Part shown: in pieces, positions 1 to 64,000 of the stretch
How the letters are laid out: each line of letters starts with the position of its first letter
How positions within the stretch are numbered: the stretch's first letter is position 1
Assembly (NCBI GenBank): GCA_041659045.1
Contig: JBAZZB010000001.1
Coordinates: forward strand, 70,111-134,110
Source: Patescibacteria group bacterium
Lineage (GTDB): Bacteria > Patescibacteriota > Patescibacteriia > SG8-24 > DYFX01
Reading direction: 5' to 3'
DNA length: 64,000 nucleotides
Translations under genes and position numbers: made by a program
Notes under the pieces: generated by a model
What the model was told of the DNA's origin: nothing
Seen by the model: only the letters and a program-made list of their open reading frames with translations
Databases searched by the model: none

Positions 1-67
1 TTGGGGCAGCCCGCGAGACACAGCAGGGAAAGGGCGATGACCAGACACGTGACGCGATTGCTTCGCA
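1..67 (-). CDS. partial CDS (5' end only, continues beyond window start): putative lipoprotein
   Basis: Reverse complement of 1-80 reads GGAGGAGG, spacer, ATG, then MRSNRVTCLVIALSLLCLAGCP: hydrophobic signal peptide ending in an LAGC lipobox. Absent from the ORF track because there is no stop inside the window. Confidence 0.4.
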
Positions 68-187
68 TGATACCTCCTCCGCCGAATCTGGCGGCGCGCG
101 AAGGTTCGCATGATTTCTGGCGAATGTCAAGGTAAAAGACTGCCGAGGTGTGGCTGAGGTGTGAAGACGTTGTCACCGTACGTATTC

Positions 188-217
188 TTGACAAAACGGT
201 ACTTTTATCGCTATCTT
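188..217 (+). promoter_or_regulatory. sigma70-like promoter upstream of the sigma factor gene
   Basis: TTGACA (188-193), 18-nt spacer, TATCTT (212-217), about 48 nt upstream of the ATG at 266. Confidence 0.35.
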
Positions 218-265
218 CAGCTGGTCGTTGCACCTTTCACGACCACCCCTTACGAAGGATATCCG

Positions 266-1213
266 ATGCTTCGTACGACTCCGTTATCTGACGAAGAGCG
301 GGCCGAAGCCCACAAGCTCGTGTGGCGCGACCTGAACGTCTGTCGGGAGGTGCTTCGCAAGGAGCTTGGTGGTCGATACGTGCCAGCGACGGCAATACCA
401 GTGTCGCTCCAAGCGTACGCCCACGCCTACTCATCGGCGTGGTTGAAACGGACGCCTCCGTGCGAACGCATCGAGTACTTTCTCTCGCGCCGGCCGATGC
501 ATCTTCTCCGCATGCACGTCGGCCCATGTGCCGCCGCGCGTTTCAAGGAGCTTTGGAACGATCACCTGCCGCTTTGCTACTTCTTTGCGAAGCGGTACGA
601 GAAGATCCTCGGGGTCGATTTCAACGAGCTTGTCAGTCATGCCAGCGAGGGAGTGATGCTGGCGCTCGCGCGGTTTGATCCTGACAAGGGATCCTTCAGC
701 ACGTATGCCTCGCACTGGATCAAGCACTGCATCCTTCGCGATATTCTGCGGCTGAAGCGTCCCATGCACATTCCGTATTGCGCCATCCGAAGGGCGGGAA
801 TGCCCGATGCCACGCCGGAAGAAGCGGAAGTTCTTTCCTATCGCAAGTGCGGGTTCGATACGCGGTTTGGTTTCGAGCGTGTGGCAGCCGCCTTGGGTAT
901 CACCCCGTTCCGCGCGACGCAGGGGTTGTCGCCATTCATGACACGCCAGGATTTCATCGCGGATCCGGATGCCGAAGAAGCCTATGACGCGCAGTCCAAC
1001 GTGCGTGATGGCACTTGTATGATGGATGAGTTGATCACCGTCGCTCTGACGCCGTTCGAAAAGGCGGTGCTCGATGCGCGACTGCAGGAGCCAGCGCCTT
1101 CCTACAAGAAAATCGGCGAAGCGTACAACCTGAGCCGCGAACGCATTCGGCAGGTCCACAACGTCGCCATCTGGAAGATCAAGAAGAAGCTGGTCGACTA
1201 CGCCATGCGGTAA
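266..1213 (+). CDS. RNA polymerase sigma factor, sigma-70 family (RpoD-like, short form)
   Basis: Region 2 (ASEGVMLALARFDPDKGSFSTYASHWIKHCILRDILR) and region 4 HTH (YKKIGEAYNLSRERIRQVHNVAIWKIKKKL). Start moved to the ATG at 266, which is preceded by an AAGGAT RBS; the 161 start in the track is a GTG extension. Confidence 0.75.
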   Translation: MLRTTPLSDEERAEAHKLVWRDLNVCREVLRKELGGRYVPATAIPVSLQAYAHAYSSAWLKRTPPCERIEYFLSRRPMHLLRMHVGPCAAARFKELWNDHLPLCYFFAKRYEKILGVDFNELVSHASEGVMLALARFDPDKGSFSTYASHWIKHCILRDILRLKRPMHIPYCAIRRAGMPDATPEEAEVLSYRKCGFDTRFGFERVAAALGITPFRATQGLSPFMTRQDFIADPDAEEAYDAQSNVRDGTCMMDELITVALTPFEKAVLDARLQEPAPSYKKIGEAYNLSRERIRQVHNVAIWKIKKKLVDYAMR

Positions 1214-1216
1214 CGC

Positions 1217-1250
1217 AAAACCGGCCCCGTGAGGCCGGCTTTTCTTTTTC
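1217..1250. terminator. bidirectional intrinsic terminator between the sigma gene and gyrB (convergent)
   Basis: ccggccccgtgaggccgg hairpin followed by cttttctttttc; an A-run on the other side serves the opposite strand. Confidence 0.7.
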
Positions 1251-3458
<2,208 letters not shown>

Positions 3459-3491
3459 TCAGCGCGTGTTTGTTCGAATAATGGAGGCATC

Positions 3492-3905
3492 ATGGATACG
3501 TCGTCCTCACCAGTGACCATCATCCGTCCCCGTTCCAGCTGTCTCACCGACCTCGCGCAGCAGATGAGCTGGCTCATTGCCGGCAACCCGGACGGCACGC
3601 CCGTCATCGTCGAGCGCCTGATGCGGGAGGGTGGCATCACGTTCGGCGATCCCGACTTCCCGACGACGGAGAAGGTGTACACCGGCCTCGTCCGGAACTT
3701 CTGGTTCTCGGAAGCGTGCGACCAGTTCGAGTGGATCCAGCAGGAGGTTCGTGCGGGCGAGTACTGCGAAGCCGATCAGTCGGCGCTCGATCGTCTCGAG
3801 AAGATCCTGACCGACAACGTCATCTCGCACGCGGAGCTTCGCTCGACCCCCGAGGAGTTCTCGCGGTTGCGTGCGGCTCTGCGACCCGCGACCAACCCCA
3901 CCTGA
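3492..3905 (+). CDS. hypothetical protein (high-GC3 gene)
   Basis: ORF with a GGAGG RBS 6 nt before the ATG at 3492; near-saturated GC at third positions; no recognisable motif. Confidence 0.5.
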   Translation: MDTSSSPVTIIRPRSSCLTDLAQQMSWLIAGNPDGTPVIVERLMREGGITFGDPDFPTTEKVYTGLVRNFWFSEACDQFEWIQQEVRAGEYCEADQSALDRLEKILTDNVISHAELRSTPEEFSRLRAALRPATNPT

Positions 3906-4025
3906 TCTCCGCCCTCAACCACTCGCGCATCCGCGCGGCAAAGAGCATCGCTCGCTCAAGCCGTTCAGGTGCGCTCTTTGTTTTTATGAGGAATGTCGAT
4001 GGCGAATCTGCTATACTTATAAGGT

Positions 4026-4898
4026 ATGGCAGACTCGTCGAACGGGAGCTTCGAATCCACCGGAGCCGCGACAGAAAAAGAACTCCGCTGGAGCCAGTGG
4101 TGGATTGATCATAAGGAGCAGGTCAAAAAGGCCGGGCTCGGAGTTTTTATGGCGTTCGATGTGTGTCTCCTTGGTTTCGGTTTTTGGGGCTTCATCGATT
4201 GGTTGGCGTTCGGCGGATTGCGGGAAGAACAGATGATTCGCCAGATGACGTCTCCTGAATACGGCCGCTTCACGAGCGTGGCACTTGAGGAGGTACAGGT
4301 CGGCGCGCCGATCGTTCTCTCGGGTGGTGTCGGCAAGATCGATATTTTGACGCCGATCGAAAATCGCAACGATGCTTTTTGGGCGGAGGTTGAGTACCGC
4401 TATCTCATCGGCGGTACGGAACAAGCATTACACAAAACGTTCGTGCTTCCCGGGCAAACCAAATACCTCAGCGAACTCGGTGCTTCATCTGGTTCGGGAG
4501 CGAGTGTCGAGCTCCGGATTGAAAAAAGACTTTGGCACCGAGTTGATTTGCAAGACGCCGCGAATGCCGCGGAGTTTGCCGAGTCGCGTCTGAACATTCG
4601 CGCCGAGAATCCCGCCTACACGGCTTCCGATCCTTTGGCGACAACTCCGGTATCGAGTGCGAAGTTCACCCTGGTCAACGGATCAGCGTTCGGATATTAC
4701 GACGTGAATCTTCTCGTGCTGCTCTATCGCGGTGACACGGTTGTCGGCGCGAACCAAGCGAGGGTTGAGACGCTCGCGGCTGGCGAGAAGAAACAGATGG
4801 AACTTTTCTGGTTCCAACTCCTGCCGCAAGTCACCAAGGTGCAAGTTGTTCCCGACATCAATATCTACGACCCGTACGTCTACCGTTCGCCGCGTTAA
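4026..4898 (+). CDS. hypothetical membrane protein
   Basis: 290-aa ORF with an N-terminal TM segment (VFMAFDVCLLGFGFWGFIDWLAFGGL); followed by a terminator hairpin. Confidence 0.5.
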   Translation: MADSSNGSFESTGAATEKELRWSQWWIDHKEQVKKAGLGVFMAFDVCLLGFGFWGFIDWLAFGGLREEQMIRQMTSPEYGRFTSVALEEVQVGAPIVLSGGVGKIDILTPIENRNDAFWAEVEYRYLIGGTEQALHKTFVLPGQTKYLSELGASSGSGASVELRIEKRLWHRVDLQDAANAAEFAESRLNIRAENPAYTASDPLATTPVSSAKFTLVNGSAFGYYDVNLLVLLYRGDTVVGANQARVETLAAGEKKQMELFWFQLLPQVTKVQVVPDINIYDPYVYRSPR

Positions 4899-4917
4899 AG
4901 GTTGACAACATCGACAG

Positions 4918-4946
4918 AAAGACCGTACGTTCCGCGTACGGTCTTT
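4918..4946 (+). terminator. terminator-like hairpin after the 4026-4898 gene
   Basis: Perfect 11-bp inverted repeat aagaccgtacg/cgtacggtctt around loop ttccg, followed by tcgtatttcc, directly upstream of the RBS of the next gene. Confidence 0.4.
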
Positions 4947-4970
4947 CGTATTTCCAAGGAGGGAAAGATC

Positions 4971-5963
4971 ATGGACCCAGTCTTTGATTTGTTCGTAGTT
5001 GTCATGATAGCCGCGGCGGCGCTCGTCGGTGTGCATGCAAACGCGATGCGTCCTCCTGGCACGGTGTCGAACGTTCGACGCACATCCTGGACGCTGCTTC
5101 TCGGGGAATGTCGTGGAAACGACAACCCGCCGGCATACAACTGCCCACGTGTCGCGGACTTTCGCGAGGGGCGCTTGCAGTGCTCGCACTGCCGCCACGA
5201 CTTCTCCGACATCAAGCTCCCGCGCATGTCAGAGGTGTCAGTCGATGGTCGAGCTGGATTGGTACGCGATCCGAACGGCCCACTGGTCTCTTCGCTCTGC
5301 GAACAGGAAGAGGGTGTGCTTACGGAACGTCATGCGCCGGTGTTCGACTTCGACTATCCGGTCGAGCTGCGCGAAGACAAGATCCTGCTGCTCAGGATGC
5401 GTGCAGAGGCGCCGCATGTCAGTGCCGTGCTTGAGATCATGGAGAAGCACGGGCTGGCCGCGCGAGGATCGCATGCGGCGTTTGAAGCCCGCACGCTCGA
5501 CCACACCGTGCTTGGTGATGATGAAGGAGGAATTTCTCCGCATCGCGTAAGCGCGTTCACGCCTTCTGGTCTCGAAATTCTTCTGAGTACGAGCGGTCGA
5601 TTGGTCGCCTCGAGTACGGAAGGACACTTCCATCTCTATCTCGACAAGATGTTGTCATGGGAGGCCTATCGCGAGGTGCTCTGCCGCATGGCGGATGCCG
5701 GCCTCATCGAGCGCAACTGGTTTCGTCTGTGCGATCAACGCAAGATGGGCATGCTGCGCAAGCCGGAATTCAAGAAGCCTGGCGCCTTCACGCCTCCGCA
5801 CCCGGTGCAGACCGTGGTACCTGCAGCGATGCAGTTCGCGCCGACTCCTTTGGCGGACGACCCCGACGAATACTGGAACGGCCGGACGCGCGATGCTGGG
5901 CATGCGTCGGATAGCTATCTTGCGCTCTCAGGGCGGAAGCGAACGTCTGACCCCGATTACTAA
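4971..5963 (+). CDS. hypothetical protein with Cys4 zinc-ribbon-like motif
   Basis: AAGGAGGG RBS then ATG at 4971; N-terminal TM segment; CPRVADFREGRLQCSHC cysteine cluster. Confidence 0.5.
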   Translation: MDPVFDLFVVVMIAAAALVGVHANAMRPPGTVSNVRRTSWTLLLGECRGNDNPPAYNCPRVADFREGRLQCSHCRHDFSDIKLPRMSEVSVDGRAGLVRDPNGPLVSSLCEQEEGVLTERHAPVFDFDYPVELREDKILLLRMRAEAPHVSAVLEIMEKHGLAARGSHAAFEARTLDHTVLGDDEGGISPHRVSAFTPSGLEILLSTSGRLVASSTEGHFHLYLDKMLSWEAYREVLCRMADAGLIERNWFRLCDQRKMGMLRKPEFKKPGAFTPPHPVQTVVPAAMQFAPTPLADDPDEYWNGRTRDAGHASDSYLALSGRKRTSDPDY

Positions 5964-5965
5964 AA

Positions 5966-5994
5966 CCGCCCCTCTTGAGGCGGCTTTTCTTTTC
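5966..5994. terminator. intrinsic terminator between convergent genes
   Basis: ccgcc-cctcttga-ggcgg hairpin followed by cttttcttttc; it overlaps the stop codon of the minus-strand DUF4230 gene. Confidence 0.65.
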
Positions 5995-6598
5995 AGCACG
6001 TTCCCGCCGGACTTTGGATGATGCTGTCCGGATACCCGAGTGCGCCGAGGACAGCCTTGAGTTGCTTCACGGCGTTCTCTTCCGCTTCGCGTAAGATGCC
6101 AGCGGCGCAAGCGGCGTCGCGGATTGACTGCTCGGCGGCGAGGCGCGCCTCTGATTCGAGGTCCTTATCGCCGCGAGAGAGGAGTCCTTGGTCGCGATCG
6201 TACACGCGCGTCTTTTCGTTATCGAGACGTACGGAAAGGATTTGTGGTGCGGGTAGTTTGACGCGTAGCGAGCCCGAGACTTTTTCGACGTCTGCTTCGG
6301 TGAGGCCGCTCAGGTCGTAGCCCGCGACGACTTCGCCGTTGGCGATGAGGAGCAATTTGTCACCGAACAAAATGTTGCGCCAGGGACCGCCACCGTCTTT
6401 CTTGGCCTCGATGATTTTCTCGATCGTGAACGAGGACGTTTCGAGTCGGCCGAGTTGACGCATCTCTTTGATGACGGCGTCACGGCTCGTGTCGATGCGC
6501 GTACCAGTCTGACCTGGACGCAAAAAGAACCAGCTGGCCAGGCCTGCCCCGACGAGGAGAGTGAGAAGTGAGACGGTTGCGGTCGTGCGCATTGTCAT
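5993..6598 (-). CDS. DUF4230 family protein
   Basis: About 200 aa with an N-terminal TM segment, then RIDTSRDAVIKEMRQLGRLETSSFTIEKIIEA...LLLIANGEVVAGYDLSGL, the characteristic DUF4230 pattern recognised by eye. Confidence 0.6.
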   Translation of the reverse strand: MTMRTTATVSLLTLLVGAGLASWFFLRPGQTGTRIDTSRDAVIKEMRQLGRLETSSFTIEKIIEAKKDGGGPWRNILFGDKLLLIANGEVVAGYDLSGLTEADVEKVSGSLRVKLPAPQILSVRLDNEKTRVYDRDQGLLSRGDKDLESEARLAAEQSIRDAACAAGILREAEENAVKQLKAVLGALGYPDSIIQSPAGTC

Positions 6599-6638
6599 AG
6601 GGGGTGGGTTTCAGTAGTATCGTAGGGAACTTTGACGC

Positions 6639-7736
6639 ATGCTGCAACGTACCATTCAGGCGTACCGAAAATTTGATTGGCTGCTCTTCGGCTCGGCGGT
6701 CTTGTTGGCGGGCTTGGGACTCCTCGCACTCTACTCGATTGGTCTCGGCGCGGAAGGGGACTTCGGCAGCTTCAAGAAGCAGCTGCTCTTTTTTGTGATC
6801 GGACTCCTGATCGTTACGGTGGGTACGGTGGGCTTCCACTACCGCTGGCTGACGTTCATCACGGTGCCGATGTACTTCGGCATGATGCTGCTTCTTCTTA
6901 CGGTGCTCCTGACGGGTCAGGTCATTCGCGGCACGCGCGGCTGGCTGTATATCGGACCCGCCGGTTTCCAACCGGTCGAGCTTGCCAAGGTGGTGCTGAT
7001 TATCATCATGGCGAAATTTCTAGCGACGCATGGGCGCTACACCAAAGACATCCGCGTCGTGATTCAGAGCGCTGTGACGGTCGTGCTCATGTTGCTCCTC
7101 GTTGTACTGCAACCGGACTTGGGAGGCGCTATCATTCTCGCTTCGATCTGGTTCGGTATGGTGCTCGTCTCAGGACTTCGCGCGAGACACCTTCTTACGA
7201 TGGCGGGCATCGCGATCGTCTTCGGTGCCGTCGCCTGGCTCTTCCTGCTACGCCCGTACCAGAAGGAGCGCATCATGACGTTCTTGAACCCCGCCAGCGA
7301 TCCGTTCGGACAGGGTTACAACGTGACGCAGTCCGTGATCGCGATCGGTGCCGGACAGCTAACGGGCAGGGGAGTTGCCTCAGGTTCGCAAAGCCAGCTG
7401 CGCTTCCTTCCCGAAGCGAGAACGGACTTCATTTTTTCAGTGATCGCCGAGGAGATGGGATTCATTGGCGTCATGATCCTGCTCGGCTTGTTCGGCGTCC
7501 TCTTCTCGCGCCTCTATGTACTGGCCAAGTCCTCGCGCGACGACTTCACGCTCTTCCTCGTGATCGGTACTTCGGTCGTGATCGCTTCCGAGACATTCGT
7601 GAACATCGGCGTCGCCTCAGGTATTTTGCCAGTCACCGGTCTCGCGCTGCCGTTCGTGAGTTACGGCGGCACCTCGCTCGTCATGCACTTCGTTTTGATC
7701 GCGCTCATGGAGAACATCGCCGTGCGGAGGAGTTGA
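6639..7736 (+). CDS. SEDS family peptidoglycan glycosyltransferase (RodA/FtsW)
   Basis: Ten-TM protein with PDLGGAIILASIWFGMVL, ITGRGVASGSQ, SYGGTSLV; the longer +1-frame ORF 6677-7747 is an antisense-like artefact. Confidence 0.85.
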   Translation: MLQRTIQAYRKFDWLLFGSAVLLAGLGLLALYSIGLGAEGDFGSFKKQLLFFVIGLLIVTVGTVGFHYRWLTFITVPMYFGMMLLLLTVLLTGQVIRGTRGWLYIGPAGFQPVELAKVVLIIIMAKFLATHGRYTKDIRVVIQSAVTVVLMLLLVVLQPDLGGAIILASIWFGMVLVSGLRARHLLTMAGIAIVFGAVAWLFLLRPYQKERIMTFLNPASDPFGQGYNVTQSVIAIGAGQLTGRGVASGSQSQLRFLPEARTDFIFSVIAEEMGFIGVMILLGLFGVLFSRLYVLAKSSRDDFTLFLVIGTSVVIASETFVNIGVASGILPVTGLALPFVSYGGTSLVMHFVLIALMENIAVRRS

Positions 7737-7790
7737 AAAACGAGTGAACAAGATTCTTGTTCATATAAAAACTCAGCGGATACTACTGAA

Positions 7791-7827
7791 AACGCGTGCA
7801 TCAAAAGAATTGACGCACGCGTTTTTG
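7791..7827 (+). terminator. probable intrinsic terminator after rodA/ftsW
   Basis: aacgcgtgc ... gcacgcgtt stem (large loop) followed by tttttg. Confidence 0.4.
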
Positions 7828-7869
7828 ATTGGTAGGTTTTGTGCAGCACCTGAACAAAGGAGAGAGACA

Positions 7870-8520
7870 ATGGGTGATATGAGCAACTGGCCATTTGGAT
7901 TTATCGATGATCCACCTCGCTCGAAACGGCCCGAAAAGCGCATCGTGGCGTTCGCTGGGCGGAACGGTTGCGGCAAGGAGACGGCGGCCAAATGGTCTGC
8001 ACGTGCCTTGGTCGCACGATCCCATACCTATTCGGATGTGCTCGTGGAGACGTTCGGTCTCTGGCACACAAGGAAGACCACGCGACCAGAGCAGCAGGCT
8101 CTCTCGACCTTCATGCGGCAGCTTCTCGGCGAAGATGCCATGGCGATCGTCATGGTGAAGAAGTGCTTGGAGGCACCTAGCAGCCACGTGGTCATCGACG
8201 GCGTTCGCCGACTCGAGGACATCGATCTTCTCTGCAAGGAGTTCGGTTCAAGAAACGTGCATCTCGGTTGGATCGAGGCGGCTGCGAACGTGCGTTACGA
8301 GCGTCTCAAGGCACGCAAGACGAAGGGCGGGGAACAGTTCATGACGTGGGACGAGTTCCTGGTACAGGAGGCTGCCGAGGCGGAGCAGCAACTCGATGTC
8401 GTGCGCGCATCCTGCGCTTTCGAGATCGACAACAACGCACCGCTCGATGCCTCGGGCGTGCCGTCGCAGATGTTCCTTCAGATCGAGCGCACGCTCAGAG
8501 ATCGGCACGTCATGTCATGA
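7870..8520 (+). CDS. P-loop NTPase, small kinase-like protein
   Basis: AAAGGAGAGAG RBS then ATG at 7870; Walker A-like AFAGRNGCGKETAA; an Asp-containing VIDGVRRLEDIDLL segment reminiscent of dNMP/dephospho-CoA kinase folds. Confidence 0.45.
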   Translation: MGDMSNWPFGFIDDPPRSKRPEKRIVAFAGRNGCGKETAAKWSARALVARSHTYSDVLVETFGLWHTRKTTRPEQQALSTFMRQLLGEDAMAIVMVKKCLEAPSSHVVIDGVRRLEDIDLLCKEFGSRNVHLGWIEAAANVRYERLKARKTKGGEQFMTWDEFLVQEAAEAEQQLDVVRASCAFEIDNNAPLDASGVPSQMFLQIERTLRDRHVMS

Positions 8521-8533
8521 TGAGTGCGACCTC

Positions 8534-8562
8534 GACGCCTTCTTACGGGCGTCTTTTTTATT
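8534..8562 (+). terminator. intrinsic terminator
   Basis: gacgcc-ttcttacg-ggcgtc hairpin followed by ttttttatt. Confidence 0.6.
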
Positions 8563-8660
8563 CGAAATAAGGCGGGATCGGGAGTTATACACTCGACAAG
8601 TCTTGCAAAAAATGGTATCGTGTGAAGGTAAAACAAAGTTCGTCCACAAGACAAAAGGCT

Positions 8661-9029
8661 ATGGCTCCACTTTCACAATCTACGCCAAGCTATTATCAGG
8701 ACGGCCTCCGGATGATCTCGTTTTGCCCTCTGTGCGAAACGAATTACAATCCGATGGAGGCGCGCGTCTTGGGCGAAAAAGAGGACGGCCACCTCCTGCA
8801 CATCCGCTGTAAGAAGTGCTGGAACTCCATCTTGGCTTTGGTCCTCGTTTCAAACGCCGGCGTCTCTTCGGTCGGTCTCATCACCGACCTGACCTTTGAC
8901 GACGTGCGCAAATTCTCTGGTCGCGAAACGGAAGTCACAACGGACGACGTCATCAGCGTACATGAACTGCTTGCGCATGATGGCGACGGCTCGTTCGACT
9001 TCATCGACGCGGTGCTGGAGTACATGTAA
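8661..9029 (+). CDS. small zinc-ribbon protein, hypothetical
   Basis: AAAAGG then ATG at 8661; CPLCETNYNP...HIRCKKCWN Cys4 motif. Confidence 0.45.
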   Translation: MAPLSQSTPSYYQDGLRMISFCPLCETNYNPMEARVLGEKEDGHLLHIRCKKCWNSILALVLVSNAGVSSVGLITDLTFDDVRKFSGRETEVTTDDVISVHELLAHDGDGSFDFIDAVLEYM

Positions 9030-9036
9030 TCCGGTT

Positions 9037-9075
9037 GAAGAACAGATCCTGTGAGGGATCTGTTCTTCGTTTTAA
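9037..9075. terminator. bidirectional terminator between convergent genes
   Basis: Perfect 13-bp stem gaagaacagatcc/ggatctgttcttc around loop tgtga, then gttttaaaaaaaaa (T-run on one strand, A-run on the other). Confidence 0.7.
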
Positions 9076-9092
9076 AAAAAAAGCCCGGACGA

Positions 9093-9584
9093 TTACCGTC
9101 CAGGTGGCGACGAGGGGCGACGAGTCTCGAACATGTCTTTCCGGGCGAGCGCATACTTGAGCGTCCGGGTCCGGAACCGATTGAAGCGCTCGAAGATCGT
9201 GGGGTCCATCTGGAGCAGTGTCTCCCGATCGATGTCCAGATACGTCTCTGCCAGGTGCAGATTGTCGCCGCCTGGTTCGATCATGATCCCATCCGGCATC
9301 AGATCGATGACGCACCACCCCAGATTGTTCCCGAAGCGGTACTCGCCGTCGATCGCGCCGCAGCAGACCAGGCTTCCGTGGCAGGTCTCCTGGAGCAGGA
9401 GTGCCGTCACGTCGGAGTGGCCGTAGCTCGGCGGTCGGGACGGGCGGTGAGTGCGCGTCCTTGGGTGGGCGGTATCGTCGAATGTCCAGATCTCTGGCAG
9501 TACCGTGCGCAGTCCGCTAATCACGTGTTCACCGAGTTCCTTTGCGGCGGCCGGTACTTTCCATTGCGAAGGCATGTTCTTCAT
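9093..9584 (-). CDS. hypothetical protein (elevated GC3)
   Basis: GGAGGAG RBS then ATG (MKNMPSQ...); no recognisable motif; Cys/His-rich segment HGSLVCCGAIDGEYRFGNN. Confidence 0.45.
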   Translation of the reverse strand: MKNMPSQWKVPAAAKELGEHVISGLRTVLPEIWTFDDTAHPRTRTHRPSRPPSYGHSDVTALLLQETCHGSLVCCGAIDGEYRFGNNLGWCVIDLMPDGIMIEPGGDNLHLAETYLDIDRETLLQMDPTIFERFNRFRTRTLKYALARKDMFETRRPSSPPGR

Positions 9585-9692
9585 GGCTCCTCCGAGGCGG
9601 AGAGTACTCGATTTGAGGCCGATTGTCAACCCTTGACGTGCGTGAATCCTTCCGGTAACCTCCTACCATAATTCTTATTGCTGAGTAGCCCT

Positions 9693-10379
9693 ATGGCAAT
9701 GGATGCAATCAAGCTGCCTCTCACCAAACGCGACGTGAAGGTGAAGGCCAAGATGCTGCGCGCGCAAGGTCTCATTCCCGCCGTCCTCTACGGACACGGA
9801 ACCGAGAACCACAACCTCGCAGTCCCGTACAACGTGTTTACGAAGGCCTTCAAGGCCGCCGGTGAATCCACCCTGATCGACCTCGAACTCGAGGGGAACG
9901 GCACGGTGAAGGCGCTGGTCAAAGACTGGCAGGTCGACCCGTTGTCGAACCGCTACATCCACGTCGACTTCTATCAGGTCAACCTGAAGGAGAAGCTCAA
10001 GGTGGAAATCGCGCTCAACTACGTCGGCGAATCGCCGGCGGTGAAGGAACAGGGCGGTTCGCTCGTGAAGAGCATGAACAGCCTGCGCGTCGAGTGTCTG
10101 CCGACCGACTTGGTCCACGCGATCGACGTCGACATCTCCAAGCTCAAAGCCTTCGAACAGATGATTCACGTGAGCGACCTCGTGTTGCCGAACGGAATCG
10201 AAGTCCTCGAAGACGCGAACGCCGTGGTTGTCCTGGTCGAAGCTCCGATGACCGAAGACCAGCTCAAGGCGCTCGAGAACGCCGCTCCGCTCGATGTCTC
10301 GGCGATCAAGACCGAGGCCGAAGAGAAGAAAGCTGCCGAGGATGCCGCCAAGGCCGCCGAGGAAGCTGCGAAGGCCTAA
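9693..10379 (+). CDS. rplY: 50S ribosomal protein L25 (Ctc form, with Lys/Ala/Glu-rich C-terminal tail)
   Basis: MAMDAIKLPLTKRD...LRAQGLIPAVLYGHG...VDFYQVNLKEKLKVEIAL...PTDLVHAIDVDISKLK; C-terminal tail KTEAEEKKAAEDAAKAAEEAAKA. Confidence 0.9.
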   Translation: MAMDAIKLPLTKRDVKVKAKMLRAQGLIPAVLYGHGTENHNLAVPYNVFTKAFKAAGESTLIDLELEGNGTVKALVKDWQVDPLSNRYIHVDFYQVNLKEKLKVEIALNYVGESPAVKEQGGSLVKSMNSLRVECLPTDLVHAIDVDISKLKAFEQMIHVSDLVLPNGIEVLEDANAVVVLVEAPMTEDQLKALENAAPLDVSAIKTEAEEKKAAEDAAKAAEEAAKA

Positions 10380-10391
10380 CGCCTCGCAATC

Positions 10392-10418
10392 AAAAACACC
10401 CCTCACGGGGTGTTTTTG
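10392..10418. terminator. bidirectional terminator shared by rplY and prmC
   Basis: aaaaacacccc-tcac-ggggtgttttt hairpin; the prmC stop codon lies in the loop. Confidence 0.8.
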
Positions 10419-11260
10419 TATGTAGCGATGAGGACGCGTTCGTCGCCATGGAGATCTTTCAAAACTTCGATCTTCGCGGTTGGGAGTGTCTCGCGTACGA
10501 GTCGCGTAAGTTCTTCAAACTGACCTGGCTCGGCTTCGATGGCGAGAAGCTGTGGGGCACGCTTCCAGCGAACAAGATTCTTGAACAGGGCGCGATAGTG
10601 ATCGAGTCCGTCTTTTCCGGAGACGAGCGCGAGCTTCGGTTCGTGCACGCGCACTTCCGGCTGCGCTTTTTTCCATGTCGCGAGGGGTAGGTACGGAAGG
10701 TTGGCAAGGAGGATCGTAGAGCCTTTTGGTTCCGGAAGCTTGTTCTTCAAAATGTTGAGTTTGGCGAGACGAACTCGACGTCCAAGTTTCAAGCGCTTCG
10801 TATTTGCCGCGGCGACTGTCAGGGCCTTCGTGGAAACGTCGTAGAGGACTGCTTTTGTATTTGGCCGCTCCATCATCAGAGTAAGCCCGATCGCACCAGA
10901 GCCCGTGCCGACGTCGATACATGTTTCGTAGTCGGTTGCGCGGGCAAGCACGGCTTCAACGAGCAGTTCGGTTTCCGGCCGGGGGATCAGCACGTCTTTC
11001 GTGACGGCAAAGACGCGTCCGTAGAAACCTCTCTCACCGACGATCTGGGCAAACGGCACACGGCGTGCGCGTGCACCGACAAGCTTCGCGTAGGCCTTTG
11101 CTTGGTTGGTTGTGATACCTGCGTCATCGTGAGCAAGGAGCCAGGCGCTGTCTCGTTTGAGGAGATATGCCAACAAGGACTCGGCTTCGAGACGAGGTTC
11201 CGGAATACGAGCGCGTTTCAAGCGGCTCGTGGCGACAAGGATGATCTCACGGATCGTCAT
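10403..11260 (-). CDS. prmC: peptide chain release factor N5-glutamine methyltransferase
   Basis: HemK/PrmC layout: IPRPETELLVE, SAM motif IDVGTGSGAIG, catalytic tetrapeptide present as NLPY (a variant of NPPY); same operon as prfA. Confidence 0.8.
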   Translation of the reverse strand: MTIREIILVATSRLKRARIPEPRLEAESLLAYLLKRDSAWLLAHDDAGITTNQAKAYAKLVGARARRVPFAQIVGERGFYGRVFAVTKDVLIPRPETELLVEAVLARATDYETCIDVGTGSGAIGLTLMMERPNTKAVLYDVSTKALTVAAANTKRLKLGRRVRLAKLNILKNKLPEPKGSTILLANLPYLPLATWKKAQPEVRVHEPKLALVSGKDGLDHYRALFKNLVRWKRAPQLLAIEAEPGQFEELTRLVRETLPTAKIEVLKDLHGDERVLIATYKNTP

Positions 11261-11273
11261 GGGCGCACTGTAC

Positions 11274-11306
11274 GACAAAAAGAAAAGCTCCGCGAGAGTG
11301 CGGAGC
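11274..11306 (-). terminator. intrinsic terminator after the 11315-11713 gene (minus strand)
   Basis: gctccgcgagagtgcggagc hairpin with an A-run on the plus strand, which is a U-run on the minus transcript. Confidence 0.55.
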
Positions 11307-11314
11307 GAGATCGG

Positions 11315-11713
11315 TCAGTTGGGCGGCGTGGGCAGGAGCTCGGCCTCGGTCAGCTCGCCCACGGCCACCATCTGCAGGAGCCGCACGAAGCCGCGCATGT
11401 GCAGCTCCGACTCGCTCATGTTCCGGGCCATGCGGGTGAGCAGGCCGGAGAGATCGAAGTTCGCGGTCTGCAGCGCCGGCGTCGCGGCGATCACGTCGCC
11501 GAGGTCCGACCAGAGGTTGGGCGTGGCGTAGATCTTGGCCGAGATGCCGAAGCGCTCGACGGTGGCCATGACCTGCTCGCGCTCGACGTAGCCGGTGGTC
11601 GGGGCCCGCCGCTTGCCCGGGTTCGGGATCAAGTGGTGGTGAGCCCAGGCGAGCCAGGTGACGGTCGTGAGCAACCTGCTTCCGAGAATCTGAACGTTGG
11701 TCTTCAAGAACAT
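11315..11713 (-). CDS. hypothetical protein, strongly GC3-biased (likely horizontally acquired)
   Basis: AAGGAGG RBS then ATG (MFLKTN...); contains a WLAWAHHH His cluster; codon usage very different from the flanking prmC and NTP-transferase genes. Confidence 0.5.
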   Translation of the reverse strand: MFLKTNVQILGSRLLTTVTWLAWAHHHLIPNPGKRRAPTTGYVEREQVMATVERFGISAKIYATPNLWSDLGDVIAATPALQTANFDLSGLLTRMARNMSESELHMRGFVRLLQMVAVGELTEAELLPTPPN

Positions 11714-11758
11714 CCTCCTTGTAGGATGGCGGAATTTCACCCTACTTTTTGAAAGGTG

Positions 11759-12433
11759 TCAACCTTCGAAAGCGCGGCGTGCTGCTTCAAGCTCGTCTGG
11801 CGTGCCGACCGGCATCCAAAATTTCGATTCGATGAGCCGAACAGGATTTTTGTCCAAGTGTTTGGCAAGCGTTTGCGGTAGACCAAACTCGCCGTTCGGC
11901 AAAGCTGCCGGTTCGAGGGTGAAGAAACGTGCGTCGAGAACGCAGGCGCCGACATACACCTCATGCGCGGCGAGACCTGCAACGTCCTTATTTGGAATGA
12001 TACGTGCCAAAAAATTGCCGTTGCCTTCGAGATGGCTGTACGGGTTCGGTGTTGGGACTCGATGCGCCAGCATGGCAAAGGGCGCGGCAGAAGCTAATTT
12101 CTCCAAATCGTCTTTTGCGTACAGGTCGTCGCCGTTGAGCGCCAAGAACGCTTCGTCGCCCAAAAAAGGTTGGGCGCGCAGGAGGGCATCGTAGGTGCCG
12201 CGGAGGTCATTCTGCTCTACGCAGCGAACGCGCGTATCGTTTTCAAAACGTGCGCGGATCGAATGATTCAAGTGGCCGACGACGATAATGATGTCTGAAA
12301 TCGCGTCCGGAAGCGCTTCGATGGTGCGTTGAAGAATCGGCTTGCCGCCGACCTCGATCATCGGTTTCGGAATCGTGTCGGTCAGTGGCCGAAGGCGAGT
12401 ACCAAGGCCCGCCGCAAAGATGACGGCTTTCAT
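11759..12433 (-). CDS. sugar-phosphate nucleotidyltransferase (NTP_transferase family)
   Basis: MKAVIFAAGLGTRLRPLTDTIPKPMIEVGGKPILQ signature (G-x-G-T-R-L, PKP). Confidence 0.75.
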   Translation of the reverse strand: MKAVIFAAGLGTRLRPLTDTIPKPMIEVGGKPILQRTIEALPDAISDIIIVVGHLNHSIRARFENDTRVRCVEQNDLRGTYDALLRAQPFLGDEAFLALNGDDLYAKDDLEKLASAAPFAMLAHRVPTPNPYSHLEGNGNFLARIIPNKDVAGLAAHEVYVGACVLDARFFTLEPAALPNGEFGLPQTLAKHLDKNPVRLIESKFWMPVGTPDELEAARRAFEG

Positions 12434-12578
12434 AGTGCATTTTCATTCAAACTTTCCACAAGGGTACGACGAGGGGCTTGCGAAGCGAGGACTGTCTGAG
12501 GCAGGCGAGCAAGTATGCGAGCCGGTCGCGAAGCGAGCCGAGTTCCGCAGCGAGCAAGAGCCTCGACGTGCCCGACCC

Positions 12579-13667
12579 TCATTCCTCGTCGGAATCGCCA
12601 CCCGTACCGAATGTGCCCGCGCGGTCGGCTTCGTGAAGGGAGCGCATGATCTCGTCCAAGCCGCCTGCGAGAATCGCCGGCATGCCGTGCCAGGATTTCT
12701 TGATGCGATGATCCGTCACGCGATCTTGCGGGAAGTTGTAGGTGCGGATCTTTTCGGAGCGTCCGCCTTCGCCGATCTGGCCCTGGCGAAGGTCGGTGCG
12801 TGCCTTGCGGCGTTTTTCTTCTTCAATGGCAAACAAACGCGAGCGCAGCACGGCCATGGCTTTCTCGCGGTTCTGAATCTGACTGCGTTCGTCCTGGCAA
12901 CCGACGATCATGCCGGTCGGCAGGTACGTGATGCGTACGGCCGAATAGGTCGTTTGCACGCCTTGTCCGCCATGACCTCCGGCCAAGAACGTATCGATGC
13001 GGATATCCTTGGGATCGATTTTGATGTCGATGTCTTCCGCTTCAGGCATAGCGGCAACAGTCACGGTCGAGGTGTGCACGCGTCCCGCCTTTTCTGTTTC
13101 CGGCACGCGCTGCACGCGGTGGACGCCGGACTCGTATTTCATCTGGCGGTAGACATTCTTGCCCTGCAAACTGAAGATGGCTTCTTTCATGCCTCCGAGA
13201 TCGTTCAAGCTCTGCGAGATCGCGGCAACCTTCCAACCTTGCTTCTCGGCGTAACGCACGTACATGCGGAAAAGTTCTGCGGCGAAGAGCGCGGCTTCGT
13301 CGCCACCAACGCCCGCGCGGATTTCGATGATCGTGTTTTTCTTGTCGAGCGGATCGGGTTCGACCAAAGCGTCTTCGAGTGCCAAGCGCGCCGTTTCGAA
13401 CTCAGCGCCGACGCGCACGGCTTCGGCCTCGGCCATGGCTTTGAGTTCGGGGTCAGTTTCGCTCTTTAACATCGTGTCCGTGTCGGCAGCTTCTTTCTCA
13501 AGTGCCTCGTAGCGTTCGGCGATATCGAGGATCTCGCGCAGCTCGCTGTACTCCTGGTTGAGCGCGCGCATTTTTTGGTTGTCAGAAATCACCTCCGGTT
13601 GCGACAGAAGCGTTTCGATTTCTTGAAAGCGCGCGCGCTTGTTTTTGATTTCGACCGGGACATTCAT
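12579..13667 (-). CDS. prfA: peptide chain release factor 1
   Basis: RF-1 domain order with GGQ loop ([12 protein letters not shown]) and conserved RITYLPTG / DRVTDHRI segments; start set at the [10 protein letters not shown] methionine. Confidence 0.9.
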
Positions 13668-13689
13668 ATGGAAGAGTATAGCGCAGATA

Positions 13690-13720
13690 GCCAAAACCCC
13701 CCGACGCTGTCGGGGGGTTT
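13690..13720 (-). terminator. intrinsic terminator after rpmE (minus strand)
   Basis: ccccccgac-gct-gtcgggggg hairpin immediately past the rpmE stop; a U-rich tail follows on the minus strand. Confidence 0.65.
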
Positions 13721-13727
13721 AGCGAAG

Positions 13728-14012
13728 CTACTTCGAGGCTTTGGCGGCTTTCTGGGCAACGCGCTTGATCGTGCGTGCCTTTTTTCCGGTGGCCTTGGCG
13801 GCCGTGCTCGGCTTCTTGGAGGTGCGCTCCTGGAACTTTTCGACGCGGCGGGAGGCGTCGACCAGCTTCTGCTTACCCGTGTAGAACGGGTGGCAGGCGG
13901 AACACAGTTCGACGTGGAGATCCTTAATGGTGGCTCCGGTCGAGAAGGTGTTGCCGCAGGCGCACACAACCTTGGCGTCAGAATAATATGTCGGGTGGGT
14001 GTCGGCTTTCAT
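13728..14012 (-). CDS. rpmE: 50S ribosomal protein L31 (zinc-binding type)
   Basis: [26 protein letters not shown]...[17 protein letters not shown]. This is the C-terminal end of the artefactual 848-aa antisense ORF 13728-16274. Confidence 0.85.
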
Positions 14013-14168
14013 ATATTGACTACGGCGAGGACTATAGCAGGGGCGCGTGGAGTTGGCAAGGGGTGAAGAAAGAAGCTTGACAAGTCGGGCTTTTTGCGGT
14101 AGGAAAAGGCCGCCGGTAACAATGCCGGTTACGCTTCTTGAAACGAACAAAGAAAGATCGAGGTCACA

Positions 14169-16196
14169 ATGCAGTGGATCACTCCACAGATGCTGGCTCT
14201 GTACGCGGGGGTTGCCTTCTTGGCACTCCTGATCCTGCCATCCATTCGGGTCATCGGACCTACGGAGGTTGGTCTCGTGACCAAACGCTTCGGCTTCAAG
14301 GAGCTGCCTGACGAGAATCCCATCGCCTTCAAGGGCGAGGCGGGGTTCCAGTCGGATCTGCTCCTGGCCGGATGGCACTTCAAGCTCTGGATCGTCTACG
14401 GCGTCCAGAAGTTCCCCTGGGTACAGGTGCCGGCGGGACAGATCGGTGTCGTCGTCGCCCAGCTCGGGCAGGCGCTGCCACCCGGCGCGAAGTCCGCGGC
14501 CTACAAGCAGGCGTTCGGCAACTTCACCGATCCTGCGGCGTTCGTGCAGCATGGCGGCCAGAAAGGCGCCCAGCGCCATCTGCTCATGCCCGGCACGTCG
14601 CTGCCGATCCATCCCGCGGCCTTCATGGTCATCACGAAGGAACGCGTCTACGGACTTCCGATCTCGCCGGAGCTCGAGCGCAAGGCCGGCAAGAACGGCC
14701 TGCGTCCTGAGGTCTTCGGCCTCGAGGCCACGCAGCTCGATCTCGTCCAGATCGGACCGGTGAAGGACAAGGAAGGCAAAGACACCGACATGATCGGTAT
14801 CGTGACCGCCCTCGAAGGCGATCCGCTGCCGCCGACCGACATCGCTTGCCGCCTCGGCGGCTTCACCGATCTCGGCACGATGATGCAGGGCGCCGACTGC
14901 AAGGACAGCGACCTCAGCGAGGCGTTGCTCGGCAGCCAGAACAAGCAGCACAACAACTACCAGAACTTCCAGGCGTTCCTCGACGCCGGCGGCAAGATCG
15001 GCGTCCAGCACGACCCACTCCTCTCCGGAGCGTACGCGCTGAACCCGTTCCTCGTCCGCGTCGAGCGCGTGCCGATGCTGGTCGTGAACCAGGGCGAGGT
15101 CGCGGTCGTGAAGGCCTTCGTCGGCCTGATGACCGAGGACGTCTCCGGCGCCGGGTACAAGCACGGCTCGCTCGTGCGCCCCGGCCGCCGCGGCATCTGG
15201 GAGGAGCCCCTCCGCACCGGCAAGTACGCGCTCAACCCGCGCTGCTACCAGGTCGAGATCGTGCCGACGGCGATCCTCACGCTCAACTGGGCGGAGGCCG
15301 TCTCCAAGGCGCACAACTTCGACTCGGGGCTGAGCCAGATCGACGCCAAGAGCCGTGAGGGCTTCGAGTTCGCCATCGACCTGCAGGTCCAGATCCACGT
15401 GCCTGACACCAACGCCTCGCGCGTGATCGCCGCGGTCGGGACGATGCACAACCTGGTCAACGAGGTCCTGCAGGCGGCGGTGGGCAACCACTTCCGCGAC
15501 AAGCTGCAGGGGCTCCCGGCCATCAAGTTCATCGAGACCCGCCAGGAGATCCAGGTCGAGGCGTTCGCCCACATCAAGCAGGAGCTGGCCAAGTATGATG
15601 TCGAGACACGCGGCGTCTACATCCAGGACGTCGTCCAGCCCAAGGCGCTGATCGACGTGCTCACGGAGCGCGAGATCGCGAACCAGAAGATCGCGACCTA
15701 CAAGAAGGAGCAGGAGGCCGAGGAGACGCGCGTCGCGATGGAGCAGGCGAAGGGCAAGGCCGACATGCAGGCCAAGCTCGCGCAGTCCACGGTGCAGGTC
15801 GACATCGAGACCAACAACGCCAACGCCCTCAGGGCCAAGGCGGGCGGCGAGTCGAACTACATCGAGACGGTCGGCGCCGCCGAGGCCGCCAAGATCAAGG
15901 CGCGCGGTCTCGCGGAGGCCGCCGGCTACCAGGCGCAGAAGGATGCGATCGGCCCGCAGGCGACCGCCATCGTCAACGCCATCCAGGCCATCGCCGACGG
16001 CAAGGTCAACATCATGCCCGAGGTGCTCGTGGTCGGCGGCGGAGGCGGCGCGTTCGAAGCGCTCGCCAGCGTCGTCACCCAGGCGGCTCGCTCCGGCAAC
16101 GTGCCCGGCCTCGGCAAGGCCCAGCCCGTCGCTTCGGCAGCGCCGCTCGAGAGCGGCAGCAACGGCAAGTCGCAGAGCGGCACACTCAACGGCTAG
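14169..16196 (+). CDS. SPFH/band-7 domain protein, flotillin-like (YqiK/FloT-type) with long coiled-coil tail; high-GC3 foreign-looking gene
   Basis: N-terminal TM segment, SPFH-like core, then an EA-rich coiled coil ([37 protein letters not shown]... [20 protein letters not shown]) and a GGGGG tail; about 68% GC versus about 57% in neighbouring genes. Confidence 0.65.
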
Positions 16197-16214
16197 TACG
16201 ATCAGCTCAACCAG

Positions 16215-16248
16215 ACCAAACCTTCGCGGTTTGGTCTTTTCTTTTTGC
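16215..16248 (+). terminator. intrinsic terminator after the flotillin-like gene
   Basis: gaccaaacc-ttcgc-ggtttggtc hairpin followed by ttttctttttg. Confidence 0.75.
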
Positions 16249-16276
16249 GTGCTATGGTCGAGGTAAGGAGGCATCC

Positions 16277-16648
16277 ATGCCGTACCAACTCAGCGTCCTC
16301 TTGGTCATCTTCTTGGCCTGCTCAGGTCCTAACTCCACGGGCCTGTCCACGACAACCTCGGAGCATGGCGAATCGATCGTTCAGTGCCTGACACGCAAGG
16401 AGGTGCGCCTCTACGGTGCGTCGTGGTGCAATTTCTGCCAGGAACAGCTCCTTCTTTTTGGCGACGATGTGGCCGGTCTTCCCTATACGGACTGCGATCC
16501 AAAGGGGGAGCTGGACTTCAGAGAAACTTGTACGGAGCAAGGCGTGCCGTACGGAACGATTATCCCCGTATGGATTTTCAAAGACGGTTCGCGTCTCTAC
16601 GGCGTGCGCCATCCAGACGTGATCGCCGTCGTCGCAGACTGTCCCTAG
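16277..16648 (+). CDS. secreted thioredoxin-fold lipoprotein (CxxC)
   Basis: AGGAGG RBS; signal peptide with lipobox ([10 protein letters not shown]); [14 protein letters not shown] thioredoxin/glutaredoxin-like CxxC motif. Confidence 0.55.
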
Positions 16649-16671
16649 TATCGACTAGGGATTTTTCTTTT
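16643..16671 (+). terminator. terminator after the thioredoxin-like gene
   Basis: ccctagt-atcg-actaggg hairpin followed by atttttcttttc. Confidence 0.5.
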
Positions 16672-16712
16672 CTGCAAAAATAATACGCCCGCCATCAGAG
16701 TGACAGCGGGCG
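16669..16712 (-). terminator. terminator after the RNA ligase gene (minus strand)
   Basis: cgcccgc ... gcgggcg stem; tattatttttgcag follows on the minus strand. Confidence 0.45.
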
Positions 16713-16718
16713 AGCGTC

Positions 16719-17798
16719 TCATCCGTAGTCGCGGACGAGCTTGTACCAGTTCGGTTCCTTTCGTCCGGAGTGGAGGATGAAGATCGCTCCGCGCAGATGC
16801 CCGGGCACCTCCTGCTCCACCCAGGCGGCGAATGCCTTGCGGGATTCGCAACCCTTGGCGCGCTCCAGGTGAGAGAGCGTCTCGAGACGCAAGACTTCGA
16901 CCTTGGTGTCGATCTCCGCGACGATGCGATCCGCATCGATGCGAACCTCTTCGGTCACTTCGGCGACGAGCTTCAGGTACTTCTCCTTGCCGCCCGAGAC
17001 GAGTGCCTCCACGATGTTGGGCGTGGAGATGTCCCAGACGTTTCGACTCAGGGCGCAGTAGGCCTGACCCTTGAGCTTCACGCGCAGACCGTTGGCGAAC
17101 AGGAGGACGAATCCTTCCTGATCGGCCGGCAGCGCCTTGGCGGTGGCGAAGGCCTCCTCGAACGAGGAGAACTCGTACACCTTGGGCAGCCGCGCGCCGA
17201 TCGCCTTCGCGATCTCGACGACTTCGTTCCACGGCAACTCCTCGCCGGTGACCCGGTGACGAAGTCCGAGGAGCACGAGCCCTTCGTAGTCGTAGGTGAT
17301 GACCGAGAGAGCGAACCCTCCGGCCGTCTCGTGCTGCTTCGGGTACACGATCTCGAAGATCGGGGTGTAGCCTTCGGGCAGCGCCTCGAGTCGGAGCCGA
17401 TGCAGCATCTCGGTACCACGAAGCGCTTGCTTCGTATCGAAGCTACCGCGCGTCGCGATCCGTGCTTCGCCGTGCTCGTCGCGATACATCGTGCCGAGCG
17501 TGCCGTCGACCTTCTCGAACGCCTTGAAGGGCAGATCGGGGAGATCGGCGAACTGCGTCGACGACGGGTGGTTGCCGACGTTCGAGAACTTGTCGAAGGG
17601 GCGAGAAGCGATCGACCAGTCACGCGTGTCGATGATCAGGCCGCGACTGACGCGCAGGACGTCATCCCACGTACTCGTGGTCTCGCACTTCTCGGTGTAG
17701 TTGAACAGAACCAGTGGGCCCTGCTTCTTCACCGTGATCAGGTTCTCGTAGCGGGGGAAGAGCGTACCGTCTCGGTACAGCTCGATCACCTTGAGCAT
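16719..17798 (-). CDS. ATP-dependent RNA ligase, T4 Rnl1 (gp63)-like family; high-GC3 foreign-looking gene
   Basis: Nucleotidyltransferase motif I FEKVDGTLG (KxDG); GLIIDTRDWSIASRPFDKFSNVGNHP parallels T4 Rnl1 GIMFEMDG...IASRPMEKFFNLNENP; FEIVYP and a later GFVLLFANG...KLK motif. Start at M31 (GGAGG RBS); the upstream extension in the track is probably not translated. Confidence 0.65.
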   Translation of the reverse strand: MLKVIELYRDGTLFPRYENLITVKKQGPLVLFNYTEKCETTSTWDDVLRVSRGLIIDTRDWSIASRPFDKFSNVGNHPSSTQFADLPDLPFKAFEKVDGTLGTMYRDEHGEARIATRGSFDTKQALRGTEMLHRLRLEALPEGYTPIFEIVYPKQHETAGGFALSVITYDYEGLVLLGLRHRVTGEELPWNEVVEIAKAIGARLPKVYEFSSFEEAFATAKALPADQEGFVLLFANGLRVKLKGQAYCALSRNVWDISTPNIVEALVSGGKEKYLKLVAEVTEEVRIDADRIVAEIDTKVEVLRLETLSHLERAKGCESRKAFAAWVEQEVPGHLRGAIFILHSGRKEPNWYKLVRDYG

Positions 17799-17897
17799 GA
17801 GGGCCTCCAGCGGGTTGGGGGGGTACAGAAGCGGTGTCGATCGGAATGAGCGACCAGCTAAGGTACCCGATTTTAAGGCTTTTGTCAATATTCCCGC

Positions 17898-17926
17898 TTG
17901 ACAGCCTCGAGGATCCTCCCTATACT
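17898..17926 (+). promoter_or_regulatory. sigma70 consensus promoter for the rpsB-tsf operon
   Basis: TTGACA (17898-17903), exactly 17-nt spacer, TATACT (17921-17926); about 100-nt leader before the rpsB ATG. Confidence 0.55.
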
Positions 17927-18031
17927 TCGCCCATTATTAACCTCACATTCCCGACAACACTCCTGGGCGCTTCCATCCTCTGGATACGGAAGTCCCGGCC
18001 GGGAAGGTGATAAAAGGAGTATTCATCTCTT

Positions 18032-18793
18032 ATGTACGAGATTCCCGATCTTCTTGAGTTTCTCAAGACGGGCGCCCACTTCGGCCACCAGGTCTCGAAG
18101 TGGCACCCGAAAATGAAGCCGTTTATCTTCGGTTCGCGCAACGGCATTCACATCATCGACTTGGAGCAGACCGTCGTGAAGTTGAAAGAAGCGCTCGACA
18201 CCGCGCGCGACATGACCGCCAAGGGCGGCGTGATCGTCTTCCTCGGCACCAAGCGCCAAGCTGCGCCGATCGTTGAGAAGTACGCCAAGGCCTGCGGTGC
18301 TCCGTACATCACGACCCGCTGGCTCGGAGGCACGTTCACGAACTTCCCGGAACTCTCGAAGCTCATCAAAAAGCTCAACGAGTACCGCATGAAGCGCGAC
18401 ACGGGCGGCTTCGACAAGTACACGAAGAAGGAACGCGTTGTCATTGATCGCGAGATTGAAGACATGGAGCGCAAGGTCGGCGGCATCGCGCCTCTCACCA
18501 AGCTTCCGGAAGCGATCTTCGTGATCGACGCCAAGCACGAGAAAACGGCCGTTGAAGAATCGCGCGCCAAGAAGATCCCGATCTTCGGCCTGATCGACTC
18601 GAACATCAACCCGGAAGACATCACCTACGGCATTCCGGCCAACGACGACGCTGTGAAGTCCATCGAACTCTTCACACGTCTCTTCTCCGAAGCTGTGGCC
18701 GAAGGTCGCAAGATCTACGAGAAGAACGCGGCTGCCAAGAAGGTTGAAGCTGCGAAGGTGTCCGAAGAGCCGACTCGCGTCATCACCGCGTAA
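18032..18793 (+). CDS. rpsB: 30S ribosomal protein S2
   Basis: LLEFLKTGAHFGHQVSKWHPKMKPFIFGSRNGIHIIDLEQT...VIDAKHE...GLIDSNINPEDITYGIPANDD. Confidence 0.95.
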   Translation: MYEIPDLLEFLKTGAHFGHQVSKWHPKMKPFIFGSRNGIHIIDLEQTVVKLKEALDTARDMTAKGGVIVFLGTKRQAAPIVEKYAKACGAPYITTRWLGGTFTNFPELSKLIKKLNEYRMKRDTGGFDKYTKKERVVIDREIEDMERKVGGIAPLTKLPEAIFVIDAKHEKTAVEESRAKKIPIFGLIDSNINPEDITYGIPANDDAVKSIELFTRLFSEAVAEGRKIYEKNAAAKKVEAAKVSEEPTRVITA

Positions 18794-18818
18794 CCATTCG
18801 TCACTTATTTTCGTTCCT

Positions 18819-19427
18819 ATGATCGACGCCAAAATCGTCTCTCAACTTCGCACCATGACGGGTGCCGGTATCGTCGAGTGCAAGAAGGCACTCGAAGAAG
18901 CGAACGGTGATCTCGCCGCCGCGGCCGAACTGCTTCGTAAGAAGGGGATCGCCAAGGCCGGATCGAAAGCCGAGCGCAACACGTCTGAAGGTCTCATCTA
19001 CGCCTACGTACACGGCAACGGTAAAGTTGGCGCGATGGTCGAGATTCTCTGCGAAACGGATTTCGTCGCCCGCACCGAAGGTTTCAAGGAGCTGTGCCAT
19101 GAGCTCGGTCTCCAGATCGCGGCCATGAACCCGCTCTACGTGTCGAAAGACCAGATCCCGGCGGAAGTTGTCGAAAAGGAGAAGTCGATCTACGCCGAAG
19201 AGTTCGCGGGATCGAGCAAGCCGGCCGACGTCGTCGGAAAAATCCTCGAGGGCAAGCTCTCGAAGTGGTATTCCGAGGTCTGCCTCTTGAACCAGGCGTA
19301 CATCAAAGACGAAGACAAAACCGTCGAAGATATCGTGAAGGAAACGATCTCCAAGTGCGGAGAAAACATCCAGGTCAAGCGCTTCACGCGTTTCGCCATG
19401 GAAGGCTCTACCCAGGTCCCCGGCTAG
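18819..19427 (+). CDS. tsf: translation elongation factor Ts (short, about 200-aa form)
   Basis: MIDAKIVSQLRTMTGAGIVECKKALEEANGDLAAAAELLRKKG (UBA-like N-terminus), then ILCETDFVARTEGF; immediately downstream of rpsB. Confidence 0.9.
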   Translation: MIDAKIVSQLRTMTGAGIVECKKALEEANGDLAAAAELLRKKGIAKAGSKAERNTSEGLIYAYVHGNGKVGAMVEILCETDFVARTEGFKELCHELGLQIAAMNPLYVSKDQIPAEVVEKEKSIYAEEFAGSSKPADVVGKILEGKLSKWYSEVCLLNQAYIKDEDKTVEDIVKETISKCGENIQVKRFTRFAMEGSTQVPG

Positions 19428-19439
19428 TCGTCAGAAAAA

Positions 19440-19465
19440 CCGCCCACAGGCGGTTTTTCTTTTTC
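19440..19465 (+). terminator. intrinsic terminator after tsf
   Basis: ccgcc-caca-ggcgg hairpin followed by tttttctttttc. Confidence 0.75.
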
Positions 19466-19493
19466 ATGCTATTTTTATAGGACGGAGGACGTC

Positions 19494-20153
19494 ATGCGAA
19501 CGCACTTTTGGTATCTCGTGCTTCTCTTTACGCTCGCAGCTTGCGCCGCCCGTCCCGCACGGGTGCGAAGCGCGAAGCCGAGCCCGCATGACACACCGCG
19601 CACGCTTCCGATCTGGATCGAGGACGATCCGCGGATGCCAAAGGAAGCTGTGATGCGCGGTTGTCAGAAGTGGAAAGCGAAGAACATCACCTGCATCGAA
19701 GTTCTCGCGCCTGAGGACTCCAAGATCCAGATCTACGCGGATGACGGCATTTGTGTTGAACGGGACGAAAAAGGAGCGGTGACGCGCAGGACTCTGGCGT
19801 GGGCCTTCTATGGAGGCCGCGTGACGATGATGGCGAACTGTCTGACGAAGACGCTCGACGGCGCGTTTGATCCGCACCAACTCAGCGCGGTCGTGACCCA
19901 CGAAGTCGGGCATCAGCTCGGTATCTGGGATCACGTGCCCGGTTCCTGCACGGAAGAGGGGATCGCGATCCATGAAGAAACGGGTCGCGGGATCTGTGGA
20001 GTGGCCGTCATGAACAAGTATTACAACCCGCGCGTCAGTATTGTTACGGTCGTCGATGCCATGGCTTTCGACGAACGCAATCCCGAGTTTTCCCTCGCGA
20101 TCAGTGACATGAAAGACATTCCGATCTGCACCTACCACGAATCCGCGCCCTGA
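19494..20153 (+). CDS. secreted zinc metalloprotease lipoprotein, metzincin/snapalysin-like
   Basis: GGAGG RBS; lipoprotein signal (LLFTLAAC); HExxHxxGxxD zinc-binding motif THEVGHQLGIWDH. Confidence 0.6.
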   Translation: MRTHFWYLVLLFTLAACAARPARVRSAKPSPHDTPRTLPIWIEDDPRMPKEAVMRGCQKWKAKNITCIEVLAPEDSKIQIYADDGICVERDEKGAVTRRTLAWAFYGGRVTMMANCLTKTLDGAFDPHQLSAVVTHEVGHQLGIWDHVPGSCTEEGIAIHEETGRGICGVAVMNKYYNPRVSIVTVVDAMAFDERNPEFSLAISDMKDIPICTYHESAP

Positions 20154-20167
20154 GCGCGGATCTTTTT
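20143..20167 (+). terminator. terminator overlapping the protease stop codon
   Basis: ccgcgc-cctga-gcgcgg hairpin (TGA stop in the loop) followed by atctttttatc. Confidence 0.5.
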
Positions 20168-20232
20168 ATCTGGACATGCAGATGTTTTTATGTACTTCAC
20201 GCGACGCGCCCCACCTCTTATACTGTCAGTGT

Positions 20233-20817
20233 ATGTCTCTGTGGAGGGTGAAACATGCGTTATCTCCGTCTGTTGAAGCCACGCTGATTAGTGTTGTCGT
20301 GGCCTACGGTCTTTTTGTCGTTTGGTACGCGTCGCTTTCACCGCTTGTCGTTCCCGTCACCGCGATCCTGACCACTGTGCCGCAGGCCGTGACGCTCGAT
20401 ACGGATGATTGGATGCGTCGCGATGATCCGGTTCGCGGATTCGCGTTCGCGCTGCCGCCGCACTGGCTCGTTGATGATGCTGATCCTTCGCGCGTGCGAC
20501 TGGGTCGCTCTGCGAAAGAATTAGCCACGGCTTCCGCGGCGAATGAGGGGATCTTGATGGAAACGCTTTCGCTCGGCGAGCGCGAAGAAATCGCGAATCT
20601 CGTCGCCGAAGATTTTGCCGACGCGCGCCCTGCCCTATACGACGTCTACGTGGACGGACGTCACTCGATCTTCGCGATCACGTTCGAACACTACAGCGTT
20701 CGACGCCAAGCGATTTACATACCCATGGGTAAGGAGGCCCTCGTCGTTCGCGCTGCTTCAACCGATCCCGCCGTGTTTGCGACTCTCGTCTCTACCATTA
20801 AATTCTACAAGCCATGA
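20233..20817 (+). CDS. hypothetical membrane-anchored protein
   Basis: ORF with an N-terminal TM helix (ATLISVVVAYGLFVVWYASL); start uncertain (ATG 20176 or 20233); its stop overlaps the gap start (ATGA). Confidence 0.4.
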   Translation: MSLWRVKHALSPSVEATLISVVVAYGLFVVWYASLSPLVVPVTAILTTVPQAVTLDTDDWMRRDDPVRGFAFALPPHWLVDDADPSRVRLGRSAKELATASAANEGILMETLSLGEREEIANLVAEDFADARPALYDVYVDGRHSIFAITFEHYSVRRQAIYIPMGKEALVVRAASTDPAVFATLVSTIKFYKP

Positions 20818-21824
20818 TCCGCGTTGCCATTAACGGTTTCGGTCGCATCGGTCGCAACACCTTCAAAGCCGCTTTCGGACGTTTGAAAAATTTGGAATTC
20901 GTCGCGGTCAACGATCTGACCGACACAAAAACGCTCGCGCATCTTTTGAAGCACGACACCAACTACGGCGCGTACGAGAAGGAAGTGACGTACGACGAAA
21001 AAAATCTCTACATCGACGGAAAGAAGCTCATCGTCACCGCCGAAAAGGATCCGACGAAACTTCCGTGGAAGGATCTCAAAATCGATGTCGTCATCGAGTC
21101 GACCGGACGCTTCACGGATGAGAAGGGCGCGGGTCAACATCTCACCGCCGGCGCCAAGCGCGTCGTGCTTTCGGCGCCCGCCAAAGGCGGCGAAATTCCA
21201 ACGTACGTTCTCGGCGTGAACGGCCAGGACTACAAGGGAAAGTCGAACATCATCAACAACGCTTCGTGCACCACCAACTGCATCGCGCCCGTGGCGGCCG
21301 TCATGCATTCCAAGTTCGGCGTGAAGAAGGCACTCATGACCACGATTCACAGCTACACCGCCGACCAGGTGCTTCAGGACGGCCCGCACAAGGATCTCCG
21401 CCGCGCCCGCGCCGCCGCCTGCAACATGGTGCCGACCTCGACCGGTGCGGCTATTGCCGTCACCGAAACGATCCCCGAACTCAAAGGCCTCTTCGACGGC
21501 CTCTCGGTGCGCGTGCCGACCTCCGTCGTTTCGATGTCGGATTTCACGTTCGTGCTCGGTCGCAAAACAACGGTTGAAGAAGTGAACAAGGCGATCAAAG
21601 CCGCCTGCGCCACCAAGCGCTTCGAAGGCATCATGACGTGGACCGAAGAGGAGCTCGTTTCCTCCGACTTCATTAAAAACTCTTACTCCTCGATCGTTGA
21701 TCTCAATCTGACGCAGGTTGTGGGCGGTGACCTCGTGAAGGTCGTGGCTTGGTACGACAATGAGTGGGGATATTCCTGCCGCCTCGGCGAGATGGTTGAA
21801 CGCGTCGGCAACTCCATCAAGTAA
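20814..21824 (+). CDS. gap: glyceraldehyde-3-phosphate dehydrogenase
   Basis: MIRVAINGFGRIGRN; active-site SNASCTTNCIAP; WYDNEWGYS. Confidence 0.95.
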   Translation: MIRVAINGFGRIGRNTFKAAFGRLKNLEFVAVNDLTDTKTLAHLLKHDTNYGAYEKEVTYDEKNLYIDGKKLIVTAEKDPTKLPWKDLKIDVVIESTGRFTDEKGAGQHLTAGAKRVVLSAPAKGGEIPTYVLGVNGQDYKGKSNIINNASCTTNCIAPVAAVMHSKFGVKKALMTTIHSYTADQVLQDGPHKDLRRARAAACNMVPTSTGAAIAVTETIPELKGLFDGLSVRVPTSVVSMSDFTFVLGRKTTVEEVNKAIKAACATKRFEGIMTWTEEELVSSDFIKNSYSSIVDLNLTQVVGGDLVKVVAWYDNEWGYSCRLGEMVERVGNSIK

Positions 21825-22762
21825 TGTCCGGCAAGTACTCGCGCCCGGTCTACGTCCTCGATCTTCCGTGGCAGATCTTTGATCTTGCCATTCTTACGCT
21901 GTTGGTTTTTTTCTGGTCGGCGTTTTTGTACGGTTGGACGTTGGGCGGCGCGCTCGGTATCGCAATCGCGGCATCTGCTGCACTTGGTTTCACGACGATC
22001 GCCTACGGATCGTTTGTTGAGCCGAGACGCTTGCGCGTGCGCCGGATGAACGTGGGGGTGGGGGAGCGCGCAGTCACCGTCGCGTTTCTTTCCGATATCC
22101 ACGTCGGTCCGTACAAAAAAACGTCCTGGGTGCGTCATCTCGTGCGCCGCACGCAGGCGCTCAATCCGGACGTCATTCTTCTGGGCGGCGACTTTCTTTA
22201 CAAGAAAGCGGACGCTCTGCCGTATCTTGAGCCGCTAAAAGAGCTGCGCGCCCCGCTCGGCGTCTACGCGATTCTCGGCAACCACGACGAATGGAAGGCG
22301 CGAAAAGAATCCATCGCCTGGTTTGAACGATCGGCGATTCCGCTTTTGCATAATCGTTCCGTACGCGTCCAAAAGAACGGCGCTTCGATCGTGATTGCTG
22401 GCGCCGAGGATGATTGGTACGGCGAGACGGATCTTGCAGTGGCTCTTCACGACGCTGGCTCGTCGGAACTTTCTCTCGTCATGCTTCACAACCCCGATCT
22501 GGCGACTCCGGCCGCAAAACTCCTTCAGAAAGGTCCCGGGAAGATCGTGTTTTTCTCAGGACACACGCACGGTGGACAAATTCGTTTGCCGTTCATCGGT
22601 TCGATCATGCGGCTCCCGCACTATTTAGGGAGGTATTTCGATCGCGGTCTCTTTTCGTTCGAGGGTGTACCGCTCGTGCTTGGCGCCGGACTCGGCGAAT
22701 CAGGTCCGCGTGCGCGCCTCTTCTGCCCACCGGAGATTGTGCTCGTCGAAGTTCGCTTCTAA
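21824..22762 (+). CDS. membrane-anchored metallophosphoesterase (calcineurin-like)
   Basis: N-terminal TM helices, then AFLSDIHVGP (DxH), ILLGGDFLY (GD), ILGNHDEW (GNHD/E), FFSGHTHGGQ (GHxH). Confidence 0.75.
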   Translation: MSGKYSRPVYVLDLPWQIFDLAILTLLVFFWSAFLYGWTLGGALGIAIAASAALGFTTIAYGSFVEPRRLRVRRMNVGVGERAVTVAFLSDIHVGPYKKTSWVRHLVRRTQALNPDVILLGGDFLYKKADALPYLEPLKELRAPLGVYAILGNHDEWKARKESIAWFERSAIPLLHNRSVRVQKNGASIVIAGAEDDWYGETDLAVALHDAGSSELSLVMLHNPDLATPAAKLLQKGPGKIVFFSGHTHGGQIRLPFIGSIMRLPHYLGRYFDRGLFSFEGVPLVLGAGLGESGPRARLFCPPEIVLVEVRF

Positions 22763-22801
22763 ACAGGATTCACTTACGTTTTCGTGGTATACTTCCCTTA
22801 T

Positions 22802-24118
22802 ATGGCAACGCCTCAACGCTGCGAACGTATCGTGATTCTTGGTGCCGGTTTCGGCGGTTTGACGACCGCTGTGCAACTTGCGAAACGCATGGGGAAACGA
22901 CAGGGTTGCGAGATCGTCGTCGTTGATAAATGCACGCACCATCTGTATCGCCCCTGGCTCTACGAAGTCGCGACCGGTAACGCTCCCGAAGATCGTCTGA
23001 AGTCCGGTGTCGCGACACCGTATGAAGATCTTCGCACGCATCTTTCCGGTCTCGGTGTGAAGGTGGAGTATCAGGAAGTCATTGGTGTTGATTGGGAATC
23101 AAAAACGGTACGTCTCTGTGACGACCGTGGTTTACCGTTCGATCATCTTGTCGTGGCGCTCGGTGCTTCGCCGGATTTTTACGGCATCGAAGGGCTCGAG
23201 CAGCATGGCGTGCCGATGTACAGCTTGCAGAACGCGCTTGTCGTGCAGCGCAAGCTCAAGCATCTCGTCGAACAGAAACGCCGCAACGAAATTCCATTCA
23301 TCCGTATTCTCGTCGGTGGTGCCGGTCCGACGGGTGTCGAGTTCGCATGCGAGGCGGCAAACTTCTTGAAGACGCAGGTCAAAAAGAAGATGCTTGGCGC
23401 GGGCGAATACTCGATTGAACTCGTCGAAGCTTCGCCACGGCCGCTCCAGTCGCTTCATCCGCAGCTCTCAACCTGGGCGAAAGAGCGTCTTGAGAAGCTG
23501 GGCGTGAAACTGATTCTCGATGCCTGCATCAAAGGTGCGCACAAAGACCATGTCATCCTCGCGCCGCGGCCGCTCAAGCCTGGCGAAACGATGGAGGCCT
23601 TGATCTGTGATTTCAAAAACGAAGGCGTGAAGGAAGTGACGACGGACCTCCTTGTGTGGTGCGGCGGTTTTCGCGCCAATCCCATCGTGAAAAGCCTTGG
23701 CTTGACGATGGATGTGCGCGGGAAAGTTGAGGTGGACGACACCATGCAGGTGAAGAACATGTCGAACGCCTGGGCTGTCGGCGACTGCATCACGTTGTTT
23801 GACCCAACAGCAAAGCGTCCTGTGCCGCAACTGGCACAAGGAGCGATTCATCAGGCGCACCTCGCGGCTGAAAACATCATGCGCGCGATCGAGAAAAAAC
23901 CGTTGGCGCATTATCAGTATCCCGTCATGCATGCCATCGTGCCGATGGGTGGGTCCTGGGGCGTTGCCGAAGTGTACGGCCATCGTTTTAAGGGTGTGCT
24001 CGTGTGGCCGATTCGGTTGGCGGCCGATATCCGCTATTTCTTGTCGACCTTGCCGCTCAAGAGCGCTTGGAAACTGATCCGCGCGCCGCTTACGGTTTTC
24101 CGACGCAACAATCTATGA
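22802..24118 (+). CDS. NAD(P)/FAD-dependent oxidoreductase, type II NADH dehydrogenase (NDH-2) family
   Basis: Two Rossmann dinucleotide motifs (RIVILGAGFGG, ILVGGAGPTGVEFA). Confidence 0.7.
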   Translation: MATPQRCERIVILGAGFGGLTTAVQLAKRMGKRQGCEIVVVDKCTHHLYRPWLYEVATGNAPEDRLKSGVATPYEDLRTHLSGLGVKVEYQEVIGVDWESKTVRLCDDRGLPFDHLVVALGASPDFYGIEGLEQHGVPMYSLQNALVVQRKLKHLVEQKRRNEIPFIRILVGGAGPTGVEFACEAANFLKTQVKKKMLGAGEYSIELVEASPRPLQSLHPQLSTWAKERLEKLGVKLILDACIKGAHKDHVILAPRPLKPGETMEALICDFKNEGVKEVTTDLLVWCGGFRANPIVKSLGLTMDVRGKVEVDDTMQVKNMSNAWAVGDCITLFDPTAKRPVPQLAQGAIHQAHLAAENIMRAIEKKPLAHYQYPVMHAIVPMGGSWGVAEVYGHRFKGVLVWPIRLAADIRYFLSTLPLKSAWKLIRAPLTVFRRNNL

Positions 24119-25323
24119 AGCTTCGCACGCTCGACGATCACAAGACGCTTAAAGGAAAGCGCGTGCTCCTGCGCGCGGATTTCAATGTGCCGGTGACGCG
24201 CGGCAAAGTAAGTGCCGACGAGGATTGGCGCATTCGTAAGGTTGTGCCGACGATTGAGCGTTTGCGGAAAGCGGGCGCGCGCGTTGTCATTGCGACGCAC
24301 CTCGGGCGACCGGACGGAAAAAAAGTCGTCGCCTTCAAGACCGACCCGATCGCCAAGCGTCTTTCCGAACTGCTGCACGCCCCCGTCGAAAAACTTGCTG
24401 ATTGCGTCGGTGAGGAAGCAGAGGCCGCGACGAAAGCCATGGAAAACGGGCAGGTCATCATGCTTGAGAATTTGCGTTTTAAAAAGGGTGAAGAAGCGAA
24501 TGATCCAGGTTTTGCCGAAGCGCTTTCGCGTCTCGGTGATATTTTCGTAAATGAGGCGTTCGGAACGTGTCATCGCGCCGCCGCTTCGATTGTCGGCGTG
24601 ACGCGGCATCTTCCTTCCTATGCGGGACCGCTTTTGGTGTCGGAAGTCGACGCGCTCAGTCGCGTGATGGAGTCGCCGGAAGCGCCGTATGTGGTCGTGA
24701 TGGGCGGCGCCAAGGTCTCCGACAAGATCGGTATCATTTCCCAGATGCTCTCTGCCGCCGATCGCGTGCTTTTGGGAGGTGCTCTGATCGCGCCGTTCTT
24801 CAAGGCACAGAGCCATTGCATCGGCACAACACCGTGCAGCGACGCCGATCTCGAGGCGGCGCTCGAATTGATGAAGCATCCGTACTACAAAAAATTGATT
24901 CTTCCGCACGACGTTGTTATCGCTGATCCGAAAGATCCGCGCAGTGCACAAGTCGTCGATTTGCAGGAGGAGCCGTTCAACCTCTGCCGCGATCACGAGG
25001 CGATTCTCGACATCGGTCCGAAAACGATCTCGGCCTACGCCGGATACATCCGCACCGCCAAGACGATTGTGTGGAATGGGCCGCTCGGGTTGTTCGAAGT
25101 GCCGAAGTTCAGCCATGGTACGCTCGCGATCGGTCGTCTTATTGCCGCGCGCTCGAAAGGAAAAACCTTCGGCGTCGCCGGCGGCGGCGAAACGGCCGTA
25201 GCGCTTGCGCGAACCGGTTTGGCGGACTGTATCGATCATTTGTCGACGGGCGGGGGAGCCATGCTCGAATTTTTGGAGGGTGCGATGTTACCCGGCCTCC
25301 AACCTTTGCGTATAGACGAATAG
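24115..25323 (+). CDS. pgk: phosphoglycerate kinase
   Basis: KRVLLRADFNVP, VVIATHLGRPDG, GGGA...; overlaps the NDH-2 stop by 4 nt. Confidence 0.95.
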   Translation: MKLRTLDDHKTLKGKRVLLRADFNVPVTRGKVSADEDWRIRKVVPTIERLRKAGARVVIATHLGRPDGKKVVAFKTDPIAKRLSELLHAPVEKLADCVGEEAEAATKAMENGQVIMLENLRFKKGEEANDPGFAEALSRLGDIFVNEAFGTCHRAAASIVGVTRHLPSYAGPLLVSEVDALSRVMESPEAPYVVVMGGAKVSDKIGIISQMLSAADRVLLGGALIAPFFKAQSHCIGTTPCSDADLEAALELMKHPYYKKLILPHDVVIADPKDPRSAQVVDLQEEPFNLCRDHEAILDIGPKTISAYAGYIRTAKTIVWNGPLGLFEVPKFSHGTLAIGRLIAARSKGKTFGVAGGGETAVALARTGLADCIDHLSTGGGAMLEFLEGAMLPGLQPLRIDE

Positions 25324-25359
25324 AACCCTTATTCCTTATTTACGCGTATGGAAGGAAAC

Positions 25360-26103
25360 ATGCCTGGAAAGAGTGCGCTTTGGAACCTGTTGCTTGCAGC
25401 AGGCGTCGTCTATCTTGCCGTCACGGCGGCGAACGCGTTTAAACAGAATAGCTACATCGGGCGACCCGACGCCGCGCGCGATACGATCGCGATTTCAGCG
25501 GAAGGCAAGGTAACAGCGTTGCCGGACATCGCCACGATCTCGGTCGGTGTGCAGACGGAAAACAAAGCCGTCTCCGCCGCGCAGAAAGAGAACTCGACGA
25601 AGATGAACGCGATCATTGAGAAGGTGAAAAGCTTCAGCGTCGCCGCGGAGGATATCAAAACCAGCAACTACTCGATCTATCCGCAGTACGATTACGTGAA
25701 CGGCCGCCAGGTCGAACGCGGCTACATGGTCACGCAGAACATTGACGTCAAAGTTCGCAATCTCGACAAGATCGGCGAAATTCTCGCGGCTGTCGGCGAC
25801 CTCGGCGCGAACCAGGTTGGCGGCGTTGCCTTCACGATTGATGAACCGGAAGATCTTCGCCAGCAAGCGCGTCTCAAGGCGCTCGAAGCCGCTAAGAAAA
25901 AAGCCCAGGCTTTGGCGGACGCCTCCGGCGTGAAACTCGGCAAAGTGGTTGGCTTCAGCGAGAACGAAGGGTACGTGCCGTCTCCGATGTACTACGCCAA
26001 GGAAGCGGCGCTTGGTATGGGTGGCAGCGCAGCACCTTCGATCTCATCCGGTTCGCAAGACGTCATCGTCAACGTGACGGTGTTGTACGAAATTCTTCCG
26101 TAA
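25360..26103 (+). CDS. SIMPL (DUF541) domain protein
   Basis: N-terminal TM anchor, then ISAEGKVTALPDIATISVGV...SNYSIYPQYDY...GYMVTQNIDVKVR pattern typical of SIMPL/DUF541. Start may be 25348. Confidence 0.65.
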   Translation: MPGKSALWNLLLAAGVVYLAVTAANAFKQNSYIGRPDAARDTIAISAEGKVTALPDIATISVGVQTENKAVSAAQKENSTKMNAIIEKVKSFSVAAEDIKTSNYSIYPQYDYVNGRQVERGYMVTQNIDVKVRNLDKIGEILAAVGDLGANQVGGVAFTIDEPEDLRQQARLKALEAAKKKAQALADASGVKLGKVVGFSENEGYVPSPMYYAKEAALGMGGSAAPSISSGSQDVIVNVTVLYEILP

Positions 26104-26179
26104 CTCTCTCGGTTGCGGACAGGAGCTGCCACCTCGGTGGCGGCTCTCGCTCCGAAACTGAACATCAACTGAAACTGCT

Positions 26180-27442
26180 ATGCCCACCATTCGCGACATC
26201 AAAGGCCGGGAAATTCTCGACTCTCGCGGTAATCCGACCGTCGAAGTGAAAATGACGCTCTCTGACGGCACGATCGCCAAAGCCTCGGTGCCTTCTGGCG
26301 CCTCGACAGGTTCGCACGAAGCACATGAGATGCGTGATGGCGACAAGCGTCGCTTCGGCGGACTCGGTGTTTTGAAGGCGATCAAGAATGTTGACGGGCC
26401 GATTGCGGACGCTTTGCGTGGTATGGAAGTGCAGGAGCAGAAGAAGCTCGACGCACGCATGCGCGACTTGGACGGCACGCCGAACAAATCAAAACTTGGC
26501 GCCAACGCCATTCTTGGTGTTTCTTTGGCCGCCGCGCGCGCAGGAGCGACCTCGCTTCAGCTCCCGCTCTATCGCTACTTGCGCGACATCTACGATTTGC
26601 CGCGCGAAGACGGCTACAAATTGCCGCTGCCGATGATGAACGTGTTGAACGGTGGCGCGCACGCCAACTGGAGCATCGATTTCCAGGAATGCATCATCAT
26701 TCCGAAACAGAAAAAATTCCGCGACCGCGTTCGATGCGGCGCTGAAATTTTCCACGCCCTTCTCGCGATTCTCAAGGATAAGAAGATGCCGACGGGCGTC
26801 GGTGATGAAGGCGGTTTTGCGCCGAAACTCAAGAAGAACGCGCAAGCCTTCGAACTGATCGCGCTGGCCGTACGCAAGGCGGGTTACAAGCTCGGTCCTG
26901 ATGTCGCCTTTGGCATGGACCCGGCTACTTCCGAATTCTACGACGCGAAAAAGAAAAAATACGTCCTCGCGACCGACGGCCGGAAACTGGATTCCGATGG
27001 CATGGTTAAAATGTGGGCCACCTACGTGAAGCGCTGGCCGTTCCTTTCGATCGAAGACGGCATGGCCGAGGATGACTGGGATGGTTGGAAGCAATTGACC
27101 GACGCGCTCGGCAAGAAGATATCGCTCGTCGGAGACGATTTCTTCGTGACCAACGTTGACCGTCTGCGCATGGGTATTGAACGCGGCGCGGCCAACGCGA
27201 TTCTGATCAAGGTCAACCAAATCGGCACGCTTTCGGAAACGATCGACGCGATTCGTTTGGCGCAGCGCAGCGGCTACAAGGTCGCGATCTCGCACCGTTC
27301 CGGCGAAACCGCCGACACGATGATTGCCGACTTGGCGGTCGCGGTGAACGCAGAGTTCATCAAGACAGGTTCGCTCTCACGCAGCGAGCGTCTTGAAAAG
27401 TATAATCGCTTGATGGAAATCGAGGATGAAGTCGGCGGCTAA
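26180..27442 (+). CDS. eno: enolase
   Basis: [61 protein letters not shown]. Confidence 0.95.
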
Positions 27443-29000
27443 AGAGACAATCCGACCGGTTGTCCTGGCGATCTGCGACGGCTTCGGTTCGGCTCCGGCT
27501 GGGCTGCAAGGCAACGCCGTCTTGATGGCGAGGATGCCGCACTTTTCGGAGCTGTGGGGGAAATACCCGCACACCGATTTGTTTTCGCATGGCCAACACG
27601 TCGGCTTGCCCAAGCATCAGTCCGGCAACTCCGAGGCCGGGCACATGAATATCGGCGCTGGACGCATCATCAAGCAAGACGCTGTCTACATCACCGAAGC
27701 CATCGAAGACGGTATCTTCTTCAAGAACACGGCGTTTCTCGAAGCGCTCAAGCATGTCAAAAAATATCGGACGCGCGTGCATCTCATGGGGCTCATTTCG
27801 GGCGGCAATTCGGCGCACGCCTCGATGGATCATCTCTACGGACTTTTGGAACTCTGCCGCCGCGAAAAAATTGAAGACGTGGCGCTGCATCTGTTCACCG
27901 ACGGACGCGACAGTCCTCGGTTTTCGGCGACCACGCAAATTCACGACATTGAAGCGCGACTTCGTCCCGGCGAAAGAATCGCTTCGATCATGGGGCGATT
28001 TTATCCGATGGATCGCAACCGCAACTGGGAGCGCATTGGTTTGGCGTATCACGCGATCGTGAATGGGGAAGGTCTTGCGGCGGCCAGCGCCGAAGAAGCG
28101 CTTCTGGGCGCGTACAACCGCGGCGAAACCGATGAGTTTCTTTTGCCGACCGTCATCGTCGACAAAGAGCATGTGCCGCACGGCACGGTGCGCGACAACG
28201 ACGCAATTTTCTTCTTCAACTTGCGTTCCGATCGCGCGCGCCAACTCGCCAAGGCTTTTTTGCTTGATGATTTTGAAAAAAGCGTACCGGATGCCTTTAC
28301 GCGCCGCCGCGTGCCGAAAAATACGCGTTTTGTCGCCATGACGGACTTCGGCCCCGATCTGCCGTATATTCTGACCGCCTATCCCAGCCGCGAACTCAAG
28401 AAAACGTTACCGGACGTGCTCAAGGATTTGAAACAATTTTACGTTGCCGAGTCCGAAAAATTTTCGCACATCACGTTTTTCTTCAACGGCGGCTACCCCG
28501 ACCATCATTTTGGCGAGGAACGCCTGAGAATTGAATCGCTGCGCATCCCGCGCTACGACATGCGTCCCGAGATGAAAGCGCTCGAAGTCACGACCGAGGC
28601 GCTCAAGCGCATTCGTTCCGGGAAGTATCACTTCGTCGCCATTAATTTTGCCAATGCCGACATGGTTGGCCATACCGGCAACCTTGAGGCTGCCGTGAAC
28701 GCGCTCGAAGTGCTCGACGATTGTATCGGACGCTTGTGGAAGGAAATTGATGCCAAAGACGGAACGTTTGTTGTGACTTCGGATCACGGCAACGTTGAAT
28801 CGATGATCGATGTCACGACGGGTGCGGTGGATACCGAGCATTCGACGAACCCCGTACCGTTCGTTGTCGCCAATAAAAACCTCAAGGGCGGAAGGGAGTT
28901 GCCGCGTGGAGTTTTGGCTGACGTCGCCCCTACGATCCTGGATATCATGGGAATTCGCCCTCCCGACGAGATGAGCGGACGCTCTTTGCTGGCCGATTGA
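27426..29000 (+). CDS. gpmI: 2,3-bisphosphoglycerate-independent phosphoglycerate mutase, paralog 1
   Basis: Catalytic Ser motif [32 protein letters not shown]-terminal TSDHGNVE. Overlaps the eno 3' end by 17 nt. Confidence 0.85.
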
Positions 29001-29022
29001 AAAAGAGTAGACTTGCCTGACT

Positions 29023-30600
29023 ATGCCTACACCGAAACCCGTCGTCTTGCTGATTCTTGATGGTTGGGGCGTTGCGCCGCCCGACCAAGGCAACGCGCTG
29101 GCACTCGCCAAGACGCCGAACATGCGCGCTTTGGCTTCGAAATATCCGGCCATGACGCTCCAGTCTTCCGGCGAAGAAGTGGGCCTCATGTGGGGCGAGA
29201 TGGGCAACTCGGAAGTCGGCCATCTTACGATCGGCGCGGGCAAGGTGTATTACCAAAGCTTGCCGCGCATCAATCGCGCGGTTCAGGGAGGGGAGTTCTC
29301 GACGAACCCCGGATTTTTGAAAGCGATCGAGCACGTGAAAAAGAATGGCACAAAGTTGCACTTGCTCGGCTTAGCCTCGATTGGCAACGTCCACGCCTCG
29401 CTTGAGCATTTGCTTGCGCTTCTTGATTTTGCCAAGTCGCAAGAGATAAAAGAAACCTACGTGCACGCTGTGCTCGACGGTCGTGACACGACCTTCAACG
29501 CCGGTATCGACTTCATCACGACCGTCGAAGCGCGTATGAAGAAAAACGGCGTCGGTAAAATCGCCACGCTTTCCGGACGCTACTACGCCATGGACCGCGA
29601 CAATCGCTGGGATCGCGTTGAGAAAGCGTATCGCGCCATGGTTGATGGCGTGTCCGACGCTAAGAACGACGACCCGCTCGCCGCCATTCGCGCTTCATAC
29701 GAAGCGAAAGTTTACGACGAGGAATTTGTTCCGACGGTCATCACGAAAAACGGAGAACCGGTCGCCAAAATCGAAGCGGGCGACGCGGTCATTGTTTTCA
29801 ACTATCGCCCCGATCGCTCGCGCGAAATCACGAAAGCTCTGGTACTGCCGGAGTTCGACAAGTTTGCCCGCCCGCAAATTGCCGATCTCGTGGTTGTCAC
29901 GATGACGGAATACGAAAAAGGACTCCCGGCCGAAGTTGCCTTTCCTCCAGAGCCGATTTCAACGTGCTTGGCGAAAGTCATTTCCGACGCCGGCATGAAG
30001 CAGCTGCACATCGCCGAAACGGAAAAATACGCGCACGTGACGTTCTTTTTGAACGGCATGAAGGAAGATCCGTTCGGCGGCGAAGACCGTGTCATCGTGC
30101 CGTCACCCCAGGTTTCTTCCTACGATCAGAAGCCGGAAATGTCGGCGCCGCAAATTACGGAACGAATCGTGAAAGAGATCGGCGCCGATAAGTACGACCT
30201 CATCGCCGCGAACTTCGCCAACGCCGACATGGTCGGCCACACCGGCAGCCTCGAAGCGACCATCAAGGCCGCTGAATTCGTCGACGTCGCCATCGGAAAA
30301 ATCGCCGCAGCAACGCTCGAAAAAGGCGGTGTCGTCCTTATCACCGCCGACCACGGCAACGCTGAAGAAGTCGTCAATTTGCAAACCGGTTCGATCGACA
30401 AAGAACACTCCACCTACCCCGTACACTTCCTGATCATCGGCCAGCAGTTCGAAGGCATGGCCGGCGAAGCCCAAGAAATGGTCGGCGGTGACCTGAGCCT
30501 CAGCCCGCCGGTGGGAATGCTCTCTGATGTCACCCCAACGATCCTGCGCATCATGGGCATCCCGCAGCCGTCAGACATGACGGGGAGGCCGTTGATTTAA
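29023..30600 (+). CDS. gpmI: 2,3-bisphosphoglycerate-independent phosphoglycerate mutase, paralog 2
   Basis: LILDGWGVAP, EMGNSEVGHLTIGAGK, HLLGLASIGNVHAS, TADHGNAE; about 40% identity to paralog 1 by eye. Confidence 0.85.
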   Translation: MPTPKPVVLLILDGWGVAPPDQGNALALAKTPNMRALASKYPAMTLQSSGEEVGLMWGEMGNSEVGHLTIGAGKVYYQSLPRINRAVQGGEFSTNPGFLKAIEHVKKNGTKLHLLGLASIGNVHASLEHLLALLDFAKSQEIKETYVHAVLDGRDTTFNAGIDFITTVEARMKKNGVGKIATLSGRYYAMDRDNRWDRVEKAYRAMVDGVSDAKNDDPLAAIRASYEAKVYDEEFVPTVITKNGEPVAKIEAGDAVIVFNYRPDRSREITKALVLPEFDKFARPQIADLVVVTMTEYEKGLPAEVAFPPEPISTCLAKVISDAGMKQLHIAETEKYAHVTFFLNGMKEDPFGGEDRVIVPSPQVSSYDQKPEMSAPQITERIVKEIGADKYDLIAANFANADMVGHTGSLEATIKAAEFVDVAIGKIAAATLEKGGVVLITADHGNAEEVVNLQTGSIDKEHSTYPVHFLIIGQQFEGMAGEAQEMVGGDLSLSPPVGMLSDVTPTILRIMGIPQPSDMTGRPLI

Positions 30601-30644
30601 AGTCCGCGCGGAGGTGTGTTGAGCGTATGTCATGAAACTATGAC

Positions 30645-30681
30645 GACCAAAACTCCCCGAAAGGGGAGTTTTGTTCTATAC
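30645..30681 (+). repeat. 37-nt repeat copy 1 containing a palindromic terminator hairpin (after gpmI paralog 2)
   Basis: gaccaaaactccccgaaaggggagttttgttctatac: perfect 11-bp stem caaaactcccc/ggggagttttg with GAAA loop, followed by a T-rich tail. Confidence 0.7.
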
Positions 30682-30708
30682 TGAAACTATCATTCACTGA
30701 ATCTGGTT

Positions 30709-31035
30709 ATGAGCAATGCAAAAAAAGTTTTGGGTAAAGGTGTCGCGATCGCCACGTTGATCGGCGCGGCGGTGGCGCTTGCACACGCGGTGAAGAAGAA
30801 TAAGAAGGCGAAGATGCTGAAGACCGCCGCGGAAGACGCGAAGGAGCATGTTTTTGCGCACGCCAAGAAGCTCGGAGGCGTCTCCAAGACTTCATATAGC
30901 AAGATCGTTGACTCCGTCTTGGCCGAGTACGCCAACATGAAAACCTTTTCGAAAAAAGAGGTTGCCGAGATGGCGCATGAATTGAAGGATGGCTGGCAGG
31001 AAGTCGGCAAGATGCTGAAGGGCAAGAAGCGCTAG
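30709..31035 (+). CDS. small Lys-rich hypothetical protein (108 aa)
   Basis: ORF flanked by the two repeat/terminator copies; N-terminal hydrophobic segment, then a K/A-rich helical sequence. Confidence 0.4.
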   Translation: MSNAKKVLGKGVAIATLIGAAVALAHAVKKNKKAKMLKTAAEDAKEHVFAHAKKLGGVSKTSYSKIVDSVLAEYANMKTFSKKEVAEMAHELKDGWQEVGKMLKGKKR

Positions 31036-31053
31036 ACCGCCAAGGTATTTTCA

Positions 31054-31090
31054 GACCAAAACTCCCCGAAAGGGGAGTTTTGCTTTATAC
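31054..31090 (+). repeat. 37-nt repeat copy 2 (35/37 identical to copy 1), terminator hairpin after the Lys-rich ORF
   Basis: gaccaaaactccccgaaaggggagttttgctttatac. Confidence 0.7.
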
Positions 31091-31156
31091 TCATCGGTAT
31101 CAGATCGGTACCTGGTACCAAAGGGACAGGTTGGTGACAGTATCGTCAAACGCATC

Positions 31157-32485
31157 ATGGAAAAAAGGAGAACCAGCAGGGAATTCATCGCGATGGAAGT
31201 TCCGGAAGATTTTGATTTGTCTGACGAGCGGAAAGCCGTGCTTGAGGCGCTCGAGCATACGAGAAAAAATATCTTTCTGACGGGAAAAGCCGGGACGGGA
31301 AAATCGCAACTTTTGAAATATTTCCGCGCGACGACGCGGAAGAAAATCGCGGTATTGGCGCCAACAGGTGTTGCGGCGGTGAACGTGCAGGGGCAGACGT
31401 GGCACTCGTTTCTTAAATGGCACGGCGATTTCCGGGCCGCAAAAAAACTGAGCATCGAAGAAGCGAAAGTCTTTCGCGAACTCGATATGGTGATCATCGA
31501 CGAAATCTCGATGGTGCGTGCGGATCATTTGGATTACATCGATCATTTTCTCCGGTTGAATCGGGTTGCTCGGGACATGCCCTTCGGCGACGTGCAGATG
31601 CTTCTTCTGGGAGACCCATTCCAGCTGCCGCCTGTCGTGCCGGACGATTTGAAGGAGGCGTTGAAGAGCCTCTATCCCAGCGAGCATTTTTTTGATTCCG
31701 GCGCGTATTTGTCCGGGAACTTTCAGAAATTCGAACTGGTGAAAAATTATCGCCAGCGCGACGAGAAGAAAGGAGACCGCAAGTTTATCGAGGCGCTGGA
31801 CGCCTTCAGGACCGCGACGTTTGACGAAGCGCATCTCGCGCACATTAATACGCGAGCGACGAAACAGAAAAAACATAAAGCGGCGATCTCTGTCGTTTCA
31901 AGAAACAAGATGGCCGATGACATCAATACCGAAGAGCTGGCAAAATTGGATACGCCGGCAAAGGTTTATCAGGGAATCATCCTGGACAAATTCAAGGAAA
32001 AAGATCTCCCTACGGCTTTTGATTTGGTTTTGAAAGTGGGCGCGCAGGTCATGCTCTTGAACAACGATCCGCAAAAGCGTTGGATCAACGGGGATATCGT
32101 GGAAGTCATCCGCACTGAAGATTCATATATCAGAGTCCAGTTCGACGACGGCTCCTACGCCGACGTCGGCCCGAACAAGTGGGAATCGGTTCAGTTTTCT
32201 TTCGATGAAGAAAATAAGAGCGTGCGTCCTGAAGTGACGGGATCATTCAGCCAGTTGCCCGTGAAGCTCGCTTGGGCGATCACAATCCACAAGAGCCAGG
32301 GTCAGACGTTCGACAATGTGCGTATTCATTTCGGCGCGGGCGCTTTCGCCGCGGGGCAGGCCTACGTGGCGCTCAGTCGCAGCAGAACGCTGGGTGGAAT
32401 CGTCCTCGCGCATCCAGTAAGATCCAGCGACATCTTCGCGGACGATCGGATTAAAACGTTTATGGCGTCAGACCTCGCCGCTTGA
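31157..32485 (+). CDS. PIF1/RecD-family ATP-dependent DNA helicase
   Basis: Walker A LTGKAGTGKS; Walker B VIIDEISMV; C-terminal QGQTFDNV, AYVALSRSR motifs typical of PIF1/RecD helicases. Start uncertain (31157 or 31193). Confidence 0.65.
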   Translation: MEKRRTSREFIAMEVPEDFDLSDERKAVLEALEHTRKNIFLTGKAGTGKSQLLKYFRATTRKKIAVLAPTGVAAVNVQGQTWHSFLKWHGDFRAAKKLSIEEAKVFRELDMVIIDEISMVRADHLDYIDHFLRLNRVARDMPFGDVQMLLLGDPFQLPPVVPDDLKEALKSLYPSEHFFDSGAYLSGNFQKFELVKNYRQRDEKKGDRKFIEALDAFRTATFDEAHLAHINTRATKQKKHKAAISVVSRNKMADDINTEELAKLDTPAKVYQGIILDKFKEKDLPTAFDLVLKVGAQVMLLNNDPQKRWINGDIVEVIRTEDSYIRVQFDDGSYADVGPNKWESVQFSFDEENKSVRPEVTGSFSQLPVKLAWAITIHKSQGQTFDNVRIHFGAGAFAAGQAYVALSRSRTLGGIVLAHPVRSSDIFADDRIKTFMASDLAA

Positions 32486-32518
32486 CTGCGAGCCTCTTTT
32501 GGTCCAAGATACGACGTT

Positions 32519-33679
32519 ATGTCCCAGAACTTCACGCTGACCCATCAAGACAAAAACAGCCGCGCTCGCGCGGGGGTTTTGCATACCGATCATGGTGCCG
32601 TGGAGACGCCGGTCTTTATGCCGGTTGGCACGCAAGCGACGGTCAAAGCTCTCGACGCGGCGGACATGGAAATGCTCGGTGCGCAGATTATTTTGAACAA
32701 CACGTATCACCTGCATCTTCGCCCGGGTGAGGATGTCGTGAAGAAGCTTGGTGGCGCGCATGCGTTCCAAAATTGGAACCGTGCGATTTTGACGGATTCG
32801 GGCGGCTATCAGGTTTTTTCTCTCGGTGCGAAGAAATCCGCGCATGGAAACTTGGTGAAGATCGATGAGGACGGCGTCACGTTCAAGTCGCACCTCGACG
32901 GATCGAGTCACCGCTTCACGCCGGAAGAGGCGATCAAGATTCAGCAGAAACTCGGCGCCGACGTCATTATGGCGTTCGACCAGTGCACCTCAGACAGCGC
33001 TTCCGAGTCCGAGGCGCGCGCCGCGATGGAGCGCACGCATCGTTGGGCGGATCGTTGCCTTGCGGCTTTTGCCGATAAAAAAGACGCACCCGCTTTTAAG
33101 CAGCAACTTTTCGGCATCGTGCAGGGCGGCGTCCACAAGGAACTGCGCCGTGCTTCGGCAGAATTCATCGCTTCGCGCGCCTTCGATGGTTTTGCGATCG
33201 GCGGCGAGTCGGTCGGGTATAACATGGAAAAGACACGTGAGATTCTTGGCTGGATCGAAGACCTCATGCCGGAGGATAAAGCGCGCTACACGATGGGTGT
33301 CGGGCTTTCGCCGGAAGATCTTTTTGATGTGGTTGAAGGCGGCGCTGATATGTTTGACTGCGTTTCGCCGACGCGCACCGCTCGAAATGGCGCGCTCTAC
33401 AACCGCAAAGCGGGACGCTCGAAAAAATATCGCGTCGAAATCGGCAACAAGGCGCATGAGCAATCTATGCTCCCAATCGATGAAGAATGCGGATGCTTCA
33501 CCTGCAAAAACTACACCCGTGCCTATTTGCGCCACATCTTCCTGGCCGAAGAGCTCGCGTACTTCCGCCTCGGCACCATTCATAATCTGCACTTCCTCCT
33601 GAACTTGATGCGTGAGATGCGCAAGGCAATCCTTGAAGACCGTTTCCTCGACTTCAAGAAAAACTGGATCGTCGAATAA
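32519..33679 (+). CDS. tgt: queuine tRNA-ribosyltransferase
   Basis: HGAVETPVFMPVGTQATVK, LTDSGGYQVFSL, zinc site CGCFTCKNYTRAYLRH. Confidence 0.9.
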   Translation: MSQNFTLTHQDKNSRARAGVLHTDHGAVETPVFMPVGTQATVKALDAADMEMLGAQIILNNTYHLHLRPGEDVVKKLGGAHAFQNWNRAILTDSGGYQVFSLGAKKSAHGNLVKIDEDGVTFKSHLDGSSHRFTPEEAIKIQQKLGADVIMAFDQCTSDSASESEARAAMERTHRWADRCLAAFADKKDAPAFKQQLFGIVQGGVHKELRRASAEFIASRAFDGFAIGGESVGYNMEKTREILGWIEDLMPEDKARYTMGVGLSPEDLFDVVEGGADMFDCVSPTRTARNGALYNRKAGRSKKYRVEIGNKAHEQSMLPIDEECGCFTCKNYTRAYLRHIFLAEELAYFRLGTIHNLHFLLNLMREMRKAILEDRFLDFKKNWIVE

Positions 33680-33683
33680 AAAA

Positions 33684-33720
33684 GCCGCCCTTCGAGATGA
33701 TCGGGGCGGTTTTCAGTTTT
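33684..33720. terminator. bidirectional terminator between tgt and the convergent small-ORF operon
   Basis: gccgccc ... gggcggt hairpin with AAAAA upstream and TTTTCAGTTTT downstream. Confidence 0.6.
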
Positions 33721-34231
33721 CCTTTGACTCGCGCTCTTCGGCTTGGAGCGCGGCCTCGCTTGCTGAGCGCAGGACGGCTTTGAGGATGAGGATCGCTCTC
33801 TGGCGATCAACTTCCGGATGCCGATAGAGAATGTAGGCAAGGTTGCCATCAGTGTCTTGCGCCGCGATCATCGCCGCGGCGACGGTCGGCGTGCGTCGCT
33901 TGATGACGAGCGCACCCTTCTCTTCAACGGTGAGTTCAACCTCAAGATCGTCGATCTTCTGGGCGATACTGTTCATCACGAACACGCTGTCTCTAGCGGA
34001 GTCGTACGCCTTCGCGAGAAAGCGGGGCTTGTCGCTGTTGTAGACGCAGCCGAACACGCCGACAATATCGTAGTTGGGCGAGTCCGCCGCTGCTGGGTCG
34101 CCTTCGATGACCTCGGAGTTGAGGAGACCGTTACGGACTTCGTAGTGCACGTTCACGAGCACGAGTTCGCGACCGTCGGGAATGACCGTGTTGAGATGCT
34201 CGTACAGATCTTCGCTCGTCATTGCCTTCAT
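33713..34231 (-). CDS. hypothetical protein (last gene of queA operon)
   Basis: GGAGG RBS then ATG (MKAMTSEDLYEHL...); no recognisable motif. Confidence 0.45.
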   Translation of the reverse strand: MKAMTSEDLYEHLNTVIPDGRELVLVNVHYEVRNGLLNSEVIEGDPAAADSPNYDIVGVFGCVYNSDKPRFLAKAYDSARDSVFVMNSIAQKIDDLEVELTVEEKGALVIKRRTPTVAAAMIAAQDTDGNLAYILYRHPEVDRQRAILILKAVLRSASEAALQAEERESKEN

Positions 34232-34309
34232 ACAACCTCCTGAATGACGTACGTCCACTCCATCAAGGAACGCCCGCTTCGTCAAATGAAAAACCATCCG
34301 TGCGGATGG

Positions 34310-34798
34310 TTAGGCGTCGACGACGATCGCGCCTTTGATGGCGGCGTAGATCGTTGCGTCTTCGAACAATGGGAGATAGAAGAGTATCACGGTCGGTTGT
34401 TCTGATTGCGCGCGCGACATGGTAATCGCGGCGACAACCTCGCGCCCGGTGTACGGTAGCTTCGAGAGCGCTTCCGTCGGGAACTCGTTCGAGCCAGGCA
34501 GCGTCTGCATCAGGTAGCTCTGCATCGCTGCGCTGACCTCTTCGAACTCCTTGTCCTCGCCATGAATGTACGTCGCGAGCGTGCCGCCGTTCTCGTGAGT
34601 AACGACAACGAGCGCATCGTGCTCGAGAATTTCGACAAGCGACTCGATGCATCCCTTGAGTGGCCGATAGGCGAGAAAGCCTTTGGCCAAGTCATCCAGA
34701 AAATTGAGATACATCCAGAGCGCGGAACCTTCTTCGAGTCCGGCTGCCATCTTGTACATATGCGCTTCGATGGCTGCAAGCTCATCCTTCGTCGGCAT
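34310..34798 (-). CDS. hypothetical protein
   Basis: 162-aa ORF; its start overlaps the stop of the upstream gene at 34798. Confidence 0.45.
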   Translation of the reverse strand: MPTKDELAAIEAHMYKMAAGLEEGSALWMYLNFLDDLAKGFLAYRPLKGCIESLVEILEHDALVVVTHENGGTLATYIHGEDKEFEEVSAAMQSYLMQTLPGSNEFPTEALSKLPYTGREVVAAITMSRAQSEQPTVILFYLPLFEDATIYAAIKGAIVVDA

Positions 34799-35313
34799 CA
34801 GCTGCCTCCCTTCATGGCTTCAGCTTCCTTCTCGCGAATGAACTGGATCGCCAGTTTGAGGTGACCGATCGCCTTCGCGAACGAGATATCTCGCTTCCAG
34901 GCGACGCCGACGAGCTTCACGCCGTCTTTGCGCTCACCGTAATAAGCGAATACAAGCGTCGTCGCCGGTTCCGGCACGGAAGCGCGTGCTTCCTCCGGTG
35001 TCGTGGGTTTGCCTGGTTGGGACAGAATCGCCTTGAGCAGCGTGTCGCGATCTTGCAGTTCCTCGCCATTGTTCGACGCGGGGTAGAGAAAGAATCGGAG
35101 CGCGCCGTCGGCGGTCGTGCCGATCGTGAAAAGTGAACGCCAGAACGGGCTGCCTGTTTCTTCCGGACCCTCGATCGCTCGATGATCGAGAATGTCACTG
35201 TCCATGTCGGTAAGCGCCTTGAGCAAGGTGCGACCCCCGTGGTTCAGGGGAAGCAGCTGGTCCCACTCCGCCATCGCTTCGGAAACCGGCTTGAGATCTG
35301 CGTCGTCAGTCAT
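34798..35313 (-). CDS. hypothetical protein
   Basis: Start set at MTDDADLK (M85 of the track ORF); stop overlaps the start of the next gene. Confidence 0.4.
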   Translation of the reverse strand: MTDDADLKPVSEAMAEWDQLLPLNHGGRTLLKALTDMDSDILDHRAIEGPEETGSPFWRSLFTIGTTADGALRFFLYPASNNGEELQDRDTLLKAILSQPGKPTTPEEARASVPEPATTLVFAYYGERKDGVKLVGVAWKRDISFAKAIGHLKLAIQFIREKEAEAMKGGS

Positions 35314-35314
35314 G

Positions 35315-35788
35315 TCACGACTCCAATCCGGAGCGGATACATCCGCGTCCGAGCAAGGTGGTGAGCCACCGCTTCGCTTCCTCTTCTTGGAAGCATGGGT
35401 GATAGTACAAGGCCAAGAAAGCTTCGTCATTCGTATCTTGACCCCACATCGCCAGGAGCAGCGTCTTCGGTTCTTCACGCAGGGCGTTTTGAAGCGCCTG
35501 ACGCTCCGGCATTTCCGCAACGTCGTCGCCGAGCAACCTTCGAAGCGCCATGAAGCGCGCTTCATCCGTGATGTTCGCGATATCGACGCAGAAGTCGCCG
35601 TAGAGCACGCCGTCGATCGTGGCTGCGGCCCAAACGTCGCAGAATTTTGGCGCGTGCGCCGGCCAGCGTCCGTAGACTTGTGTCAGTCGAAGCGTGCGTT
35701 CCGCCAGGTCCGTTGCCGAGACCTGAAACAGGCGTTCACGCGCCTCTGTGGCGGGAAAGGTCTGTTCGAACGGTTTCGAAAAGGGCAT
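35315..35788 (-). CDS. hypothetical protein
   Basis: GGAGG RBS 5 nt before the ATG (MPFSKPFEQTF...); 2-nt gap to the next gene. Confidence 0.45.
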   Translation of the reverse strand: MPFSKPFEQTFPATEARERLFQVSATDLAERTLRLTQVYGRWPAHAPKFCDVWAAATIDGVLYGDFCVDIANITDEARFMALRRLLGDDVAEMPERQALQNALREEPKTLLLAMWGQDTNDEAFLALYYHPCFQEEEAKRWLTTLLGRGCIRSGLES

Positions 35789-35862
35789 GGCGACCTCCTG
35801 TGTGGGAGCCATGAACATTTGAGCATTTGGCTGGTGCGCGGTCAATGTTCCGAGCTGAGGCT

Positions 35863-36888
35863 TCAAACAATCAACATGGCGTCGCCGTAGCTGTAAAAAC
35901 GATATTTCTTCTTCACGGCTTCGCGATACGCTTTCAAAATCCTCGGTCGTCCGGCCAACGTCGAAACAAGCACGAGGAGCGTCGACTTCGGAAGATGGAA
36001 ATTCGTCATCAAAGCGTCGATGACACGAAATTTGAAACCAGGGCGAATAAAAATATTCACGTCGCCGTGCCAAGCGCACAACTCGCCTCCGCAGGCTTCG
36101 ACCGCGCCTTCAAGAGCGCGGGCGGTCGTGGTACCGACGGCAATGACGCGCCGCGACGCCACTTTCGCCTTCAAAATTTCTTTGACGGTTTTCTCGGGGA
36201 TCTCGACCCACTCTGCGTGCATTTTATGCACGTCGAGTTCGTCGGCGCGAATCGGCAAGAACGTGCCGAGTCCGACATGCAGCGTGACTTCCAAAAACGT
36301 CACGCCCTTCTTTTTCAACTTCGCGATCAAGGCTTTGGTGAGATGGAACCCGGCCGTCGGCGCGGCGACGGAGCCGACGCTTTTGGCGTAGGCCGTCTGG
36401 TATTCGGACGCGCGTGGCTTGCGCGTGATGTAGGGCGGCAGGGGAATCTCGCCGTTTTTATCGGCCAGCTTGATGACCGCATCCTTCTTCATGCCAAAGT
36501 CGACGAGAATCGAGCCGTCCGCGTCCTTCCATTCCACAGTCGCAACAAACCCGCGGGCGATCGTAATCTTCGATCCGTGCTGCAGTTTTTTTCCTGGCCG
36601 AGCGAGTGCGCGCCAGAAGTTTCCTTCTGGTCTCACGAGAAAAAGTTCGACAGCCGTTTTCTTGGTGTCGTCTAGTGTGCCGGCGAGTCGCGCCTTGAAT
36701 ACTTTACTCACGTTCACAACCAGCACGTCACCCGCCTCCAAAAAATCGGGAAGATCCTTCACGTGCTTGTGCGCGATCGAATCCTTTGCGCGATCAAGTA
36801 CCAAAAGTCTCGCCGACTCGCGCGGTGAAGCGGGTTTTTGGGCGATCAGGGATTCTGGCAGGTCGTAATCAAACTCGGAGACGCGCAT
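35863..36888 (-). CDS. queA: S-adenosylmethionine:tRNA ribosyltransferase-isomerase
   Basis: MRVSEFDYDLPESLIAQKPASPRESARLLVL, then GTTTARALE, ...DALMTNFHLPKSTLL. Confidence 0.9.
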   Translation of the reverse strand: MRVSEFDYDLPESLIAQKPASPRESARLLVLDRAKDSIAHKHVKDLPDFLEAGDVLVVNVSKVFKARLAGTLDDTKKTAVELFLVRPEGNFWRALARPGKKLQHGSKITIARGFVATVEWKDADGSILVDFGMKKDAVIKLADKNGEIPLPPYITRKPRASEYQTAYAKSVGSVAAPTAGFHLTKALIAKLKKKGVTFLEVTLHVGLGTFLPIRADELDVHKMHAEWVEIPEKTVKEILKAKVASRRVIAVGTTTARALEGAVEACGGELCAWHGDVNIFIRPGFKFRVIDALMTNFHLPKSTLLVLVSTLAGRPRILKAYREAVKKKYRFYSYGDAMLIV

Positions 36889-36958
36889 AGGATGACATTG
36901 TAGCATATGGTGATTGACAAGTTCATCGAAATGCTGGAGGCTGCGCGCGGGAGGAATC

Positions 36959-37426
36959 ATGAAGCTTCTCGAAGGACACGACTTGCACGAAGACCTGCCG
37001 CGCGAACGGATCAAGATCAACGCCGATCTTGTCCTGCCGGATTCCGTCCGGTGTCGACTCGGCCTCAAGACAAACGAGGATCCGAACGCGCCGTACTTGA
37101 CGGTCAAGCTCGGTTTCTACAGAACCGGCGATGCGGTGTACGAGCACGACTTCCGGGACCCGCCGCCGACGATGTACCTCGATCAGGTCGGCGTGAGCGG
37201 ACTCGTGCTCTTCAATTGCGCGGGTGCGGACTGTGAAGACGCTCTGCACGAGCTGATTGACCTGACCGGCAACCGCGCGTTCACGCCGCTCGCCGACATC
37301 CAGATCGACCAGGATCATCACTGGGTCATCATCTCGCTCGCGATCGGCAAGAAGGGCGACCGCTACTACTGGGAAGCCGCCCACAACGTGAAGCTCGCCG
37401 ACTTCAAGCAGTCGCTCCATCTCTGA
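36959..37426 (+). CDS. hypothetical protein (elevated GC3)
   Basis: GGAGG RBS then ATG (MKLLEGHDLHED...); no recognisable motif. Confidence 0.45.
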   Translation: MKLLEGHDLHEDLPRERIKINADLVLPDSVRCRLGLKTNEDPNAPYLTVKLGFYRTGDAVYEHDFRDPPPTMYLDQVGVSGLVLFNCAGADCEDALHELIDLTGNRAFTPLADIQIDQDHHWVIISLAIGKKGDRYYWEAAHNVKLADFKQSLHL

Positions 37427-37458
37427 TCGAACCCTTCCACGGGTTCGATTTTTCTTTT
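37427..37458 (+). terminator. intrinsic terminator
   Basis: tcgaaccc-ttccac-gggttcga hairpin followed by tttttctttt. Confidence 0.7.
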
Positions 37459-37472
37459 ACACTGTCCTCGCT

Positions 37473-38303
37473 ATGCCCGAACTCCCCGAAGTCGAGACGC
37501 TGCGCCGCCAGATGGAAAAAGCGCTCGCAAGACGCTTGATTAAGAGTGTGGATATTCGTTTCGGCCGGAAAATCTTTCCATCAGCCGCCGCGCTCGTTCG
37601 AGCCGCCTCCGGCGCGAAATTCAAGTCGTTCGGTCGCCGCGCTAAACTTTTACTCGCGCATCTTTCAAACGGCTGGACGATCATTACGCATTTAAAAATG
37701 ACGGGCTCGTATCTCCTTAAGAAAGAAGAGGAGACTCCTACAAAGCATACGCACATCGTCTTTCATTTGGATAAGAAGGAGCAGCTGTGGTTTGAAGACG
37801 TGCGTAAATTCGGTTTTTTGAAACTCGTAAAGACCGCGGATCTTGAAAAGGAAATTTTCGAAAAAGAAGGCTACGGGCCGGAACCGCTCGATCCGACATT
37901 CACGTTCAAGAAATTCAGAATGTGCGTGACGTCCCGTCCCAAGAAAAAAATAAAACCGCTCCTGCTCGATCAGGGCTGCATTGCCGGCATCGGCAACATT
38001 TACGCCGACGAAGCGTGCTGGTACGCCAAGGTGCATCCCGAGCGGACGGTCGGTTCACTTTCGGAAAAGGAATTAAAGGGCGTCTACGCGGGTGCTCTGA
38101 AAGCGCTTCGTGAATCGGTGAAGCGGCTTGGCTCCTCGTCCGACAACTATCGCGATCTCTACGGCGAGAAAGGTGGTAATGTGCCGCATCTTTGGGTCTA
38201 CAACCGCGAAGGGGCGCCGTGTCGTCGTTGTGGCGCGCCGCTCAAAAAAATGTGGGTCGCAAGTCGCGGCGCACATTATTGTCCTGTATGCCAGAAGTCT
38301 TGA
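37473..38303 (+). CDS. mutM: formamidopyrimidine-DNA glycosylase
   Basis: N-terminal MPELPEVE (catalytic Pro2/Glu3), H2TH region, C-terminal zinc finger CRRCGAPL...CPVCQ. Confidence 0.9.
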   Translation: MPELPEVETLRRQMEKALARRLIKSVDIRFGRKIFPSAAALVRAASGAKFKSFGRRAKLLLAHLSNGWTIITHLKMTGSYLLKKEEETPTKHTHIVFHLDKKEQLWFEDVRKFGFLKLVKTADLEKEIFEKEGYGPEPLDPTFTFKKFRMCVTSRPKKKIKPLLLDQGCIAGIGNIYADEACWYAKVHPERTVGSLSEKELKGVYAGALKALRESVKRLGSSSDNYRDLYGEKGGNVPHLWVYNREGAPCRRCGAPLKKMWVASRGAHYCPVCQKS

Positions 38304-38968
38304 TGTCATTCCCGCGCAGGCGGGAACCCAGAAAAAACAAAAACATCCGAACCGTCATCGGAATTTTGAAACGGAAATTCCCCGGAAAAGGCGCGGTCGA
38401 GCTCGGTCGTCCTGAGGACGTGATTTTGGCGACCGTGTTGTCCGCCCGCACGCGTGATGAGCAAGTGTTGAAGGTGTATCCAAAATTACGGAAGCGTTTC
38501 CCAACGCTCGCCGCGCTCAAGAAAGCGCCGGTTTCCAGGATTGCCTCAGCGATCAATGAGATCGGCCTGTATCGCGCCAAAGCGAAATCCGTGAAGGGGA
38601 TTGCCACGGCGCTGATCGATACGTATGACGGCAAGGTGCCCTCGACGATGGAGGAGCTTATGGCCTTGCCGGGCGTCGGTCGCAAAACGGCCAACTGTGT
38701 TTTGTGTTATGCTTTTAAAAAGCCTGCGATCGCCGTTGATACGCATGTACATCGCGTCACAAACCGTCTTGGCTGGGTGCGCGCCAACGACCCACTCAAG
38801 ACGGAGCTTGCGCTCACGCGGCTGATTCCGAAAGATCTTTGGCTTCACGTGAATCGGGTATTCGTCCAATTCGGACGCACGGTCTGTATTCCGGGCCGTC
38901 CGCGCTGCTGGAAGTGCCCTGTTTTTCGCCTCTGCCGCTTTCCTCGCAAGACACTTACACCACCATGA
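38303..38968 (+). CDS. nth: endonuclease III
   Basis: HhH-GPD (LMALPGVGRKTANCVL... AVDTHVHRV) and 4Fe-4S cluster loop CIPGRPRCWKCPVFRLC; start overlaps the mutM stop (TGATG). Confidence 0.85.
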   Translation: MSFPRRREPRKNKNIRTVIGILKRKFPGKGAVELGRPEDVILATVLSARTRDEQVLKVYPKLRKRFPTLAALKKAPVSRIASAINEIGLYRAKAKSVKGIATALIDTYDGKVPSTMEELMALPGVGRKTANCVLCYAFKKPAIAVDTHVHRVTNRLGWVRANDPLKTELALTRLIPKDLWLHVNRVFVQFGRTVCIPGRPRCWKCPVFRLCRFPRKTLTPP

Positions 38969-40530
38969 AATCGAAAGGGTTTACGCTTGTTGAGCTGCTC
39001 ATCACGACAACCATCATTGGATTGTTGTCGGTGGCGGGTACGGCGACGTATCAATTTATCCGCGTGAGCGCGCGTGACGCCAGGCGCGTCTCCGATATCC
39101 GCACGATCCGCAACGCGATCGAGCTGTATTTTGAACAGAACGCCTATTACCCCGTCGCGCCGCCGGAGGGAATCGTTCTTGGTTCCGAAAACGGAAAGAT
39201 GATCTCCGACGCCGGTATTACCGCGCGAGGCGGCGAGCGCGGCTTGGTGTATCTGCAAGAAGTGCCGTTCAACGTGTTGCCGCATGGGCTTCCCTATACC
39301 TATCGATCGAAGACGCGTAACGGTGACATTTGCAGTTTCGGCAGGTGCCCGAGTTACGAGGTTGCTTTCGCGGTCGAGGCTCCGGTTGGTTCACTTGCGC
39401 CCGGTCCGCACTTGCTGACCGATGCCGGGATTCTTGGCGAGGAAGGTGGTGTGAGTGGTATCTCGAAGTTTGCGGTCTTCGTGACGTACCTGCCTTCGAA
39501 AGAAGAGCTGGACGCCGCGTTTGGCTCCGTTGAGGAGCTTGCCGCGCTCGCTGCTGAAACCGCGGGTCGTGAAGATGTGCAGGCCGCGAACGAGAAAATT
39601 GTCGTGCCTGTTTCTCTTGTATCGATTCTCGCGAGTATCAGTGCTGCCGTTGCTTCGGCGGTTCCTCTTGGGAACGTCGGTCGGGTCGCCGTCTTTTTCT
39701 TCGCGCAGCCCCTTCTCTATTTTTCGCGCCGCAAACGTGAGCGCTGGGGTGTTGTGTATCATGCCGGAACGAAAGTGCCGATCGATCTCGCGACGGTGCG
39801 TTTGCTTGATATAAAAACCGACCGCGTTGTTTCCACGAAGGTGACCGACAAGGATGGGCGCTTCGCCTTCGCGCCAGAGGCCGGGGAATATCGTTTGGAA
39901 GTCGTGAAGCCGGGATTCGTGTTTCCTGCTGTGTCTCTTCAGGCGGTGAGCGAAGATGGCATGTATACCGATATCTACCACGGCACGCTGCTTCGCGCTG
40001 CGGGTGGAGCGCAGGTGTTGTCGGTAAACGTTCCACTCGATCCGAAAGATGAACCGGCGACGGAGATACGCGAACTTTTGTCAGAGCGAAACAAAAATAC
40101 ATTGCGCACGTCGGCGGCATTGGCTGGTCCGATCCTTGCCACGCTCGCGCTCGTGATTACTCCGTCGCTCAGGATGGTGGCGCTTTTCCTGTTCCAAGCG
40201 CTTCTGTACCAAGTCTTCAAACGGTTCGCCGAACCGCCGCAACCGAGGTCGTATGGCGTGCTTCACGATATCGATACGCGCCAGCCGATCGCGGGTGCCG
40301 TCGTACGCGTCATCTCGCTGCCGTACCATAAAGTGCTTGAAACCCGCCTGACCGACGCACAGGGTCGTTATGCCTTTAACGTCGGGGCCGGGCTCTACTA
40401 TCTCACGGCACTCAAACCCGGCTATGAGAAGACGGAAACTGATCAAATCGACTTCAGCAAGAACGAAAAACCGGCCTGGATCGCTTCCGACCTCCCCATG
40501 CAGAAAAGTCGTCCGAGACTGGATTCATAA
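38965..40530 (+). CDS. prepilin-type N-terminal cleavage/methylation domain protein fused to a long C-terminal region with two carboxypeptidase-regulatory-like domains
   Basis: MKSKGFTLVELLITTTIIGLL (class III signal: G|FTLVE); internal hydrophobic segments; two repeats resembling CarbopepD_reg (VVSTKVTDKDGRFAFAPEAGEYRLEVVKPGF and VLETRLTDAQGRYAFNVGAGLYYLTALKPGY). Confidence 0.65.
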   Translation: MKSKGFTLVELLITTTIIGLLSVAGTATYQFIRVSARDARRVSDIRTIRNAIELYFEQNAYYPVAPPEGIVLGSENGKMISDAGITARGGERGLVYLQEVPFNVLPHGLPYTYRSKTRNGDICSFGRCPSYEVAFAVEAPVGSLAPGPHLLTDAGILGEEGGVSGISKFAVFVTYLPSKEELDAAFGSVEELAALAAETAGREDVQAANEKIVVPVSLVSILASISAAVASAVPLGNVGRVAVFFFAQPLLYFSRRKRERWGVVYHAGTKVPIDLATVRLLDIKTDRVVSTKVTDKDGRFAFAPEAGEYRLEVVKPGFVFPAVSLQAVSEDGMYTDIYHGTLLRAAGGAQVLSVNVPLDPKDEPATEIRELLSERNKNTLRTSAALAGPILATLALVITPSLRMVALFLFQALLYQVFKRFAEPPQPRSYGVLHDIDTRQPIAGAVVRVISLPYHKVLETRLTDAQGRYAFNVGAGLYYLTALKPGYEKTETDQIDFSKNEKPAWIASDLPMQKSRPRLDS

Positions 40531-40554
40531 CGGGTTTTAGGCTAAGATTTCCCC

Positions 40555-41316
40555 ATGACATTCATTTGGATATTGACGGCGAGCGGCCTCTCTGGGCTTA
40601 TTGCCTTATTGCTCGCACTCACGCTGTATAAGGGAAAATTGTGGTCCCACGACCGATCACATGATTTTTTGAGTTTTGCGGCCGGTACACTCCTGACCGT
40701 AGCCTTTCTCGACCTGCTTCCTGAGGCAATCGAAGCTTATGAAGAGGCGGCGGGCGGCCACGCGGTCGACTCCGCGGTCTTGGCGGTTCTTGGTGGGTTC
40801 TTGTTGTTTTTTGTCATCGAAAAACTGCTCTTTTGGTATCACTGCCACGAAGAGCATTGCGACGTACATACGTCTTCGGCGATGGTGCTGATCGGCGACA
40901 CACTGCACAACTTTCTTGATGGCGTCGCGATCGCGGTTGCCTTCCTCGTCAGTCCAGCTGTTGGTGTCGCGACGACGATCGCGGTCTTCCTGCACGAAAT
41001 TCCTCAAGAGGTAGCCGACTTCAGCGTACTTCTGTCGAGCGGCATGGCGCCGCGCCGCGCGATCATCTTCAATATTTTCTCGGCGCTGGCGAGTCTTGGA
41101 GGTGCTGTTCTTGCGTACTTTTTCTCGACGCAGATTGCCGGCGCGCTGCCGGTCTTGATCAGTCTGACGGCTGGTGGATTTATTTACGTCGCCGCTGCTG
41201 ACCTTATTCCAGAAATTCACAAGGAACGACGCCGTTCGATGATGGTGCGCCAGTTTACGATTTTCCTCGCGGGTTGCGCGATTATTTTCGCAATGACGCG
41301 TCTTATTGCACACTGA
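40555..41316 (+). CDS. ZIP family metal transporter (ZupT-like)
   Basis: Multi-TM protein; HNFLDGVAIAVAF and HEIPQEVADFSVLL metal-binding helices. Confidence 0.8.
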   Translation: MTFIWILTASGLSGLIALLLALTLYKGKLWSHDRSHDFLSFAAGTLLTVAFLDLLPEAIEAYEEAAGGHAVDSAVLAVLGGFLLFFVIEKLLFWYHCHEEHCDVHTSSAMVLIGDTLHNFLDGVAIAVAFLVSPAVGVATTIAVFLHEIPQEVADFSVLLSSGMAPRRAIIFNIFSALASLGGAVLAYFFSTQIAGALPVLISLTAGGFIYVAAADLIPEIHKERRRSMMVRQFTIFLAGCAIIFAMTRLIAH

Positions 41317-41897
41317 TGAGCTACGACGTTCAAATCTTCCGCGCATTGAATGGACTGGCTGGACGCGACGTAACCGTCGACGCTGTTTTTATTTTCGGCG
41401 CGAAGTGGCTGATTGTCGTCATGGCGGCGCTCATCGTTGCGTACGTCGCCTGCGCCTGGAAGACGTTGGAATTCGAAAACCGCGTCGAGCATGCTTGGCA
41501 TGTAGCTGTCGGGTTCGTCTTGGCGTTCGCGACCGAGAGGGTGATTGGATTTCTCTGGTTCCGTCCGCGGCCGTTTGTTGCATTACCGGACGTGGTGAAG
41601 CTCATCGAAAAGTCCGCCGCGGAGAAATCGTTTCCGTCAGGCCACGCGACTGCTTCGTTTGTTTTGGCATTCGGTCTTCTGTTGCACAATCGAAAATGGG
41701 GCGCCGCGCTGTGCGTCTTGGCGGTGGGGGTGAGCCTCTCGCGTGTGTTTGTCGGCGTGCATTATCCGTCAGATCTCCTCGCAGGCGTCGTTGTGGCGTA
41801 TGTCGCGGCACTCGTGACGCGCCCGGTCGCCAAGGCTATCGAGCCGTATCTCGAATTTCTTCCAGTTTTCCGCAAGTATAAAAAACGCGACGCATGA
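41316..41897 (+). CDS. PAP2 family phosphatase (undecaprenyl-diphosphatase-like)
   Basis: KSFPSGHATASF ... SRVFVGVHYPSDLLAG (PAP2 motifs KxxxxxxRP / PSGH / SRxxxxxHxxxD). Confidence 0.75.
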   Translation: MSYDVQIFRALNGLAGRDVTVDAVFIFGAKWLIVVMAALIVAYVACAWKTLEFENRVEHAWHVAVGFVLAFATERVIGFLWFRPRPFVALPDVVKLIEKSAAEKSFPSGHATASFVLAFGLLLHNRKWGAALCVLAVGVSLSRVFVGVHYPSDLLAGVVVAYVAALVTRPVAKAIEPYLEFLPVFRKYKKRDA

Positions 41898-42985
41898 GCC
41901 TCTACGCCATTCTTCTGGCGGGCGGTAGCGGTACGCGCCTCTGGCCAGTCTCGCGGAGAAACACGCCGAAACAACTTCAACCGATTCTTGGAACGGATAC
42001 GCTTTTGCGTTCCACTTGGAAGCGGCTTCGCGCGGGTTTGCCGGCTTCGCGTATTTTGGTTGTCACGAACGCCGCGCAGGCGGAATTGATCCGTAAGGAT
42101 CTGCCCGAGTTGCCGTCGATGAACTTGCTTGTTGAACCGATGAAGCGCGATACGGCGGCCGCGATCGGCTTTGGTACGGCTGTCGTCTTGTCGCGCGATT
42201 CGCGAGCGACGATCGCGACGATCAACTCCGACGCGTACGTCAAAAACGAAAAAGAATATTGGCGCGTGATTCGCCTGACCGAGAAAGCCGCCCGCAAGTC
42301 TGGAAAAATCGCGCTGGTCGGCGTGAGGCCGTCGTATCCCGAGACGGGGTATGGCTACATCAAAATGGGATCACAAGCGATGCGTTTCAAGCGCCATGGC
42401 GGATATGATGAGGTTTTTGATGTCGAAGGTTTTCGTGAAAAGCCCGACCTGGCGACGGCAGAGAAGTATGTTTCGCAGTGGGAGTATCTTTGGAACCCTA
42501 CGTTGATCGTCGCCGACGCAAAAACACTCATGAACGCGTTTAAGGCGCATCTTCCGAAAACATGGAAACTCTTGGAACAGATTCGCTCCGCGTCCGGCAC
42601 GGCACGTTTTGAAAAAACGCTGGTGAGGGCTTTTGAGCGCATTGTGCCAATTTCAATCGACTATGGCGTCCTCGAAAAAGAGAAAAAAATGGTCGTCGTT
42701 CCCGCCGATTTCGGCTGGGCGGACGTCGGCCATTGGCGCGCGGTGCATGATGTCCTCTCCGGTAAGCCGGAAGCCAATGTCGTGCGTGGCACGCACATCA
42801 GCCATGATTCGAGCGGTAACTTGCTGTACAGCTTCACCGGAAAATTGATCGCGACCGCAGGACTCAAGGACATGATCGTCCTTGAAACAGAAGACGTCGT
42901 GCTCGTGTGTCCGAAGAATCGCGCACAAGACGTCAAAAAAATCGTTGAGGCGCTCGAGAAGAAAAAAATGAAAAAATACCTCTGA
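41894..42985 (+). CDS. mannose-1-phosphate guanylyltransferase-like NTP-transferase
   Basis: MSLYAILLAGGSGTRLWPVSRRNTPKQLQ. Confidence 0.75.
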   Translation: MSLYAILLAGGSGTRLWPVSRRNTPKQLQPILGTDTLLRSTWKRLRAGLPASRILVVTNAAQAELIRKDLPELPSMNLLVEPMKRDTAAAIGFGTAVVLSRDSRATIATINSDAYVKNEKEYWRVIRLTEKAARKSGKIALVGVRPSYPETGYGYIKMGSQAMRFKRHGGYDEVFDVEGFREKPDLATAEKYVSQWEYLWNPTLIVADAKTLMNAFKAHLPKTWKLLEQIRSASGTARFEKTLVRAFERIVPISIDYGVLEKEKKMVVVPADFGWADVGHWRAVHDVLSGKPEANVVRGTHISHDSSGNLLYSFTGKLIATAGLKDMIVLETEDVVLVCPKNRAQDVKKIVEALEKKKMKKYL

Positions 42986-42986
42986 T

Positions 42987-43547
42987 ATGGAAATCAAACC
43001 TTGGAAAATTCTCGATTCAAAAACCGCGTTTAACAACCGTTTCTGGAACATCATGCAGGAGACGGTCGAGTTGCCAGATGGCAGCGTCTATTCGGAATAC
43101 TACGTGAATGACAGGCCGGGAGCCTCGCAAGTGTTTGCTCTCACTACAGAAGGCAAAGTCATCATGAATCGACAGTATAAGCACGGCTCTCGGGAAATCG
43201 TGACGGAGTTCGCGATCGGCGGCATCGAAGAGAGCGAAGAACCGCTTGCGGCCGCGCAGCGCGAGTTGATGGAAGAGACGGGGTACGGAGCAGGCGACTG
43301 GGAACCCCTCGGCGCTCACGCGGCCAACGCCTCTTTTTCGCGCTCGGTCTTCCATGCGTTTCTTGCGCGTAACGTTCAAAAGTTTGAGGAGCCGTCTTCT
43401 AATCCGCGCGAACTCATTGATACGTTCTTGGTGGATCCGAAAGAGCTGCCGGGCATGATTGTGCGCGGAGAGATAACGTCGCTCGCCTCGATCTCGTTGG
43501 CGTTTCTCGCGCTGTCAAAACTCGGACTCCTTGAAGTAAAAGCATGA
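42987..43547 (+). CDS. NUDIX hydrolase
   Basis: Nudix box GGIEESEEPLAAAQRELMEETGY. Confidence 0.75.
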   Translation: MEIKPWKILDSKTAFNNRFWNIMQETVELPDGSVYSEYYVNDRPGASQVFALTTEGKVIMNRQYKHGSREIVTEFAIGGIEESEEPLAAAQRELMEETGYGAGDWEPLGAHAANASFSRSVFHAFLARNVQKFEEPSSNPRELIDTFLVDPKELPGMIVRGEITSLASISLAFLALSKLGLLEVKA

Positions 43548-44569
43548 AAACGTTTTTCGCCGCGATCATCGTCGTGATTGCGCTCGGCGGCGCGGTGTTT
43601 TTACGTTCTGATCGCCCCGTGTCGAAAGAAACGAAGAGTGTTGTCTATGTCGTGAATCCTGGTGACGGCGCACGCGTGATCGCGCAAGGCCTCGAAAAAG
43701 CCAAGCTGATCCGCAGCGAAAAGTATTTTCTGTTCATTGTGTGGCGGCGCGGTAACCAGGCAAAATTCGCTTCGGGCGCTTTTGAGCTGTCACCTTCGAT
43801 GACAACCGGCGAGATCGAAACAATGCTCGCGGGTGGAAAACCGATCTCAAACGAGCGTAATGTGACGGTTCTCGAAGGTTGGACGCTTGACGACGTTGCC
43901 GAGTATTTGGAAAAAGAAGGCGTCGCCTCGCAAAAAGAGTTTTACGCCGAAGTGGGGGAGAGCGCGAAATTTGCGAAAGCAGGCGAACTTCCGGATTGGG
44001 AGGCGTCGTATCCCGCGTTGAAAGGACTTCCTGAAACCTCTTCACTCGAAGGATATTTGTTTCCGGATACCTACCGCATCTACGCCGACGGCGGGGCGAA
44101 AGCCCTCGTACGCCGCATGCTCGATAATTTTGAAACGAAGTTGACGCCTGAGCTACGCAAGGAAATCGCGTCTTCGGGACGTTCGATTCGCGACATTGTC
44201 ATCATGGCTTCAGTAATTGAGCGCGAAGTGCGCGGTGCCGAGGATAGTGCGATGGTTTCCGATGTCTTTTGGAAACGCGTCGACGCGGGGAAAGGACTCG
44301 AGGCGGATTCGACCGTCAATTATATTACTGGCCACTCGAAGCCGTCCGTCAGTTGGGACGAAACGCGCATCGATCATCCGTGGAACACCTACAAATATCG
44401 CGGGTTGCCCGCTGGGCCGATCGGGAACCCCGGCATGACAGCGATTCTCGCGGCGATTCGTCCCAAGAGTAATCCGTACTGGTATTTCCTGACCGACAAA
44501 GAGGGGAAAGTCCACTATGGAAAAACGCTCGACGAGCATAACGCCAACAAAGCGAAATACCTCCGTTAA
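43544..44569 (+). CDS. mltG: endolytic murein transglycosylase MltG (YceG-like)
   Basis: N-terminal TM anchor, then the YceG pattern (LEGYLFPDTY, GLPAGPIGNPG). Confidence 0.8.
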   Translation: MKTFFAAIIVVIALGGAVFLRSDRPVSKETKSVVYVVNPGDGARVIAQGLEKAKLIRSEKYFLFIVWRRGNQAKFASGAFELSPSMTTGEIETMLAGGKPISNERNVTVLEGWTLDDVAEYLEKEGVASQKEFYAEVGESAKFAKAGELPDWEASYPALKGLPETSSLEGYLFPDTYRIYADGGAKALVRRMLDNFETKLTPELRKEIASSGRSIRDIVIMASVIEREVRGAEDSAMVSDVFWKRVDAGKGLEADSTVNYITGHSKPSVSWDETRIDHPWNTYKYRGLPAGPIGNPGMTAILAAIRPKSNPYWYFLTDKEGKVHYGKTLDEHNANKAKYLR

Positions 44570-44570
44570 T

Positions 44571-46229
44571 ATGAAACGACTCCTTGCTGCACTCGCGCTT
44601 TCGATTGGTCTTCTTGCGCCGCAGGCACCCGCATTTGGACAAGCGGTTTGGAGTGTTGAGGAGTTTCATTCCGACGTGACGGTGCGTGAGGACGGGTCGC
44701 TCGAAGTGCGCGAAAGAATCAAGGCGGATTTTTTGACCGAACGTCACGGCATCTATCGGTACGTTCCGTATCAAGGCACGAACGATCAAGGAAAGGCCTA
44801 TCGGTTGCGCGTTGATTTGGTGAGTGTGCAGCGCGATGGTTTGGCGGAGGACGTGTCGACGTCGAAAGAAAACGGCAACATCATTTGGAAAATCGGCGAT
44901 GCAAATCGCACGATGGACGGCACGCACGTGTACGATATGACGTACCGCGTTGAAAACGCGATCGGACGCTTCGACGGATTTGATGAAATCTATTGGAACG
45001 TGACGGGTACGGGTTGGGATACATCTTTACCGGTCGTTACAGCGCGCGTATCTCTTCCGGAGGGTGTCAATGCGACGCAGAGCCGGTGCTACACGGGTGC
45101 CTACGGTTCAACTGCGGAGGATTGCACGATCAGCGAGAACGGTTCGGTTCTTGAGTTCTCTTCCATTCGTCCGAATGAATCCATGACGGTTGCTGTTGGG
45201 TTTCCGAAGGGTGTTGTAGCCGCGCCACCGCTTTGGAAGCGCGTGTTGTGGGCGATCATTCAGTACGGACCTTGGTTTCTGCCGCTTTTGGTATTCGCCT
45301 TCGCCTATCGTTATTGGAGAAAGCATGGAGACGACGCGCCGCTCGGTACGATCGTTACGCAGTACGAGCCGCCGACAGGTCTCACGCCGGCAGAAACACG
45401 GGCACTCCTCACCCAAAGCGCGCATGCGAAGGATCTTACTTCGACGATCGTTGATTTGGCTTCGCGCGGCTACCTGATCATCGAGGAAACGGAGAAGAAA
45501 GGTCTCTTACGCGCAACAAAAGAATATGCGTTTGTTTCAGCAAAAGATTTTAGAACAGACGCTTCACTGCGAGCGTTCGAGCTTCGTCTACTTGCCGGTT
45601 TATTCACGGGTGTCGTCGGTGAAAAAGTTGAACTGTCTTCGTTGAAGAATACGTTTCACACGAAGGTTCAAGCTTTTACGAAAGGGGTTGCAACCTCGCT
45701 CACGGAGCGTGGACTTTTCGTAAAAGATCCGGGTCACGTACGTGGTGTGTGGATGGGCATCGGCGGCGCCTTTGTCGTCGTCGGTTTCGCGCTTGTGGCG
45801 TTCGCTGCGCCGCTCATCGTAAGCGGCGCTATCCTCATGCTCTTCGGTTGGTTCATGCCGAAATGGTCGCCAAGCGGTCTTGAGGCCGCTCGGCACGCGA
45901 GCGGCTACAAAGAATTTATTTCCAAGGTCGAAAAATATCGCGCGCCTTGGATGGAAGATCAGAACATCTTTTTCCGCGCGCTGCCGTACGCGATCGCCTT
46001 CGGACTCGGCGCGAAGTGGGCAAAAGCCTTCGCGCATCTCCAGATGCAGCCACCGAACTGGTATCACGGCGCCAACATGGCCGCCTGGTCTACCGTTGAT
46101 TTCGAAAAAAACATGCAAAGCTGGTCCTCCTCCATGATGGCTGCCGCCATGCCATCCTCGCGCTCCGGTTCCGGCGGCGGGGGATTCTCCGGCGGCGGTT
46201 TTGGCGGAGGCGGAGGCGGCTCGTGGTAA
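44571..46229 (+). CDS. DUF2207 domain membrane protein
   Basis: Signal peptide, then WSVEEFHSDVTVREDGSLEVRERIKADF...HGIYRYVP, TM helices, Gly-rich tail SGSGGGGFSGGGFGGGGGGSW. Confidence 0.65.
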   Translation: MKRLLAALALSIGLLAPQAPAFGQAVWSVEEFHSDVTVREDGSLEVRERIKADFLTERHGIYRYVPYQGTNDQGKAYRLRVDLVSVQRDGLAEDVSTSKENGNIIWKIGDANRTMDGTHVYDMTYRVENAIGRFDGFDEIYWNVTGTGWDTSLPVVTARVSLPEGVNATQSRCYTGAYGSTAEDCTISENGSVLEFSSIRPNESMTVAVGFPKGVVAAPPLWKRVLWAIIQYGPWFLPLLVFAFAYRYWRKHGDDAPLGTIVTQYEPPTGLTPAETRALLTQSAHAKDLTSTIVDLASRGYLIIEETEKKGLLRATKEYAFVSAKDFRTDASLRAFELRLLAGLFTGVVGEKVELSSLKNTFHTKVQAFTKGVATSLTERGLFVKDPGHVRGVWMGIGGAFVVVGFALVAFAAPLIVSGAILMLFGWFMPKWSPSGLEAARHASGYKEFISKVEKYRAPWMEDQNIFFRALPYAIAFGLGAKWAKAFAHLQMQPPNWYHGANMAAWSTVDFEKNMQSWSSSMMAAAMPSSRSGSGGGGFSGGGFGGGGGGSW

Positions 46230-46239
46230 GATACGTGCC

Positions 46240-46929
46240 ATGACAAGTGTCACTGAATTTGCGCCGCCAGAAGACCTCTTTCCGCACGAAGCGCCGTTTC
46301 TTTTGGCTGAAAAAGAGGATGATGCGTTCCAGCGTGCGATGGCGACCGCTCTTCTTGAACTCGCCGACGAGGGGCTCATGACCTATGACGCCGTGCTGAA
46401 GCGCCCCGTCGTTCGGCTGTCACCCGACAGGTCTACGCCGTTCTTTCGGAAGATCGCCGAGATCTACCCTCCCGGCAAGCAGCATTTCGTTTGGATGCTG
46501 GGTATCGAGAAACACGCTACGGCCCGCCTGCGTCAAAAAGGATGGTTGTCCAAGGGGACACAGCGTACGCCCGCGGGCGAAGAGGCGTGCCGCAAACTCC
46601 TCGGATACCGCGAATACCTTCGTAAGGCGATGATGGATCGCGTGCATTTCGATGTGATCGAAGGTCGCGTCGGAAGAGATGCACTATTTGCGGCAGGTCT
46701 CGGCGTTATCAGCGTACCGAACGTCTTCCGCGCAGCGTTCGTGCGGAGCGGTAACCCGGTTGAGGGTTCCCTCGCGAGTTTTCATAATTTTTTCGGAGGA
46801 CGTCCTGAGGTGCAGCACGCGATATCGATACAGAGTTCTCGGAAAGGGCGCGGCTGCGCCATCGCGTTCATGCTCGTGTGGGCAGCTGTCGTCGCAACGA
46901 TGATATTCGTCTTTTTCCAGCGACAATGA
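46240..46929 (+). CDS. hypothetical protein with C-terminal TM helix
   Basis: 229-aa ORF immediately after DUF2207; stop overlaps the start of corC. Confidence 0.4.
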   Translation: MTSVTEFAPPEDLFPHEAPFLLAEKEDDAFQRAMATALLELADEGLMTYDAVLKRPVVRLSPDRSTPFFRKIAEIYPPGKQHFVWMLGIEKHATARLRQKGWLSKGTQRTPAGEEACRKLLGYREYLRKAMMDRVHFDVIEGRVGRDALFAAGLGVISVPNVFRAAFVRSGNPVEGSLASFHNFFGGRPEVQHAISIQSSRKGRGCAIAFMLVWAAVVATMIFVFFQRQ

Positions 46930-48143
46930 TCACACTTTTTCTCGTCGCCTTGCTCGTCTTTCTCGTCTCCGCGCTCGCTTCGTTGGCAGAGACGGCGTTT
47001 TATTCGATTTCGTATTCGAAAGCGCTGACGATGGCGAAAGCGAAGCGTCCGGGTGCCAAAGCGCTCGTGCGCATCAAGGACGATATTTCAAGAGTGATCA
47101 GCGCGATCGTCATCATCGACAACATCGCCGATATCGTCGGTTCGGCCGCGGTCGGTGTACTCGCCTCACGTGTCTTCGCCTCTTGGACGCTCGGTATCTT
47201 TTTTGCCGCGTTTACGCTTGTTGCTATCGTTGCGGCAAAAATCATTCCGAAGAACATCGGTGAGTCGCACGCGGCAGTCGTCGCGCCGTTTCTCGCTCCC
47301 GGCACGCTCGTCGTTGTACGAGTGTTTCGTCCTATCTTGTGGTTGATCGAGCGCGTCGTCGCGCCGTTTCGTTCTTCAAAAAGCGCGCACGGCGTGAGCG
47401 AAGATGAAATCAAGATTATGGCGCAAATGGGTCACGCGGAAGGTAGTCTCGAGGCCGACGAGTCTCGCATGATCCGCCGTGTCTTTCGTCTCAATGACAT
47501 TACGGCCGACGACATGATGACGCCCGCGGTGCACGTGGAAACGATTCCCGGGTTTACGCCGCTTGGAGAACAGAGAAAGAAAATTCTGGATCTACGCCAT
47601 TCGCGCGTGCCCATACTCGGTGAAGATGGAGAGCAAGTCGTTGGCGTGACGTTGACGCGCGATTTGATTTCAGCGATCGCGCGCGATGAATTTCAAGCCA
47701 CGCCTTCCGATTTTTTACAAGAAGCACTCAGAACGCGCAACGACACGCCGGCCGACGATCTTCTGCCGCTCTTCCAGCAGCGCGAGCAGCATTTAGCGAT
47801 TGTCGAAGACACGGAAGGTCGCATGGTTGGTGTCGTCACGCTTGAAGACGTGCTCGAAGAATTGGTCGGTGAAATTACCGACGAAAAGGACGTGCGTCCG
47901 GAAACCATCAAGCGTGTTTCGAAAACGGAGATTTTAGCCGACGAAGGTACGGATATCGCGAAGATCAACCACTTTTTCAATACTGCGATCGAGTTCAACG
48001 GCACACTTGGCGACTATCTGATGGAAAAGTTTGGCCGCCTGCCGCGCGTCGGAGACTCCCTTGACGAAAGCGCCCTAACCTTCGTAATCTCTTCGATGTC
48101 ACGCACGCGACCAAAACACGTTTCCGTCCGCAAGCGCGGATAG
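46926..48143 (+). CDS. CNNM/CorC-HlyC family transporter (DUF21 + CBS pair + CorC_HlyC)
   Basis: N-terminal DUF21 TM domain (LAETAFYSIS...), CBS-pair region, C-terminal transporter-associated domain. Confidence 0.8.
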   Translation: MITLFLVALLVFLVSALASLAETAFYSISYSKALTMAKAKRPGAKALVRIKDDISRVISAIVIIDNIADIVGSAAVGVLASRVFASWTLGIFFAAFTLVAIVAAKIIPKNIGESHAAVVAPFLAPGTLVVVRVFRPILWLIERVVAPFRSSKSAHGVSEDEIKIMAQMGHAEGSLEADESRMIRRVFRLNDITADDMMTPAVHVETIPGFTPLGEQRKKILDLRHSRVPILGEDGEQVVGVTLTRDLISAIARDEFQATPSDFLQEALRTRNDTPADDLLPLFQQREQHLAIVEDTEGRMVGVVTLEDVLEELVGEITDEKDVRPETIKRVSKTEILADEGTDIAKINHFFNTAIEFNGTLGDYLMEKFGRLPRVGDSLDESALTFVISSMSRTRPKHVSVRKRG

Positions 48144-48159
48144 ACAGAAGGAGCATCGG

Positions 48160-48450
48160 ATGTCAGACAAAAAGCTCGATCCTGGAGAGTGGTTCCGCTT
48201 CCTCTTGGAGGAAAAAGAACCCGCCGATGACCCGGATCACTTCGCAGAGCTGGTCGAGGCGTACAGACGTGTGCACACAAGTAGTTCCTTGGTCACGAAG
48301 GTGCTTGGCAACGTCGGCGTGTCCGGAAACTTCCACGATCTACGCCAACTTGTTGATCGTTGGGCAGATGGAGCGGTTATGCCGACTCCGGGGCTGCGTC
48401 GCAAGATCGTTGCGGAGCTGCGGAATCAATTCTCGGCCAAGGGAGGATAG
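48160..48450 (+). CDS. small hypothetical protein (96 aa)
   Basis: AAGGAG RBS; acidic N-terminus; 2-nt gap to the next ORF. Confidence 0.4.
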   Translation: MSDKKLDPGEWFRFLLEEKEPADDPDHFAELVEAYRRVHTSSSLVTKVLGNVGVSGNFHDLRQLVDRWADGAVMPTPGLRRKIVAELRNQFSAKGG

Positions 48451-48452
48451 CA

Positions 48453-48737
48453 ATGGATGACTCCGTTCGCCGCGCGATGAAAGAGAAGTTGCTCGAAGAC
48501 GCGCGCGCTTGGAACACGGACAGTAGCGACCGCAGTTTCATGGACATTCTGCGGAACGCTATCGACCTTGATCCGAGCTATGTCGACAAGTTCGACGGCT
48601 CTCTCGGCATTGATAGCGATGAGCTGCGTGAATGGTGTGCCGGACGCTCGCTGCCCGAGACGTTCTCGCGCTGGGTGATCATAGATGATTTGAAGAAACT
48701 GCTCGAAGCCGATCTCAGCCAAACGACAGAGGCGTAA
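48453..48737 (+). CDS. small hypothetical protein (94 aa)
   Basis: GGGAGG RBS then ATG (MDDSVRRAMKEK...); terminator overlaps its stop. Confidence 0.4.
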   Translation: MDDSVRRAMKEKLLEDARAWNTDSSDRSFMDILRNAIDLDPSYVDKFDGSLGIDSDELREWCAGRSLPETFSRWVIIDDLKKLLEADLSQTTEA

Positions 48738-48752
48738 CCTCTGTTTTTTCTT
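48726..48752 (+). terminator. intrinsic terminator
   Basis: acagagg-cgtaa-cctctgt hairpin (TAA stop in the loop) followed by tttttctt. Confidence 0.7.
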
Positions 48753-48827
48753 ATCACAAGGCGCCGTTGACGGTCGTTGTATTTCGCGGTACACCTGTTC
48801 GCGTCACGAACGTTCATTGGAGGATAC

Positions 48828-49382
48828 ATGGTGGAAACGCTGATCAAGATGTTCGAGCAGGCGCATACTGCGCTTCGCGAGCAGTCGTGCGAGAATCATC
48901 ACGCCGACCACTCGGAATTCAGCAACGCGGGTTGGTTGGATGTCGGCCTCTCTGCGCTCGTGCTTGAGCTGCTGTTCCGTTACGTCGCGCTCGATCTGCA
49001 CAAGGCGGAAGTCTATCGTGCAGAGCGTCGAGAGGCACTGTCGAGAGCATATGAGCGCGACATGTCGTTTTACGACGCGGACGTGAAGAACTTCGTTGTT
49101 CCAGCCGTGCGGATACATGGCGAATTGTTCGTTCGTGAAGTCTGGGACGTGCTGAGAGATCGCTTGCCCAAACGCCGAATCCTGCGCGATACCGTTCGCG
49201 CCGTTCGTGAAAGCGGTTTACCGGACGATATCTGGCTCTATCTCGAACCGCAGATCGACCGGTATGCGCCACTGTTCGGGTTGAAACTGACCGGGCTTGT
49301 CGGTGGTGCGAAAAAGTTCGGCATGAAGAAGATCATTCAACGCGTGGCTCATGCTCCTGCTCAGGATGATGGCGATGAATGA
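48828..49382 (+). CDS. hypothetical protein (184 aa)
   Basis: GGAGG RBS then ATG (MVETLIKMFEQ...). Confidence 0.45.
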   Translation: MVETLIKMFEQAHTALREQSCENHHADHSEFSNAGWLDVGLSALVLELLFRYVALDLHKAEVYRAERREALSRAYERDMSFYDADVKNFVVPAVRIHGELFVREVWDVLRDRLPKRRILRDTVRAVRESGLPDDIWLYLEPQIDRYAPLFGLKLTGLVGGAKKFGMKKIIQRVAHAPAQDDGDE

Positions 49383-49401
49383 GCCTGCTACCTCGACAAC
49401 G

Positions 49402-49429
49402 GCCGCTCCTCCTGAGCGGCTTTTTATTT
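49402..49429 (+). terminator. intrinsic terminator
   Basis: gccgctc-ctcct-gagcggc hairpin followed by tttttatttg. Confidence 0.75.
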
Positions 49430-49463
49430 GCCTTGTTCGCCGTTCGGAGGCTAGACTGTCGCC

Positions 49464-51539
49464 ATGAAAACCTACGTCCTCAAGAAAAATGGCGAGGCCC
49501 CCGGTTTCCGCATTGATTACGCGGCGGAGCTCAACGAAGAGCAGCTCGCCGTCGTGATGAACGGTGACGGGCCATGCTTGGTGCTGGCGGGTGCCGGTTC
49601 CGGAAAAACGCGCACGATCGTTTATCGCGTGGCGTATCTTTTGGAAAAGGGGGTCCAGCCGGAGCATATTTTGCTTCTGACTTTCACCAACAAAGCCGCA
49701 CGTGAAATGCGTGAGCGCGTCGCGTCTTTGATTGGCACCGAACCTGGGCGCTTGTGGGGAGGCACGTTCCACCATGTTTGCCACCGTATCTTGAGGGAGC
49801 GGGGGAATCGCGTCGGACTTCGCGAGGGTTTCACAATTCTCGATTCCGAGGACGCGAAGGATCTGATGAAAACCTGCGTGCGAGAACTTGGTGTCGATAC
49901 GAAAGCGAAGCGTTTTCCGTCGCCGGCGGTGCTCTTGAGTCTCGCGTCTTTTTCGTTCAACGCGGGTTTGTCGCTGATCGAAACGATTGAAGCCAAGCAC
50001 CCGGCGTTTCGCGATCATGCTTCGTCTATTGAGGACGTTGTCGCGAGATACATGGCGAAGAAGCGCGCTTCAAACACCGTCGACTTTGATGATCTCTTGC
50101 TCCTGACCGCCAAGCTCTTGCGCGAGGATGAAGACTCCAGGCGCCGCTACGCCGAGCAATTCCGATATATTCTTGTCGACGAGTATCAAGATACAAACCG
50201 CGTTCAAGCGGAAATTGTTTGTCGTCTCGCCACTGCGCACGGCAACGTGGTCGTGGTTGGAGACGACGCGCAGTCGATCTACTCGTTCCGCGGCGCGGAC
50301 ATTCGTAATATCTTGGCGTTTCCAAAATTGTTCCCGAACGCGAAAACGTTCCGACTCGAAACCAACTATCGTTCGACGCCGGAAATTCTAAGTCTCGCCA
50401 ACGACGTCATTTCGAAAAATACCGAGCAGTTTCCCAAGGAACTAAAAAGCATGAAAGCGTCGTTCGCCAAGCCATCGGTGGTGAACGCGGTTTCCGGAGC
50501 GCAGGAAGCGGAATTCGTCGCTCAGCGCATCAGTGAACTGCACGACGAAGGTACGCCCTACGACGAGATCTCTGTGCTCTTCCGCGCGACATTCCATTCG
50601 CAAGCGCTTGAATTCGAACTCATGAAACGCGGTATTCCGTACGACTACCGCGGCGGCATGAAATTTTTTGACCGCGCGCATATTAAGGACGCGCTCGCGT
50701 TTTTGCGCATTGCCACCAACAAAGACGATGAAGTCGCTTGGATGCGCGTTCTGTCGCTCCAGGTCGGCATCGGTCCGGCGACGGCTGTTCGATTGTTCGA
50801 GCGCGTCCGCTCGCTCTCGACGCTTGATGATGTTGCTGACGATGCCGCATCCGGTCTTCCGGCGCGCGCGGCTGCAGGCTGGAAAGCCTTCTTGAAAATG
50901 TTTGGCGACGTACTCGACGCGCGTCCGTCTCCTTCGAATTTGCTGCGGACCGTGGCAGATTCGGAGTACAAGATCTATTTGGAAAACGAATATCCCGACT
51001 ACCGTGATCGGCTTGAAGATCTCGAACAGATTGCGGGTTTCGCCGAGCAGTATCCCGACGTCGAATCGTTTTTGGCCGACGCGGCGCTTCGTGATGATAT
51101 CGCCGCTGCCGGCAAGAACGCGCGTATTCTCAAGCCGACGGATACGGAAGACGGCAAGGTTGTGCTTTCGACCATTCATCAAGCCAAAGGGCTCGAATGG
51201 GACGCGGTCTTCGTTATTCATATGACGCAAGGCGCTTTTCCAAACAAGCGTGCCCTCGTCGAAGGTGACGCGGGTTCGGGTCTGGAAGAGGAGCGTCGTT
51301 TATTCTACGTAGCCGTCACGCGCGCCCGCCGCGACCTATGGCTCACGTACCCGCTTTCGGTCGGATACGGCGATTTTTCTTTCGAGCCGAAGTCGGAATT
51401 CTTGCAAGAGATTTCGCCGCGCTTGGTTGAAGAGGTGCGTATTGAAGAATCCTACGAAGACCTGCCGACGATCTCCTACGACGAAAACGGAGATCCGATC
51501 CAGCGAAAGGGTTTGTTAAAAAATATCGACGAGTATTGA
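49464..51539 (+). CDS. ATP-dependent DNA helicase, UvrD/PcrA/Rep family
   Basis: LNEEQLAVVMNGDGPCLVLAGAGSGKTRT (Walker A), LTFTNKAAREM, ILVDEYQDTN (Walker B), VGDDAQSIYSFRGA, C-terminal LFYVAVTRAR. Confidence 0.85.
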   Translation: MKTYVLKKNGEAPGFRIDYAAELNEEQLAVVMNGDGPCLVLAGAGSGKTRTIVYRVAYLLEKGVQPEHILLLTFTNKAAREMRERVASLIGTEPGRLWGGTFHHVCHRILRERGNRVGLREGFTILDSEDAKDLMKTCVRELGVDTKAKRFPSPAVLLSLASFSFNAGLSLIETIEAKHPAFRDHASSIEDVVARYMAKKRASNTVDFDDLLLLTAKLLREDEDSRRRYAEQFRYILVDEYQDTNRVQAEIVCRLATAHGNVVVVGDDAQSIYSFRGADIRNILAFPKLFPNAKTFRLETNYRSTPEILSLANDVISKNTEQFPKELKSMKASFAKPSVVNAVSGAQEAEFVAQRISELHDEGTPYDEISVLFRATFHSQALEFELMKRGIPYDYRGGMKFFDRAHIKDALAFLRIATNKDDEVAWMRVLSLQVGIGPATAVRLFERVRSLSTLDDVADDAASGLPARAAAGWKAFLKMFGDVLDARPSPSNLLRTVADSEYKIYLENEYPDYRDRLEDLEQIAGFAEQYPDVESFLADAALRDDIAAAGKNARILKPTDTEDGKVVLSTIHQAKGLEWDAVFVIHMTQGAFPNKRALVEGDAGSGLEEERRLFYVAVTRARRDLWLTYPLSVGYGDFSFEPKSEFLQEISPRLVEEVRIEESYEDLPTISYDENGDPIQRKGLLKNIDEY

Positions 51540-51553
51540 TCGGAAATAAAAGA

Positions 51554-51586
51554 GCCTCGACCTTAGGTCGAGGCTTTGCCGATTTT
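51554..51586. terminator. bidirectional terminator between the helicase and the DHH gene
   Basis: gcctcgacc-ttag-gtcgaggc hairpin followed by tttgccgatttt; the TAA stop of the minus-strand gene lies in the loop. Confidence 0.6.
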
Positions 51587-52660
51587 GCCGTTGCGATCCC
51601 CGACGCGTCCGCGCCGCAGTTGGACCCGGCGCTTGAACTGAGCGCTGAGAAATGCGATGAGCAGGTCGGCCGATTCGGGAAACGGTACGTGGGGTTCGGC
51701 GAGCTGATAGCGCGCGCCGCCGGAGCCGTGCTTGGCGCCGCCGTTGCCTTTGCCGAAGATCTCCTCGATGAACTTGGTGAGGGGCAGCTCCTTGCTGTAG
51801 CTGCGCACCGACGCGCGTACCCAGGCGCCCGTGACGCCCCAGATGACGGTCGTCTCGGCGCCTTCGTTGCGACGCTGACGGTTGGCGATGATCGAGAGCA
51901 GGTCGCCGTCATCTTCCTTGAGGAGGCTGGTCGTGTGCGCGATACGTACGCCGTCGATCACTTCGATCGTGGCGAGGATCTCTCGCTCCAGATCCGAAAA
52001 GTGCGACGGAAGACGGAAGTTGAAGCACGCTTCGAGCAGCTCTTGATCGCCGTCCATCATGAGCCAGGCGAATGTTTCGATGTCCGCCGGACGTACGATG
52101 CCGAGCGTCAGGTGTTCGGTGTCCGAGTGGATACCGACGGCGGCAAGCGTACGGAGCTTCTTGTCCATCGGGACCTTGAGCTCGCGAGCGAGGAGCGTGC
52201 AGAGCGTTGTGGCCGAACCACACGATTCGATCAGATCGAAGCCGTTCTTGATCTTCATCGTCTGCTCGAGATGGTGGTCGACGCGGTAGACAAAGCGCTT
52301 CGGATCGATCTTCACACCGGCACCGAACCGCGAGTCTTCGAGCCGCGACGAATCGACGAGACCGAGCGGCCCTCTTTCAGGCAGCTCGGCGAGCGGTCGC
52401 ATCGTCTTCATCAGCTCCCACTCGTTGTAGAGGAGCTGGTTCTGCGGATGTCCGAAGCCGCCGGCGTAGTAGATCTCGCAGGCCACGCCTTGCGACTCGA
52501 AGAGTGCCTTCGTGACGTGTGCCGCCGCGATGCCGTCCGGATCGATCTGTGCGACGATGATCGAAATCTGTTCTGCCGCCTTCAGCGTCTTGATGAGGGC
52601 TTTGAGTCTCTGGATGTGATCGGGCTTCAAGAGACCGGTCGTGTTTGAATGTGCAGCCAT
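51563..52660 (-). CDS. DHH family phosphoesterase (NrnA-like), high-GC3 gene
   Basis: GGAGG RBS; DHH motifs IVAQIDPDGIAAAH, YRVDHH, DHHA1-like GGAKHGSGGA. Confidence 0.65.
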   Translation of the reverse strand: MAAHSNTTGLLKPDHIQRLKALIKTLKAAEQISIIVAQIDPDGIAAAHVTKALFESQGVACEIYYAGGFGHPQNQLLYNEWELMKTMRPLAELPERGPLGLVDSSRLEDSRFGAGVKIDPKRFVYRVDHHLEQTMKIKNGFDLIESCGSATTLCTLLARELKVPMDKKLRTLAAVGIHSDTEHLTLGIVRPADIETFAWLMMDGDQELLEACFNFRLPSHFSDLEREILATIEVIDGVRIAHTTSLLKEDDGDLLSIIANRQRRNEGAETTVIWGVTGAWVRASVRSYSKELPLTKFIEEIFGKGNGGAKHGSGGARYQLAEPHVPFPESADLLIAFLSAQFKRRVQLRRGRVGDRNGKIGKAST

Positions 52661-52734
52661 GCTTCCTCCGCGGCGAGCATACGCCTTTTACACGCCGTGT
52701 CAATGTGCTACATTCGTGCCGGAGGAATCCCAAC

Positions 52735-53271
52735 ATGCAACACATGACGGAAGACAAGGAATACGAAGAGAAGTTCCTGGTACGGCAGGATCTCTTGCCG
52801 CGTACGTTGCTGTCGGGCCTCTCTAGCATCCGACAGGGTTTTCTTTCGCTTGATCCGGTCGTGCGCATCCGTGAGCAAGACGGTGTCTATGTCGCCGAGT
52901 TCAAGGGTGGTGACGATGATGAGATCTTGATCGGGCATCCAACGCCGAAGCACGGCGCGAAGCTGCTCGGCCACTGCGCCGACGTGGCCGGCATCATCAC
53001 GAAAGGACGCGGTCGCATCGAAGCCGGTTTCGATCAGCGCGTGTGGGAACTCGATGTCTTCCGTGGGAAGAATGCGCCGCTCATGGTCGTCGAGATCGAG
53101 AAACCAACCAAGACGTATTCGCTCAAAAAGCACAAAGCGCTTTGGCCGGAGTGGATTGGCAAGAATGTCACGAAGGACAAGCGCTTCAAGAACAAATATC
53201 TTGCCGTGCACCCGTTCTCAACGTGGCCGAAGACCGAACAGAAGAAAATCCTCAGATTCATGGGCGTATAG
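52735..53271 (+). CDS. CYTH-domain (triphosphate tunnel metalloenzyme) protein
   Basis: GGAGGAA RBS; N-terminal EYEEKFLV matches the CYTH ExExK signature; about 180 aa. Confidence 0.55.
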   Translation: MQHMTEDKEYEEKFLVRQDLLPRTLLSGLSSIRQGFLSLDPVVRIREQDGVYVAEFKGGDDDEILIGHPTPKHGAKLLGHCADVAGIITKGRGRIEAGFDQRVWELDVFRGKNAPLMVVEIEKPTKTYSLKKHKALWPEWIGKNVTKDKRFKNKYLAVHPFSTWPKTEQKKILRFMGV

Positions 53272-53416
53272 CCCATTTTTTCTTTGGGGATAACTCAGGG
53301 TTGTGCCTGGGGGTAGAGGCACTATACTAGGGGCACCTAAGGACACCGCATATGTTGAACCGGACGCAATTCATTGCACGGCACACAGGCGATTTCCGAT
53401 TGGTAACAAAAAGCTC

Positions 53417-53443
53417 TTCATCGTGAAGAGTTTTTTGTATGCT
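53417..53443 (+). terminator. terminator-like hairpin downstream of CYTH gene
   Basis: aaaagctcttca-tcg-tgaagagtttttt. Confidence 0.45.
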
Positions 53444-53493
53444 CCTTGACCGGAGTTCCTTCCACCCACGTTGCAGACCAAGAGAGGTATGTC

Positions 53494-54921
53494 ATGGCGA
53501 ACAAGACCCCGCGTGAAGTTGTCGCGGAGTTTGCTGCGCAAGTCTGCGGCAAGCCCCCGAAGACGATTACTCCCGACGAGAAGACCAAGATTCTCGAGAA
53601 GTGCGTGCGGTACAAGATCGGTCGACGGCGCGTGGGCGAATGCCTGCGCGACCTCGGCTACAAGCAGGAGCTCCCCGCGCGCCAGCAGCCGCAGATTCTG
53701 AAGATGATCGCACGCGCCTTCAAGGCCGCGCAGAATCCCAAGAATCGGAACGAGCTGACGCTGCTCAAGGACAAGCTCCTCGCGGAAATCGAAGACGCAA
53801 CCAAGACGCTCGGCATCGCCAAGCCGTCGTGGGATCACGTCCTCGAGATCGCGCGCGGCATCTCGGGGCTTCCTCAGTGGCCACGCGCCACGGGGTTGCC
53901 GCCCGGCCCTCTGTCGGACGATGAACTGCGCAAGCAGCTCACCGACTTCATGGTGCGAGCGCGTACCGAAAAGGAGGTCAAGAAGAAGTACGGTGATCGC
54001 GGCCTCGCGCTGCTCGCCGGACTCGTTCAGACGCCTCCCGCCGGCTTTCGCATGAAGGATGGTCGCAACGAGTGGCAGGAGAAGACGCTCTACCTGGAGC
54101 AGATTCTCGGCAAGCGTGTCGTGAAGGTTGGCAAGCGCGTGTTCGAGATCCGGCACTCCGAGAACGACATCGACTACGTGTCGGTGATCTTTCCGCAGAG
54201 CCTGGATTTCGCCGACTCGCCCGAAGACAACCAGATCCGCATTCTGCCGATCGACACCGTCTGGTACGGAGACCACGGCTGCGACCTCGAGCGTTTCAAG
54301 GAGTACCTCCTGTACATCGAGCGCAAGCCGTACGTCTTCGCCTTCCTGAACGGCGACATCATCGGCGGCAGCGACTACACCAAGGATACGGCGGTGCTTC
54401 GGCGCGCGGAGCTCAAGGAGCTTCTCAAGCCGGTGGCACACAAGATCCTCTGGGCGCAGTCCGGGCCGCTCGAGCGTCGCATGCGCCGGGTCGACGGCAT
54501 CGAGCCTCTGGCTGACGTCTGCAACGACCTCAAGATCCATCACACGGATCGCCCGGTCGGCGCTGACGTCTACTGGAAGATCCCGACGAAGCCGATCGAG
54601 TTCGTCGCTCTGCACGGCCGTTCGCAGGCCCGCAAGGACGGCTCGAAGGTCAACGCCCTGCAAGACATCGTCGTCGGCAACAACTTCCCGCACTTCGTGG
54701 TCCTGGGCCACTTGCAGGAAGGCATCACCAAGAGCTTCACGGTGCGCCGGCGAGATCCGGTCAACCTGACGATCTTGGAGCATACGACGATCGGCATCGT
54801 TTGCCCGGGCTTCCGCAAGCACCGGGGATCCGACGCCGAGAAGAAGGGCTACCCGTCGCCGGCCATGGGCACCGTCGGGTGCCTGATCGGCGCCGACAAC
54901 TCCCACAAGGCCGCGAGCTAG
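53494..54921 (+). CDS. calcineurin-like phosphoesterase-related protein with degenerate catalytic motifs (paralog A), high-GC3 gene
   Basis: About 200-aa helical N-terminal region, then a C-terminal domain alignable to the downstream gene (PIDTVWYGDHGCD vs PFSDVHYGHRRCD, FLNGD in both, GYPSP vs GYSPG). The DxH of motif I is replaced by TVW, GNHD by GNNF, and GHxH by GHLQ. Confidence 0.5.
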   Translation: MANKTPREVVAEFAAQVCGKPPKTITPDEKTKILEKCVRYKIGRRRVGECLRDLGYKQELPARQQPQILKMIARAFKAAQNPKNRNELTLLKDKLLAEIEDATKTLGIAKPSWDHVLEIARGISGLPQWPRATGLPPGPLSDDELRKQLTDFMVRARTEKEVKKKYGDRGLALLAGLVQTPPAGFRMKDGRNEWQEKTLYLEQILGKRVVKVGKRVFEIRHSENDIDYVSVIFPQSLDFADSPEDNQIRILPIDTVWYGDHGCDLERFKEYLLYIERKPYVFAFLNGDIIGGSDYTKDTAVLRRAELKELLKPVAHKILWAQSGPLERRMRRVDGIEPLADVCNDLKIHHTDRPVGADVYWKIPTKPIEFVALHGRSQARKDGSKVNALQDIVVGNNFPHFVVLGHLQEGITKSFTVRRRDPVNLTILEHTTIGIVCPGFRKHRGSDAEKKGYPSPAMGTVGCLIGADNSHKAAS

Positions 54922-54929
54922 GAGGACGT

Positions 54930-56030
54930 ATGAAGAACAAGCACGCCTTGATCGAACAGTTGGTCAAGATCTCTTCTCGCGGCCGTCGCGTGGAAGAGAT
55001 CGCTCGCGAGCTTGAGGAGCCGGTCGACAAGATCCAAGCGCTCCTCGAGAGCAAGCCGCGCATGCCGGAAGGTTTCCTGCTCACGAGCTGGAAGGACCAT
55101 CTCGGCATGACGTACTGGCAAGTCCTGGCACCCGAAGCGCCGCCGCCGAAGATCGAACCGCGCGCGTACCGCTACGTCCGTTCGAAGGACGAGGCCTACC
55201 ACCGCGTGTTCATCCCCGACGACATCGTCGACGAGAACGGACGTCCCGCGAAGTACATCGAGCTGTTCCCGTTCTCCGACGTGCACTACGGGCATCGTCG
55301 CTGCGACAAGGGCAACTTCATGCGCGACGTGAAGGAAGTGGCGCGGCGGCCCAACCGCTACGGCTTCCTGAACGGCGACAACATGGAGATGTCTCTTGGC
55401 GACAGCGCTGGCGGTGCCGCGTGGGCCGAGCAGGACCTGACGCCCGAAGAGCAGCGCGAGAAGTCGGAACACATCTACCGGCCCATCGCGCACAAGCTCA
55501 TCGTGGCCCGTACGGGCAACCACGATGGTCGTCCGGGACGCAACGGCTCCGGCATGAATCCTCTGAAGGAAGTGTGCAAGAGCCTGGGCGGCATCCCGTA
55601 CTTCAACGGACCTTCCAACATGGACGTCATCTGGAGGGGGTACAGCTGGTCTTTCTTCATGAAGCACGGTACGGGGTCCTCGAACACGGCTGGCGGTAAG
55701 CTGAACACCGCCGGACGCGATCGTGGCTTCACCGACTTCCGGAACTTCTTCATCATGGGCCACGTCCACGATGAGATGTCCCACAAGGTCGTGCGAAAGG
55801 TGCGTCGCCGTGTCTATGACGCGGATGGCAAGCTCCAGCGCTTCTGGGAGGAAGAGCTTCGTGAGTACAAGGTGATCTGTCCGTCGTACCTGCTCTACTC
55901 GGGTACGTACGCGGAAGAAGCGGGGTACAGCCCCGGCAGCCGGAACACGATCGTGATCCAGTTGTTCGCCAGCGGCGACTACCGCGTGGTCTCGAGCAAG
56001 CGTGGACAGAACACGGTGCTCGCCATCTGA
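54930..56030 (+). CDS. calcineurin-like metallophosphoesterase (paralog B, all catalytic motifs intact), high-GC3 gene
   Basis: GGAGG RBS; SDVHYGH (DxH), FLNGD (GD), TGNHDGRP (GNHD), IMGHVHDE (GHxH); about 95-aa N-terminal helical extension. Confidence 0.6.
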   Translation: MKNKHALIEQLVKISSRGRRVEEIARELEEPVDKIQALLESKPRMPEGFLLTSWKDHLGMTYWQVLAPEAPPPKIEPRAYRYVRSKDEAYHRVFIPDDIVDENGRPAKYIELFPFSDVHYGHRRCDKGNFMRDVKEVARRPNRYGFLNGDNMEMSLGDSAGGAAWAEQDLTPEEQREKSEHIYRPIAHKLIVARTGNHDGRPGRNGSGMNPLKEVCKSLGGIPYFNGPSNMDVIWRGYSWSFFMKHGTGSSNTAGGKLNTAGRDRGFTDFRNFFIMGHVHDEMSHKVVRKVRRRVYDADGKLQRFWEEELREYKVICPSYLLYSGTYAEEAGYSPGSRNTIVIQLFASGDYRVVSSKRGQNTVLAI

Positions 56031-56039
56031 AACGCATAA

Positions 56040-56074
56040 CCCCCCGACATACGTCGGAGGGTTTTTCTTTTTTC
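56040..56074. terminator. bidirectional intrinsic terminator
   Basis: ccccccgac-atac-gtcggaggg hairpin followed by tttttcttttttc; a convergent minus-strand gene ends 15 nt further on. Confidence 0.8.
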
Positions 56075-56088
56075 TGCGTTGGCGTCGC

Positions 56089-56847
56089 TTATGGCGCGGG
56101 CTGCGTGGCGGGTTGGAAACCGGAGGAACCGGTTTTCACGATCGTGAGATCGAAACCGAGATCTTCTTTTACGACGCTGATTAGCGTTGGATTGGTGATG
56201 TTGAAAATATCGCCGCGGCCGCGCGGTTCAAGGAGGAATCCGCCGAAGACGTAGGTTTGTCCGGGGATGGGATCGGCGTTCAGATTTGCGACAAGGGCTT
56301 TTTCGGCAACGATGACTTCTCGTTCAAGGGGCACGATGCCAAAGACGGCAAGACTACGACTGATCCCCACCGTCGCGTCAAACGTGAACGATATGATCTT
56401 TTTTCCCATCAAGGCAGCCTTCACATTACCGTCTGCGTAGGCCAGTTCTGCGGCCGGAGAAAATTCCAGTGTGAGTCGCGTCCAACGTCCATCGGGAATG
56501 CGCTCGCTCAAGACCTTCTGAACGGAGCCTGGCTGCAACATGACACGTTGAACGCCGCTGAAAAACTCTGTCGACGCGCCGGAGGCATCCACAACCGTCG
56601 CTTTGACGAGTGTAAGCTCTGCGCGTGACGCGTTGTCCGGCAACGCGGACGGGGGAGCCAGATAGAGGTTGAGCGCGCTGTTGCGTGCCTTCTCAGGTGT
56701 TTCCGGGGTTGAAATGACGGGCGTGACGGGCGTCTTTTTTCCGTACGGCGGCAATCCAAAACGCGGCGCAATGAACAGGAGCCAGAGAACGGCGCAGGCT
56801 GCGAGGAGCGCGATTGTCAGCAAGAGTGAGAACGTCGAGCGTTTCAT
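56089..56847 (-). CDS. secreted hypothetical protein
   Basis: Only the C-terminal 252 codons of track ORF 56089-57660 are real: start at MKRSTFSLLLTIALLAACAV (signal peptide). The upstream part is antisense to metK. Confidence 0.55.
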   Translation of the reverse strand: MKRSTFSLLLTIALLAACAVLWLLFIAPRFGLPPYGKKTPVTPVISTPETPEKARNSALNLYLAPPSALPDNASRAELTLVKATVVDASGASTEFFSGVQRVMLQPGSVQKVLSERIPDGRWTRLTLEFSPAAELAYADGNVKAALMGKKIISFTFDATVGISRSLAVFGIVPLEREVIVAEKALVANLNADPIPGQTYVFGGFLLEPRGRGDIFNITNPTLISVVKEDLGFDLTIVKTGSSGFQPATQPAP

Positions 56848-56913
56848 ACGCAAACAGTATATCATGGCGTACCGTCCCCGAACGACGTGCCGCGTCCTTG
56901 GGGAAAAACGTTG

Positions 56914-56942
56914 TTGACATTCACCCCCTCGGGGACTAAGGT
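56914..56942 (+). promoter_or_regulatory. candidate sigma70-like promoter for metK
   Basis: TTGACA (56914-56919), 17-nt spacer, TAAGGT; about 16 nt to the ATG region. The leader is too short for a SAM riboswitch. Confidence 0.3.
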
Positions 56943-56958
56943 TGGACGGCATTTCCCC

Positions 56959-57999
56959 ATGAAAACAGCTGAATCCGTCACCGAAGGCCATCCCGACAAA
57001 GTCTGCGATCAAATCGCCGATGCTTTGTTGGATGAATATCTCCGTCGCGACCCACGCAGCCGTGTCGCGCTCGAGGTTTTTGGTTCGCACGGAATGCTCA
57101 TGGTCGGCGGCGAGGTGACTTCGCAAGGCGAAGTCGACATCGAAGCGATGGCCAAGCACGTCTACAAGCAGATCGGTTATGACGACGAACTCGAAGTCTT
57201 CGTGAACATCGAACTGCAGTCCGGCGACATCGCGCAAGGTGTCGACGTGGGCGGGGCAGGGGACCAAGGCATCATGTACGGTTACGCTTCGATCGAAACA
57301 CCGAGCTTCATGCCGGCGCCGATCGCGCACGCGCACGCTCTCTCGACGAGCTTGTCTGATTTGCGCCGCCACGATCCAGCCTTCGCCTGGCTTCGGCCCG
57401 ACGGCAAAACGCAGGTTACGATGGATCATGGTCGCGTCACGACCGTCGTTGTTTCCGCGCAGCACGCGCCAGATATCGCGCAGGAAGAAATTCGCGCGCG
57501 CATTATGGAGCGCGTCATCACGCCGGTTATCGGCTCGCTCGACGGTGTCGAAGTCCACGTCAATCCGACGGGCCGCTTTGTCGTGGGTGGTTTCACGGCC
57601 GATACCGGCCTCACGGGACGCAAATTGATGGTTGATACCTACGGCGGCATCATTCCGCACGGCGGCGGCGCTTTTTCAGGAAAGGATTCGACGAAGGTCG
57701 ATCGCTCCGCAGCCTACATGGCGCGCTTTGCTGCTAAGAACCTCGTGGCTGCCGGATACGCCAAGAAGTGCATGGTCTCGGTCGCGTACGCGATCGGTAA
57801 GGCAGATCCTGTGATGTTGACCGCGCGCTCTGAGGACGGACGTGATTTGTCGCCACTTCTTATGAAGTATTTTGACTTCCGTCCGCAAGCAATTATCGAG
57901 CGGCTCGATTTGCGCAAGCCGATTTTCCGCGCCTCCGCGGCCTACGGTCACTTTGGTCGCGATCAGTTCCCGTGGGAACGATTGATCGAGTTGAAATAA
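56959..57999 (+). CDS. metK: S-adenosylmethionine synthetase (short, 346 aa)
   Basis: TAESVTEGHPDKVCDQIADALLDEYL, GAGDQGIMYGYA, GGGAFSGKDSTKVDRSAAY. Confidence 0.9.
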   Translation: MKTAESVTEGHPDKVCDQIADALLDEYLRRDPRSRVALEVFGSHGMLMVGGEVTSQGEVDIEAMAKHVYKQIGYDDELEVFVNIELQSGDIAQGVDVGGAGDQGIMYGYASIETPSFMPAPIAHAHALSTSLSDLRRHDPAFAWLRPDGKTQVTMDHGRVTTVVVSAQHAPDIAQEEIRARIMERVITPVIGSLDGVEVHVNPTGRFVVGGFTADTGLTGRKLMVDTYGGIIPHGGGAFSGKDSTKVDRSAAYMARFAAKNLVAAGYAKKCMVSVAYAIGKADPVMLTARSEDGRDLSPLLMKYFDFRPQAIIERLDLRKPIFRASAAYGHFGRDQFPWERLIELK

Positions 58000-58008
58000 G
58001 AGTTCAGG

Positions 58009-58032
58009 ACGCGCGAGAGCGCGTTCTTTGTG
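58009..58032 (+). terminator. weak terminator-like hairpin after metK
   Basis: acgcgc-gaga-gcgcgt hairpin followed by tctttgtg. Confidence 0.35.
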
Positions 58033-58048
58033 ATAGAGTGATACTACT

Positions 58049-58894
58049 ATGCGAGCAAAAACATTCTCCTTCTTGATACTTGCCGCGCTCTTCTTGGCCG
58101 CGGCTGGAACAGCGTTCGCTTTTCGCGTCGTGATTCGCGACGTTCTTACCGCGCGTTTCAAGCCGGCTCTGCCTACCGCGCAGCCGTACGTACCGCCAAC
58201 GGAACCGTCGCCGACCCCCGCGCCGGAACCTGAGACGAAACCTGTGCCAACACCCGCGCCGACCCCCGCGCCTACTCCGACTCCAAAGCCTGCCCCGACA
58301 CCTTCGCCAAGCCCGACACCTTCGTCGAAGGGCGTGAACCTCGCCGTGCCGTTCACCTCACAGGCGCCGAAAGCTGACTGGAGCATGCCGTATCAAGAAG
58401 CGTGCGAAGAGACGTCGCTCCTCATGGTCAATGCCTTTTTGTCCGGTGCGGGCGCGTTCACACCAGACACGGCTGATGCGCAGATTCTCGAACTCGTCGA
58501 ATGGGAGAAGACACACTTCGGCTACTACGAAGACACGACCGCCGAAGAAGTGGCGGAGACCGCTCGTGAACGCTTCTCGTATGCGAAATCACGCGCAGTG
58601 AAGATCAAGTCGATCGCCGATATCAAGGCGGTACTCAATCGCGGGTTGCCCGTCATCATCCCCGCCGCCGGGCGGCAGCTCTTTAATCCGAACTTCTCTG
58701 GCGCGGGTCCGAAATATCACATGCTTGTCGTCAAAGGCTATACGAAAGACGGCAAGATTATCACGAACGACCCTGGCACTCGGCGTGGCGCCGACTACGT
58801 GTACGAAGCGGACGTGCTGTGGAACGCGATTCATGATTGGAACGGCGGCGACGTCGACAACGGCGCGAAGATGATGGTCGTTGTCGAGAAATAA
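58049..58894 (+). CDS. secreted protein with Pro/Thr/Ala-rich linker and C-terminal globular domain (possibly peptidase C39-like)
   Basis: Signal peptide; PTPAPEPETKPVPTPAPTPAPTPTPKPAPTPSPSPTPSS linker; C-terminal domain with Cys (EACEE) and His (YHMLVVKGY) residues spaced as in papain-like/C39 folds. Tentative. Confidence 0.45.
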   Translation: MRAKTFSFLILAALFLAAAGTAFAFRVVIRDVLTARFKPALPTAQPYVPPTEPSPTPAPEPETKPVPTPAPTPAPTPTPKPAPTPSPSPTPSSKGVNLAVPFTSQAPKADWSMPYQEACEETSLLMVNAFLSGAGAFTPDTADAQILELVEWEKTHFGYYEDTTAEEVAETARERFSYAKSRAVKIKSIADIKAVLNRGLPVIIPAAGRQLFNPNFSGAGPKYHMLVVKGYTKDGKIITNDPGTRRGADYVYEADVLWNAIHDWNGGDVDNGAKMMVVVEK

Positions 58895-58906
58895 AAAACG
58901 CTTCTT

Positions 58907-59260
58907 TCAGAGAAGCGGAAGAATGGCGAGCAGGTAGAGGTGCCAGCACATGACAAGGGTCTGGATGATGATCGCCGTCAGGAGCAACCTCCAAAACGTG
59001 CGACGATATCCGTGAGGTGCCGCGCGCGTTAGGACGGCAAGCGCGACGGTCAGGCAGACGGCAAGCATCATCTTTCCAATCGAGCCAGCGAACTCGCTGT
59101 GCGCGAACCAGGCGCGCATGACCGGATTTATCTCGCGTCCTCCGTGACGTAAGATGTCGATCGTCGCGAGAAGATCGAAGACATGGAGCTGCATGAGCAG
59201 AACCGCGCACAAAGCAAGTACGATGCGCGAGGGCGGTTCCCAAGCGTTTGCGCTTTGCAT
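58907..59260 (-). CDS. small membrane protein (3 TM), hypothetical
   Basis: GAGGAG RBS 5 nt before the ATG; three hydrophobic helices. Confidence 0.45.
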   Translation of the reverse strand: MQSANAWEPPSRIVLALCAVLLMQLHVFDLLATIDILRHGGREINPVMRAWFAHSEFAGSIGKMMLAVCLTVALAVLTRAAPHGYRRTFWRLLLTAIIIQTLVMCWHLYLLAILPLL

Positions 59261-59324
59261 GTTCACTCCTCGGTTGAGAAGTTCCTACGTCCGTGGTATC
59301 ACGGGGCTATACTCACGTCAAACT

Positions 59325-59549
59325 ATGGAAAATCTTACATTCGATCTTGAAGAGTTGTATCAGGCCGTTAAAGAACGCGCGTTGTCCGAGGGCGCCTACG
59401 CACCGGAAGAGTGGAGCGACATTATCGACATGACGCTTCAGGATCGCGAAGAGTTCGCTGAAGTGCACGATGATGAGGAGCTCTCTGCCGTGAAAGAACA
59501 GCTCAAAGCGCGGTACGAGGAGTTCAAGGCTGAGGTCCCGGAAGCCTAG
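59325..59549 (+). CDS. small acidic hypothetical protein (74 aa)
   Basis: ORF MENLTFDLEELYQAVKERAL...; Glu/Asp-rich. Confidence 0.35.
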   Translation: MENLTFDLEELYQAVKERALSEGAYAPEEWSDIIDMTLQDREEFAEVHDDEELSAVKEQLKARYEEFKAEVPEA

Positions 59550-59591
59550 CCATTGACGTTTGATTGAAAAAAGCGTACTCTGCGTACGCTT

Positions 59592-59667
59592 GGGTCGGTA
59601 GCTCAGTCGGTAGAGCAACAGCCTTTTAAGCTGATGGTCCCGGGTTCGATCCCCGGCCGACCCACCA
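59592..59667 (+). tRNA. tRNA-Lys (anticodon UUU), CCA encoded
   Basis: Cloverleaf folded by hand: acceptor GGGTCGG/CCGACCC, D arm GCTC-AGTCGGTA-GAGC, anticodon loop CTTTTAA (TTT), T arm CCGGG-TTCGATC-CCCGG, discriminator A, then CCA. Confidence 0.85.
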
Positions 59668-59673
59668 GAAAAA

Positions 59674-59700
59674 GCCTTACTTCGGTAGGGTTTTTTCTTT
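59674..59700 (+). terminator. intrinsic terminator after tRNA-Lys
   Basis: ccttac-ttcg-gtaggg hairpin followed by ttttttcttt. Confidence 0.7.
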
Positions 59701-59741
59701 TGTCTGAACGGAACGCGTTTCCTTTGCTATACTCAGAGGGT

Positions 59742-60206
59742 ATGAACTTCGCTTTCTCGTGGGAATTCCCGGCCGCCGTCATCGGTGCTATCGCGGTTTC
59801 GATCGCGACCTTGGCGATCATCGTTGCGATTGCTCGAACGCACCACGGACCGACGCACACAGAACTCGCGTTGTTGGGAGTCTTGGCTGTCGTCAGCGTT
59901 TGGACGTGGAACACGCGTCTCGTGCTCGCTCAAAGATTTTTTCCTGATACGACGGGCGTTGTCGAAGAAAGCGTCGCGCTCAATCTTTTGAATCACAGTG
60001 ATTGCGCGGCCTTTGTCGCGCAGACGGGATTAGGAAAAGACGACGGTGCGGTTTGTGCCGTTCGTGTTTTGAGCGCACGCGGGCGATACGTGTCGACGAA
60101 CGCTCCTCGCAAATCATTCGAGTCACCATGCGACATCACACCGAATGAGGAAATTCGTCTGTGGTCGTTCGCTGTCGGTTCGCTTCGCGATTGGTGTTCT
60201 CGCTGA
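59742..60206 (+). CDS. hypothetical membrane protein
   Basis: Start at MNFAFSWEFP (M37 of the track ORF); two N-terminal TM helices. Confidence 0.4.
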   Translation: MNFAFSWEFPAAVIGAIAVSIATLAIIVAIARTHHGPTHTELALLGVLAVVSVWTWNTRLVLAQRFFPDTTGVVEESVALNLLNHSDCAAFVAQTGLGKDDGAVCAVRVLSARGRYVSTNAPRKSFESPCDITPNEEIRLWSFAVGSLRDWCSR

Positions 60207-60209
60207 GTG

Positions 60210-61259
60210 CTATTCGACCGTCGCGTGTCCGCCGCGGTTCGCTCCGATTACGACGTACCATACCTGCCCCTCCGCAAAGGGGATTTTTTGCCCTTCGTCA
60301 TTCAGAACCGTCGTCGGCTCGCTCGCGGATGTTTTTTTCCACGTACCGGAGAGCATTAAGCCGTCTCGAAAGACGCTTGCGGTTCCCGCTCCGATTGTCT
60401 GTAAGCCGATCAATCCTTTGCTGTGAGGGTCGGGGACGGTGAGCACGTCCATTTCAAGAACGACAACGGTACGAGGAGCGATCGCTGAACCGTCACGATC
60501 GCGCATCTGATGATTCCGTCTCCAAAGTGTGTAGCCGTCCTCTTTTATGTCCTCGCGGAATTCGATGGCTTCGCCTCCTTCGATGGGGATGATGCTGATG
60601 CGCGTCGCGGGCGTGCCTGTCGCGGCCTCACGACTCCGCGCCGTCGTATCAATCGCCTCTGTTGTTGTTGACCACCCCTTCTTTTCCATTAACTGGTTGA
60701 GCCGCAGGTTCGAAGTATACGTGTTGTGCGGAGCGTCTCTGCGCGAGTCGCGCCAGAACGTTGAGCCATTGTTGAATTCGTTGGCGTCGTCGAGTCCGAG
60801 CGTGCCGGCGGAGAGTTGCGCGAGCGCTTCGTCGCTGCCGCCGACATGCGCGTAGACAGCATCAAATTCGCGCGCCCAGCGCAAGAAATACGGGCGAGCG
60901 CTTCGTACGGGTCCGATCTCCGTCGTACTGGCGCTGCGGAAGATCAGCATGTTGCGTGTGAGTCCGCCTTCCACCGGAGCTTCCCAAACCACGTCGGCTT
61001 TCGAAACGCCAGATTGCGGCCGCGCATTCGGATGATTGTCGACCATGATCGCGACGGGGCGTGTGTGGTCGATGATGCGTTCTGGCTCAGGTACGGGCGG
61101 GGATGGCAGCGTAACGGGCGCGAGCGATCCTCGAACCCAGAGCGTGATCAAGCCTTCTCGCGCAAAAATATATCCCGAGAATTGCAGGAGAGGAACGCAG
61201 AGAAGGCCGAAGAGCAAGCCCGCAAAACCGATAAATTCTTTTTGTGTGAAGCGTCTCAT
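60210..61259 (-). CDS. DUF3048 domain protein
   Basis: N-terminal TM anchor; PVAIMVDNHPNARPQSGVSKADVVWEAPVEGGLTR matches the conserved DUF3048 core. Confidence 0.65.
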   Translation of the reverse strand: MRRFTQKEFIGFAGLLFGLLCVPLLQFSGYIFAREGLITLWVRGSLAPVTLPSPPVPEPERIIDHTRPVAIMVDNHPNARPQSGVSKADVVWEAPVEGGLTRNMLIFRSASTTEIGPVRSARPYFLRWAREFDAVYAHVGGSDEALAQLSAGTLGLDDANEFNNGSTFWRDSRRDAPHNTYTSNLRLNQLMEKKGWSTTTEAIDTTARSREAATGTPATRISIIPIEGGEAIEFREDIKEDGYTLWRRNHQMRDRDGSAIAPRTVVVLEMDVLTVPDPHSKGLIGLQTIGAGTASVFRDGLMLSGTWKKTSASEPTTVLNDEGQKIPFAEGQVWYVVIGANRGGHATVE

Positions 61260-61366
61260 GCCCACATCGTAACCTTTACGATGGGCGATTGACAATCGGT
61301 TTTTTTCTTGATGGAGTGTGCGCAGGTCATTTCGACCGCGCTAACCCTTCACCGAGGAGACATCCC

Positions 61367-62938
61367 ATGCCGAAGCTCGTAAAAGCGACGCTTGTCATGA
61401 GCGACCACCACCTCGGCGAGGGGAAGCCTAAGCTCGAGGATTTTCCGTCTGAGAACGAAAAGGCATATCTCGAGATGCTCGAGGCGCACTTGCGCATCAT
61501 CGGTCCGGACAGTGAATACGTGCACGTGATCGGTGGCGACTGGCTCGATCACCACGCGGTTGAATTCGAGGGCCGGTACGGAATTTTTCCGACGGAAGAA
61601 GCCGCGCTTGCCAAGACGCAAGCGATCATCAACGCGCACCGCGCGCACTTCGATGGCTTGGGCCAGCTGGCCGGATGCTATCCGTCGCTCGTCTTTCGAA
61701 TCGTCATCGGCAATCACGATCTCGACCTCTCGTGGGAGAGTGTGCAGTCGATGATTCGCGCCGCGCTCGTTCCTGCGGAAGAAGCGCACCGCGTGACGTT
61801 TCATCGCGAAGTACGCATCGCCGAGTCAGTGTTGTTCTGTCATGGCGACCAGTTCGATCCGTTTTCGGCGAATCCGCCGGAAGAGGAAACGTTCAAGGAC
61901 GACGTGATGATCAGCCGCAAGGTTATGCTGCTCATGCTGCTGCTTTCGCTTGTGCTCTCCGGTGCGCTGACGGGCGTCATGTTCGCCATCTTGCCGTATA
62001 CGTTCGCGGGTATCGCCGTCGGCAGCATCTTTTCTTTCTTCGTGCTGTTCCTCATGTTCCGTTGGATCGCCGGACACCTGGCGTTTCGTTGGGGGAGCGC
62101 GAAAAGAGTCTTGAACGTGCCGATCGCTTCGCACATGAACGCCGGGCTCGGCACGAAGCTCAAGAAGTGGTTCTTTCACGGGATTGGTCGGCGCGTCGAT
62201 CACGGCGACGAGTGGATTCTCGGTGTCGCTGAAAAGTGGTACGCCTTGCCGATTCTCTTGCCGATGATCGCGCTTGAAGTCATTGCGCTCAAGTTCTTCT
62301 ATCTGTTCCGGCGCCCGCGCGAGCGATTCAATCCGAGCTTGATGCTCGACTTGCTTGCTTCGACGATGCACGCCGATCGCATTGAGAAAGAGCTGAACGC
62401 GTTTTTGGCGGAACGTCCCGAAGTGTGCCACTTGATCGCGGGGCATACTCACGACGGCAAGATGGTTACGGTTGAGAACGGTGACCGCACGGTCATCTAT
62501 TACAACTCCGGAACGGCAATCCGTCAGATGCGCACCTTCAAGCCTGAAGTGCGTGCCGTAACGGCTTGGCCGAAGGTTGAAACGTTTTTCCGACGCGTGC
62601 TGTACTACTGGCTGCACGCGCCTTGGAAGGCGGTGGGATCAACGCTGGCATACGCCTTCTTTCCGGTCGCGATCTTCATGCTGCCGGAGCTGCCTGTCCT
62701 CACGACGCTCCGTTGGCCGATCGCGTTCGTCGCGCTCTTCCTTCTGCTGTGGTGGCAATTCGCCGCCGAGTATCGAGAGGGCCACTTCTTCCGCTTCACG
62801 CCTCCGGAAGTGCTCGAGTACGACGATGGTTCGGTGCGCGTACGTATTCTGCAATACGATCATGAAACCCGGCGCTTCCTTCTTCTGACCGGAGAAGATG
62901 CTTCGTGGGATCATTACACGGAAGGTTTAGTCGGTTGA
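61367..62938 (+). CDS. membrane-embedded metallophosphoesterase (catalytic domain interrupted by a multi-TM insertion)
   Basis: GAGGAG RBS; MSDHHLGEG (DxH), IGGDWLDHH (GD), VIGNHDLDL (GNHD), LFCHGDQFD, then about 170 aa of TM helices, then IAGHTHDG (GHxH), then further TM helices. Confidence 0.6.
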   Translation: MPKLVKATLVMSDHHLGEGKPKLEDFPSENEKAYLEMLEAHLRIIGPDSEYVHVIGGDWLDHHAVEFEGRYGIFPTEEAALAKTQAIINAHRAHFDGLGQLAGCYPSLVFRIVIGNHDLDLSWESVQSMIRAALVPAEEAHRVTFHREVRIAESVLFCHGDQFDPFSANPPEEETFKDDVMISRKVMLLMLLLSLVLSGALTGVMFAILPYTFAGIAVGSIFSFFVLFLMFRWIAGHLAFRWGSAKRVLNVPIASHMNAGLGTKLKKWFFHGIGRRVDHGDEWILGVAEKWYALPILLPMIALEVIALKFFYLFRRPRERFNPSLMLDLLASTMHADRIEKELNAFLAERPEVCHLIAGHTHDGKMVTVENGDRTVIYYNSGTAIRQMRTFKPEVRAVTAWPKVETFFRRVLYYWLHAPWKAVGSTLAYAFFPVAIFMLPELPVLTTLRWPIAFVALFLLLWWQFAAEYREGHFFRFTPPEVLEYDDGSVRVRILQYDHETRRFLLLTGEDASWDHYTEGLVG

Positions 62939-63017
62939 CGCTCTCGCCACATCGTTCACGAACGACGTGGCGGGGGCTTTTCTTTTTGGTCTTTTCCGGC
63001 TACCCTTGGCACAGACT

Positions 63018-63587
63018 ATGAAAAACGAAAGCTTTCTTCTGCACCTGAAGGTCGAACACGAAACGTTCGACGTGGCGCGTCGCGAAATTATTGGCGCGGC
63101 ATCCAAAGCGCAAAGCGCTTCCAAGCGCGCTATTTTTGCCGTGCTGCGCGAAGATGAGGCTGGTGCCAAGGCGCTTTTGGCCGAGGCAGAGGACGCTTTT
63201 GAGACGATTCGAGCGAAAGTGGAAAGGAATTCCCGCTTGGCACATGAAGGCTCGTATCGAGCTGCGCTCGAGGAGTACGCGGAAGCGCGGTTCATTGCGC
63301 AGATCGCGTGGAAAGGCGAAACGGTCGCTCTTGAAGGATTGGATGAAGAGACGCAAATCGCCGGACTCTGTGATGCGGTTGGCGAGACCGTGCGGCTCAT
63401 GACGTATTACGTCACTTCCGGTCGCGACGCTGAAGCGCGCGAACTGAAAACGCGGCTCGATCGCCTTGTTGCTGGACTCGACACGATGGAATACTCCGGC
63501 TATCTTCGCACGAAATACGATCAGGCGCGCTCGCATTATCGGAAAGCCGAAGACATCTTGTATGAGCTTTCCCTTCGCGGACGGTAA
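63018..63587 (+). CDS. hypothetical all-helical protein
   Basis: 190-aa ORF; no recognisable motif. Confidence 0.4.
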   Translation: MKNESFLLHLKVEHETFDVARREIIGAASKAQSASKRAIFAVLREDEAGAKALLAEAEDAFETIRAKVERNSRLAHEGSYRAALEEYAEARFIAQIAWKGETVALEGLDEETQIAGLCDAVGETVRLMTYYVTSGRDAEARELKTRLDRLVAGLDTMEYSGYLRTKYDQARSHYRKAEDILYELSLRGR

Positions 63588-64000
63588 TACGCGAAGCGTG
63601 GCAGCGATCGTGCCGGCGCTGAACGAAGAAAAAACAGTCGGCGATGTCGTGCGCGTGCTGAAGGCATCGAAGTCGATTGGCGAGGTGGTTGTTGTCGACG
63701 ACGGTTCTGTTGATCGAACGTCTGAGGAAGCGAAGAGAGCCGGTGCGCGCGTCGTGCGTCTTGATCATAATGTCGGCAAGGGTGGCGCGCTGCTTGCTGG
63801 CGCGCAAGCGACAACTGCTGGTATCTTTTTTTTCTGCGACGCCGATTTTATCGGACTGACTCCGGCGCATGTTGAACGTTTGCTTGCGCCAGTGAAGGAG
63901 GGGCGTCTCGTCATGTGCGCCGGACTTCGCGATCGCGGCCCGCTCGTGACGCGGGTTATTGCGCACCTGCCTCTGCTTTCCGGCGAACGCGCCCTTGAAC
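63562..64000 (+). CDS. partial CDS (3' end beyond window): family 2 glycosyltransferase (dolichyl-phosphate mannosyltransferase-like)
   Basis: Own reading of the frame starting at ATG 63562 (an in-frame GTG at 63598 is an alternative start): VAAIVPALNEEKTVGDVVRVL...VVDDGSVDRTSEEA...FFCDADF (the GT2 DxD and DAD signatures). Open to the window end, so not in the ORF track. Confidence 0.6.
   Translation, partial: MSFPFADGNTRSVAAIVPALNEEKTVGDVVRVLKASKSIGEVVVVDDGSVDRTSEEAKRAGARVVRLDHNVGKGGALLAGAQATTAGIFFFCDADFIGLTPAHVERLLAPVKEGRLVMCAGLRDRGPLVTRVIAHLPLLSGERALE

What the first reader, a model, noticed from the sequence alone, without database searches (positions are those of the whole stretch)
16719..17798. 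T4 Rnl1-like ATP-dependent RNA ligase of apparently foreign origin
The protein carries the covalent nucleotidyltransferase motif I (FEKVDGTLG, KxDG). An upstream segment (IASRPFDKFSNVGNHP) parallels T4 gp63/Rnl1 (IASRPMEKFFNLNENP) closely, and FEIVYP parallels FEFVAP.

Rnl1-type ligases are known in phage and in bacterial tRNA-repair/anti-restriction contexts. Here the gene stands alone with strongly GC3-biased codon usage, next to other foreign-looking genes (flotillin, a thioredoxin lipoprotein). No Pnkp/Hen1, PrrC-like anticodon nuclease or other RNA-repair partner is visible in the window.
Basis: partly seen in the sequence, partly recalled or inferred. Interest (0 to 1): 0.6.

Follow-up and report, generated by a model that had tools for sequence, protein, structure and literature searches.

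The report
Orphan T4-type RNA ligase in Patescibacteria
The gene is a real, intact relative of phage T4 RNA ligase 1 that a small group of ultra-small (Patescibacteria) bacteria has kept at one fixed chromosomal spot, without the helper enzymes phages place next to it; it is a new member of a known, already annotated enzyme family, not a recent foreign insert.

Summary
Observation confirmed. A 359-aa ORF on the minus strand (16719-17798) carries FEKVDGTLG, IASRPFDKFSNVGNHP and FEIVYP.

It passes Pfam RNA_lig_T4_1 (60 bits against a 28.3 cut-off). Its best solved-structure match is T4 Rnl1. All catalytic residues of T4 Rnl1 are kept. Its helical C-terminal domain is a remote homologue of the T4 Rnl1 C-domain (profile-profile E 4e-7, controls negative).

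"Foreign origin" is not supported as a recent event:
- Four related genomes (54-71% identical ligase; RpsB 91-92% in the three compared) hold the gene in the same slot, between rpsB-tsf and rpmE-prfA.
- Its high GC3 (0.84) matches rpsB and L25, and three orthologues measured share it.
- dN/dS is 0.43-0.51.

"No partner" is confirmed. About 40 window ORFs give no Pnkp, Hen1, RtcB or PrrC. In 80 viral loci the homologue sits near a P-loop kinase (43), a metallophosphoesterase (41) or a cREC domain (27). None of these occurs in the window or in 80 cellular loci.

Best reading: a domesticated stand-alone ligase that seals 3'-OH/5'-PO4 breaks in RNA loops, probably tRNA. NCBI already calls it "RNA ligase". 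Modest interest.

The parts
16719..17798 (-). Rnl1-family RNA ligase CDS, 359 aa, including the stop codon
   Evidence: ORF and translation. Pfam PF09511 at 60.4 bits. T4 Rnl1 is the best PDB match by sequence and by fold. Identical to an NCBI protein named 'MAG: RNA ligase [Patescibacteria group bacterium]'.
17049..17717 (-). Adenylyltransferase (NTase) domain with the Rnl1-type N-terminal sub-module, residues ~28-250
   Evidence: hhalign of N-domains against T4-like sequences: 99.9% probability, E 7.5e-36. AF2 model pLDDT 93.6. R52, K70 and F71 correspond to T4 R54, K75 and F76 (PMC6379707).
17493..17519 (-). Motif I, FEKVDGTLG; K96 is the predicted AMP-accepting lysine
   Evidence: Aligned to T4 K99-E-D-G. 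K96, D98 and G99 are invariant in 66 homologues.
17565..17612 (-). IASRPFDKFSNVGNHP; K70 and F71 are the predicted ATP gamma-phosphate and adenine contacts
   Evidence: Roles of T4 K75 and F76 are taken from PMC6379707. S72 replaces the F found in 85% of the family.
17340..17357 (-). Motif III, FEIVYP (E149)
   Evidence: Aligned to T4 FEFVAP, E159. E149 is conserved in at least 95% of the family.
17067..17117 (-). Motif IV EGFVLL (E228, G229) and motif V RVKLKG (K241, K243)
   Evidence: Aligned to T4 E227/G228 and K240/K242. Invariant or nearly invariant.
16722..17045 (-). All-helical C-terminal domain, residues 252-359, the fast-evolving part
   Evidence: AF2 on the domain alone gives pLDDT 95 and five helices. 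Profile-profile against T4-like C-domains: 92.6% probability, E 4.4e-7, score 40.4 against at most 14.2 in 30 shuffles. Orthologue identity is 43-56% here against 65-77% in the N-domain.
16686..16712 (-). Terminator-like hairpin (12 bp, 8 G-C) plus T-run just after the ligase stop
16277..16648 (+). Convergent 123-aa thioredoxin-like lipoprotein; a syntenic neighbour, not judged a functional partner
   Evidence: PDB 3kp8 Trx domain, E 7e-11. Present next to the ligase in L001, L003 and L090, absent in L010.
14169..16196 (+). SPFH/Band_7 gene, an insertion into the same variable slot found only in this window
   Evidence: Pfam Band_7, E 2.4e-18. No tblastn hit in L001, L003, L010 or L090. GC3 0.92.
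18032..18793 (+). rpsB, divergent from the ligase; one boundary of the conserved slot
   Evidence: Promoter-like site at 17898-17926.

Best explanation
The gene encodes an intact, functional ATP-dependent RNA ligase of the T4 Rnl1 family. Its predicted mechanism has three steps. K96 attacks ATP to form ligase-AMP. AMP is passed to a 5'-PO4 RNA end. A 3'-OH then attacks to seal the break. This mechanism is inferred from conserved catalytic residues and fold; it is not shown here.

The gene is a fixed chromosomal gene of a genus- or family-level Patescibacteria clade. It is transcribed on its own, between the rpsB-tsf and rpmE-prfA translation gene clusters. It is not a recent insert.

Its divergent helical C-domain is homologous to the domain that directs T4 Rnl1 to tRNA anticodon loops. 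The most likely job is therefore resealing single-strand breaks in RNA stem-loops, most probably tRNA.

No end-healing kinase or phosphoesterase is linked to it. It probably acts directly on 3'-OH/5'-PO4 breaks of the kind left by metal-dependent RNases. Any healing activity would have to be encoded elsewhere in the genome.
For: Family and catalytic integrity:
- Pfam 60.4 bits against a 28.3 cut-off; PDB T4 Rnl1 E 6.6e-12; phrog_562 E 2e-48.
- AF2 model pLDDT 93.6, with T4 Rnl1 as the top Foldseek hit (E 1.5e-17), ahead of Trl1, Rnl3 and Rnl5.
- T4 R54/K75/F76/K99/D101/G102/E159/E227/G228/K240/K242/Y246 correspond to R52/K70/F71/K96/D98/G99/E149/E228/G229/K241/K243/Y247. T4 K119 corresponds to R117.
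- C-domain homology to T4: E 4.4e-7, with negative shuffle controls.

Fixed, selected gene:
- Same slot in L001 (71%), L003 (60%), L010 (59%) and L090 (54%).
- dN/dS 0.43-0.51.
- SD-ATG start and own terminator.
- GC3 and CAI resemble rpsB and L25.

Orphan status:
- No Pnkp, Hen1, RtcB, RlaP, Thg1 or PrrC among about 40 window ORFs.
- HMMs of the phage-linked kinase, Metallophos, cREC and second ligase find nothing in the window or in the syntenic loci at E<=1.

Plausibility of direct sealing:
- Rnl1 ligases are described as tailored to loop breaks (PMC4408790).
- The T4 C-domain confers tRNA specificity (PMC6379707, citing Wang 2007).
- The Toprim tRNase AriB leaves 3'-OH/5'-PO4 ends on tRNA-Lys(UUU) (PMC12409363).
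Against: - No biochemistry exists for this protein or any cellular orthologue.
- Only 64 kb of a contig of at least 646 kb was examined, so healing enzymes or a nuclease may lie elsewhere.
- The protein scores far below the NCBIfam equivalog cut-off for T4 RnlA (61 against 242 bits).
- C-domain similarity to T4 is not detectable by single-sequence searches or by Foldseek on the isolated domain. Transferring tRNA specificity from T4 is therefore weak.
- dN/dS is several times that of the neighbours (0.04-0.16). This could mean relaxed constraint.
- S72, T282 and K315 depart from strongly conserved family residues.
Confidence: 0.6

Rival explanations
1. Classical heal-and-seal pathway with unlinked partners. 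The ligase works as in T4, after a polynucleotide kinase/phosphatase encoded elsewhere in the genome converts 2',3'-cyclic-PO4/5'-OH ends into ligatable ends.
For: In viral loci the homologue sits near an AAA_33 kinase (43/80), a Metallophos (41/80) or a cREC domain (27/80). This shows the family normally cooperates with healing enzymes. Only about 10% of the contig was examined (646 kb).
Against: None of these is in the 64 kb or in up to 21 kb around four orthologues. None is near 80 cellular homologues. The window's two Metallophos proteins do not match the phage-linked Metallophos HMM even at E<=1.
Confidence: 0.22
2. Recent horizontal acquisition. The gene would be a phage or mobile-element passenger with atypical composition, sitting in a small island with the SPFH gene.
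For: GC3 z = +2.06. The family is abundant in phages: 1862 INPHARED records and at least 532 IMG/VR loci. The slot between rpsB and rpmE is variable: an SPFH gene here, and extra 380-aa and 133-aa genes in L090. More distant homologues lie among transposases (L006).
Against: The gene is syntenic in five genomes that have diverged to 54-71% ligase identity. The orthologues share the GC3 excess. The codon bias points towards the host's own highly expressed genes. No integrase, transposase or phage gene is in the window. The best phage identity is only 33-35%.
Confidence: 0.06
3. Housekeeping RNA processing rather than damage repair. The ligase would rejoin or circularise cellular RNAs, for example after removal of intervening sequences from the rRNA or tRNA of CPR bacteria.
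For: The gene lies among translation genes (S2, EF-Ts, L31, RF1, PrmC, L25). Its codon usage resembles that of highly expressed genes. CPR rRNA genes often carry insertion sequences (PMC11270868, abstract only).
Against: I found the gene only in a narrow clade. None of the top 80 GTDB loci is labelled Patescibacteria apart from the mis-binned L010. It therefore cannot be a general CPR mechanism. Its fast evolution is atypical of core processing enzymes. No rRNA or intron-bearing tRNA is in the window.
Confidence: 0.07
4. A decaying or functionless remnant that still looks like a ligase.
For: dN/dS is 3-10 times that of the neighbours, and C-domain identity is only 43-56%. Several family-conserved residues are substituted.
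Against: The reading frame is intact in all five genomes. Every catalytic residue is kept. dN/dS is below 1 with low dS. The AF2 model is confident. An SD sequence and a terminator are present.
Confidence: 0.05

Closest known systems
Bacteriophage T4 RNA ligase 1 (gp63, RnlA; PDB 2c5u, 5tt6, 9do4)
   Same: The two-domain layout is collinear: residues 28-347 here align to T4 31-349. The lysine nucleotidyltransferase motifs and the Rnl1-specific R/K/F sub-module are the same. A helical C-domain is appended at the same point and is remotely homologous. T4 Rnl1 is the top structural match.
   Different: Identity is only about 22-26%. The protein is far below the TIGR02308 equivalog cut-off. It is about 10 residues shorter between motifs Ia and III. 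Its C-domain is not recognisable by single-sequence methods. It is chromosomal in a bacterium rather than in a phage. No Pnkp is linked and no PrrC-type nuclease is in view. No tail-fibre role is conceivable here.
Phage and jumbo-phage RNA-repair cassettes (Rnl1/Rnl2 with Pnk-HAD or other phosphoesterases, cREC, RlaP, Thg1; Iyer et al. 2021, PMC7824862)
   Same: The ligase family is the same (phrog_562). The nearest viral homologues, at 30-35% identity, sit in such cassettes.
   Different: The window, its syntenic relatives and 80 cellular loci lack the kinase, Metallophos, cREC and second ligase. RlaP appears near only 6 of about 87 loci and not here.
Fungal and plant tRNA ligase Trl1-LIG (Rnl6)
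   Same: It shares the Rnl1-like adenylyltransferase domain and is the second-best structural match (E about 1e-10 to 1e-11).
   Different: Trl1 has a different C-domain, fused kinase and CPD domains, and requires a 2'-PO4 (PMC6379707). None of these features is present here.
Bacterial Pnkp/Hen1 (Rnl4) and RtcB-RtcA repair operons
   Same: These are cellular RNA-repair ligases thought to counter ribotoxins.
   Different: They differ in ligase clade or chemistry and are operonic with healing or modifying partners. No Hen1, Pnkp, RtcA or RtcB is in the window.

Membership tests
Rnl1 (T4 RnlA) family of ATP-dependent RNA ligases | Covalent nucleotidyltransferase motifs I, III, IV and V, with the motif I lysine | tested here: met
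   K96/D98/G99, E149, E228/G229 and K241/K243 align to T4 K99/D101/G102, E159, E227/G228 and K240/K242. They are invariant or at least 95% conserved in the family.
Rnl1 (T4 RnlA) family of ATP-dependent RNA ligases | Rnl1-type N-terminal sub-module, with Arg and Lys contacting the ATP gamma-phosphate and Phe on the adenine (T4 R54, K75, F76; PMC6379707) | tested here: met
   R52, K70 and F71 are invariant. N-domain profile-profile E 7.5e-36.
Rnl1 (T4 RnlA) family of ATP-dependent RNA ligases | The clade-defining all-helical C-terminal domain of T4 Rnl1 (families are defined by the appended domain; PMC6379707) | tested here: met
   C-domain-only profile-profile: 92.6% probability, E 4.4e-7, 95 columns, collinear; 30 shuffled and 1 reversed control score at most 14.2 against 40.4. 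Caveat: Foldseek on the isolated domain, phmmer, hmmscan and hhalign against the single T4 sequence are all negative. The homology is therefore remote.
Rnl1 (T4 RnlA) family of ATP-dependent RNA ligases | Pfam PF09511 gathering threshold | tested here: met
   60.4 bits against 28.3.
Rnl1 (T4 RnlA) family of ATP-dependent RNA ligases | NCBIfam TIGR02308 equivalog cut-off (same function as T4 RnlA) | tested here: not met
   61.3 bits against 242.25; the match covers only residues 32-261. The protein is a family member, not a certified equivalog.
Rnl1 (T4 RnlA) family of ATP-dependent RNA ligases | ATP-dependent self-adenylylation and sealing of 3'-OH/5'-PO4 RNA ends | not testable with these tools
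   Needs biochemistry.
T4-type tRNA restriction-repair system (PrrC / Pnkp / Rnl1) | A linked polynucleotide kinase-phosphatase or other end-healing enzyme | tested here: not met
   No such Pfam family among about 40 window ORFs. HMMs of the phage-linked AAA_33 kinase, Metallophos and cREC give no hit at E<=1 in the six-frame window or in L001, L003, L010 and L090. The rest of the genome was not seen.
T4-type tRNA restriction-repair system (PrrC / Pnkp / Rnl1) | A cognate anticodon nuclease (PrrC/RloC type) or an R-M context | tested here: not met
   No Pfam hit of that kind in the window, and the ligase has no PADLOC hit. ORFs under 100 aa were not scanned.
RlaP-associated 5'-phosphate RNA ligase systems (Burroughs and Aravind, via PMC12776372) | A PF10127 RlaP nucleotidyltransferase in the neighbourhood | tested here: not met
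   RlaP-like ORFs lie near homologues in 6 loci (L004, L028, L033, L038, L040, L054) but none in the window or its syntenic relatives.
Rnl6 (fungal Trl1-LIG) | Trl1-type C-domain with fused KIN and CPD domains | tested here: not met
   Trl1 ranks below T4 Rnl1 by fold (E 4e-11 against 1.5e-17). The protein is 359 aa with no extra domains.
   The C-terminus is all-helical. DNA ligases appear only at E>=1e-5 and TM about 0.3, over the NTase core alone.

The most novel reading that the evidence does not exclude
A phage-derived Rnl1 ligase has been domesticated by a Patescibacteria lineage as a stand-alone, well-expressed housekeeping enzyme. It would directly reseal 3'-OH/5'-PO4 cuts in tRNA or rRNA made by metal-dependent RNases such as PIN or Toprim toxins from host, phage or self, with no end healing. 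More broadly, the hundreds of orphan cellular Rnl1 genes (0 of 80 with phage-type healing partners) would form a distinct seal-only RNA repair strategy, with the fast-evolving C-domain tracking target RNAs.
Probability: 0.12. Interest if true: 0.55.

Novelty: new member of a known kind. Interest (0 to 1): 0.3.

Why it matters
Rnl1-type ligases are understood almost entirely from phage T4, where the enzyme needs Pnkp to undo PrrC damage. I found no report of the physiological role of cellular Rnl1 genes that lack healing partners.

A reduced-genome bacterium that keeps such a gene at a fixed locus next to its translation genes is a tractable case for asking two questions. What does a seal-only RNA ligase repair? 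What does its variable C-domain recognise?

For annotation, the result corrects a tempting inference. High GC3 here marks host-like, expression-type codon bias, not foreign DNA.

Tried and rejected
- The look-up of encoding contigs found no record of the window's own protein, so orthologues were used for context.
- The isolated C-domain gave nothing with Foldseek/PDB, hhalign against the single T4 sequence, PHROGs hmmscan or phmmer of the T4 C-domain against 120 homologues. Only profile-profile comparison with 26 T4-like sequences from IMG/VR resolved it.
- PADLOC gave no hit for the ligase, so no known defence-system membership was found for it.
- Blind clustering of neighbours over 87 cellular and other loci gave mostly antisense shadow ORFs of the ligase itself. 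The only recurrent real partner was RlaP, in 6 loci.
- Two key papers were not held: Burroughs and Aravind 2016 (PMC5062991) and Wang et al. 2007 (PMC1924901).
- I considered the window's two Metallophos proteins (21824-22762, 61289-62938) as healing enzymes. They do not match the phage-linked Metallophos HMM, and the first is syntenic with glycolysis genes.
- I considered the tRNA-Lys(UUU) gene at 59592 as a link to T4 biology. It lies 42 kb away and is the only tRNA in the window, so I treat it as chance.
- I considered a prfA-linked ribosome-rescue role like RtcB-PrfH. The gene here is housekeeping prfA with prmC, and the ligase is not operonic with it.
Full report
**1. What is there**

The finding's coordinates hold a 359-codon ORF on the minus strand. 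The ATG is at 17796-17798 and the stop at 16719-16721. A GGAGG lies 5 nt upstream of the ATG. An alternative TTG start at 17888 is not supported by orthologue lengths of 358-370 aa.

The three quoted peptides are all present:
- FEKVDGTLG, residues 94-102.
- IASRPFDKFSNVGNHP, residues 63-78.
- FEIVYP, residues 148-153.

The gene is divergent from rpsB (18032-18793). It is convergent with a 123-aa gene (16277-16648). A 12-bp G+C-rich hairpin with a T-run follows its stop directly at 16712-16686. It therefore looks monocistronic.

The identical protein is already in NCBI as "MAG: RNA ligase [Patescibacteria group bacterium]" on a 646-kb contig.

**2. Family assignment**

Sequence evidence:
- Pfam RNA_lig_T4_1 (PF09511): 60.4 bits against a gathering score of 28.3, residues 51-247.
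- The only solved structures hit by sequence are the three T4 Rnl1 entries, E 7e-12 to 4e-11.
- PHROG 562 matches residues 24-348 at E 2e-48. T4 gp63 itself belongs to this PHROG at E 5e-157.
- PADLOC has no hit.
- The NCBIfam equivalog model TIGR02308 scores 61 bits against a cut-off of 242. The protein is a family member but not a certified functional equivalent of T4 RnlA.

Structural evidence:
- An AlphaFold2 model built on 66 homologues is confident (pLDDT 93.6, pTM 0.83).
- Its best Foldseek matches in the PDB are T4 Rnl1 (E 1.5e-17, whole-length alignment).
- Fungal Trl1-LIG follows (about 1e-10 to 1e-11), then archaeal Rnl3, then Rnl5. DNA ligases match only over the nucleotidyltransferase core.

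Catalytic residues:
- I confirmed that my T4 Rnl1 sequence is identical to chain 2c5u_A.
- hhalign of the family profile against it gives 99.6% probability and E 8.7e-24. Residues 28-347 align collinearly with T4 31-349.
- T4 R54, K75, F76, K99, D101, G102, E159, E227, G228, K240, K242 and Y246 correspond to R52, K70, F71, K96, D98, G99, E149, E228, G229, K241, K243 and Y247.
- T4 K119 is R117 here.
- All are invariant or at least 95% conserved across 66 to 116 homologues.
- According to PMC6379707, R54 and K75 contact the ATP gamma-phosphate and F76 contacts the adenine.

**3. The C-terminal domain**

RNA ligase clades are defined by the domain appended to the NTase core (PMC6379707, PMC4408790). 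I therefore tested the C-domain separately.

The isolated domain (residues 252-359) folds confidently into five helices (pLDDT 95). Four tests were negative:
- Foldseek finds nothing in the PDB at E<3.
- hhalign against the single T4 sequence is not significant.
- The domain alone does not hit phrog_562, although the T4 C-domain alone does at 2e-34.
- phmmer of the T4 C-domain against 120 homologues finds nothing.

I then fetched 42 T4-like Rnl1 loci from IMG/VR and used 25 of them plus T4 Rnl1 itself. I compared C-domain profile with C-domain profile. The result was 92.6% probability, E 4.4e-7, 95 collinear columns and a score of 40.4. Thirty column-shuffled controls and one reversed control scored at most 14.2.

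Both groups share an RK-x-[FY]-A motif: R320/K321/F323/A324 here and R318/K319/Y321/A322 in T4.

The clade-defining domain is therefore present but very divergent.

**4. Is it foreign?**

Synteny says it is not recent.
- Orthologues at 71% (CP129476.1, a 1.17-Mb Patescibacteria genome; L001), 60% (L003), 59% (L010) and 54% (L090) all sit between rpsB-tsf and rpmE-prfA-NTP_transferase-prmC.
- L010 is labelled Gammaproteobacteria but is evidently mis-binned.
- The three genomes compared are close relatives: RpsB 91-92%, PrfA 92-95%, FtsW 87-94%.
- The ligase was therefore in their common ancestor.

Codon usage says the same.
- GC3 is indeed high: 0.84, z = +2.06 against 62 other ORFs.
- rpsB (0.81), L25 (0.82) and rpmE (0.80) are equally high.
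- The ligase's codon adaptation to the window's translation and glycolysis genes ranks 5th of 57 non-reference genes.
- The three orthologues measured are also at the top of their local GC3 range: 0.88 against 0.80 +/- 0.04, and 0.91 against 0.77 +/- 0.06.
- The bias therefore runs towards host-type, expression-linked usage.

The gene evolves fast.
- dN is 0.21-0.34 and dN/dS is 0.43-0.51. The neighbours show 0.04-0.16. Synonymous divergence is low, as in rpsB.
- The C-domain is the fastest part: 43-56% identity against 65-77% in the N-domain.

The slot itself is variable.
- The 675-aa SPFH/Band_7 gene (14169-16196, GC3 0.92) is found only in this window.
- L090 has other extra genes.
- L010 lacks the thioredoxin-like gene.

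Outside this clade:
- The next homologues, at 41-42% identity, are in unrelated cellular contexts (L004) or transposase-rich ones (L006).
- Homologues at 35-39% lie on contigs that look like phage and jumbo-phage genomes.
- 1862 INPHARED phages and at least 532 IMG/VR loci carry homologues, none above 35% identical.
- At least 499 loci in GTDB species genomes carry one, mostly Chloroflexota, Planctomycetota, Cyanobacteria and Alphaproteobacteria.

An ancient acquisition is plausible. A recent one is not.

**5. Partners**

Pfam scans of about 40 ORFs across the 64 kb found ordinary housekeeping genes:
- sigma-70, FtsW and a UvrD-type helicase;
- L25, PrmC, RF1, L31, S2 and EF-Ts;
- glycolysis genes, Tgt, QueA, Fpg and MetK.

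They found no Pnkp, HD-Pnk, Hen1, RtcA/B, RlaP, Thg1 or PrrC. gyrB was identified by synteny with L001.

To make the test data-driven, I clustered the neighbours of the 80 best viral homologues. Four recurrent families emerged:
- an AAA_33 P-loop kinase in 43 of 80 loci, at a median distance of about 0.3 kb;
- a Metallophos phosphoesterase in 41 of 80;
- a cREC "cyclic-phosphate processing" domain in 27 of 80;
- a second PF09414 RNA ligase in 12 of 80.

This matches the phage RNA-repair cassettes described in PMC7824862.

HMMs of these clusters find nothing at E<=1 in the six-frame window or in the syntenic loci. They also find nothing at E<=1e-5 in any of the 80 cellular-binned loci. Caveat: the HMMs come from viral sequences and may miss distant cellular analogues.

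Among cellular loci the only recurrent neighbour is RlaP, in 6 loci. RlaP was recently shown to add one or two nucleotides to RNA 3'-OH ends (PMC12776372). It is absent here.

**6. Mechanism and function**

Shown:
- An intact Rnl1-family fold and active site.
- Purifying selection.
- Fixed chromosomal position.
- An independent transcription unit.
- No linked healing enzyme.

Inferred:
- The three-step lysyl-AMP ligase chemistry on 3'-OH/5'-PO4 RNA ends.
- A preference for breaks in RNA stem-loops such as tRNA anticodon loops, by homology of the C-domain with the one that gives T4 Rnl1 its tRNA specificity.
- Action without healing, on ends left by metal-dependent RNases. The Toprim tRNase AriB leaves exactly such ends on tRNA-Lys(UUU) (PMC12409363).

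The main rival is that healing enzymes exist elsewhere in the genome. Minor rivals are a housekeeping RNA-processing role, a decaying gene, and recent transfer.

**7. Novelty and verdict**

This is a correctly spotted Rnl1-family gene that public annotation already names. Three points go beyond the annotation:
- It is vertically fixed in a Patescibacteria clade rather than foreign.
- It is an orphan, like the other 80 cellular homologues sampled and unlike the phage homologues.
- Its specificity domain is highly divergent and fast-evolving.

I rate it a new member of a known kind, of modest interest.

Noticed in passing
window 14169-16196 (+): A 675-aa SPFH/Band_7 (flotillin-like) gene with GC3 0.92 is inserted between rpmE and the thioredoxin-like gene. 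It has no counterpart in the four syntenic relatives, so the rpsB-rpmE gap acts as a small variable slot.
   Followed up: partly
L133-L212 (IMG/VR) versus L010-L089 (GTDB genomes): Homologues of this ligase on viral contigs are accompanied within 6 kb by an AAA_33 kinase (43/80), a Metallophos (41/80), a cREC domain (27/80) or a second RNA ligase (12/80). On cellular-binned contigs the count is 0/80 for each. Cellular Rnl1-like genes thus seem generally orphaned from the phage healing cassette.
   Followed up: partly
window 62967-63587 (+): A Translin-family protein (Pfam PF01997, E 7e-11), which to my recollection (not checked here) is uncommon in bacteria; translin-TRAX is recalled as an RNase. 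No link to the ligase was tested.
   Followed up: no
window 59592-59667 (+): The only tRNA gene in the window is tRNA-Lys(UUU), the species T4 Rnl1 repairs. It lies 42 kb from the ligase, so I treat this as coincidence.
   Followed up: no
L006 1557-2327 and L007 13513-14307: Thg1-family (3'-5' nucleotidyltransferase, tRNA 5'-end repair) genes lie 4-8 kb from ligase homologues, in one transposase-rich cellular contig and in one jumbo-phage-like contig.
   Followed up: no
window 11315-11740 (-): A 141-aa ORF with no Pfam hit has extreme GC3 (0.93). It is conserved between the NTP-transferase gene and prmC in the relatives (35-77% identity), and its orthologues are also the most GC3-rich local genes.
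   Followed up: no
window 16770-17849 (+): A 359-aa antisense ORF shadows the whole ligase gene, and similar shadows recur in 62 homologous loci. I interpret this as a by-product of GC3-rich coding sequence, not as a gene.
   Followed up: partly
L010 (CAZKMF010000138.1): This contig is labelled 'uncultured Gammaproteobacteria bacterium' but is gene-for-gene syntenic with the Patescibacteria loci (RpsB 91%, PrfA 95%). It is probably mis-binned.
   Followed up: partly
window 27426-29000 and 29023-30600 (+): Two ORFs of 524 and 525 aa lie in tandem. The second is a cofactor-independent phosphoglycerate mutase by Pfam; the first was not scanned and is called iPGM only from its position after enolase, where L001 has an iPGM.
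   Followed up: no
window 16277-16648 (+): The 123-aa neighbour is thioredoxin-like. It matches the Trx domain of bacterial VKOR homologues (PDB 3kp8, E 7e-11) and has a CxxC motif and a lipobox. It is syntenic with the ligase in three relatives but missing in L010.
   Followed up: partly

Follow-up and report, generated by a model that had tools for sequence, protein, structure and literature searches.

What are the four small genes that lie between queA and tgt, two genes of the queuosine pathway, in a member of the Patescibacteria, and does this address tie their products to queuosine? In the window, i.e., the whole 64,000-nt stretch of DNA that was analysed, the minus-strand genes a (35315..35788, 157 aa), b (34798..35313, 171 aa), c (34310..34798, 162 aa) and d (33713..34231, 172 aa) lie downstream of queA (35863..36888, minus strand; Pfam Queuosine_synth, 2.8e-124), and the array is bounded downstream by a convergent gene (32519..33679, plus strand) encoding the 386-aa tRNA-guanine transglycosylase Tgt (Pfam TGT, 5.6e-142). 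An earlier note on this DNA had described four ORFs of 158-172 aa on the queA strand, converging with tgt; strand, convergence and sizes are essentially as it described. Read from the sequence, the junctions depart from its account: the first ORF follows queA not tightly but after a 74-nt spacer, the gap behind the stop of a is 1 nt, no 2-nt gap exists, and instead of two 1-nt stop/start overlaps there is only one, the TGATG in which the start of c overlaps the stop of b, whereas the 78-nt spacer is present and separates c from d. GGAGG, which had been assigned to the first three ORFs, is found 5 nt 5' of the ATG of a and also 4 nt 5' of the ATG of d, with GGGAGG before c and only GGAG before b.

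These ORFs are genuine genes. Independent gene calling on a public contig that contains this locus gave identical models, and the ORFs are more than chance frames because they have orthologues in 14 lineages, dN/dS ratios below 1, and start codons and Shine-Dalgarno sites that are conserved among related loci. Rather than lacking conservation in related genomes, the outcome that would have spoken against them, the orthologues are, by these ratios, under purifying selection: those of gene a are 50-80% identical (dN/dS 0.18-0.43), those of gene b 48-92% (0.09-0.31) and those of gene d 32-83% (0.23-0.43). The ratios nevertheless exceed those of the surroundings, with an overall dN/dS of 0.09-0.43 for the array versus 0.03-0.11 for queA, tgt and fpg; in evolutionary rate, the array proteins outpace the flanking genes by a factor of 3-8, and in close relatives QueA is 83-91% and Tgt 92-94% identical.

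Profile-profile comparison shows that a, b, c and d are tandem paralogs of great age and strong divergence, all copies of a single, hitherto undescribed domain of ~165 residues, whose four subfamilies are named here A, B, C and D. With hhalign, C-D and B-C both match at 97.4% (E 1.1e-11 over 148 columns and E 1.2e-11 over 149 columns, respectively), A-B at 94.6% (E 6.8e-8, 124 columns) and A-C at 87.5%, and the similarity between the subfamilies is significant, co-linear and near full-length. Significance is reached only once the profiles include distant orthologues, and pairwise BLASTP within the four window proteins gives marginal matches (E 0.02 or worse). In line with these results, HMM-to-sequence searches concur (gene 4 of locus L093 is matched by D at 3e-59 and by C at 3.8e-10), and the superfamily profile also matches 10 further array ORFs, drawn from more distant lineages, at 74-98%. 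All members have in common an N-terminal motif, [DE][LI]xxGxL..G, and, at the C-terminal end, a beta-hairpin that leads into [WYF][HYS]xP and a helix; superfamily-wide conservation is limited to Gly, Pro and hydrophobic positions, and no polar residue conserved across the whole superfamily was found. The earlier note had seen no recognisable motifs in these products, which holds against databases but overlooked their mutual homology, and the tandem paralogy for which it had suggested a pairwise check is borne out at the profile level. Specifically, the four window proteins match no model in Pfam, NCBIfam, PADLOC or PHROGs, and 42 members have no recurrent match in Pfam, PHROG, PADLOC, NCBIfam or PDB sequences; PADLOC returned two isolated weak matches among the 42. 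The PDB sequence profile matches were discarded as noise (4e-4 along 65 residues for an AI-designed TIM barrel, 0.54 for the type III chaperone SigE), and a type III chaperone or YbjN-like fold, considered for its similar element order, was dropped with no match to support it. Additionally, the neighbouring U1 was rejected as a fifth member or partner, as it has no profile similarity to the family.

The family is confined to one narrow lineage of Patescibacteria (CPR), always between queA and tgt. Its members occur in 14 lineages, with 2-5 copies in each. Family c forms 9 clusters among 5.77 billion proteins, family d forms 6 clusters, and the c-family profile has 12 matches among 1.84 billion representatives. 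Within the window and 176 loci (10,336 + 5,396 ORF segments), matches to the family HMMs are confined to the queA-tgt interval, and none of the 151 other, non-clade queA or tgt loci examined holds a family member; a metagenome scan with degenerate c patterns gave random matches only, and scans of viral contigs for c and d found no relatives. The co-occurrence proposed for checking thus proved constant: queA and tgt enclose the array in all 12 lineages with a contig across the interval, while in L094 and L096 only one flank is visible, and the position is kept even where queA and tgt are only 58% and 70% identical to those of the window. Composition varies within this fixed address, since A and C are absent in L004, L097 and L098, d has a tandem duplicate (e) in L088, and a replacement (x in L005) and a fusion (L094_3) also occur. 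This variation in copy number and membership argues against an obligate complex of fixed composition. Recent horizontal transfer of the array was rejected on composition (GC 0.56-0.60 across the array versus 0.53-0.59 in the flanks). With 99.9-100% identity between them, duplicate contigs are uninformative about polymorphism within populations.

In 37 non-clade bacterial loci queA and tgt are co-directional, with a gap of at most 325 nt in 30 of them, whereas the 12 clade lineages in which both are visible have them convergent and 1.2-2.8 kb apart, so that the tgt gene of the window is inverted relative to the usual arrangement. As the array sits inside an ancestral queA-tgt pair, its flanking by both genes is explained without a functional link. 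Additionally, the region comprising YceG, NUDIX, ManC, PAP2, nth, fpg and queA is syntenic throughout the clade, for which reason exclusive position cannot separate functional linkage from inheritance. The flanking by both queuosine genes stressed in the earlier note is therefore present but carries little weight. We propose that tgt was inverted in this lineage and that the array, with its 2-5 members, fills the space inside the pair, in which case the adjacency to queA and tgt would be inherited synteny and the array proteins would not perform chemical steps of queuosine synthesis.

What the proteins do can be approached through the single usable structural model. The AF2 model of c (pLDDT 81.2, pTM 0.81) predicts an alpha/beta sandwich in the order helix(es), strand, short helix, two strands, helices, two strands and C-terminal helix, and its best Foldseek matches are GAF domains (E 0.02 or worse, TM-score at most 0.28) and Roadblock domains, all weak and non-significant; for d, a model built from six sequences reached a pLDDT of 41, leaving c the only member with a usable model. 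The GAF models of Pfam (GAF, GAF_2, GAF_3 and relatives) gave no match at E <=1 to the window proteins or the 42 members. Nearly all members are acidic, with a pI of 4.4-6.0 (higher in 3 of about 45), and none has a hydrophobic segment of transmembrane grade. Conservation limited to Gly, Pro and hydrophobic positions, acidity, the lack of a membrane segment and the sandwich model of c together suggest a binder rather than an enzyme. Tentatively, then, the products would be non-enzymatic binding or adaptor proteins with a predicted GAF-like sandwich fold, and the paralogs may act as homo- or hetero-oligomers, with B and C as the best candidates for partners. The explanation as a whole, in which tandem paralogs arranged as an a-b-c unit and a d unit (see below) encode soluble acidic binders or adaptors kept beside queA and tgt by inherited synteny, seems to us somewhat better than an even bet.

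A different reading would make the array a conflict repertoire, i.e., a set of immunity-, antitoxin- or anti-effector-like small acidic binders that would neutralise varied protein targets and are kept in a stable chromosomal slot. In favour of such a repertoire are the tandem arrangement of small acidic paralogs, protein identities of 32-83% next to 83-94% in the flanks, the gain, loss, duplication (e, L088), replacement and fusion of members, and the narrow taxonomic range. The neighbouring U gene is likewise variable (in L003, L004, L090 and L091 unrelated ORFs take the place of U1, whose dN/dS is 0.46-0.74). However, no toxin, secretion-system, recombinase or mobile-element genes lie nearby, and no toxin, effector or defence enzyme is adjacent, the neighbours being queA, tgt, fpg, nth, a PIF1-like helicase and the unannotated U. 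Moreover, no immunity or defence family is matched in PADLOC, Pfam or PHROG, relatives are absent from the viral contigs, and the base composition of the array matches that of its flanks. Unlike the turnover typical of orphan immunity genes, A, B, C and D orthologues are kept over deep divergence under purifying selection. On this evidence a conflict role is doubtful.

It is only their position that ties the array proteins to queuosine, and the possibility that they are accessory factors of its metabolism, which would bind or pass on 7-deazaguanine precursors from salvage or act as regulators or scaffolds of Tgt and QueA, appears unlikely. Organisms with Tgt, QueA and QueG/H that lack QueDECF are predicted to rely on salvage, whose components are not all known (PMC11130926), and QueH is co-localised with QueA and Tgt in some archaea (PMC8204110; PMC11130926). 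The invariable location between queA and tgt in all 12 lineages with a spanned interval, the lack of a terminator separating queA from a in the window, and the GAF-like sandwich predicted for c, the sole modelled member, are consistent with such a role. Nevertheless, queA and tgt are neighbours in most bacteria, so that any insert would be flanked by both, and no co-occurrence beyond inherited synteny was found in unrelated lineages, the 151 non-clade loci being devoid of family members. The a-b-c and d units have conserved promoter footprints of their own (see below), and in L093 a structured spacer of 305 nt lies 3' of queA. Rfam gives no match at E <=10 in 33600-37500, hence no preQ1 riboswitch, and at gathering threshold nothing but one tRNA over the window. 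The proteins evolve several times faster than their flanks and vary in membership and copy number, their acidity makes direct binding of tRNA unlikely, no polar residue is conserved family-wide, and neither Pfam nor NCBIfam reveals homology to a known queuosine enzyme or transporter; in the literature, no paper was found that links queuosine genes of Patescibacteria/CPR to such an array. A more specific version, in which the array is a lineage-specific, GAF-like soluble class that captures or hands over preQ0, preQ1 or queuine, with paralogs tuned to individual precursors or to Tgt and QueA, is very unlikely. If it were true, a genome-reduced episymbiont could complete queuosine from scavenged material, using a new salvage component outside the known transporter and hydrolase families.

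The earlier note had also proposed a single five-gene transcription unit, in which queA, a, b, c and d would be read from the queA promoter alone and end solely at the terminator shared with tgt. That all five genes share one strand and that the a-b and b-c junctions are tight would fit this proposal. Likewise, the queA-a spacer folds into nothing significant (z -0.5) and thus no terminator follows queA in the window, so that co-transcription of the array with queA is possible. This same spacer, however, holds a promoter-like footprint (35817..35845, minus strand) composed of TTGACC, 14 nt and TGCTCAAAT, i.e., a putative -35 box and extended -10; its TTGAC and TGCTCMAATG boxes are invariant over 8 loci around a variable spacer, and the pattern occurs 5 times in the window versus 1.15 expected. 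Directly 3' of the c stop, a terminator scan found an intrinsic-terminator-like hairpin (34287..34311, minus strand; AACCATCC-GCAC-GGATGGTT and a T-run) with a dG of -11.2 kcal/mol and a z of -4.72, with 0 of 200 shuffles folding equally well, and all loci have a hairpin with a T-run here, although the stems are unrelated in sequence. Behind it lies a second promoter-like footprint (34257..34285, minus strand) with TTGACG, 14 nt and TGATGGAGT, a TG-type -10, whose TTTGACG box is invariant in 9 spacers; CTTGATGGAGT is also found behind a TTGACA box at 61289-61317, in an independent divergent intergenic region. Such punctuation by hairpin, T-run and TTGAC recurs between cassettes in distant loci as well. 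A single operon of five genes is accordingly quite unlikely, and comparative conservation and consensus, from which the promoters and terminator are deduced, point to the probable layout queA | a-b-c | d.

Within that layout, a-b-c would form a translationally coupled unit with its own conserved promoter, for which read-through from queA is possible but not required, and its transcription would end at the conserved terminator directly 3' of c. The 1-nt gap between a and b and the 1-nt overlap between b and c are the same in L003, L005, L083, L086, L088 and L090, and C is joined to the preceding gene by a 1-nt gap or overlap also in L091, L094 and L096. The tight coupling once ascribed to all four ORFs thus applies to a-b-c, where it is kept in relatives, and not to d, which lies 78 nt away behind its own promoter footprint. 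From that putative promoter, d would be transcribed up to the hairpin that it has in common with tgt. This candidate bidirectional terminator (33680..33712, unstranded), situated between the d and tgt stops with an A-run and a T-run at its sides, agrees with the earlier description: the hairpin exists and could work in both directions (dG -14.7 kcal/mol with z -2.75 on the minus strand, -18.3 kcal/mol with z -3.74 on the plus strand), and every related locus has a hairpin and T-run here, with differing sequences. Finally, the lack of a database family match might suggest open frames arisen by chance or pseudogenes in decay, but for all four genes this is already refuted by the comparative data, namely ORF lengths, starts and RBSs conserved in 14 lineages, dN/dS well below 1, a confident AF2 model of c and near full-length profile homology among the four.

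These results define a new protein domain family that is clearly delimited, falls into four ancient subfamilies, comes with one usable structural model and keeps to an unusually strict genomic address. To students of CPR biology, the array offers a tractable case of how lineage-specific "dark" genes arise and diversify when tandem duplication takes place within a housekeeping operon that has been broken, and its conserved terminator-promoter punctuation provides comparative evidence, of a rare kind, on the promoter and terminator signals of Patescibacteria. For queuosine biology it counsels caution, as flanking by queA and tgt is not functional evidence here because the two are ancestral neighbours; should the unlikely role in salvage prove true, it would add a new type of component to a pathway whose set of known salvage factors is incomplete.

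Several known systems resemble the array in part. Like the orphan immunity arrays of polymorphic toxin systems, it consists of tandem, small, acidic, fast-evolving and divergent paralogs in variable copy number, but it lacks a toxin or delivery gene, a mobile-element signature and a match to a known immunity family, and it occupies one fixed chromosomal site with orthologues retained across deep divergence. Physical clustering with tgt and queA is a likeness to QPTR/YhhQ, QueT/QrtT, Qng1, QueK and QueH (PMC8204110; PMC11130926). Nevertheless, the array proteins match none of these salvage families and are absent from the other queA/tgt loci examined; they are soluble, with no membrane segment, and hence not transporters, and unlike QueG and QueH they have no conserved Cys or catalytic residues.

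The GAF fold class frequently binds small ligands. The array proteins resemble GAF domains, such as the N-terminal GAF of CodY (PDB 2gx5/2b18), the GAF of NifA and fRMsr, in their size of ~160 residues, and the element order of the c model fits a GAF-like sandwich, in agreement with GAF domains being its top Foldseek matches. However, the family shows no conserved residue that would suggest a ligand pocket and has no GAF Pfam match, and its members are stand-alone and tandem, whereas GAF domains are sensor modules of larger proteins. The Roadblock/LC7/MglB proteins and the Ragulator (LAMTOR) are likewise small alpha/beta sandwiches, with weak, non-significant Foldseek matches (3kye, 5y3a, 9jue); they differ in that the array has no small GTPase neighbour and no sequence similarity to them. 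The strand order of the Roadblock fold is 2+3, and that predicted for c is 3+2. Roadblock proteins act as homo- or heterodimers of diverged paralogs, and the conserved junction of C with the gene that precedes it suggests coupled paralog pairs in the array as well.

Between queA (36888..35863, minus strand; Pfam Queuosine_synth, 2.8e-124) and the convergent tgt gene (32519..33679, plus strand; Pfam TGT, 5.6e-142) lie four small minus-strand ORFs, a (35788..35315, 157 aa), b (35313..34798, 171 aa), c (34798..34310, 162 aa) and d (34231..33713, 172 aa), referred to together as the array. This arrangement, described in an earlier note made from the sequence alone, was borne out by an independent gene caller, which, applied to a public contig with this locus, gives exactly the same four models. 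The earlier description is essentially right except at two junctions: the 1-nt overlap between b and c (TGATG) and the 78-nt spacer between c and d stand, whereas queA and a are separated by a 74-nt spacer and a and b by a 1-nt gap. Likewise, GGAGG had been assigned to the first three genes; a carries GGAGG and c GGGAGG, but b has only GGAG, and d carries GGAGG too. The 33 nt separating the stops of d and tgt contain a hairpin bordered by an A-run and a T-run on opposite sides (dG -14.7 and -18.3 kcal/mol, z -2.75 and -3.74).

The main result is that the check for tandem paralogs suggested in the earlier note turns out positive: the four proteins prove to be tandem paralogs, a relationship detectable at the profile level only, since plain BLASTP among them gives marginal matches. 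None of the four matches Pfam, NCBIfam, PADLOC or PHROGs, so that their reported lack of recognisable motifs is true against databases, and one-by-one scans of 42 family members returned no recurrent match in any library or among PDB sequences. Among 5.77 billion proteins, family c forms nine clusters and family d six; the c profile has 12 matches among 1.84 billion representatives, including two fragments and two long repeat proteins that are most likely spurious. On the contigs of the distant matches, queA is followed by two to four small ORFs and then by a convergent tgt. Adding distant members to the profiles exposed the homology among subfamilies A-D, named after the window genes: C-D (97.4%, E 1.1e-11, 148 columns), B-C (97.4%, E 1.2e-11, 149 columns), A-B (94.6%, E 6.8e-8, 124 columns) and A-C (87.5%). 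The superfamily profile also matches (74-98%) all 10 further array ORFs that were tested in more distant lineages, among them the two halves of a fused 332-aa protein at locus L094. Members share an N-terminal [DE][LI]xxGxL...G motif, a central LP and a C-terminus consisting of a beta-hairpin, [WYF][HYS]xP and a helix. As judged from these profile comparisons, the array is a tandem arrangement of a new, narrowly distributed domain family of about 165 residues.

Missing annotation is not what sets the array apart. A survey of 30 other window proteins left 14 without a Pfam match at 1e-5 and showed no further queuosine genes. Unannotated genes are usual for this genome; the array stands out by its paralogy, strict address and regulatory punctuation. 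Elsewhere in the window, two adjacent putative cofactor-independent phosphoglycerate mutase genes of about 525 aa each (27426-29000 and 29023-30600, plus strand) form a tandem pair also present in relatives, where Metalloenzyme and iPGM_N domains are found in the called genes. The longest ORF at 13728-16274 (minus strand, 848 aa) has ribosomal protein L31 as its sole match (residues 755-817), and the opposite strand of that stretch holds an overlapping 675-aa ORF.

Relatives were collected by a queA-anchored scan using one genome per species, which yielded CP129476.1 (L003; a complete 1.17-Mb 'Patescibacteria group bacterium' genome with a queA 91% identical to that of the window) and three further relatives; more came from look-ups of exact proteins and from a metagenome scan anchored on tgt. 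The resulting 14 distinct lineages span identities to the window from 91% down to 58% for queA and from 94% down to 70% for tgt. Three MAG records (L004, L005 and L006) are labelled 'uncultured Gammaproteobacteria', a label that looks wrong because queA and tgt of L004 and L005 are 83-92% identical to, and in the same synteny as, those of Patescibacteria genomes. Orthologues of all four array genes conserve length, start position and ribosome-binding site. Nei-Gojobori dN/dS ranges over 0.18-0.43 for a, 0.09-0.31 for b, 0.12-0.33 for c and 0.23-0.43 for d, against 0.03-0.11 for the flanking queA, tgt and fpg; dS is near saturation for most pairs, and the closest comparator (L090, dS 0.4-1.0) leaves the ranking unchanged. 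These values point to purifying selection on an array that evolves several times faster than its neighbours, with protein identities of 32-92% against 81-94% for the flanks and an unremarkable base composition. By comparative evidence, a-d are thus real genes.

Family HMMs were searched in two sets of ORF segments, 10,336 drawn from the window and 96 loci and 5,396 drawn from a further 80 tgt loci, and every match falls between queA and tgt in this clade alone. Homologues thus always accompany the two queuosine genes, and this exclusive position is one argument for a role of the array in the queuosine pathway. Adjacent queA and tgt are, however, a familiar gene pair: among 37 control loci from other bacteria with both genes, the two are co-directional in all 37 and at most 325 nt apart in 30, whereas in the 12 clade lineages showing both genes tgt is inverted and an array of 1.2-2.8 kb intervenes. 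The array thus occupies the interior of an ancestral pair, where flanking by both genes, correctly described earlier, is expected of anything born or inserted there and is weakened as a functional clue. Moreover, the YceG, NUDIX, ManC, PAP2, nth and fpg neighbourhood is syntenic across the clade, so that position alone reflects inheritance. In the more distant relative L006 (queA 52%), there is neither an array nor an adjacent tgt.

In an unrelated bacterium (L105), an insert divides queA from tgt by 4.6 kb and includes a 578-aa ORF (2542-4275, minus strand) whose N-terminus, we presume, resembles a serine recombinase; six other loci carry inserts of 1.3-4.1 kb, and insertions may recur at this junction. 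The tgt-proximal side is variable as well, since a PIF1-like SF1 helicase directly upstream of tgt (31157-32485, plus strand; Pfam PIF1, 1.2e-25) is found in L083, together with a methyltransferase, and is absent at this position in L003 and L086. Divergent from queA lies U1, a 155-aa ORF (36959-37426, plus strand) with its own GGGAGGA site, no family matches and no relation to the array. Its recognisable orthologues are confined to L083, L086 and L088 (26-35% identity, dN/dS 0.46-0.74, pI from 5.2 to 10.3), and in L003, L004, L090 and L091 its position is occupied by small ORFs unrelated to it. At L093, some 4.5 kb away from the array, a reverse-transcriptase fragment (RVT_1, 13524-14558) lies beside a bAvd gene, which suggests a diversity-generating retroelement; none was seen adjoining the array of the window.

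Array composition varies by lineage. A-B-C followed by D is found in the window, L003, L083, L086 and L090, and L088 adds a duplicate of D (e). L005 has A, a divergent B-like gene (x), C and D; L004 and L097 have B and D only; L098 has two D-like genes. The remaining arrays comprise one weak member, a B-like gene and C (L091), B-like, A-like, C and D (L093), a partial member, B-like, C and the two-domain fusion (L094), and one weak member, C and a partial D (L096). The subfamilies are old and none is universal. In almost every lineage the gene preceding C is joined to it by a 1-nt overlap or gap, which makes C and the preceding product the best candidates for co-made partners.

The queA-a spacer lacks both significant structure (z -0.5) and a T-run, leaving read-through from queA possible, a point in favour of a queuosine link. 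In eight loci, the same spacer retains two invariant boxes, TTGAC and TGCTCMAATG, with 14 nt of variable sequence between them, which we infer to mark a promoter of the extended -10 type. A terminator scan placed a hairpin and T-run immediately 3' of the c stop (dG -11.2 kcal/mol, z -4.7; 0 of 200 shuffles fold as well), both kept in related loci with unrelated stems (CCATCCG, CCCCTC, ATCCCCCT, AACCGC). Directly behind the hairpin stands an invariant TTTGACG box with a TG-type -10 region 14 nt further on; in the window, the promoter-like footprint before d reads TTGACG-N14-TGATGGAGT. The succession of hairpin, T-run and TTGAC recurs between cassettes in distant loci and before e in L088. Given the conserved footprints and the c-end hairpin and T-run, the locus is probably laid out as separate units, queA / a-b-c / d, and the single five-gene unit proposed earlier probably does not hold in detail.

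An unrelated divergent intergenic region (61289-61317, plus strand) contains TTGACA-N14-TGATGGAGT, with a -10 (CTTGATGGAGT) identical to that of d, upstream of a 523-aa protein without a Pfam match (61367-62938). The general pattern occurs 5 times in the window against 1.15 expected, and the two footprints may represent a shared promoter class. Upstream of queA itself, 8 nt separate the end of the extended -10 TGCTACAAT (36897-36905, minus strand) from the ATG, and the gene lacks a Shine-Dalgarno sequence, suggesting a leaderless or nearly leaderless mRNA.

Regarding function, the array proteins are acidic with few exceptions: of about 45, three fall outside a pI of 4.4-6.0 (highest 9.2), and none contains a transmembrane-grade hydrophobic segment. 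Positions conserved across the superfamily are Gly, Pro or hydrophobic only, with no Cys, His, Asp or Glu constellation. Together, these properties favour binding or adaptor proteins over enzymes, and the array products would most likely be non-enzymatic alpha/beta binding modules acting as homo- or hetero-oligomers of paralogs. An immunity-like or conflict-related repertoire would fit the acidity, evolutionary rate and copy-number changes, but it is unlikely given the long-lived orthologues and the lack of any toxin, mobile-element or defence signature. Service to the queuosine pathway would additionally suit a putative GAF-like fold, a class that often binds small ligands. Genomes with Tgt, QueA and QueG/H that lack QueDECF are predicted to salvage precursors through components some of which are still unidentified (PMC11130926), and QueA, QueH and Tgt are co-localised in some archaea (PMC8204110). 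Nevertheless, this reading is more doubtful still: beyond the ancestral adjacency, the array has its own putative promoters, a 305-nt structured spacer follows queA in L093, no riboswitch was found, the array evolves fast with variable membership, and no family member occurs at any other queA or tgt locus that was examined. The acidity and conservation pattern argue against a QueG/QueH-type redox role and against direct tRNA binding.

For the favoured binding modules, a confident AF2 model of c built from nine c-family sequences (pLDDT 81.2, pTM 0.81) can serve as a working picture of all four families, as these are homologous. It comprises two helices, a strand, a short helix, two strands, helices, two strands and a C-terminal helix. 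In the PDB, Foldseek found no significant match, and comparison with viral structures gave nothing. The best PDB matches, all non-significant (E 0.02-0.5, TM-scores of at most 0.28), are the GAF domains of CodY, NifA and fRMsr and proteins of the Roadblock/LC7 or Ragulator type.

Follow-up and report, generated by a model that had tools for sequence, protein, structure and literature searches.

The T5 A1 protein, the 'DNA transfer protein' of phrog_1745, is a phage-type metallophosphatase that is thought to be a DNase. Its partner is a separate DNA-binding protein, A2, and A1 is both required and sufficient for the breakdown of host DNA (bioRxiv 10.64898/2026.04.02.716235, section 18). Calcineurin-like (MPE) proteins of a second phage family, phrog_7339 ('DNA repair exonuclease' or 'metal-dependent hydrolase'), occur in the Bacillus phages Stills, Slash and Staley, in Brevibacillus phage Jenst and in uncultured Caudoviricetes as a single active copy, which lies between the portal and protease-capsid genes in two contigs. 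PolD DP1, a live exonuclease, and the dead B-subunits of Pol delta and zeta are a known case of one lineage with both live and dead MPE forms. In pyrBI-type translation-coupled attenuators, a promoter is followed by a short frame that ends inside an intrinsic terminator and by a promoterless downstream operon.

Elements that resemble each of these systems occur together in a 64,000-nucleotide stretch of DNA (the window) from a Patescibacteria MAG. The segment in question carries genes for a DHH-like protein, a CYTH-like protein and two calcineurin-like proteins, A and B (Table 1), which were originally taken for four phosphohydrolase superfamilies that could reflect one functional system. The genes and hairpins lie where the original prediction placed them, and profiles, motifs and A-B paralogy indirectly bear out all four family assignments. 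The tally has to be reduced, since A is a paralogue of B that lacks the catalytic motifs, and the segment thus holds three superfamilies and three probable enzymes. On balance, with a chance slightly better than even, we interpret it as three units in a lineage-specific syntenic block, the third of which is a leader-gated, swappable phage-type HTH-MPE nuclease cassette. This cassette is most likely phage-derived and adjoins two housekeeping-type hydrolases.

Table 1. Genes and predicted regulatory features of the segment (window coordinates)
Feature	Position	Strand	Details
UvrD/DHH stem-loop terminator	51553-51575	either	between convergent UvrD (stop 51539) and DHH
DHH-like gene	51563-52660	-	365 aa
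Overlapping divergent promoters	52676-52714	both	promoter scan and conservation
P_DHH	-35, 52703-52698; -10, 52681-52676	-	-35 TTGACA; -10 TATGCT
P_CYTH	-35, 52687-52692; -10, 52709-52714	+	-35 TTTACA; TG-extended -10 TACATT
CYTH-like gene	52735-53271	+	178 aa
CYTH terminator	53262-53284	+	GGGCG-loop-GCCC, then U-tract
DnaA-box-like 9-mer	53285-53293		directly upstream of leader promoter
Inferred leader promoter	53301-53328	+	-35 TTGTGC, 53301-53306; -10 TATACT, 53323-53328
Conserved leader RNA	53335-53438	+	roughly 100 nt
Leader P1 helix	53342-53351 paired with 53387-53396		covers SD-like AAGGA
Leader upstream frame	53352-53426	+	24 codons, MLNRTQFIARHTGDFRLVTKSSSS
Leader terminator hairpin	53406-53438		frame stop codon (53424-53426) in 3' arm
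Protein A gene	53494-54921	+	475 aa
Protein B gene	54930-56030	+	366 aa
A/B operon terminator	56038-56074	+	stem-loop (about 56038-56063), then UUUUUCUUUUUUC

DHH, CYTH and A/B appear to form three transcription units that are set apart by conserved terminators and promoters. The suggestion that divergent promoters share the DHH-CYTH spacer of about 75 bp fits well: this spacer is 74 nt long and contains the only two promoter-like sites called in a promoter scan of 8 kb, both of which are kept in 6 genomes. Strong bidirectional terminators had also been proposed at the two ends of the segment (51554-51586 and 56040-56074). The hairpins are present, but their directionality is more limited. The one after UvrD has 10-12 bp (-23.8 and -20.4 kcal/mol on the two strands), contains the DHH stop codon in its loop, and is followed by a good U-tract on the minus strand and a weak one on the plus strand. 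The one after B (-19 to -23 kcal/mol) has a strong U-tract only on the plus strand and a weak minus-strand tail, which makes it in essence the B terminator and not a clearly bidirectional one. The CYTH stop codon likewise lies inside the loop of the CYTH terminator, which all relatives share, its loop being variable. The number of terminator-like sites in the 8 kb (13 versus 8.2 +/- 3.1 expected) does not exceed chance, and what supports these calls is that they sit at the ends of genes and recur in relatives. The high GC3 reported for DHH (0.79) is confirmed against the flanks (0.64-0.69), and the values for CYTH (0.72), A (0.86) and B (0.84) are raised as well.

Pfam gives only a sub-threshold DHH match to the DHH protein (17 bits versus a cut-off of 28.1) and no match to CYTH, A or B. 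A profile built from the DHH family alignment matches the structures of GdpP, TmPDE, Rv2837c and NrnA, with the c-di-AMP phosphodiesterase GdpP as the top solved match, and it aligns over both domains of the stand-alone DHH/DHHA1 enzymes (residues 17-301). The motifs are intact (DxD at 40 and 42, D103, DHH at 128-130, D180 and the Gly-rich GGxxHGxGG), and motifs I-IV are invariant, as in NrnA, Rv2837c/CnpB, TmPDE and the GdpP catalytic domain. These matches support a stand-alone DHH/DHHA1 phosphodiesterase of the NrnA/Pde2/TmPDE/GdpP-catalytic-domain type. It differs from known members in being very divergent (below the Pfam cut-off) and in a DHHA1 Gly-rich motif that reads GGAKHGSGG versus GGGH. 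Its role is likely to be housekeeping, in the clearance of short oligonucleotides, pAp or dinucleotides.

The CYTH profile aligns with the full length of the triphosphatases NeuTTM and CthTTM (1e-19 to 8e-20; PMC3440374, PMC8233210), and the NeuTTM structure 2fbl scores 8e-20. Orthologues of the window protein exceed the Pfam CYTH cut-off, and the ExExK motif and the tunnel Arg, Lys and Glu residues are invariant. Some CYTH proteins are cyclases (PMC8233210), but no class IV cyclase structure was retrieved by the profile search at E<0.01, and the evidence supports placing this protein with the inorganic triphosphatases. A conserved C-terminal extension (VTxDxRFKNKxLAxxPFxxW) distinguishes it from NeuTTM and CthTTM. 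Here too a housekeeping role is likely, probably in tri- or polyphosphate hydrolysis.

By tblastn, proteins A and B are paralogues (E 1e-18 to 1e-33). B consists of a winged helix and an intact MPE domain with a predicted MPE fold (pLDDT 90). Its active-site motifs, D117/H119, GD150, GNH197-198, H246 and GHVH278-280 (numbered one below the MPE alignment, in which the query had an additional first residue), are all invariant in the B alignment, and many B homologues match PF00149. A has an N-terminal helical domain (residues 1-130), a winged helix and an MPE domain that has lost its catalytic motifs. These losses are common to five A orthologues, and judged by sequence A is a pseudo-enzyme. The two genes are separated by 8 nt, with the SD of B overlapping the A stop codon, and from this arrangement they are read as one operon. 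Their coupling is supported by a natural A-B fusion, P0121 (781 aa), that joins a dead MPE domain, a winged helix and a live MPE domain, and the pair is kept in L001-L006, L055, L057 and L060.

A and B belong to a family that is common in phages. Both match phrog_7339 (B at 6e-28, A at 3e-9) and are 22-34% identical to the annotated phage genes, and relatives of B on viral contigs align over the full length, winged-helix region included, at 29-35% identity. Unlike the single active phage copy, the window has a duplicated pair with one dead member in a bacterial core-gene neighbourhood. Among solved folds, B is matched best by PolD DP1 (4e-8) and A by the B-subunits of Pol delta/zeta (3e-6), and Mre11 is also among the neighbours. 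Similarity to DP1 and the B-subunits is low (TM-scores 0.27-0.47, identity 8-14%), no OB-fold region was identified, and no polymerase partner is encoded nearby. That the substrate is DNA, as opposed to RNA, a nucleotide or protein phosphate, is suggested by the fold neighbours, with modest TM-scores of 0.44-0.47, and by database names.

All 14 loci of a single clade have the order UvrD-DHH-CYTH-leader-MPE-X-MetK, which bears out the expected conservation of gene neighbourhood there but not outside it. Since the whole 20-kb region is syntenic within this clade, the adjacency of DHH, CYTH and MPE genes could simply be inherited. A functional link between them is conceivable, because all 14 leader loci keep DHH and CYTH adjacent. 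Pairwise identity in the clade is 78-95% for UvrD and 86-97% for MetK, and it ranges from 0 to 86% in the MPE slot, which is occupied by three types of protein. Beside these conserved flanks, DHH is replaced in close relatives by an allele of 30% identity, CYTH alleles diverge to 46-53%, and MPE proteins become non-alignable. Sister genomes have the same leader and flanks with a T5 A1-like protein in one and 708-aa proteins in others, the latter called MPE by motif reading only, as hhalign was not significant. The T5 A1-like protein (754 aa, locus L007) hits phrog_1745 with 3e-93, as well as 1129 phage records that carry the annotation A1 or 'DNA transfer protein', and its N-terminus is 49% identical to residues 1-130 of A. 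The window pair differs from T5 A1 in having no phrog_1745 match, in being a chromosomal dead/live pair and in having fused rather than separately encoded DNA-binding domains. The occurrence of T5 A1-like and non-alignable proteins behind the same leader suggests that this slot holds a swappable, phage-derived nuclease cassette.

A conserved element occurs between CYTH and A. The leader promoter is recognized from its conservation pattern, as two invariant blocks with a variable 16-nt spacer between them, and is not called by a consensus scan (its -35 matches 3/6). The CYTH terminator and these downstream blocks are invariant among 13 distinct sequences, and a DnaA-box-like 9-mer is TGGGGATAA in the window and exactly TGTGGATAA in every relative with the leader. 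In the predicted leader structure 96.3% of cells are paired, versus 48-73% in slid controls. Four base pairs have changes on both sides, which is thin covariation evidence because all 14 leader loci belong to one clade. A covariance model of the leader hits the window once (102.8 bits), and the leader has no Rfam match. Its frame is open in 13/13 sequences, with 23-25 codons, an invariant ATG and an SD-like AAGGA or AAGAA, and the +1 frame has stops in 11/13. These features, together with a helix that could sequester the SD, agree with the earlier guess that the hairpin at 53417-53443 is an attenuator, and we propose the leader as a putative attenuator of the A/B operon. It resembles pyrBI-type leaders in its general layout but differs from them in that no anti-terminator helix and no regulatory codon run were found in it, and in that the SD of the frame itself is sequestered.

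Alternatively, 53301-53438 may be a self-contained small gene for a 24-aa peptide or an approximately 100-nt sRNA and not an attenuator, which is unlikely but has the best prospects among the other explanations. Promoter-like blocks, an SD-like site, an open frame and a strong terminator would make a complete gene, and the element is unchanged whichever gene comes next. Diversity at codon positions 1/2/3 is 0.38/0.43/0.33, however, and this absence of a third-position excess implies that the putative peptide is not conserved. The downstream genes also have no recognisable promoter of their own: only about 35 nt separate the leader U-tract from the start codon in L009 and L010, a gap in L009 that is too short for a separate promoter. 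In 14 of 14 loci the element is directly upstream of an MPE gene on the same strand.

It is decidedly unlikely that A/B has a housekeeping role as an exonuclease of DNA repair or replication, standing in for SbcD/Mre11 or a proofreading subunit, and has stayed beside UvrD from the common ancestor of these Parcubacteria onward. This role would fit the location of A/B between MetK and UvrD even in lineages where UvrD is only 50-57% identical, the DP1, B-subunit and Mre11 folds, the DnaA-box-like site that occurs upstream in two lineages, and an intein in the GNHE motif of one B-family homologue, which is typical for replication and repair proteins. It is disfavored by the inversion of A/B relative to UvrD/MetK between lineages, by the lack of co-transcription with UvrD in any of them, and by the T5 A1-like replacement in L007 beside a 95% identical UvrD. 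No SbcC/Rad50-type partner was found in the A/B loci examined, and the B family is small, with about 600 clusters at E<=1e-30, and occurs frequently in phage head modules.

Patescibacteria are not known to synthesize nucleotides de novo, and the segment might serve nucleic-acid scavenging by such a symbiont, with the HTH-MPE proteins fragmenting imported or host DNA, UvrD unwinding it, DHH converting oligonucleotides to mononucleotides and CYTH acting on tri- or polyphosphate. Every part would target phosphoester or phosphoanhydride bonds in substrates of the nucleic-acid type, T5 A1-type proteins bring about bulk degradation of DNA, and the MPE gene fills the slot in every clade genome, as a core rather than an accessory function would. 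We nonetheless rate this explanation as still less probable. Transcription of the units is separate, a leader that is tightly off by default would be odd for an enzyme of bulk catabolism, inspection shows no signal peptide in A, B, DHH or CYTH, A/B pairs elsewhere have no DHH or CYTH, and this explanation does not account for the repeated replacement by non-homologous types of MPE.

Least probable of all is the single nucleotide second-messenger or nucleic-acid-targeting system of the original prediction, in which, for example, CYTH would make or trim a signalling nucleotide, DHH would degrade it and A/B would be the effector: the gene order kept in all 14 clade loci despite very divergent allele replacement, the GdpP match, the cyclases among CYTH proteins (PMC8233210) and the raised GC3 of all four genes speak for it, but against it stand the three transcription units, the clade-wide synteny of the entire region, the affinity of CYTH to triphosphatases, A/B pairs without DHH or CYTH in more distant Parcubacteria lineages (L001-L006, L057), 44 viral loci with single relatives and never the pair, the dUTPase/ThyA or HNH/RNR contexts of two distant DHH homologues, and searches that gave no PADLOC match, no defence family and no cyclase, sensor or CARF/SAVED-type domain. 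Homologues of the four genes are thus found in unrelated contexts among distant relatives and together within the clade.

In the favored arrangement of three units with a swappable nuclease cassette, DHH and CYTH would be divergently transcribed from their overlapping promoters, with CYTH transcription stopping at its own terminator, and the conserved leader promoter would drive the leader and the A-B operon. By default, P1 would hide the SD of the upstream frame, the terminator would form and transcription would halt before A. If the frame is translated, a ribosome at the stop codon inside the terminator could block the hairpin and permit read-through. A and B may then form a DNA-bound pseudo-dimer in which B cuts DNA phosphodiester bonds and A is a scaffold or targeting subunit. 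Accessory defence genes usually vary in presence and absence, whereas an MPE gene is always in this slot, which counts against this interpretation. The nuclease may serve in conflict or defence, in DNA scavenging or in repair.

The genes and hairpins that the original prediction described as an island of four phosphoesterase-type enzymes lie where it placed them, between a helicase gene and MetK, and as an observation it was largely correct. G+C content of the window is 57%. A hypothetical protein of a Patescibacteria group MAG matches DHH at 100% identity, and relatives of CYTH, A, B and their neighbors come from Parcubacteria-type candidate-phyla bacteria. GC3 of the metallophosphoesterase (MPE) genes is raised over that of flanking genes in every genome examined, which covers the window (A 0.86 and B 0.84, against 0.64-0.69 in the flanks) and the related loci L001, L003, L007, L008 and L055. 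High GC3 also gives rise to long antisense shadow ORFs over DHH and A. Only one RNA gene, for a tRNA, was detected in the 64-kb window.

Features of the locus and its surroundings, with positions in the window
Feature	Position	Strand	Remarks
UvrD/PcrA-type helicase gene	49464-51539	+	
Shadow ORF over DHH	51536-52648	+	antisense
Stem-loop	51553-51575	either strand	10-12-bp stem, -20 to -24 kcal/mol; DHH stop codon in loop
DHH-like gene	51563-52660	-	
CYTH-like gene	52735-53271	+	
DnaA-box-like 9-mer	53285-53293		just upstream of candidate leader promoter; exact TGTGGATAA in every leader-bearing relative
Leader RNA element	53335-53438		upstream of A
Shadow ORF over A	53371-54906	-	antisense
Stop codon of leader frame	53424-53426		inside 3' arm of leader hairpin
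GTTC(T/C)TTCC(A) motif	53459-53469		
Gene A	53494-54921	+	
Gene B	54930-56030	+	
Stem-loop	about 56038-56063	+	U-rich tail UUUUUCUUUUUUC on + strand only
Gene X, hypothetical	56089-56892	-	N-terminal hydrophobic anchor
MetK gene	about 56956-57999	+	
tRNA-Lys (UUU) gene	59592-59667		

Direct Pfam and NCBIfam scans return almost nothing for the window proteins, and family assignment required alignments of homologues. The DHH protein reaches 17 bits against Pfam DHH, below the gathering cut-off of 28.1, and the Pfam scan gives no match for CYTH, A or B. Protein B nevertheless has all five MPE motifs (DxH, GD, GNH[D/E], H and GHxH). Its metal-binding residues D118, D151, H199, H247, H279 and H281 are invariant in an alignment of 31 sequences, where numbering is one higher than in the protein itself, and at least 90% of the sequences retain H120 and N198. 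PF00149 is recorded on about 25 homologues of B. The AlphaFold model (pLDDT 90.3) consists of an N-terminal winged helix followed by the MPE core, and Foldseek finds its best solved match in the exonuclease subunit DP1 of PolD, with PP2A/PP1, Rv0805 and GpdQ next. An exact-sequence look-up of the B protein of the window found no record.

Protein A, which is paralogous to B (tblastn E down to 1e-33), has lost the catalytic motifs. Motif I, GNH and GHxH have degenerated in each of the five orthologues examined: the Asp and His of motif I are gone, GNH is changed to SGPLE or GCLE, and GHVH is changed to GHLQ, GNLN or GRMK. The model of A keeps the MPE fold (pLDDT 84) and comes closest to the B-subunits of Pol delta and Pol zeta, which are catalytically dead, and to LpxH, CD73 and Mre11. 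Because these motifs are lost while homology and fold are retained, A is a pseudo-enzyme. Its N-terminal 144 amino acids match neither Pfam nor phage entries, and PDB sequence searches with A, B and the proteins that replace them in relatives were uninformative.

The stop codon of A overlaps the Shine-Dalgarno (SD) sequence of B, and the gap between the genes is 8 nt, which places both in one operon. An exhaustive profile search for the B family (599 cluster representatives at E <= 1e-30) recovers a natural fusion, P0121 (781 amino acids), in which an A-like dead MPE is joined to a B-like winged helix and a live MPE. We infer that A and B make up a heterodimeric nuclease, in which B would be the live and A the dead subunit of one DNA-bound enzyme. 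Another B-family member from the same search, P0127 (713 amino acids), carries an intein/homing-endonuclease insertion directly after its GNHE motif.

The affinities of the pair are with phage proteins. Both match phrog_7339 'DNA repair exonuclease' (A at 3e-9, B at 6e-28), annotated phage genes are 22-34% identical to B, and the best viral fold matches of B in Foldseek are phage MPEs. Two genuine phage contigs have a winged-helix-MPE gene between the portal and protease-capsid genes, near terminase. In these IMG/VR contigs (L016 1407-11876 and L022 2315-12368) it is a single gene in a head module with the order large terminase, portal, (methyltransferase), MPE, (endonuclease VII) and protease-major-capsid fusion.

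The DHH protein has motifs I-IV (DxD, D, DHH and D), with D40, D42, D103, D128-H129-H130 and D180 invariant among 20 homologues. The profile of the homologue alignment hits the c-di-AMP phosphodiesterase GdpP in its catalytic domain (6e-16), as well as TmPDE, Rv2837c and NrnA. These alignments span both domains, whereas family II pyrophosphatases are matched in the DHH domain only. DHHA1 (PF02272) is recorded on the homologues P0104 and P0115, but the Gly-rich motif of the window protein is GGAKHGSGG rather than the canonical GGGH. In the CYTH protein, ExExK and the tunnel residues (E9, E11, K13, R44, R46, K57, E63, K90, R92, E105, D107, E120 and E122) are invariant. With 25.4-25.7 bits, orthologues exceed the Pfam CYTH cut-off of 23.2, and the profile aligns along the full length of 2fbl (NeuTTM, 8e-20) and of 3typ (1e-19). 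NeuTTM acts specifically as an inorganic triphosphatase (PMC3440374). A class IV adenylyl cyclase role for CYTH was set aside, since its profile groups with the triphosphatases, and NeuTTM itself falls with CthTTM, away from these cyclases (PMC8233210). DHH and CYTH are probably housekeeping hydrolases. The family calls for DHH, CYTH and the MPE pair thus hold on profiles, motifs and fold, but the proposed count of four enzymes becomes three superfamilies and three probable enzymes.

Both hairpins that bound the segment are real. However, the downstream one, which was also taken to be bidirectional, has its U-rich tail on one strand only. The 8-kb region contains 13 terminator-like sites where 8.2 +/- 3.1 are expected, which is not above chance; individual terminators gain weight from lying at gene ends and from being conserved. 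The expectation that divergent promoters share the DHH-CYTH spacer is borne out: its 74 nt contain overlapping sigma-70-like sites, one per strand, which are the sole two found by a promoter scan of 8 kb, and the spacer blocks conserved in six genomes are the promoter hexamers. At the other end of CYTH there is a 3' hairpin with a U-tract, an invariant stem and a variable loop that contains the stop codon. This terminator and the candidate promoter blocks of the leader argue against CYTH and the A/B pair being a single transcription unit, and the locus is laid out as three units. In two relatives (L009 9896-10015 and L010 9910-10015) the CYTH start codon lies 7-8 nt past the conserved -10 box, so that the CYTH mRNA would be leaderless there; the window, L007 and L008, unlike these two, have GGAGGA as the SD sequence of CYTH.

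The 222-nt CYTH-A intergenic region is conserved in 13 distinct sequences. Upstream of A it contains invariant TTGTGC and TATACT blocks separated by a variable 16-nt spacer, which we read as a candidate promoter for the leader. They are followed by an SD-like AAGGA, an invariant ATG that opens a frame of 23-25 codons, and a 12-bp hairpin flanked by A- and U-tracts. RNAalifold also predicts a helix, P1, between the SD region and codons 13-16 of the frame. Across the 13-sequence alignment, 96.3% of the cells in the leader pairings are paired, compared with 48-73% when the partners are slid, and four pairs have double-sided changes. The terminator stem with its U-tract is 98.7% paired in the 13 sequences. 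All 13 keep the frame open, with its ATG invariant, whereas stops interrupt frame +1 in 11 of them. Protein-coding constraint as the main force on this 24-codon frame was nonetheless ruled out: codon position 3 is the least variable and substitutions have no coding-type pattern, which indicates that the leader peptide itself is not under selection.

In the window, a covariance model of the leader has a single match, at 102.8 bits, and it has none in the A/B loci that have no leader or in viral/phage loci. Rfam 15 gives nothing at gathering score and chance-level matches only at E <= 10. The suggestion that the hairpin near 53417-53443 is an attenuator rather than a plain terminator gains support from L009 and L010, where only ~35 nt separate the U-tract from the downstream start codon, and the downstream gene must therefore be transcribed through the hairpin. 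The leader may act as a translation-gated attenuator, and it shares with leader-frame attenuators a conserved intrinsic terminator between candidate promoter and gene.

Two short motifs accompany the leader region. The DnaA-box-like site has one mismatch to TGTGGATAA in the window, where such sites are not enriched (4 one-mismatch sites versus 5.0 expected); in the distant, leaderless relative L002, an exact TTATCCACA precedes the A gene by ~120 nt. The motif GTTC(T/C)TTCC(A) occurs at the same position in the window, L001, L007-L010 and L061-L068, and in all lineages, leaderless L001 included, it precedes the MPE start codon by 20-35 nt. It may function as an operator or within the 5' UTR, and the winged-helix domains might bind it.

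Conservation of the neighborhood depends on phylogenetic range. The order UvrD-DHH-CYTH-leader-MPE-X-MetK recurs in L007-L010, L055, L060 and seven metagenome fragments, all from one clade with UvrD identities of 78-95%. Synteny within this clade extends to YceG, NTP-transferase, PAP2, DUF2207, CNNM, C39 peptidase, DUF5658 and DUF3048. X, convergent with B, encodes a product of ~267 amino acids with no family match; it adjoins MetK throughout the clade (43-73% identity) and is missing from the leaderless A/B loci. Outside the clade, MetK and UvrD also flank A/B in L001/L056, L002 and L003/L004, but there the pair has the opposite orientation, and DHH, CYTH and X are all absent from the surrounding 7-8 kb. 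The pair of L005/L006 and L057 lies in other contexts, viral-contig relatives of the MPEs are single genes in 44 loci, and distant DHH homologues are found among dUTPase/DHFR/ThyA genes or HNH/RNR genes. A scan of the genome collection with a narrower alignment gave 3 loci. The A/B pair is consequently a robust unit, whereas adjacency of all four genes is confined to one lineage.

Within the clade, the gene position behind the leader is a slot in which cassettes have been replaced. Pairwise identities among six genomes are 78-95% for UvrD, 86-97% for MetK, 44-68% for X, 46-79% for CYTH and 30-78% for DHH, and in the MPE slot they run from 0 to 86%. Three types occupy it: the A+B pair (window, L055 and L060), a 754-amino-acid protein (L007) and proteins of 708-709 amino acids (L008-L010 and metagenome loci). 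The surrounding genes form a gene-by-gene mosaic, such that L055 has 91% identity in UvrD but 30% in DHH, and L008 has 78% in DHH but 46% in CYTH. The DHH alleles of L055 (2634-3713) and L060 (8001-9074) are only ~30% identical to that of the window, although both loci are otherwise close to it (UvrD 91%, MetK 92-95% over the parts available). The allele has been replaced in place by a very divergent one, and CYTH of L008 is alike in this respect.

The L007 protein resembles A in its first 130 residues only (49% identity). The remaining part has matches to phrog_1745 'DNA transfer protein' (3e-93) and to 1129 phage records with A1 or T5 A1-like annotation. A and B have no match to phrog_1745, with phrog_7339 alone matched, so that likeness to T5 A1 belongs to the L007 protein and not to the window pair. 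A 2026 preprint (10.64898/2026.04.02.716235) describes T5 A1 as a predicted metallo-phosphatase in which features of nucleases for double-strand-break repair and proofreading are present; it reports A1 to be necessary and sufficient for host-DNA degradation and A2 to be a separate DNA-binding protein. The 708-amino-acid type has a MarR-like winged helix and, by eye only, a degenerate N-terminal and an intact C-terminal set of MPE motifs. Profile-profile comparison of the 754- and 708-amino-acid proteins with the A and B families was not significant, and for this reason no homology is claimed for the 708-amino-acid type.

SbcD and Mre11 come up as weak fold matches to the window MPEs, and an adjacent Rad50/SbcC ATPase is absent from every neighborhood examined. 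PADLOC-DB 2.0 has no match for DHH, CYTH, A, B or X at E <= 0.1. Pfam, NCBIfam and PADLOC show no cyclase/synthase or sensor-effector domain of the CBASS, Pycsar or type III CRISPR-like kind in the locus proteins. Adjacency in a single clade is accordingly the only positive support for a nucleotide second-messenger system, and the broader claim that the four genes constitute one system is unsupported given the three units and the A/B pairs that lack DHH and CYTH outside the clade.

Candidate purposes for A/B are conflict or defense, DNA scavenging and repair. A literature search found no account of this gene combination. The novelty lies in a variation on known themes: a phage-type MPE pseudo-enzyme/enzyme pair, an uncatalogued conserved leader, and a slot occupied by unrelated MPEs in close relatives. 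It is conceivable, though we think it improbable, that the leader and an interchangeable HTH-MPE cassette (A-B pair, T5 A1-like or 708-amino-acid fused) constitute an undescribed conflict module of Patescibacteria. A phage-derived DNA-degrading nuclease would then be kept off by a translation-sensing attenuator and released once translation or transcription coupling is perturbed, for example by infection. The co-diversifying DHH and CYTH next door would then act on the resulting nucleotides or on a signal.

The genomes of candidate-phyla bacteria are tiny, and outside housekeeping functions most genes in them are without assignment. This locus offers a testable case, with a phage-type nuclease family fixed among core genes as dead and live subunits behind a conserved RNA leader. 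Sister genomes swap the nuclease for unrelated ones, including a relative of T5 A1, the activity of A1 itself being unproven. If the cassette serves housekeeping only, then the finding is ordinary. A leader that proved to be a translation-gated switch would join the few cis-regulatory RNAs described for this radiation, and a conflict or scavenging nuclease in the cassette would bear on how episymbionts handle foreign or host DNA.
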